A DNA stretch of 15,446 nt from an uncultured archaeon (lineage in GTDB: Archaea > Asgardarchaeota > Lokiarchaeia > Sigyniarchaeales > SOKP01). The notes beneath the pieces are model-generated. The model made no database searches. It was given only the letters and a program-made list of their open reading frames with translations, and had not been told where the DNA came from. Below are positions 1 through 15,446 of the stretch, piece after piece (positions within the stretch are counted from its first letter, which is position 1; each line of letters starts with the position of its first letter). Made by a program: the position numbers and the translations under genes. The stretch lies in contig CAZGJX010000097.1 of NCBI GenBank assembly GCA_964525635.1, positions 1 to 15,446 on the forward strand. The letters are read 5' to 3'.

Positions 1-838
1 ATTCAACAATCTGATCTGAGGGAATTGGATCCCAAGCAGGAGTGGTTGAATCTTCTACGGTAATCAAGATTAGAATAGTACAGTAATTTCCATGAGGATC
101 ATAAGCACGTATCTCAATCCAATACTCTCCTACACTAAGAGTACCAATAGGGGTAATCAATCCATTTGAATCAATATTGAAATTTATAGTATCATCTATC
201 CAATAATAATTGATTCCAGAAAGGTCTGAAGCTTCTACATCATATTCAAAATCATCTCCAAATTCAACAATCTGATCTGAGGGAATTGGATCCCAAGCAG
301 GAGTGGTTGAATCTTCAACTATAACTAAGATCATAGCACTAATATATTGTTCATAAGGATCATAAGCACGTATCTCAATCCAATACTCTCCAATATCAAG
401 AGGATTTATATTTGTTATAAGCCCATCTGAGTCAATATTGAAGTTTATAGTATCATTAATCCAATAGGATTCAATTCCTGAAGCATCTAAAGCATTGACA
501 TCATATTCGAAGTCATTTCCAAATTCAACATCCTGATCCGAGGGATATTGATCCCATATGGGACCAGATTGATCATCTACAGTTATTTTGATTGTTGCAT
601 TAGCAAAATTTCCATAAGGATCATAAGCACGTATCTCAATCCAATACTCTCCTACACTAAGAGTACCAATAGGGGTAATCAATCCATTTGAATCAATATC
701 GAAGTTTATTGTATCATTTAGACTGAAATATGCAATTTCAGATTGATCAATAGCATCTATATCATAGAAGAAATCATTTCCAAATTCTACATACTGGTCT
801 AAGGGAGGATAGATCCAAGTGGGGGCATCTGTATCATT
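1..838 (-). repeat. Intragenic tandem repeats of 261 bp (87 aa), three full units plus the start of a fourth; Ig/cadherin-like modules
   Basis: The equivalent motif attc(a/t)ac recurs at 1, 262, 523 and 784. Protein consensus: PxWDxxPSDQxVEFGxDFEYDVxAxDxSGIxxYWIxDTINFNIDSNGLITPIGTLSVGEYWIEIRAYDPYGN...ITVED. The fold call is inferred from the length, beta-strand pattern and acidic linkers. Confidence 0.9.
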
Positions 839-3800
839 TACCCACTTCATTATTTTAAAATCATCCATTAAAAACCCTCGATAATTATTGTATAAATCAT
901 CATATGTATCAATATAAAATCGTATTTGTACTGAAGAATGATTTATGTATGATGAGAGATCAATATTGATTTTAGCCCATGGTTCTATATTATCATATAA
1001 ATATAATTCATATAAATAGTCCCAATGAATACCATCTGTAGTTATGTAAACAGAAGGTGCATCAAGATAATATTCTCCTTCATACCAATAATAAAATTCT
1101 AAGGACGCATTTACAGCATCTTTTAAATTAAATGGATTCGTAGTAATATTTCCTGTTACAGGGGCCCCTATGTCATAAGTTCCTGTTGATTCATTCCCAA
1201 ACCATATTGAATGATTTTCAGAGTGATAGGAATCTGGCCATTGACTATCCACTCCTGTAAGATGCCATAATCCAGTTATTGATTCCCATTTAGATAATCC
1301 ATTTTCAAAATCATCATAGAATGTATTTTGAAATAGATTTATCATTTCAGTCATAAGGTTATTATTTGCATTCGTTTCATTCAATATAGGTGAACAATAA
1401 GCCGTGAAATTATAAATTCCATATTTCTTAGGAATCCAATTATAGGTAATAGTATGATAGCTACCAGTTGGTAAAGTTTGGATAGTGGTTGAATTAATCG
1501 CTATACTATTTTTATAAAGAGTGACATTAACATTCGATTCATTCGAACTACCTCTATTATATACAATTGCACTTATACTAGATGCTTCACTAATTTTAGG
1601 TAAAAATAATCCATCTAATGACACCTCTAATTCATGTTCAGGTAATTTTAGAGTAAGATTAGCTAATCCTTCACCTCTTACTGCTTTAACCACAATATAA
1701 TACTTTCCAGATTTATAGGTTGTAAATTCAATATTTTCATCTTGACCAATTCCATAAGTTGCAGATCTATACTGCCAATAAGGATCTCCTGAGATACTAC
1801 TTGGATTATCTGAATATATAAAAATATCAAAATCACAATCATCAGGAGCATCTAATTGTAAGTTATATGTTATTCCCTTTAGGAAATTAGCATGACATGC
1901 AAATCCATGTTTGCCATTAGGATTATCTGAACTACTCGATATGAAAATAGAATTTAAAGATTCAGCTTCTAATTCGTTAGTATAAGCCTCTATTGCCATA
2001 TCTAGATTCAAACGACCAAACCCCTCGTGATAGTCCTTCCATCCTCTATCTAAAGTGGGACTCTGAGAACTTATAGTAGTTCCTTCTCTAAATAATGGTG
2101 CTGTTTCCGTTGCAGTCATTAGAAGGAGATATTTTACTAATTTTGCTTCCTCTTCTGTATAAGTCCAATTATTATATCCCCCCATAGCTTCAATTAAAAT
2201 ATTAGATGCTCCTGCTACTGCAGCACATGCCATAGAAGTTCCTTGAGCGCCAATTAAATCATTGCTAAACCAATCAGAATACTCACTTTCAATATCATTA
2301 TAATTTGAATCAGATGAAAACATTTGTAAAGTAAGGTTACTACCTCCTGGTGCACATATATCTGGTTTTGTTACACCATAATAATAATCGCCTTGACTAC
2401 TATATTGAGTTATTTGATCTAAATGATTAGTTGCTGCTACAGTAATAGCTTTTTCAGCATTTCCAGGGCTTCCTATATTACCTTCACCTATACCAGAATT
2501 CCCTGCTGAAACAATAACAACAATACCATTCTCTACAGCATTGTTCACAGCATCTACTATTGATGTTAATTCTATTGATGGGGAATTAAAACTTAATGCC
2601 ATTGTTGTAATATGATAGGTTCTTTTATTTTGAATTGCCCAATTAATTCCATCAATAACATCTGATTGTGTTCCATTACCATACTGATCTAATACTTTTA
2701 TACCAACCAAATGAGTTTCCTCAGCTATGCCTCTCCATGGTCCTCCACAATTATATAAGGGAACATCAAATGGCCAATGAGTTCGATACCTAAAAGTATA
2801 ACAAGGTTCCTCGACTGAATTATTTGCATTATTATCTATGAAATTTATTAGAATTCTTATACTATAATCACCTAATTCATTGCTTGGTACAATATACGAA
2901 AGGTTAGAACTCCATATATCAGATGAGGAGTTAAAACTATCTACCATTGCCTCTTGATAAAAAAGATAAGCATTTATATCAACATCATCAGGATCAGGGG
3001 TATAATCTTTAAATTCACATACAGCATCAATGGTTCCTGGAGTGGTGACATTGAATCTTGTTACTATTATAAGTTTTTCTTCTGGAGAAACAGAGGATCC
3101 CGTCTGATTTTCTGTAAATCCTCCCGAAGCTACTGTTCTACCAAGGTAATCTAAATTAGGATTACCATCTCCAGCAGCAATTCCTGATAAATGGGAACCA
3201 TGACCATTATCATCATAAGGCAAAGATAGATCATTAACCTCATCTTTCCAACCTACAACTTTATAATTAAAATTACCATCAGAATATTCATCAAGCATAT
3301 CATGTGAAACATCTATTCCAGTATCTAGGATTGCTATAGAACTTGTATTATCTCCATTATATCCAAGGATATCCCATACATAAGGACGGAGATTCATATT
3401 TCTGCTAGCATAATACATATTAGCTGTAAAAAATCCATCTTCTTCTATAAAAAACGGGATTTCATTGAAATAGAGGATTTCAGAAAATTTCATTAATCCC
3501 TCATAATTAATATTTCCAGCAAATCCATTAATTGACATAGTATAGGTAGACTTAACCTCTCCACCTAATTTTTTAAAAAGAGTAAGAATATTATTGTAAT
3601 CTCCTCTTGAAAATTTTACAATTATAGGGATAGAATCTTTAGATATATGAATATTGTTTTTTTCAAATATTAATTTATTTTGCTTTTTTGTTGAATCTGA
3701 ATTCAATAAACTATTCAACTTCTCTTCTAATTCATCACTAATACCATTATTGTCTTGATCAATGCCTAAATAATTACTTTTCCAAGTTAATATATCAGAA

Positions 3801-3961
3801 GAATCAAAATCAAGTGTTTTAATTTTATAATTAGATATAGAAATATTTGATAGATTGATTTTGTTCAATATGAAATTAGATATATTTGGTATTAGAAAAA
3901 GTAAAATAGTAAAACCTATTAAGAAAATATTTGATTTTCTAAACTTATTATATTTATTCAT
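1..3961 (-). CDS. Secreted multidomain S8 (subtilisin-like) serine peptidase with I9-like propeptide, PPC-like, CARDB-like and jelly-roll domains and C-terminal Ig/cadherin-like repeats; 3' end lies outside the window
   Basis: Manual translation from ATG 3961-3959 gives MNKYNKFRKSNIFLIGFTILLFLIPN (signal peptide). The catalytic motifs are all in one frame: IAILDTGID (Asp codon 3325-3323), DDNGHGSHLSGIAAG (His 3202-3200), VIVSAGNSG, KPDICAPGG, QGTSMACAAVAG (Ser 2236-2234). The same frame is still coding at position 1. It is absent from the ORF track, presumably because it has no stop codon in the window. Confidence 0.95.
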   Translation of the reverse strand, partial: MNKYNKFRKSNIFLIGFTILLFLIPNISNFILNKINLSNISISNYKIKTLDFDSSDILTWKSNYLGIDQDNNGISDELEEKLNSLLNSDSTKKQNKLIFEKNNIHISKDSIPIIVKFSRGDYNNILTLFKKLGGEVKSTYTMSINGFAGNINYEGLMKFSEILYFNEIPFFIEEDGFFTANMYYASRNMNLRPYVWDILGYNGDNTSSIAILDTGIDVSHDMLDEYSDGNFNYKVVGWKDEVNDLSLPYDDNGHGSHLSGIAAGDGNPNLDYLGRTVASGGFTENQTGSSVSPEEKLIIVTRFNVTTPGTIDAVCEFKDYTPDPDDVDINAYLFYQEAMVDSFNSSSDIWSSNLSYIVPSNELGDYSIRILINFIDNNANNSVEEPCYTFRYRTHWPFDVPLYNCGGPWRGIAEETHLVGIKVLDQYGNGTQSDVIDGINWAIQNKRTYHITTMALSFNSPSIELTSIVDAVNNAVENGIVVIVSAGNSGIGEGNIGSPGNAEKAITVAATNHLDQITQYSSQGDYYYGVTKPDICAPGGSNLTLQMFSSDSNYNDIESEYSDWFSNDLIGAQGTSMACAAVAGASNILIEAMGGYNNWTYTEEEAKLVKYLLLMTATETAPLFREGTTISSQSPTLDRGWKDYHEGFGRLNLDMAIEAYTNELEAESLNSIFISSSSDNPNGKHGFACHANFLKGITYNLQLDAPDDCDFDIFIYSDNPSSISGDPYWQYRSATYGIGQDENIEFTTYKSGKYYIVVKAVRGEGLANLTLKLPEHELEVSLDGLFLPKISEASSISAIVYNRGSSNESNVNVTLYKNSIAINSTTIQTLPTGSYHTITYNWIPKKYGIYNFTAYCSPILNETNANNNLMTEMINLFQNTFYDDFENGLSKWESITGLWHLTGVDSQWPDSYHSENHSIWFGNESTGTYDIGAPVTGNITTNPFNLKDAVNASLEFYYWYEGEYYLDAPSVYITTDGIHWDYLYELYLYDNIEPWAKINIDLSSYINHSSVQIRFYIDTYDDLYNNYRGFLMDDFKIMKWVNDTDAPTWIYPPLDQYVEFGNDFFYDIDAIDQSEIAYFSLNDTINFDIDSNGLITPIGTLSVGEYWIEIRAYDPYGNFANATIKITVDDQSGPIWDQYPSDQDVEFGNDFEYDVNALDASGIESYWINDTINFNIDSDGLITNINPLDIGEYWIEIRAYDPYEQYISAMILVIVEDSTTPAWDPIPSDQIVEFGDDFEYDVEASDLSGINYYWIDDTINFNIDSNGLITPIGTLSVGEYWIEIRAYDPHGNYCTILILITVEDSTTPAWDPIPSDQIVE

Positions 3962-4074
3962 AAGATAATCGCTTTTTTAAGATTATAAGCTATTAAGAAC
4001 TCAAATTATCAGAAATATAAAAAAGGAGTTGGAATAAATGTGAAGTTTTTTTGATTAAATCCATGATAAAAATG

Positions 4075-4215
4075 GAATATCAAGAGAAAAGATTGAACTA
4101 CCATCACCTAAAGGGGTTGTATTCATAATTCATTGAAATAAGCTCAACTGATTGTTTGAGTCTTATAGTTTTACCAATCGCTTAACATTCCATAGTCCCT
4201 ACGGTAGAATGATCA
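4075..4215 (-). ncRNA. Putative TnpB omega-RNA (reRNA) scaffold plus flanking guide
   Basis: The minus strand reads TACCGTAGGGACTATGGAATGTTAAGCGATTGGTAAAACTATAAGACTCAAACAATCAGTTGAGC...TAGTTCAA, resembling the segment found between tnpB 3' ends and IS right ends. It includes a CTCAA/TTGAG stem. Boundaries are approximate and the call is by recognition only. Confidence 0.5.
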
Positions 4216-4369
4216 TAAATAATTGATTATCTTATTTATTATCATTAATTAATAAAGAGGTTTTTTCTATTTTTAAAAAAGATGTGAGAATGATTAGTAA
4301 CTTTTACATCATTTTATATGATTAACTTCATCCCATCCATAAAAGAATGGGCTTTGTTTTGTTCTTATG
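4093..4369 (-). mobile_element. Non-autonomous IS200/IS605-family element (PATE-like), IS608-type ends, no tnpA or tnpB
   Basis: Minus-strand left end: TTAC|CATAAGAACAAAAC-AAAG-CCCATTCTTTTATGGATGGG (target tetranucleotide, AAAG guide, hairpin at 4351-4332). Right end: GAAT-ACAACCCCTTTAGGTGATGGTAGT-TCAA| (4124-4093). TTAC/AAAG and GAAT/TCAA are the known IS608 cleavage/guide pairs. Confidence 0.8.
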
Positions 4370-4433
4370 GTAAAAATCAATATTATATAATACCTAAAAT
4401 TTTATATTTTGAAAAGATATAATATGATTAAGA

Positions 4434-4790
4434 ATGAGTGTAAAATTAGATATTGACTTAGTATTAAAAAGTCTTTTAGAAGAATTAGGTGAAAAAGTCT
4501 ATTTCATCATTATTTCTTCTGAAAATGGTCTAATTCTAAAATGTCATATAAATAATGAAGAGTTTGATAAATCAGCTATAAGTCTTCATATTTCACAGGT
4601 TTATGAAAGTGCTCAAGAAATAACAGATTTAATTGGAATTCATAATCCAGATTTTAATCTAATACACTCGGATAATTTTTATATACTCAGTGTAAAAATT
4701 CTGGATAAAATAGTAATGGTTTTAATAGAAGATCAAACAAATATTACAGATGTATTTCGGGTTATTAATAATTGTATTAAGGCTAATTAG
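4434..4790 (+). CDS. Roadblock/LC7 (MglB/LAMTOR-like) domain protein
   Basis: 118 aa with the Roadblock pattern: N-terminal helix (LVLKSLLEEL), beta-hairpin YFIIISSENGLIL, long helix (AISLHISQVYESAQEITDLIG), three strands and a C-terminal helix. Confidence 0.7.
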   Translation: MSVKLDIDLVLKSLLEELGEKVYFIIISSENGLILKCHINNEEFDKSAISLHISQVYESAQEITDLIGIHNPDFNLIHSDNFYILSVKILDKIVMVLIEDQTNITDVFRVINNCIKAN

Positions 4791-5033
4791 ATTTGACTAA
4801 TCTAACTTCAATTAGTCTATAATTGAATAAGTCTAGGATTCTATATTTTTTACTTAAATACCCTTTTAAGTATATGAACATTATTTACTTAATTTAAAAA
4901 GTCATTAAAAATATTTGTAAAACAGCTCAGGACACAGTTTTAGAAAAATAGTTTTAAATATTTGCAGTATATTTTATATTTAGTAAGTGATATTTTTTTT
5001 TTTTATAATCAGGGGTTAGGGAGGTTTTTTCAG

Positions 5034-5330
5034 TTGCAAGACATTAAAGATGAGATTGAAAAATATGTTAGTTATTTTGTTAAGAAGAAGAAGTTAAAAT
5101 TTAATAGTAAAAAAGAAATAGACCAAGTTTTAACATCCCAAAAATATTTTGAATTTGTTGATAAAGTGTATAATTTTTATAATTCACAGATTTCTACTAA
5201 TGTTGATCCAAAAGAAAGATTATCAATTGAATGTTATTACGATGTAGATCAAGCAATAAATTCTTTCTGGAATCGATTATTGGGTAATAAATTTAGTGAA
5301 AAAATAAAAACAATTTTAAAATTAGGATAA
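5034..5330 (+). CDS. Hypothetical protein (98 aa, predicted helical)
   Basis: Same frame as track ORF 4962..5330. The start is moved to TTG 5034 because GGAGGT (5020-5025) lies 8 nt upstream and the 5' extension crosses a T-run. Confidence 0.65.
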   Translation: MQDIKDEIEKYVSYFVKKKKLKFNSKKEIDQVLTSQKYFEFVDKVYNFYNSQISTNVDPKERLSIECYYDVDQAINSFWNRLLGNKFSEKIKTILKLG

Positions 5331-5443
5331 ATATAATTAATAGCTTTATTTTTTAATTTCGATAATTAATAATTACTTAAATTATAGTTGGAGCAATTTT
5401 TTTATTTTTTTTTAAGATTCTTGTTTATTTTTACTTTTCGTTT

Positions 5444-5474
5444 TTCTCATAGGACAAAAAGGAAATATATAAAT
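5444..5474 (+). promoter_or_regulatory. Imperfect palindrome followed by a TATA box upstream of the GH9 gene
   Basis: TTCTCATAG-GACAA-AAAGGAAAT runs directly into ATATAAAT and shares GACAAAwAGGAAA with 10213-10225. Confidence 0.45.
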
Positions 5475-5593
5475 ATCGAATTCTGATTATAAAAAATTAA
5501 CCACTTTTATATGATAAATTAAAGTTATATAAAATAATTTAAAAGAAAATAGAAATGAATTTAGGGAAATCTATTTTAAGGAATTGAAATAAT

Positions 5594-8500
5594 ATGAAAA
5601 ATTTTAGAGTTTTAAATAAAACAAAAATAAAATTGATACTAATCATTTCAATATTAATCTTCCAAGGAATATTTCTATTAATTGAATCAAAGAAATTTAT
5701 TTCTTTAACAACTATGACTGGAAGAGATCTAAACTCCCAAGCCTGGGAAGCCATCCCAATAACAGATGCAAATGGAGGTCCATTATACAATTATGCAACT
5801 ATGCTTTCAAGAACAATCATGTTTTATGATGCGAATCAATGTGGAAAGAACATAACAGGAAATAATCGTTTTAATTGGCGGGGTGACTGTCATGTTAATG
5901 ATGGAATAGAATGGACATTGAGTAATGGACAAACTATATGGATTGATGCTACAGGGGGATATCATGATGCAGGGGATCATATTAAATTTGGAATTACTAA
6001 TGCTTATGCAGCATCAACTTTAGGATGGGGTTTATATGAATTCCGTGATCAATACGAAGAAACTGGACAATTAAATAATATACTAAGAGCAATAAAATGG
6101 GCAACGGATTATTTTATTAAATGCCATCCTGAACCAAACTCATTTTTATATAGTGTTGGTTCTAGTGAGGATCATAATTTTTGGGGTCCACCTGAATTGC
6201 AATTGGATTCTAGAAGTCCTCGTGATATAGTTGTATGCACCCCCTCAAATCCCGCTTCAGATGTATGTGGATTAACTGCTGGAGCTTTAGCTTTAATGTA
6301 TATTAATTATATAGATATAGATCCTGATTATGCAAATCTATGTCTTCAACATGGAAAAGAGATATACGATTTAGGAAGAAATAATCTTGGGCTTAGTGAT
6401 GGCCTTGCTTTTTATCCCCCTAGTATATATTGGGATGATCTTGCATGGGGTTCAATATGGTTATATAAAGCTACAGGTGATGAAGCATATTATGATGATT
6501 TTAAAATTATACTTGGTCCCTCTTGTGCGGGGATAGATCATGATGATGATATTAATAATGGATTAAATTGGGAGAATACATGGACACATTGTTGGGATGC
6601 TGTTTGGGCAGGTGTTTTTGCAGCTGCTTCAGGAATAACAGGTCATGCTGCATTTATGGAACAAGTAGAAACTAATTTAGATTATTGGATGTATGATCTA
6701 GCTGAGACTCCAGCAGGATTAAAATACTTAAATGAATGGGGTGTTTTAAGATATGCAACAGCTTCTGCCTTATGTGGATTAGTTTATTATAAATATTCTG
6801 GAGAAATTATTTATCGAGATTTTGCTGCCAGCCAAATAAATTATGCTTTAGGTTCTAATCCCTTAGATCGCTGTTATATTGTAGGTTGCGGAACAAATCC
6901 ACCTCAACACCCACATCATGATGCTGCTCATGGTTCTGAAACTGGTTTTCTTGATGATCCTCCAGAACATAAACATGTACTCTATGGAGCACTTGTCGGA
7001 GGGCCTGGAATGGATGACCAACATAATGATGCTACAGATGATTATGTTCAAAATGAAGTATCCATTGATTATAATGCGGCAATGGTTGGCGCCTTAGCGG
7101 GTATGCGAGAGAATTTTGGTCCAGATCTTATTCCTGATCCTGATCCGGAGCCAGAACCGCCCATTCAAGCATATTGGGTTGAATCTAGAATTGAAAAAGA
7201 TTTAAATGAAAGATCACAACTTACCTTTTATATTCAAAATCATGCAATCCACCCACCACACTATGAATATGATCTGTTATTTAGATATTATGTAGATTTA
7301 AGTGAAGTTTTTGACCAAGGCTATGGACTAGAAAATATAAATATTGAAACGGTTGTAAATGAAAACCAAGATGCTCAAGTTGCTCAAGAATTTACACCAT
7401 GGGATGAATTAAACTATATTTATTATGTTGAAATTAGTTATCAAGGAGTAGAATTATACAATAAAAGAGAAGTTCAAATTGCATTAATATATAATACACC
7501 TAATTTTGAGGGAATATGGGATCCTACAAATGATTTTTCGCATTTACCCATGACAGAAATATTAGAGCCAAATGAAAACATCCCGCTCTATCGCGGTGGT
7601 GAGCTATTATGGGGCTCAGAACCATATAAAGATTTAATTCCCCCTGAGAAACCGACTGGGATTACTACATCAGTTAAAGGGAGTGCACAAATTGATTTAG
7701 ACTGGAATGATAATAGTGAAACAGATTTATCACACTATAACATTTATCATAGTATAAATAGTCAATTTGAAATTAATAGTGAATCATTAGCAGGAAGTTC
7801 TGGAACCAGTGATTTTTCTGATACAGAATTATTAGCTGAAACAATTTATTATTATAAAATCACTGCTGTAGATACAAATGAAAATGAAGGTTTACCTTCA
7901 GATATTGTTTCAGCAACTACTCTTACACCAGATCCATATCCCCCAGCTTCACCAACGGGTCTGACAGTTATAGATACAGGATCATCACAAATAGAACTTA
8001 ATTGGAATGATAATTCAGAAGATGATCTCTCAAAATATAAAGTATATCGAAGTACTATTTCTGGATTTACATGTGATCAGACAACCTATATTGGAGATAC
8101 AATAGTAAGTAACTATTTGGATATAGATCTTTCATCCGATACTACTTATTATTATAAAGTTATTGCCATTGATACAAGTAATAATCCTAGTGATCCTTCA
8201 GATCAAATTTCTGCTACAACTGATAAAATTATAGCACAATTAAGGGCCAAATATATATGTGGTAATCAAGATTCTACAACTTCGGAGGTTAGAGCACAAA
8301 TACAGATTCAAAATGATGGTCCTCTTGATGTTGCTTTGACTGATGTTACCGTTCGATATTGGTTTACTTCTGAACCTGCCCTAAGTGATCTTACTTACTC
8401 ATGTGATTATGCTGCTGTTGGATCCTCAGGAATAACGAGTACATTTGGAAGCACAGGAGATTCTGATTATTTAGAAATTGGATTTACTTCCTCAGCCACA

Positions 8501-9205
8501 GTTCCTACTTGGTTAGGGGGAGATGGTTCCAGTAACTCTCTTCTAATAGGGGCGAATACAGGAGATATTCAAAATAGAATTGGGAGAAATTCTAACATCA
8601 ATTTTGATCAGACTAATGACCATTCGTTTGATCCTTCTTTTAGCGCTTACTCAGATGCAAATCAAATCACAGTTTATTATCAAGGAATTTTAGTATGGGG
8701 TAAAGAACCTCCAACAGGACCTATTAGTGAGCCCCCAAGTATTAATTCTCCTGCTAATGTTAATTATCAAGAAGGAGATACAGGAAATTCAATAACATGG
8801 ACAGCTACAGATGATAATCCTACAATCTATATAGTTACTCGAGGTAATACTCAAGTAGCTTCTGGGTCATGGAGTTCTGGAAGTCCAATAACCATGATTG
8901 TTGACGGTTTATCCCTAGGAACTTATACTTATACTTGTACCGTTACAGATGGAGATGGACAGATGGATTCTGACTCTGTTACTGTAACCGTGTCTCAAAG
9001 CACAGAATTCCAGAATGGTGATGTGAACCATGATAGTAATGTTGATATTGTGGATGCCCTTATGATTGCCCAATATTATGTAGGACTTGATCCTCAGCCA
9101 TTTTATCCCGAGGAAGCAGATGTGGACAATAGTGGATCTATTGATATTGTGGATGCATTGATGGTTGCTCAAGCCTATGTAGGATTAATAGAATTACCTC
9201 CATAA
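5594..9205 (+). CDS. Secreted modular GH9 endoglucanase: signal/TM - GH9 - CBM3(c-like) - FN3 x2 - CBM3 - Ig-like - dockerin
   Basis: GH9 motifs FYDANQCG, WRGD, GGYHDAGDHIKFG, PQHPHH, LYGALVGGP, DYVQNEVSIDYNAA. Pro/acidic linker PDPDPEPEPP at about 7133-7162. Two FN3 units (PEKPTG...LDWNDNSETDLSHYNIY...YYYKITAVD). CBM3 (QIQNDG...LTDVTVRYWFT...CDYA...YLEIGF...FDQTNDHSF...LVWGKEP). Duplicated dockerin loops GDVNHDSNVDIVDALM and ADVDNSGSIDIVDALM. Confidence 0.95.
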   Translation: MKNFRVLNKTKIKLILIISILIFQGIFLLIESKKFISLTTMTGRDLNSQAWEAIPITDANGGPLYNYATMLSRTIMFYDANQCGKNITGNNRFNWRGDCHVNDGIEWTLSNGQTIWIDATGGYHDAGDHIKFGITNAYAASTLGWGLYEFRDQYEETGQLNNILRAIKWATDYFIKCHPEPNSFLYSVGSSEDHNFWGPPELQLDSRSPRDIVVCTPSNPASDVCGLTAGALALMYINYIDIDPDYANLCLQHGKEIYDLGRNNLGLSDGLAFYPPSIYWDDLAWGSIWLYKATGDEAYYDDFKIILGPSCAGIDHDDDINNGLNWENTWTHCWDAVWAGVFAAASGITGHAAFMEQVETNLDYWMYDLAETPAGLKYLNEWGVLRYATASALCGLVYYKYSGEIIYRDFAASQINYALGSNPLDRCYIVGCGTNPPQHPHHDAAHGSETGFLDDPPEHKHVLYGALVGGPGMDDQHNDATDDYVQNEVSIDYNAAMVGALAGMRENFGPDLIPDPDPEPEPPIQAYWVESRIEKDLNERSQLTFYIQNHAIHPPHYEYDLLFRYYVDLSEVFDQGYGLENINIETVVNENQDAQVAQEFTPWDELNYIYYVEISYQGVELYNKREVQIALIYNTPNFEGIWDPTNDFSHLPMTEILEPNENIPLYRGGELLWGSEPYKDLIPPEKPTGITTSVKGSAQIDLDWNDNSETDLSHYNIYHSINSQFEINSESLAGSSGTSDFSDTELLAETIYYYKITAVDTNENEGLPSDIVSATTLTPDPYPPASPTGLTVIDTGSSQIELNWNDNSEDDLSKYKVYRSTISGFTCDQTTYIGDTIVSNYLDIDLSSDTTYYYKVIAIDTSNNPSDPSDQISATTDKIIAQLRAKYICGNQDSTTSEVRAQIQIQNDGPLDVALTDVTVRYWFTSEPALSDLTYSCDYAAVGSSGITSTFGSTGDSDYLEIGFTSSATVPTWLGGDGSSNSLLIGANTGDIQNRIGRNSNINFDQTNDHSFDPSFSAYSDANQITVYYQGILVWGKEPPTGPISEPPSINSPANVNYQEGDTGNSITWTATDDNPTIYIVTRGNTQVASGSWSSGSPITMIVDGLSLGTYTYTCTVTDGDGQMDSDSVTVTVSQSTEFQNGDVNHDSNVDIVDALMIAQYYVGLDPQPFYPEEADVDNSGSIDIVDALMVAQAYVGLIELPP

Positions 9206-9247
9206 TAGAGTATCAGCACAAGAAAAAACTCAAAAAATAGCTATAAA

Positions 9248-9271
9248 TCTCTTTTTTTTTCTCTTTTTTTC
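9248..9271 (+). terminator. Archaeal-type oligo-T terminator after the GH9 gene
   Basis: CTCTTTTTTTTTCTCTTTTTTT, two T-runs about 45 nt past the stop codon. Confidence 0.5.
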
Positions 9272-9353
9272 AGGTAAAGTAAGTAATTGAAAAATATTTA
9301 AAAATAAAACTGACTATTATAATTTAGTAAAAACCATTAAAATTGTATCATAT

Positions 9354-9920
9354 ATGTCTCAAAAAGTATTGATTGTATATGGATCGCGTTATGGAAGTAC
9401 AGAAGAAATTTCAATTAAGTTTAAAAAAAAACTGGAAGATAGTGGTTTTATCGTTGATTTAATAAATTTAAAATCTAAAAAAAAAGAAATGCCCCAAGTT
9501 AACAACTATTCTGGTGTTTTAATTGGTAGTGGTATTCTTATTAATAGATGGACTAAAAAAGCAAAACAATTCTTAAAAAAGAATGTTAAATTAATAAATG
9601 ATAATAACATATTAGTTGGAATATATCTTAGCTCTGGTTTAGCAGCTAATCCAGAAAGACGGCCAGAGGCAGTTGAAAAATTATTGATAAAAGTTTTTGA
9701 AAAAGAAGGTTTAGTATTAGGAGATAATGTCATTTATGATGCTTTTGGTGGAGTAAATGATTTATCTGAAAACACAAATCTAAGTGGTTTACATCGTAAA
9801 ATGTTGACAATGGCATCAAAAATGGACCCAGACTATATAGTTTTAGGAGAAAGAAAAGATTGGCGCGATTGGGATCAAATCAACAGCTTTATTGAAAAAT
9901 TTATTTCTATAATTAAATGA
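9354..9920 (+). CDS. Flavodoxin-domain protein (Flavodoxin_5 / HemG-like)
   Basis: KVLIVYGSRYGSTEEI (FMN phosphate loop), YSGVLIGSGI..W, AFGG, and C-terminal DWRDWDQINSF, all typical of HemG-like flavodoxins. Confidence 0.88.
   Translation: MSQKVLIVYGSRYGSTEEISIKFKKKLEDSGFIVDLINLKSKKKEMPQVNNYSGVLIGSGILINRWTKKAKQFLKKNVKLINDNNILVGIYLSSGLAANPERRPEAVEKLLIKVFEKEGLVLGDNVIYDAFGGVNDLSENTNLSGLHRKMLTMASKMDPDYIVLGERKDWRDWDQINSFIEKFISIIK
9865..9920 (+). repeat. Direct repeat copy 1 (3' end of the flavodoxin gene)
   Basis: 52 of 56 nt identical to 11978-12033, with a perfect 38-nt core (9872-9909 = 11985-12022). Confidence 0.93.
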
Positions 9921-9949
9921 TTTTTTATAGTTTTATTTTTAATAGTTCA

Positions 9950-9972
9950 TTGTCCTATATCAAATAGGAAAA
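9950..9972. promoter_or_regulatory. Near-perfect palindrome, candidate transcription-factor site
   Basis: TTGTCCTAT-ATCAA-ATAGGAAAA; 8 of 9 arm positions are complementary. CAAATAGGAAAA is identical at 9961-9972 and 10215-10226. Confidence 0.45.
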
Positions 9973-9981
9973 ACATTAACA

Positions 9982-10089
9982 GATAGTGTCAGTATTACTA
10001 TTGCTCCAAATGCTCAGCTCCAAAACGATGATCTAAATCATGATAATAAAGTAGAGATTATTGTTACTTTTATGATTGTACAATAATAC
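9982..10089 (+). pseudogene. Relic of the 3' end of a dockerin-bearing gene
   Basis: Translates to DSVSITIAPNAQLQNDDLNHDNKVEIIVTFMIVQ*Y and aligns without gaps (16 of 36 identical) to DSVTVTVSQSTEFQNGDVNHDSNVDIVDALMIAQYY of the GH9 protein (8972-9079). It has a premature TAA and altered Ca-binding residues. Confidence 0.8.
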
Positions 10090-10203
10090 AGAGATACTTT
10101 TAATTAAAAAATTATTTAAAAATTACGTTTACAAAGATAGGATTTTAATTAAATTTCTCAGTAAAGAAAAATAATTTGACAATTTTTTCTATATTTTTCT
10201 TAT

Positions 10204-10236
10204 ATTCCCCATGACAAATAGGAAAACTTATATAAT
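10204..10236 (+). promoter_or_regulatory. Imperfect palindrome followed by a TATA box upstream of the rhodanese/halocin-like gene
   Basis: ATTCCCCAT-GACAA-ATAGGAAAA followed by C-TTATATAA, about 55 nt before ATG 10291. Confidence 0.5.
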
Positions 10237-10290
10237 ATGCTATTTTACGTTAAAAGAATTTAATTTTTAATAATTTAGTTGAAGATAATT

Positions 10291-10710
10291 ATGAATGTAA
10301 AAAAAGATCATAAATCAAAAAAGGGGGTTCTTGTAGCAATCATTATAATCTCATTTATAATACCTATGGCTCGGGTAATCCCTCCTGTTAATGCTTGCAA
10401 ACCGAATGATAGTCCTTTTATTGAAAATATATCAGTAAGGACAGCAAGCAGCATTATTAGAAGAATGGATCCCATAATTTTAGATGTTAGAAAATCTGAA
10501 GATTTTGAAACAGGCCATTTATTTAATGCAATCAATATTCCATTTTTAGAATTAGAAGATCGAATTCAAGAATTAGAATCTTCAAAAAAGGATTTAATTA
10601 TTATATATTGTAATACTGGTTTTACAAGTGAATTAGCAAGTGAATTATTATATACGCATGGATATTTACTAAAATCTATAATATGCTTGGTGGTATTCAG
10701 GAATGGATGA
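10291..10710 (+). CDS. Signal peptide plus rhodanese-like domain; 5' part of a frameshifted gene
   Basis: Basic/hydrophobic N-terminus (KKGVLVAIIIISFIIPMA...VNAC), then ILDVR..E.FETGHL.NAINIP and IIIYCNTGFTS. Similarity breaks after HG(Y). The expected ending FTKIYNMLGGIQEW is in another frame from 10665. ATG 10291 is preferred to TTG 10279. Confidence 0.85.
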   Translation: MNVKKDHKSKKGVLVAIIIISFIIPMARVIPPVNACKPNDSPFIENISVRTASSIIRRMDPIILDVRKSEDFETGHLFNAINIPFLELEDRIQELESSKKDLIIIYCNTGFTSELASELLYTHGYLLKSIICLVVFRNG

Positions 10711-11672
10711 ATTCAGGATATAAAATCTCAACAACATACCATTATATAAACTTTTCTGAATCAATAAATCAGAGAATCTTCATTGATATTACTCCTCTCA
10801 TTAAAAATAAACTTGATTGTTCTAGTTGTAATAGTGATTCAAATTGTTCTAATTTTGAATTAGAGAGGCCACAAAACGTTGAAATAACTGAAGTATTAAA
10901 TAATGAGACTCATTTAATATTGCTTCAAAGTTTTGAATTAGATGGTATATCATATGAATCCCAAATTGCTTATATCACTAGATGGACTTCAACAGAACAA
11001 ACCGATAAACTAAATCGAACTATGAAATTTACTACAATTGAAGTAAGTGGTGAAGATTTCTTAATTACCTATGATACTTTGGAATATTTAGCAGAATATG
11101 AAGATTATAGTATAAGTATTAAAACTCAATTAATACCCTCAGAAGAAGGAAAATATAGTTATTCATTCACTCACATTTTATTAGTAGATAAAAATAATGA
11201 AAAAGTGTTATCTGAAGAATTTGTTGAAATAAATAAACCTTTAAAAGTCTCTGATCTCTATAGTCTTTTAGGAATAATTAGTTTTAAAATGTCTAATGTT
11301 TATAGCAACTACCTGAGAATTTCAAATGATGTAAAATTTGAGTCATTAGCCATTGGATATTTTCATATGGCGCTTGAATGTTTTAAACTTTCGGAAATAG
11401 TTTATAAATCAATTCCATCATATAATCTTGAAATTCTAGAAAGTTATGCAGTTCTAAATGATCCTCCTTGGTGGATCTGTGCAGCAGCTTCATTTACATG
11501 TGGATTTATGATAGGATATATAGCAGGTTGTGCAGTTGCAGCAGTTGTTACAGCAGGATTAGGTTTTGTTGCTTGTATTGGAAGTGCATTAGCTTTAGTT
11601 GGAGCTTCTTGGGCATTGATTGCTACATGCACAATTTTGTGTTGTTGTTTGGGTTTTGCCGTTTGTTGCTAA
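10683..11672 (+). CDS. 3' part of the frameshifted gene: end of rhodanese, CxxC motif, acidic pro-region and Cys-rich hydrophobic C-terminal peptide (halocin C8-like precursor)
   Basis: Starts with the rhodanese end MLGGIQEWMNSGY, then CSSC. The last 70 aa (11460-11669; DPPWWIC...LCCCLGFAVCC) contain 10 Cys and no charged residue after the first Asp. The halocin-like call rests on architecture only. Confidence 0.65.
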   Translation: MLGGIQEWMNSGYKISTTYHYINFSESINQRIFIDITPLIKNKLDCSSCNSDSNCSNFELERPQNVEITEVLNNETHLILLQSFELDGISYESQIAYITRWTSTEQTDKLNRTMKFTTIEVSGEDFLITYDTLEYLAEYEDYSISIKTQLIPSEEGKYSYSFTHILLVDKNNEKVLSEEFVEINKPLKVSDLYSLLGIISFKMSNVYSNYLRISNDVKFESLAIGYFHMALECFKLSEIVYKSIPSYNLEILESYAVLNDPPWWICAAASFTCGFMIGYIAGCAVAAVVTAGLGFVACIGSALALVGASWALIATCTILCCCLGFAVCC

Positions 11673-11684
11673 AATATAAATCTT

Positions 11685-11698
11685 ATTTTTTTTTTTTA
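11685..11698 (+). terminator. Oligo-T run after the Cys-rich precursor gene (possible terminator or attenuator)
   Basis: A run of about 12 T in the 46-nt gap before the small membrane gene. Confidence 0.3.
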
Positions 11699-11718
11699 TA
11701 TATCTAAATTACTAATTT

Positions 11719-11973
11719 ATGGTGATTAAGGTAGAAAAAACTAAGAAAATTCTTTATTATGGATTAATGTTAATTTCAGGTATTTTTGGATTTGTATATT
11801 TTTTATTTTTTCCAAATTTAGTTCTCTTCTGTGGATCAACAATATTTTTAATAATTGGAGCTACTTACACAATTTCTACTATATTAAAAAAAGATTTCAA
11901 GTATGGATTACTTGGTCATTTGAGTTTTTTAGTTTTTCTTTTTTTTGTTATTCTATATTTTGTGGAAATATAA
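11719..11973 (+). CDS. Small membrane protein with about 3 TM helices; candidate immunity protein
   Basis: 84 aa with a basic N-terminus and three hydrophobic stretches, 46 nt downstream of the Cys-rich precursor on the same strand. Confidence 0.65.
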   Translation: MVIKVEKTKKILYYGLMLISGIFGFVYFLFFPNLVLFCGSTIFLIIGATYTISTILKKDFKYGLLGHLSFLVFLFFVILYFVEI

Positions 11974-11977
11974 AAGT

Positions 11978-12033
11978 GCGATTTGGATCAAATCAACAGC
12001 TTTATTGAAAAATTTATTTCTAAAATTCAATAA
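11978..12033 (+). repeat. Direct repeat copy 2 (orphan flavodoxin 3' end)
   Basis: Encodes RDLDQINSFIEKFISKIQ* versus RDWDQINSFIEKFISIIK* in copy 1, with the stop at the same position. Confidence 0.93.
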
Positions 12034-12217
12034 ATACCATTTTACAATTATTATATTTCCTAACTTTTTTCTGATTTTATAATATTGTATAAATTTTACT
12101 GGTGGACTCAAAAAGGTCAAATTATTTTGTTGTTAAACTCTTCTTAACAAAAAATAAAAATTAAGGATTATTTTATAAAAAAATTAGAAATTTAATATTA
12201 TTGAGGAACTCAAATTT

Positions 12218-13801
12218 ATGGAATTAGAGATTTATGGTGGAGTTAATGAAATTGGGGGTAACAAAATATTTATTAATATAGGAGATAAGAAATTTCTTTT
12301 CGATTTTGGTCTTTCATTTAAAGACAGTAATCAATATTTCTCTGAATTTCTTAATCCCAGAAAATTCAATGGGATTATTGATTATTTATATCTTAATCTT
12401 ATTCCACCTGTTAACAAAATATACAGAAATGATTTAATAACACCCTTTAAAGATATTCTCAATCAACCTAATTATAAAATTAATTTAAGTGACACTAATT
12501 TAATTGATGCTTTTTTCTTAACTCATGCACATATGGATCATTATAAATTTGCAGGATTTCTTCGACAAAAAACACCAATTTATCTCAATTGGATCTCATA
12601 CGATCTCATACAATATCTATCAGAAACATCAATAGACCAATTAATACCAGAGATTTTAAATTTCTATGAATCATTTAAAATGGTACCAAAAAAAAGACAA
12701 AAAAAAGATGCTGAAATTCAATATAAAAGAGCAACTAAAAATGACTATAAAGATGATGAGATTAAACGCAAAGTAAATATTATGGAAAATGAAAAACCAT
12801 ATTCTTTTAATACATCAAAGGGTGTGGTTAATATAACACAATATATCGTAGATCATTCAATACCTGGGGCATGTTCCTATATCATTGAAAATGACGGAAG
12901 AAGTGTAATATATACAGGAGATTTTAGAAGACATGGCTTTCATAAAGAATGGGTTGATAGATTTATCGATATGGCTCATAATTCCAATCCAATAGCAATT
13001 ATTACTGAAGGTACAAGAGTTCCATCTATAGAAGATTTTGAAAGTGGAAAATATAGAATAGAAGATCAAAGTGAGAAGGATGTAGAAATCCGTTCTCGAG
13101 ATTTAATGAGAATGCATCCTGGATTGATATTGGTAAATTTTCCTATAAGAAATCTTGATAGAATATTGTTATATTATAAGTTAGCAAAGAAATTAAATCG
13201 GATTTTTGCAATAACACCTAAAGTATTCCTCCTTATTGATAAATATCGAACAAGTTTAGATAATATGGAAGAAAAAGTTATAAAAGATTTTTATAGTGCA
13301 TATAATTTCCCAGAATATAATGATGAGAATTTTAAGGTTTATTTGAGAAGAAAAGGATGGGGAAAATTTGAATCAGCAGATTATAGAACACATGAAAAAC
13401 AGATTTTTGAAGATGGTAATTACTTGACTTATAGAGATATAATTAAAGAACCAGAAAAATATTTACTTTATTTAGATTTCTTTATGCTAAGTGAATTAAT
13501 TGATTTAAATCAAGAAAAAGATTCAATTATGTATATTAATTCTACAACAGATCCATTCAATGAGGAAATGGAAATTAAAGAAGAAAAACTAACAGCATGG
13601 TTAGAACATTTTGGAATCTTAAAAACAGAAACCATTCATTCATCAGGTCATTGTTCCGTAGATGATCTAATCGATGCTTTACAAAAAATTAATGCCGAAA
13701 ATATCATCCCAATCCATACAGAAAATCCTAAAACATTTGAACAATTAGGTTTATCAGGAAATATTATAATTCCAGAAAAAGGAAAGATATATCAATTTTA
13801 A
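12218..13801 (+). CDS. Metallo-beta-lactamase-fold beta-CASP ribonuclease (RNase J-like)
   Basis: YGGVNEIGGN, LFDFG, LTHAHMDH (HxHxDH), DHSIPG, YTGDFR, ITEGT, HSSGH and IPIHTE: the full MBL and beta-CASP motif set. Confidence 0.9.
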   Translation: MELEIYGGVNEIGGNKIFINIGDKKFLFDFGLSFKDSNQYFSEFLNPRKFNGIIDYLYLNLIPPVNKIYRNDLITPFKDILNQPNYKINLSDTNLIDAFFLTHAHMDHYKFAGFLRQKTPIYLNWISYDLIQYLSETSIDQLIPEILNFYESFKMVPKKRQKKDAEIQYKRATKNDYKDDEIKRKVNIMENEKPYSFNTSKGVVNITQYIVDHSIPGACSYIIENDGRSVIYTGDFRRHGFHKEWVDRFIDMAHNSNPIAIITEGTRVPSIEDFESGKYRIEDQSEKDVEIRSRDLMRMHPGLILVNFPIRNLDRILLYYKLAKKLNRIFAITPKVFLLIDKYRTSLDNMEEKVIKDFYSAYNFPEYNDENFKVYLRRKGWGKFESADYRTHEKQIFEDGNYLTYRDIIKEPEKYLLYLDFFMLSELIDLNQEKDSIMYINSTTDPFNEEMEIKEEKLTAWLEHFGILKTETIHSSGHCSVDDLIDALQKINAENIIPIHTENPKTFEQLGLSGNIIIPEKGKIYQF

Positions 13802-13845
13802 AAGAAAAAACCATATGAGAGATAATAATATAATTAAGTGGTATT

Positions 13846-15249
13846 ATGGAAAATACAAATTTTTGTTTACCGAGTGATGAAACAATATCTATAGCAGGAC
13901 TCTTAAAAGAATATAAACCTCATAATAAAGCGATTTATACTTTTACAATTACCCCAGATAGAATATATGTAATTACTGGTTCTTTAGATAAAACAATAAA
14001 AATTTGGAATTTAGAAACAGGAGATTTAAATATAAAAATTGATGGTCATGATGATGAAATTATTTGTCTAGATCTTTCTTCTGATGGTAGTCGTATTGTA
14101 AGTGGTTCTGAAGATAACACAATAAAATTATGGAAACTAGACACTGGAAATTTAATGCGAAATTTTACAGATCATGAAGGAGCGATTTTTGACGTTTTAA
14201 TTTCTCCTAATGATGATTATATTATCAGTACTTCTGAAGATAAAACAGCAAAAATTACAAAATGGAGTACAAAGAAGATAATAAGAACTTTAAAAGAAGA
14301 AGAATCTGGATTGAAATCTATAGCAATATCCCCAAATGGAAAATATTTAGCAATTAGTAGCGGAAGGAATATTTATATTTGGAATTGGGGTGAAAATGAA
14401 CCTAAATATAAGGTTGAAGGTCATAAATTTGCTATTAGCTCAATTAAGATATGTCCAAAAGGAGAATATCTTGTATCAGGTTCACTAGATAAAACAATTA
14501 AAATATGGAATTTAAATACGGGAGATTTAATTAAAACACTCAAGGGTCATAAAGGAGGAATTAACTCAATCGCAATATCTTTCGATAGAAGATATATTGC
14601 CTCAGGTTCAGGTGATAAAACAGTGATAGTATGGGACACAATTAATGGAAAAACATATGGACCTTTTCTTCATGAATCTTTTGTACAATGTGTTAAATTT
14701 ATTCCAAATTCATATTTAGTAATAGGGGCGGATTATAACGGCTCTGTGAGAGTTTGGGACTTTCTTGGGGAGTGTATAGATTTGAAATCAGGATTAATGA
14801 AAGGTGATTCTTATACTGATATCTCTGAAGACTTTTCCAAAAATCTTACAATATTTATTAGTTATGCTACTTCTGATACAAATATATATGAAATTCAGAG
14901 AATTTCCAATATTTTAAGCAACTCATATCCTGATATTGAAAAAGTTTTATTTTGGGAGGAAAATATGGATGATGATATATATGTGTATATGAATGATAAT
15001 TTAGCAATTGCTGATATAGTTATTGTTTTCTGCTCAAAAAATGCGAATGAATCAGAAGCCGTTAGAACAGAATGGATGGTGGCCCATAAAATGAAAAAAA
15101 AAATCATTCCTGTTTTTATAAAGGAAGAATTTATACCTCCATTACTAACCACAAAATTGGGAGTACAATATAAAACAAATAATCTGAAAGAATTCATACA
15201 AGATTTATATTCACTAATTAAAAAAAAAACAAAACCAAGAAGAAAATAA
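13846..15249 (+). CDS. WD40 (7 repeats) - TIR domain protein
   Basis: Seven WD repeats, e.g. GHDDEI...SGSEDNTIKLWK and GHKGGINSIAIS...SGSGDKTVIVWD. The TIR domain starts at about 14851: IFISYA, DIVIVFCSKNANESEAVRTEW (Glu codon 15070-15072), KIIPVF, IPPLL. Confidence 0.92.
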   Translation: MENTNFCLPSDETISIAGLLKEYKPHNKAIYTFTITPDRIYVITGSLDKTIKIWNLETGDLNIKIDGHDDEIICLDLSSDGSRIVSGSEDNTIKLWKLDTGNLMRNFTDHEGAIFDVLISPNDDYIISTSEDKTAKITKWSTKKIIRTLKEEESGLKSIAISPNGKYLAISSGRNIYIWNWGENEPKYKVEGHKFAISSIKICPKGEYLVSGSLDKTIKIWNLNTGDLIKTLKGHKGGINSIAISFDRRYIASGSGDKTVIVWDTINGKTYGPFLHESFVQCVKFIPNSYLVIGADYNGSVRVWDFLGECIDLKSGLMKGDSYTDISEDFSKNLTIFISYATSDTNIYEIQRISNILSNSYPDIEKVLFWEENMDDDIYVYMNDNLAIADIVIVFCSKNANESEAVRTEWMVAHKMKKKIIPVFIKEEFIPPLLTTKLGVQYKTNNLKEFIQDLYSLIKKKTKPRRK

Positions 15250-15270
15250 ATTATTAACTAGAAAAATCAT

Positions 15271-15295
15271 GTTTTTTTTTTTACTTTCTTTTATT
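15271..15295 (+). terminator. Oligo-T terminator after the WD40-TIR gene
   Basis: A run of 11 T followed by further T-runs about 20 nt past the stop codon. Confidence 0.5.
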
Positions 15296-15446
15296 ATTTA
15301 TAATAATTAACTAGTTAACCCTCGCCTGGTTCTGAAATATACAGAAAAGAACAATAAAATTTTATTGAATATATTCTAAATATTTAAATTTCCTTAGTGT
15401 CCTATAATTCTTATATACCTCCATATTACTTTCTTTTATAATAACA

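Follow-up and report, generated by a model that had tools for sequence, protein, structure and literature searches.

A partly decayed, probably idle non-autonomous IS200/IS605 element with an omega-RNA-type scaffold in a Promethearchaeota (Asgard) archaeon

The insertion sequence IS608 of Helicobacter pylori belongs to the IS200/IS605 family and is mobilized by a Y1 transposase, TnpA, in a process known as 'peel and paste'. In the IS608 mechanism, the cleavage motif is read by a tetranucleotide located 5' of a hairpin. Short elements of this kind that encode no protein (PATEs) reportedly occur in the archaeon Haloquadratum walsbyi, where they are linked to IS1341-type (tnpB-only) elements. The PATEs of Geobacillus stearothermophilus 'often encode omega-RNAs' that need TnpB in trans (Meers et al. 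2023, preprint, PMC10055086).

The stretch of DNA analysed here, called the window, comprised 15,446 nucleotides and was contig C97 of a 4.45-Mb, 245-contig genome assembly (G000). The three TBP genes in the assembly identified the host as an archaeon, and its relatives are named Promethearchaeota. An earlier note had proposed that a protein-less, IS608-like mini-element lies between two divergent genes of the window, and this reading was supported by the ends of the element, by its copies and by the existence of parent-type elements. We put the probability at roughly 85% that positions 4093-4369 of the minus strand are an old, partly decayed non-autonomous IS200/IS605 element (PATE or MITE) of a Promethearchaeota (Asgard) archaeon that, in this genome, most likely neither moves nor works as a guide. 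The proposed 277-bp segment with both hairpin ends and the four IS608-type tetranucleotides was confirmed by direct read-out of the sequence and by the multi-copy alignment, and an ORF scan found no open reading frame longer than 34 aa overlapping 4093-4369, in line with the note, which had seen no ORF there. The features, all on the minus strand and given from the left end of the element to the right, were as follows.

4370-4373, minus strand: TTAC, the target or cleavage motif 5' of the left end, in the flanking DNA outside the element; it would also be the TAM for TnpB.
4093-4369, minus strand: the mini-element, 277 bp, gene-less and non-autonomous, IS200/IS605 type (PATE/MITE), with limits taken from a 25-copy alignment.
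4352-4355, minus strand: AAAG, which abuts the left hairpin on its 5' side as the left guide tetranucleotide (G_L), read from the sequence.
4332-4351, minus strand: the left-end subterminal hairpin, CCCATTC / TTTTAT / GGATGGG, followed by ATGAAG, read from the sequence.
4267-4280, minus strand: a TATA-box-like run, TTTTTTAAAAATAG (family consensus TTTTTAAATAG), present in all copies.
4093-4214, minus strand: the omega-RNA-type scaffold module with four helices, matched by covariance model R1 at 117 bits (E 6e-23), with 28 of 33 pairs kept.
4121-4124, minus strand: GAAT, which abuts the right hairpin on its 5' side as the right guide tetranucleotide (G_R) and varies little or not at all among 24 sequences.
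4101-4120, minus strand: the right-end subterminal hairpin (helix 4), weakened in the window copy by two mismatches; the stems are compensatory between lineages.
4093-4096, minus strand: TCAA, the right-end cleavage motif and last bases of the element, where the similarity between copies halts sharply and beyond which all 3' flanks differ.
4073-4092, minus strand: the would-be guide, TCTTTTCTCTTGATATTCCA, in the flanking DNA 3' of the right end, assigned by position only.

TTAC, AAAG, GAAT and TCAA occupied the same places as in IS608, the nearest described system in the chemistry of its ends. Other features held in common with IS608 were the imperfect subterminal hairpins at both ends, kept across the copies with compensatory changes, the absence of terminal inverted repeats and of a target duplication, and the covariation of the fourth bases of the target and the left guide. 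Unlike IS608, the mini-element had no tnpA or tnpB of its own, its sequence similarity to IS608 was limited to the motifs, and one subfamily used TTAT with AAAA or AATA. The PATEs of Haloquadratum walsbyi are likewise short archaeal elements without a protein gene, and their ends recur in tnpB-only IS200/IS605 elements, but the present family belongs to another phylum and is unrelated in sequence, and its retained RNA scaffold was documented by covariation. As in the omega-RNA (reRNA) of the ISDra2-type TnpB, the multi-helix scaffold ended at the right end with the flanking DNA in the place of the guide, and in the full-length relatives of the mini-element it overlapped or abutted the 3' end of tnpB. 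In contrast to the ISDra2-type omega-RNA, there was no match at the level of sequence or of Rfam, only about 115 nt were demonstrably parental and the TnpB partner is hypothetical.

The closest likeness in kind was to the PATE-like elements of G. stearothermophilus (PMC10055086), which are also minimal, non-autonomous elements with both ends and no protein gene. There too, the ends resemble those of tnpB- or tnpA-bearing elements of the same or a related genome, the omega-RNA is one for TnpB in trans and the target motif equals the TAM. The differences were that the host is an Asgard archaeon and not a Firmicute, that the place of the promoter is taken by an archaeal-type TATA-like box and that the family resides in a genome without tnpA or an intact cognate tnpB; moreover, it is known here from sequence alone.

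The right end of the window element consisted of GAAT, the hairpin and then TAGTTCAA, ending at 4093. In the alignment, the place of the left-flank TTAC was taken by TTAC or TTAT in the other copies and in the full-length elements. The G+C content of the element region was 20-26% versus 26.8% for the genome. The TATA-like run may serve as an internal archaeal promoter directed at the right end, and a similar box, roughly as far from the left end, was found before tnpB on contig C93. Oligo-T can terminate transcription in archaea. A run of five T residues was seen at window 4068-4072 (minus strand), 21-25 nt past the right end; termination there may yield a guide of about 20-25 nt, while a chance origin of the run is quite likely at 27% G+C.

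A BLAST search of the genome with 4093-4369 and an nhmmer family profile, to which the window element scored 264 bits, found five full copies in G000 (C97, C78, C65, C9 and C4) and two partial ones, a right-end part on C244 and a left-end part on C169, all with different flanks. Weaker relatives were present on C42, C170 and C121. The copies in G000 were 75-89% identical to one another, with the window copy as the outlier (75-78% identity to its sister copies) and the most diverged of the family in this genome. The congener G002 contained at least 38 full copies by BLAST, about 88% identical among themselves, and 54 covariance-model matches to the scaffold module. When the copies were aligned with their flanks, the similarity began and ended exactly at window 4369 and 4093 and the flanks differed at every copy; the bounds of the element are therefore not a chance reading. 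No target-site duplication was seen, TTAC or TTAT stood before the left end in most copies and TCAA closed nearly all of them.

The weak or partial relatives of the mini-element or of its ends in G000, those on C42 and C170 among them, were located at C42:11194-11488 (minus strand), C170:5322-5429, C131:8228-8277, C245:55-108 and C124:168-225, and comprised one distant full-length copy, one left-end half and solo right ends.

The tetranucleotides of the family varied as the IS608 rule predicts. Among the copies flanked by TTA, all four scored TTAC copies carried AAAG, and 12 of the 13 TTAT copies carried AAAA or AATA (4/0 versus 1/12; Fisher p = 0.002, a value that overstates the significance since the copies are kin). 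One copy, L080, with TTAC and AAAC, was not scorable and lay outside the count. By inspection, the rule was also obeyed by the tnpB element on C93 and the tnpA element of G002 (both TTAC/AAAG) and by a fragment on C56 (TTAT/AAAA). The pairing of GAAT with TCAA was nearly invariant across the family. The covariation of TTAC with AAAG and of TTAT with AAAA is what the IS608 mechanism predicts, and the TTAT subfamily of G002 appears from its motifs to have been retargeted by one base. The copies of G002 designated L074-L091 were mostly inserted at TTAT with AAAA before the left hairpin; a minority, together with the tnpA-bearing element, had TTAC and AAAG.

Elements that share their ends with the mini-element were found both in the host, where they bear tnpB, and in a congener, where one bears tnpA. 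The last ~45 nt (GAAT, hairpin, TAGTTCAA) recurred immediately behind the stop codon of three tnpB genes of G000, on C93, C9 and C23. The C93 gene was intact, with 416 aa, and the C9 and C23 genes were broken. The stems of the right-end hairpins of these three elements differed in a compensatory way. A second group of tnpB genes in G000 (C50, C1 and C19) ended in a hairpin plus GTAGTTCA. At the left end, the same build was common to the mini-element, the C93 tnpB element and the C56 fragment, namely a T-run, TTAC or TTAT, CATA..., the guide tetranucleotide, a hairpin and ATGAAT. The only Y1 tnpA element of G002 (L065, which comprises tnpA and the start of tnpB and is then cut off by the end of the contig) had this build as well (TTAC / AAAG / hairpin / ATGAAT). 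Moreover, its left-end hairpin sequence was the same as that of the right-end hairpin following the tnpB fragments with which the G002 contigs C193 and C10 begin, which suggests that an autonomous parent type with both tnpA and tnpB exists in the genus, apparently split across contigs in the assembly.

The earlier note had suggested that the element could be moved by TnpA in trans and could supply a guide to a TnpB encoded elsewhere. Neither suggestion held for G000 as assembled. The Y1 transposase domain (PF01797), present in 11 of 41 relatives, had no match in the assembly, so that no enzyme to move the element was found. A tblastn search with the TnpB fragment of G001:C71 detected only a fossil of the cognate tnpB, on C121, and the scaffold of the C93 tnpB element was clearly different and shorter (47 bits against 117-138 bits). 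Repeats are often left unassembled in an assembly of 245 contigs, and tnpA or the cognate tnpB may exist in the unassembled part. The fossil itself (C121:7624-7865, minus strand), left by an element of the parental type, combined a remnant of a TnpB C-terminus (45% identity to the G001:C71 TnpB in a 40-aa stretch) with the scaffold module and right end downstream of it, and it abutted an unrelated P-loop gene. G000 also contained two very large TnpB-like ORFs with a TNB zinc-ribbon domain, at C51:16234-18636 (minus strand, 798 aa) and C22:18110-20341 (minus strand, 733 aa).

The right-hand 115 nt of the element were homologous to the stretch that comes right after tnpB in the full-length elements of the relatives. 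This module followed the tnpB stop codon directly in G001:C71 and G017:C197 and overlapped the end of the ORF in G002:C193/C10. Its layout was ACCGTAGGGACTACGGG ... GCGTTTGGAG ... TGTAAGAC, hairpin, GATGAATTACGAAT, right-end hairpin, GGTAGTTCAA. An alignment of 24 sequences (A3), in which the mini-elements came from four genomes and the tnpB-linked modules from three, with three further copies added, was predicted to fold into four helices with 33 pairs. On this structure, 91.9% of the cells were standard pairs, a value somewhat favoured by the fact that the structure had been predicted from the same alignment; column shuffles gave 81% and none of 500 reached it, and slid partners gave 24-42%. 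Both sides had changed in 18 of the 33 pairs. To our knowledge, TnpA does not need helices 1-3, which lie outside the subterminal hairpin. That these helices have been maintained nevertheless argues for constraint at the level of the RNA, and by position and structure the module is best read as a putative omega-RNA scaffold. The window copy kept 28 of the 33 pairs; two of the five broken ones were in the right hairpin.

A covariance model of the module, R1, was built from the family's own sequences. In G000, it matched six mini copies at 112-138 bits and the C121 fossil at 82 bits. The 3' ends of the C93, C9 and C23 tnpB genes scored 39-47 bits, and there the 39-nt central part with helices 2b and 3 was replaced by 19 nt. 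Of 41 related genomes, G000 among them, 15 contained the module according to the model (E <= 1e-6), with 1 to 54 matches per genome. In Rfam 15, no relevant match to the element was obtained at the gathering score nor at E <= 10, perhaps because no curated model covers the clade. The omega-RNA-like stretch that the earlier note had placed next to the right end was thus upheld by its homology to tnpB 3' segments and by covariation; a match to an Rfam covariance model was absent, and the model matched was R1.

Parental homology was demonstrable only for the last ~115-120 nt of the mini-element. The ~65 nt that separate the TATA-like box from the module had no significant similarity to the 3' coding region of tnpB (a score of 23 versus 20.3 +/- 3.9 for shuffled sequences). 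This limit suggests that the RNA of the mini-element may be a truncated scaffold or one with another 5' part. A long-range helix of GGGACTAC with GTAGTTC, proposed by RNAalifold from closely related copies, was rejected because the change from CCGTAG/CTACGG to CCGCGG/CCGCGG in the tnpB-linked modules of G002 keeps the local hairpin and breaks the long-range pairing. Short BLAST matches to the interior of the element in relatives (G001:C146, G003:C232 and others) lay away from tnpB and were dropped as uninformative.

These observations suggest how the family may have arisen. An IS605-type parent with tnpA and tnpB would have lost its coding region and so given rise to a gene-less family that retained the left end (the TTAC or TTAT target, the guide tetranucleotide and the hairpin), the TATA-like box and the last ~115 nt. 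The latter, which close with GAAT-hairpin-TAGTTCAA, would correspond to the 3' portion of the scaffold in the TnpB omega-RNA. A Y1 TnpA acting in trans would move the elements as single strands and insert them 3' of TTAC or TTAT. Transcription, if there is any, would cross the right end into the flank and yield a scaffold-plus-guide RNA, with which a matching TnpB could re-cut the emptied site. Transcription of the element, use of its RNA and its present state are what we infer from the sequence features, and the window copy is taken to be immobile and idle as a guide because G000 has no tnpA in its assembly and no intact cognate tnpB, and because both the scaffold and the right hairpin are damaged. 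It is most likely a stranded, slowly decaying relic in this genome.

The alternative that has survived best is that the window copy is a working, stand-alone guide cassette, whose RNA, made from the internal promoter, would be loaded on a TnpB encoded elsewhere, for example the 416-aa protein of C93, and would guard the insertion or target TTAC plus the flank. The structural constraint on the scaffold across the family, the conserved TATA-like box and the intact tnpB genes in G000 fit this proposal, and the use of PATE omega-RNAs in trans is accepted in the literature (PMC10055086). R1 also matched the 3' ends of the C93-type tnpB genes, which points to related scaffolds, but at only 39-47 bits and without the 39-nt central part that holds helices 2b and 3, and the tnpB lineage that is cognate to the module is a fossil in G000. 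The window copy, with five broken pairs, is the most diverged, and in the absence of tnpA there would be no excision to guard against. Neither did the guide lead to a second target: the 16-nt would-be guide had no second exact match in the genome, and none of the one-mismatch matches listed had a TTAC or TTAT motif. A working cassette is thus unlikely.

A broader proposal, which we regard as improbable, is that selection on the RNA fold has preserved gene-less Asgard elements as stand-alone omega-RNA genes, and that a change from AAAG to AAAA retargeted a subfamily from TTAC to TTAT. If this were true, the insertion site of TnpA would be uncoupled from the TAM read by the parental TnpB, and the TTAT subfamily would either use a TnpB with a changed TAM preference or have a role other than homing. 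A weaker form concerns the window copy, from whose internal promoter transcription could now run on into the S8 protease gene.

The element lies in the same orientation as the gene of a 1320-aa S8/CARDB protease, with its ATG at 3961 (minus strand), and is 131 nt upstream of it. On the other side, 64 nt away, is the ATG of a divergent 118-aa ORF at 4434 (plus strand). Both distances were given correctly in the earlier note. The 'Roadblock' label that it had attached to the 118-aa ORF had no support from Pfam, where no match was found even at E <= 1; a protein atlas gave a score of 0.98 to a 'Roadblock/LAMTOR2' cluster, which is a lead only.

This position raises the possibility, which we consider very unlikely, that the element has been exapted as regulatory DNA, either because its internal promoter reads towards the S8 gene or because it alters the control of the divergent Roadblock-like gene. 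The short distances, the shared orientation with the S8 gene and the TATA-like box pointing to it are as such a role would have them. However, the conserved core promoter block of the 118-aa gene (~4394 to 4434) lies outside the element and is common to congeners that have no element, and the region upstream of the S8 gene has TATA-like runs of its own. Moreover, the copy is decaying at neutral-looking sites, structural pairs included, and no other copy has a comparable gene context.

A full module scoring 118 bits was observed in another Promethearchaeota MAG, L170:1854-1973 (minus strand; JAUWRB010000132.1), directly downstream of the orthologous Roadblock-like gene, and appears to represent an independent insertion next to the same gene. 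Elsewhere in the window, positions 5594-9205 (plus strand) encoded a 1203-aa protein with GH9 cellulase, CBM3, fn3, PKD-like and type I dockerin domains. Dockerin-bearing cellulases are typical of bacterial cellulosomes.

The earlier note had predicted an empty site in which TTAC is followed directly by TCTTTTCTC, but no base-exact empty allele of the window copy was found in the congeners G001, G002 and G003. The three congeners matched the window only from about 4381 rightwards. There, the left neighbour of the Roadblock-like gene is a divergent 180-aa gene, and the 131-nt intergenic region between the two contains no element. In G000, the C-terminal 42 aa of the 180-aa gene were found at the very start of contig C93 (C93:2-127), and its place next to the Roadblock-like gene is taken by the S8 protease gene. 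Synteny is therefore broken on the left side of the window copy and the intergenic DNA has diverged, which accounts for the lack of a base-exact empty site. The location of the 180-aa gene fragment at the start of C93, with the S8 gene beside the element, suggests that the mini-element is at or near a rearrangement or assembly breakpoint. Among other Promethearchaeota, the 1.5 kb upstream of the 118-aa gene contained the module at none of 43 orthologous loci. For the sister copy on C78, the orthologous intergenic site in G001, G002 and G003 lacked the element, in diverged DNA in which the junction was not base-exact.

The remaining alternative, that the block is no transposon remnant but a multi-copy structured non-coding RNA gene or another repeat with a chance likeness to the ends of IS608, is extremely improbable, for although short A/T-rich motifs are frequent in a genome of 27% G+C and Rfam is silent, 1) both ends are common to tnpB- and tnpA-bearing elements, 2) the module is located at the 3' end of tnpB in relatives, 3) the target and guide tetranucleotides covary and 4) no two copies share their flanks and congeners lack one of the copies.

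An omega-RNA-bearing PATE has already been described as a kind (Meers et al. 2023), and the decayed element of the window reveals no new mechanism; the covariation of the tetranucleotides and the covariance seen throughout the family are tidy and not surprising. The window copy is probably a relic. For annotation, the element accounts for 277 bp of non-coding DNA in a region of divergent promoters and flags seven related loci in G000. For the IS200/IS605 family, the copies are a natural demonstration in Promethearchaeota of the IS608 target/guide tetranucleotide rule, and they add a well-delimited Asgard-archaeal omega-RNA-bearing PATE with a family structure that extends across 15 of 41 related genomes.

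Follow-up and report, generated by a model that had tools for sequence, protein, structure and literature searches.

A frameshifted rhodanese/Cys-tail gene in an Asgard archaeon and its polymorphic family, a candidate toxin-immunity cassette system

Organisation of the locus

The window, by which we mean the whole 15,446-nt stretch of contig CAZGJX010000097.1 that was analysed, carries a gene for a rhodanese-containing protein with a Cys-rich C-terminal tail (hereafter the effector), followed on the same strand by a gene for a small membrane protein (Table 1). The effector coding sequence is distributed over two overlapping ORFs, which the initial annotation had joined into a single gene, and both indeed align to the intact homologs P0002-P0006 (444-463 aa, 51-74% identity). 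The reading frame switches between GGA TAT (10660-10665) and ACT AAA (from 10668), where the residues of the homologs are G-F-[TKR]-K, so that the window has gained two bases and a slip within a homopolymer is excluded. Contigs from three other salt-marsh runs (X1, X2, X3) span the site without a gap or a difference, which places the frameshift in the population. Programmed frameshifting was considered and rejected: the site does not form a canonical slippery heptamer and the frame is uninterrupted in the homologs, which makes mutation the simpler reading.

Table 1. Features of the window and, in the last row, orphan cassettes at other loci

Feature	Position	Strand	Description
Left copy of 54-nt direct repeat	9865-9918	+	Forms the current 3' end of a flavodoxin-like gene (9354-9920)
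Rhodanese/Cys-tail effector gene	ORF 10291 (ATG)/10279 (TTG)-10710 plus ORF 10683-11672	+	End-to-end alignment with uninterrupted homologs
Signal peptide, residues 1-35	10291-10395	+	MNVKKDHKSKKG (K-rich n-region), hydrophobic core, VNA/C; by inspection
Rhodanese domain	10459-10727	+	PF00581, E 9e-13; catalytic Cys codon 10609-10611, loop YCNTGFTS
Frameshift site	10663-10668	+	Longer by two bases than in homologs; GGA TA/T TT/ACT where homologs have G-F-T-K
Middle domain, 245 aa, pI 4.57	10728-11462	+	About ten beta strands, two long helices, final strand (AF2)
C-x2-C-x5-C flexible loop	10818-10847	+	CSSC 10818-10829, third Cys 10845-10847
W-type tail, 69 aa	11463-11669	+	PPWW, predicted helical hairpin, end CCCLGFAVCC; 10 Cys
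Imm-W small membrane gene, 84 aa	11719-11973	+	Three hydrophobic segments; truncated, homologs 116-134 aa with four
Right copy of 54-nt direct repeat	11978-12031	+	Begins 5 nt past the stop of the 84-aa gene; encodes ..DQINSFIEKFISKIQ and a stop
Orphan cassettes	L022:8358-8870, L026:3493-3900, L057:1492-1935, L069:2162-2632

The two genes sit in a 2.1-kb insert bracketed by the 54-nt repeat, which itself lies inside a strain-specific island of 6.9 kb. The repeat copies are 94% identical, and the same arrangement recurs in contigs from two other sequencing runs. The right copy encodes the ancestral flavodoxin end; the flavodoxin ortholog in the same-genus genome G036 terminates in ..KFVSKIQ and a stop. 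The frameshift removes the last rhodanese helix from the frame that bears the signal peptide, and thus the rhodanese of the window is not intact. The three hydrophobic segments first annotated in the 84-aa product are present, and the fourth segment of its homologs is absent. With the effector gene frameshifted and the membrane gene truncated, the locus is probably inactive now, and the effector copy looks like a decayed, recent pseudogene within the strain-specific island.

An exported rhodanese joined to a new middle domain

The signal peptide proposed in the initial annotation was recovered as a hydrophobic segment at residues 9-36, and the AF2 model of P0002 places a helix at 10-28. Homologs of the window effector carry an A-x-A-like cleavage site at the same position. 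By inspection, neither MNVKKDHKSKKG nor the homologs contain a twin arginine, and the export signal is accordingly read, on inspection only, as Sec-type. VNAC was rejected as a lipobox, as the Cys after the cleavage site varies among homologs.

The rhodanese assignment, including the Cys of the six-residue active loop, was borne out by the Pfam match and by the loop itself (Table 1). Relatives match PF00581 with E values down to 1e-17, and the rhodanese part matches solved rhodaneses such as GlpE and YgaP in Foldseek searches (E 1e-5 to 2e-8). The catalytic loop is retained in 48 of 51 family representatives; several members, e.g. P0015, P0018, and P0046, lack the rhodanese entirely. The full-length effector profile found matches in 139 of the 161 genomes of the class, mostly through the rhodanese part, and secreted single-domain rhodaneses thus appear, on profile matches, to be near-universal in the class. 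Searches of the source genome (100% complete by markers) for VKOR, DSBA, and Thioredoxin_4 gave no match, whereas control genomes were positive. In E. coli, the periplasmic rhodanese PspE can partially substitute for DsbA (PMC5403849).

What had been described as an acidic pro-region lies between the rhodanese and the tail. It is acidic, as stated; rather than a pro-region, however, it is predicted to be a well-folded domain of ~240 aa (AF2, pLDDT >90). The CSSC motif, which lies in a loop of this domain, is conserved (CSSC/CSEC/CPEC), and 70 of 77 family representatives have CxxC or CxC at that position. A profile of this middle domain, run against 1.84 billion representatives, retrieved 228 clusters at E<=1e-3; at the stricter E<=1e-30 the number was 107. 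The domain has no sequence match in Pfam, NCBIfam, PADLOC, or PDB. Foldseek searches of PDB with the middle domain plus tail had no match at E<=0.001 and were headed by START lipid-binding domains at a probability of 0.2, and in a wide structure search with VIA-align the best Z of 6.6, below a meaningful level, belonged to generic helical hairpins. By these sequence and model comparisons, the middle domain appears to be new and to have no known relative. Full-text literature searches yielded no description of the Asgard-archaeal gene family that it defines, which appears to be undescribed so far; it may be mentioned in Makarova et al. 2019 (mBio). A profilin search gave no match in any genome, controls included.

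Cys-rich tails and the comparison with halocin C8

The tail of the window effector is as uncharged and Cys-rich as first annotated: none of its 69 residues is charged, 10 are Cys, 15 Ala, and 8 Gly, and its GRAVY value is 1.80. Every Cys is invariant in the five copies of this W-type tail, which AF2 models as a helix-turn-helix at low confidence (pLDDT 40-75). Across the family, tails are 50-110 aa long, very hydrophobic, and almost charge-free (K+R make up 0.9% of tail cores), carry 6-24 Cys, and are often preceded by a poly-Gly/poly-Pro linker. The number of Cys is even in 72 of 81 tails, a parity whose significance is overstated because the tails are not independent. Many tail types have acidic residues in their second half and no positive-inside residues, and some members have a beta domain of ~200 aa in place of, or ahead of, the tail. 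Single-linkage BLAST clustering of tails was unusable, as composition drove the grouping. With the tail as query, scores in the ESM Atlas did not exceed 0.80 and were at noise level, and neither the tails nor the longer C-terminal domains match known toxin, bacteriocin, or defence families. An archaeosortase-type sorting signal was also considered and rejected: the tails are two to four times too long, lack a basic end, and are mutually unrelated.

The initial annotation had likened the precursor to that of halocin C8. The resemblance to ProC8 of Natrinema is evident in outline, an exported precursor ending in a hydrophobic peptide of ~70 aa with 10 Cys; HalC8 itself is described as a ~76-aa hydrophobic 10-Cys peptide at the C-terminal end of an exported precursor (10.64898/2026.07.27.741052). 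HMM scans, on which this comparison was based, did not uphold the kinship. TIGR04449 (halocin_C8_dom) had no match in eight family members at E up to 1, nor any above its cut-off in the 161 genomes of the class, while the Haloferax volcanii control was positive. The best sub-threshold match, in G160 (E 0.006), lies inside an apparently unrelated gene of ~320 aa and was set aside as spurious. PF22862 (Hac8_like_N) was likewise unmatched, at E up to 1, in 11 family sequences that included both window ORFs, the tail alone, and the 84-aa gene; Pfam scans at this threshold gave only PF00581 and chance matches. ProC8 further differs in its export signal, which is of the Tat type, and in its immunity protein HalI, which is the N-terminal part of ProC8 itself, whereas here the N-terminal part is a rhodanese and a new domain, and the candidate immunity protein is encoded by a separate membrane gene outside the precursor. 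That the family is a true, highly diverged branch of the halocin C8 family, its C-terminal peptide homologous to HalC8, accounts for the size, hydrophobicity, Cys number, and terminal position of the tail; against the missing profile matches, the Sec-type signal, and the separate immunity candidate, such homology is extremely improbable.

Polymorphism, cassette exchange, and distribution

The expectation that a conserved N-terminal part would be joined to a varying tail was examined by comparison across the family and proved correct: unrelated cassettes replace the tail, and the C-termini of the 228 middle-domain clusters fall into many unrelated classes. W-type and B-type tails, for instance, are not alignable (hhalign probability 0.2%). 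In the clade to which the window belongs, no part is better conserved than the tail (63-86% identity vs 44-54% for the middle domain), so that close homologs alone would have seemed to present an invariant tail and hence to contradict the antimicrobial reading.

The exchange is evident in individual pairs of loci. G054 and G024 share 86% identity in the middle domain and 29% in the tail, and G029b and G029c share 89% in the middle domain, 54% in the tail, and 34% in the membrane gene. The pair G153 and G029c presents the reverse, with 46% identity in the middle domain, 68% in the tail, and 67% in the membrane gene. At the DNA level, a mosaic between two genera consists of a block of ~850 nt that is 87-97% identical, with flanks at 40-60%; the block stops exactly at the junction of middle domain and tail, beyond which identity is 35-50%. 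In orphan cassettes (Table 1), only the C-terminal part of the middle domain precedes the tail, and a membrane gene is adjacent; some of the orphan tail fragments and membrane-gene arrays are in genomes that lack the main gene. The distribution of the middle-domain family is patchy: of 400 genomes of the phylum it occurs in 19, and of three genomes of the same genus in none.

These patterns bear on an alternative in which the protein is a membrane-anchored extracytoplasmic sulfurtransferase, its rhodanese taking up sulfane sulfur (thiosulfate, polysulfide) outside the cell, and the tail and membrane protein acting as a transmembrane relay for sulfur, electrons, or a thiophilic metal. Cys residues in or near membrane helices do carry thiophilic cargo elsewhere, e.g. 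in MerT/MerF and DsbD/CcdA, and in E. coli YgaP, one of the proteins whose rhodanese domain gave a fold match, a helical hairpin lies C-terminal to the rhodanese. The conserved catalytic loop and the near-universal presence of secreted single-domain rhodaneses in the class also agree with such a role. A relay would require a fixed Cys geometry, however, whereas the tails are unrelated cassettes with widely differing Cys numbers. Moreover, the members without a rhodanese and those with a beta domain replacing or preceding the tail do not suit a sulfurtransferase, no DUF2892/YgaP-type domain was detected with Pfam, and the patchiness, orphan cassettes, and recombination mosaic would be unexpected for a metabolic enzyme. 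We consider a sulfurtransferase very unlikely.

Small membrane genes and their pairing with tails

The 84-aa gene is related to membrane genes at other loci of the family (L033:2978-3379, 52% identity, E 4e-25; L026:4039-4437, 43% identity, E 3e-12); a homolog search with a 134-aa membrane protein recovered only itself. That the membrane gene varies together with the tail, as the initial annotation anticipated, was confirmed by comparison: the membrane-gene family switches with the tail class, without exception among the 18 loci of the window's family that were read. An Imm-W homolog adjoins every W-type tail found (5 loci), Imm-N accompanies the tail types with 8, 10, and 12 Cys (10 loci), a 65-aa gene the 14-Cys type (1 locus), and a 151/163-aa gene the D-type orphan tails (2 loci). 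Imm-W is not related to Imm-N (hhalign probability 0.7%). On a finer scale, the identities of tails and Imm-N proteins did not covary significantly (Spearman 0.19, p 0.21). No downstream membrane gene is evident in two loci from other classes, and the membrane genes at orphan cassettes are convergent with them rather than co-directional. Imm-N genes are present in 31 of the 161 genomes of the class, as against 13 for the effector, and form tandem pairs or triples in effector-free genomes.

Polymorphism, cassette exchange, and the association with a partner gene would be equally expected of a polymorphic, non-toxic cell-surface system for self/non-self recognition, adhesion, or virus evasion, in which the tail is a variable anchoring hairpin with a matching membrane partner and recognition, rather than killing, drives the diversity. 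Among bacteria there are precedents for polymorphic surface receptors with partner proteins, such as TraA/TraB of Myxococcus. A surface system is also consistent with the membrane-spanning length of the AF2 hairpin, with the lack of charge in W-type tails, and with the lack of a detectable toxin domain. Tandem membrane-gene arrays in genomes devoid of the surface protein, easily accommodated as immunity genes, are hard to explain as anchoring partners, however, and the acidic second half of many tails, without positive-inside residues, does not suit an anchor. The even-Cys bias, in turn, speaks for an extracellular domain with disulfide bonds and against buried helices. We regard a non-toxic surface system as unlikely.

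Several observations nonetheless count against a toxin reading in their own right. The predicted hairpin could serve as a membrane anchor, and the tail is the best conserved part within the window's clade; a plain membrane complex would also produce covariation of tail and membrane gene. The failure to match any known toxin family, the convergent membrane genes of the orphans, the non-significant fine covariation, and the two partnerless loci are further points of this kind.

A proposed toxin-immunity-like cassette system

The locus is best explained, at a probability that we estimate at roughly 0.6, as a decayed member of a polymorphic Sec-exported Asgard effector family resembling in its behaviour a toxin-immunity (archaeocin or polymorphic-toxin) cassette system. 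Patchiness, tail exchange, orphan cassettes, and stand-alone membrane-gene arrays are typical of toxin-immunity conflict systems. The antimicrobial module proposed in the initial annotation is thereby retained at the level of the family, in its toxin-immunity-like polymorphism and in the association of tail and membrane gene, but its relation to halocin C8 was not upheld, and the window copy is broken.

In the mechanism that we envisage, a constant part (signal peptide, usually catalytically intact rhodanese, and ~240-aa beta/helix domain with the C-x2-C-x5-C loop) would carry a variable part, the hydrophobic tail, nearly devoid of charge and with its Cys in even number. After export of the effector from the producer, the tail Cys would pair as disulfides outside the cell. 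Because the genome has no DsbA and no VKOR, the rhodanese and CxxC part may provide the oxidising sulfur; such a role in tail maturation fits the retention of the catalytic loop in 48 of 51 representatives as well as the absence of DsbA and VKOR. The hydrophobic mini-domain, tethered or released, would then insert into the membrane of a competitor, while the adjacent small membrane protein of the matching type would shield the producer. New cassettes of tail and membrane gene would be gained through recombination inside the conserved middle domain.

It is tempting to carry this further and to propose that Asgard archaea of anoxic sediments, devoid of DsbA and VKOR, use a self-contained weapon, in which the rhodanese and C-x2-C loop of the carrier draw on sulfane sulfur to oxidise or cross-link the 6-24 tail Cys, yielding a disulfide- or polysulfide-stapled, membrane-active archaeocin, with recombination in the carrier domain passing tail and immunity cassettes from genus to genus. 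We offer this as speculation and judge it distinctly unlikely; if true, it would add both a new class of archaeal antimicrobials and a new means of oxidative protein folding outside the cell that does not depend on oxygen.

Asgard archaea are the closest prokaryotic relatives of eukaryotes. We know of no archaeocin characterised from them, and to our knowledge competition and neighbour recognition in these organisms are almost unstudied. The family supplies a concrete candidate for an Asgard competition system, with a compact Sec-exported carrier, dozens of short tips that are hydrophobic and rich in Cys, and candidate immunity genes. The pairing of these tips with an intact extracellular rhodanese, where no disulfide machinery is recognisable, raises the question of how Cys-rich secreted proteins fold in strict anaerobes. 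Even if the tips are non-toxic, the sharp exchange of cassettes between genera would mark a fast-evolving surface system, useful as a strain marker.

Comparison with known systems

The family most closely recalls, in its layout, the bacterial polymorphic toxin systems of the Rhs/CdiA type, with which it shares a conserved N-terminal body, swappable and unrelated C-terminal tips, a sharp tip boundary, orphan tips, a matching small gene beside each tip, and a patchy distribution. Orphan tip fragments that keep a stretch of the conserved body have been described for polymorphic toxin loci, and archaeal polymorphic toxin systems (PTS) were predicted by Makarova et al. 2019, both as summarised in PMC8416519. 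In contrast to the Rhs/CdiA-type proteins, the effector here is small (~460 aa), has a plain signal peptide, no repeats, and no dedicated secretion apparatus, and its body contains a rhodanese enzyme. Its tips are hydrophobic, Cys-rich mini-domains of 50-110 aa and of putative toxicity, not nucleases, deaminases, or peptidases, and the partners are membrane proteins.

Pore-forming colicins and class II bacteriocins are encoded alongside a specific integral membrane immunity protein of three to four helices. The combination of a presumed membrane-active hydrophobic hairpin with a neighbouring membrane protein resembles this arrangement, but there is no homology, and the Asgard tails are rich in Cys, which come in even numbers, and carry almost no positive charge; receptor-binding and translocation domains are absent as well.

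With PspE, YgaP, and GlpE, finally, the effector shares the rhodanese fold and the C-x2-G-x-[ST] active loop, and YgaP likewise terminates in a two-helix hairpin. Those proteins, however, are conserved housekeeping enzymes without a middle domain, a polymorphic tail, or cassette exchange. The rhodanese of YgaP, moreover, faces the cytoplasm, whereas the Asgard proteins combine a signal peptide with a domain of ~240 aa placed after the rhodanese.

A probably decayed, putative effector gene in a strain-specific island

The locus in the window is probably a decayed member of a new family of polymorphic toxin- or archaeocin-like cassettes with candidate membrane immunity genes. The source genome is 4.45 Mb in size, 100% complete by markers, and encodes eukaryote-type actins (scores up to 443 bits), which fits an Asgard archaeon; the G+C content of the window is 29%. 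In this copy, the effector gene is frameshifted and the adjoining membrane gene truncated. The initial annotation had joined two ORFs into one gene, and they are indeed the halves of a single gene, as five uninterrupted homologs (444–463 aa, 51–74% identity, PF00581 in 5/5) align across the join. At the frame change the homologs read G-F-[TKR]-K, and the window thus carries two extra bases rather than a homopolymer slip. Independently assembled contigs from three salt-marsh metagenome runs, possibly of the same campaign as the source of the genome, span this site without gaps, establishing that the frameshift is real in the population.

Features of the window
Feature	Position	Strand	Description
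1320-aa ORF	2–3961	-	runs off window start
GH9 cellulase	5594–9205		1203 aa; CBM3, fn3, PKD-like and type I dockerin domains
Direct repeat	9865–9918 and 11978–12031		54 nt, 94% identity; brackets the two-gene module
Effector gene, first half	10291–10710	+	signal peptide and rhodanese short of its last helix
Frame change	between GGA TAT (10660–10665) and ACT AAA (10668–)	+	placed by comparison with homologs
Effector gene, second half	10683–11672	+	329 codons, still open
W-type tail	11463–11669		tail class of the window
Small membrane gene			84 aa, three hydrophobic segments
7-bladed WD40 protein	13846–15249		467-aa ORF

In a genome of the same genus (G037, contig C172), orthologs of 4434–4790 and 4962–5330 directly abut the ortholog of 12218–13801; the window segment ~5331–12217 is therefore a strain-specific island of ~6.9 kb, which contains the cellulase, a flavodoxin-like gene, and the rhodanese-tail module. 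The left repeat copy forms the present end of the flavodoxin-like gene, and the right copy encodes KFISKIQ and a stop; the ortholog in genome G036 ends in the same SKIQ and stop, so that the right copy keeps the ancestral C-terminus. The module has thus entered the 3' end of the flavodoxin gene in an att-like manner, supplying a replacement end. No integrase is present within the 2.1 kb between the repeats.

DNA of the PKD/dockerin 3' part of the cellulase gene (especially 8800–9270) recurs in dozens of copies at 67–88% identity, both on further contigs of the genome and in same-genus genomes, a hint that many secreted proteins here carry dockerins in a cellulosome-like fashion. The gap that separates the flavodoxin gene from the module is non-coding; within it, 10019–10088 repeats the dockerin-like sequence of 9009–9078 in degenerate form (73%) and looks like the scar of an earlier rearrangement.

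Architecture of the putative effector protein

The predicted features of the window protein were upheld in its sequence: a Sec-type signal peptide ending in V-N-A, a rhodanese with the active loop YCNTGFTS (E 9e-13), a conserved CSSC with a third Cys behind it, and a Gly/Ala-rich tail, here 69 aa long with 10 Cys, 15 Ala, 8 Gly and zero charged residues. A lipobox reading of the signal peptide was rejected since the Cys that follows the cleavage site is not kept across the homologs. What had been taken for a pro-region between rhodanese and tail is no loose stretch but a folded domain in an AlphaFold2 model built on a 93-sequence alignment (pLDDT above 90), in which a beta sheet of about ten strands precedes two long helices and one last strand, with the C-x2-C-x5-C motif in a flexible loop; the tail is modeled with low confidence as a helical hairpin. 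Structural relatives were found for the rhodanese only. The middle domain and tail gave no Foldseek match at E<=0.001, peaked at Z 6.6 (for generic hairpins) with an exhaustive aligner, and had zero matches in a PDB sequence search or in Pfam, NCBIfam and PADLOC.

Searched with a profile restricted to the middle domain, 1.84 billion representatives yielded 228 clusters under a threshold of E<=1e-3 and 107 under the stricter E<=1e-30. In the majority of the family, ~145 N-terminal residues comprise the signal peptide and rhodanese; some members carry a signal peptide alone. C-terminal to the middle domain lies a Cys-rich hydrophobic tail (50–110 aa), a ~200-aa beta-rich domain, or both, and these C-terminal parts match no known family. 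The Cys-rich tails are of many different kinds, often preceded by poly-Gly or poly-Pro, and their cores (81 tails) contain 15.7% Cys, 0.9% K+R and 4.3% D+E. The Cys count is even in 72/81 tails, although these come from mutually related representatives and the count overstates their independence; the bias argues for paired Cys, presumably as disulfides, within a mini-domain outside the cell. At the junction, many tails that are otherwise unrelated open with a motif of similar form, [DG]-x-W-x-C-x2-C (DFWSC, DPFWDC, GFWEC, PPWWxC), and a Trp stands 0–2 residues ahead of an early Cys in 38/81; the motif may serve for processing, anchor recombination or form a first disulfide staple.

The rhodanese catalytic loop is retained in 48/51 representatives. 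A built-in role in oxidative maturation is plausible because this loop is kept, Cys counts are even, the genome has no VKOR, DSBA or Thioredoxin_4 match (control genomes were positive), and the periplasmic rhodanese PspE together with DsbC partly substitutes for DsbA/DsbB in E. coli (reviewed in PMC5403849). Family members without a rhodanese exist. That the locus encodes a membrane sulfur-relay enzyme is improbable. A stand-alone, secreted single-domain rhodanese of ~190 aa is near-universal in the class (e.g. loci L013–L021) and closely related to that of the module (E about 1e-30). The fused domain probably descends from this enzyme, which may deal with extracellular thiols in general.

Tail exchange and partner membrane genes

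Within the window's family (f1), in whose genomes the classes were defined, five tail classes occur: W-type, 8-Cys (starting CFGGDP[FY]WDC), 10-Cys (behind poly-Pro), 14-Cys and D-type. W-type and 8-Cys tails are unrelated (profile-profile probability 0.2%), and the expected constancy of the N-terminal part alongside varying tails held across the gene family. In three gene pairs identities are discordant between parts: G054 and G024, of different genera, share 86% in the middle domain and 29% in the tail (in a separate comparison, 83% in its last 110 aa, 29% in the tail core and 39% in the membrane gene); the paralogs G029b and G029c of one genome share 89%, 54% and 34% in middle domain, tail and membrane gene; and G153 and G029c share 46%, 68% and 67%. 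At the DNA level, identity between G054 and G024 is 40–60% in the flanks and across the gene's first 250 nt, 87–97% over ~850 nt spanning the rhodanese end and entire middle domain, and 35–50% starting exactly at the middle/tail junction (next gene, 50–67%). Such a mosaic marks recombination through the constant domain, swapping the tip. In genome G059, contig C32 carries two inverted family-gene copies (L054, L059), one at each end, both stopping at profile position 203 of 239, just ahead of the variable tail; evidently the polymorphic region is where the assembly breaks.

The small membrane gene of the window, with three hydrophobic segments as annotated, has homologs of 116–134 aa (52% identity at E 4e-25; 43% at E 3e-12). 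It lacks their fourth hydrophobic segment and stops 5 nt before the right repeat. This family, Imm-W, lies directly downstream of all intact W-type genes found (L031, L032, L033), and in G024 it runs convergently towards an orphan W-type fragment. A second family, Imm-N (148–178 aa; motifs NWLWVNIG, APWAPL, GKKRDYRP), unrelated to Imm-W (hhalign probability 0.7%), stands beside 8-, 10- or 12-Cys tails at ten loci; a 14-Cys gene adjoins a 65-aa protein, and D-type orphans in two different genomes a 151/163-aa protein. The proposal that tail and membrane gene vary together thus stands at the class level (agreement in 18/18 loci), but quantitative covariation inside the Imm-N group is not significant (Spearman 0.19). 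No partner gene was evident in two loci from other classes. In the window, the 46-nt gap between tail and membrane gene contains an oligo-T run, resembling an archaeal terminator, and a TTTATATA box (11675–11704), so that the membrane gene may be transcribed from a promoter of its own.

Orphan fragments consist of a tail and the C-terminal 65–130 residues of the preceding middle domain. They neighbor membrane genes in G024, G025 and G027; in G027 the fragment comes straight after the main gene with its Imm-N. Class-wide, Imm-N genes occur in 31/161 genomes and the middle domain in 13/161, with tandem pairs or triples of Imm-N in the effector-free genomes G108, G119, G131 and G148; phylum-wide, the middle domain is found in 19/400 genomes and in 9/90 of high quality, and it is absent from 3/3 same-genus genomes. 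One tandem pair (L067:2745–5790, G119 contig C4) adjoins an ABC transporter pair (347-aa ATPase, 276-aa permease), a layout reminiscent of bacteriocin immunity or export clusters. In an island at L069:2162–5090 (G023 contig C115), an orphan 156-aa ORF has at its end a 10-Cys tail that belongs to the 14-Cys-type lineage, and it is accompanied by a 91-aa membrane gene and three successive Imm-N paralogs. A surface or recognition system that is polymorphic but not toxic is an unlikely alternative to the cassettes favored here.

Comparison with known systems

The halocin C8 (HalC8) precursor ProC8 is a 283-aa, Tat-exported protein that carries the immunity protein HalI (PF22862) N-terminally and the halocin (TIGR04449) as its last 76 residues (10.64898/2026.07.27.741052). 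The window tail is like HalC8 in size, hydrophobicity and Cys number; however, its precursor carries a Sec-type signal, and at E up to 1 neither TIGR04449 (eight family members) nor PF22862 (eleven family sequences) gave a match. Zero genomes of the class reach the TIGR04449 cut-off, which the control Haloferax volcanii does; the best weak hit among them was rejected as spurious. The likeness is thus one of kind, not of family, and true kinship with HalC8 is very improbable. Of the archaeocin and immunity module first proposed, the halocin C8 identity falls away, and polymorphic tails with class-matched membrane genes remain. In polymorphic toxin loci as described (PMC8416519), a conserved body bears variable tips, orphan tips are homologous to the end of that body, and small specific genes lie adjacent; all four traits are also present in the module family.
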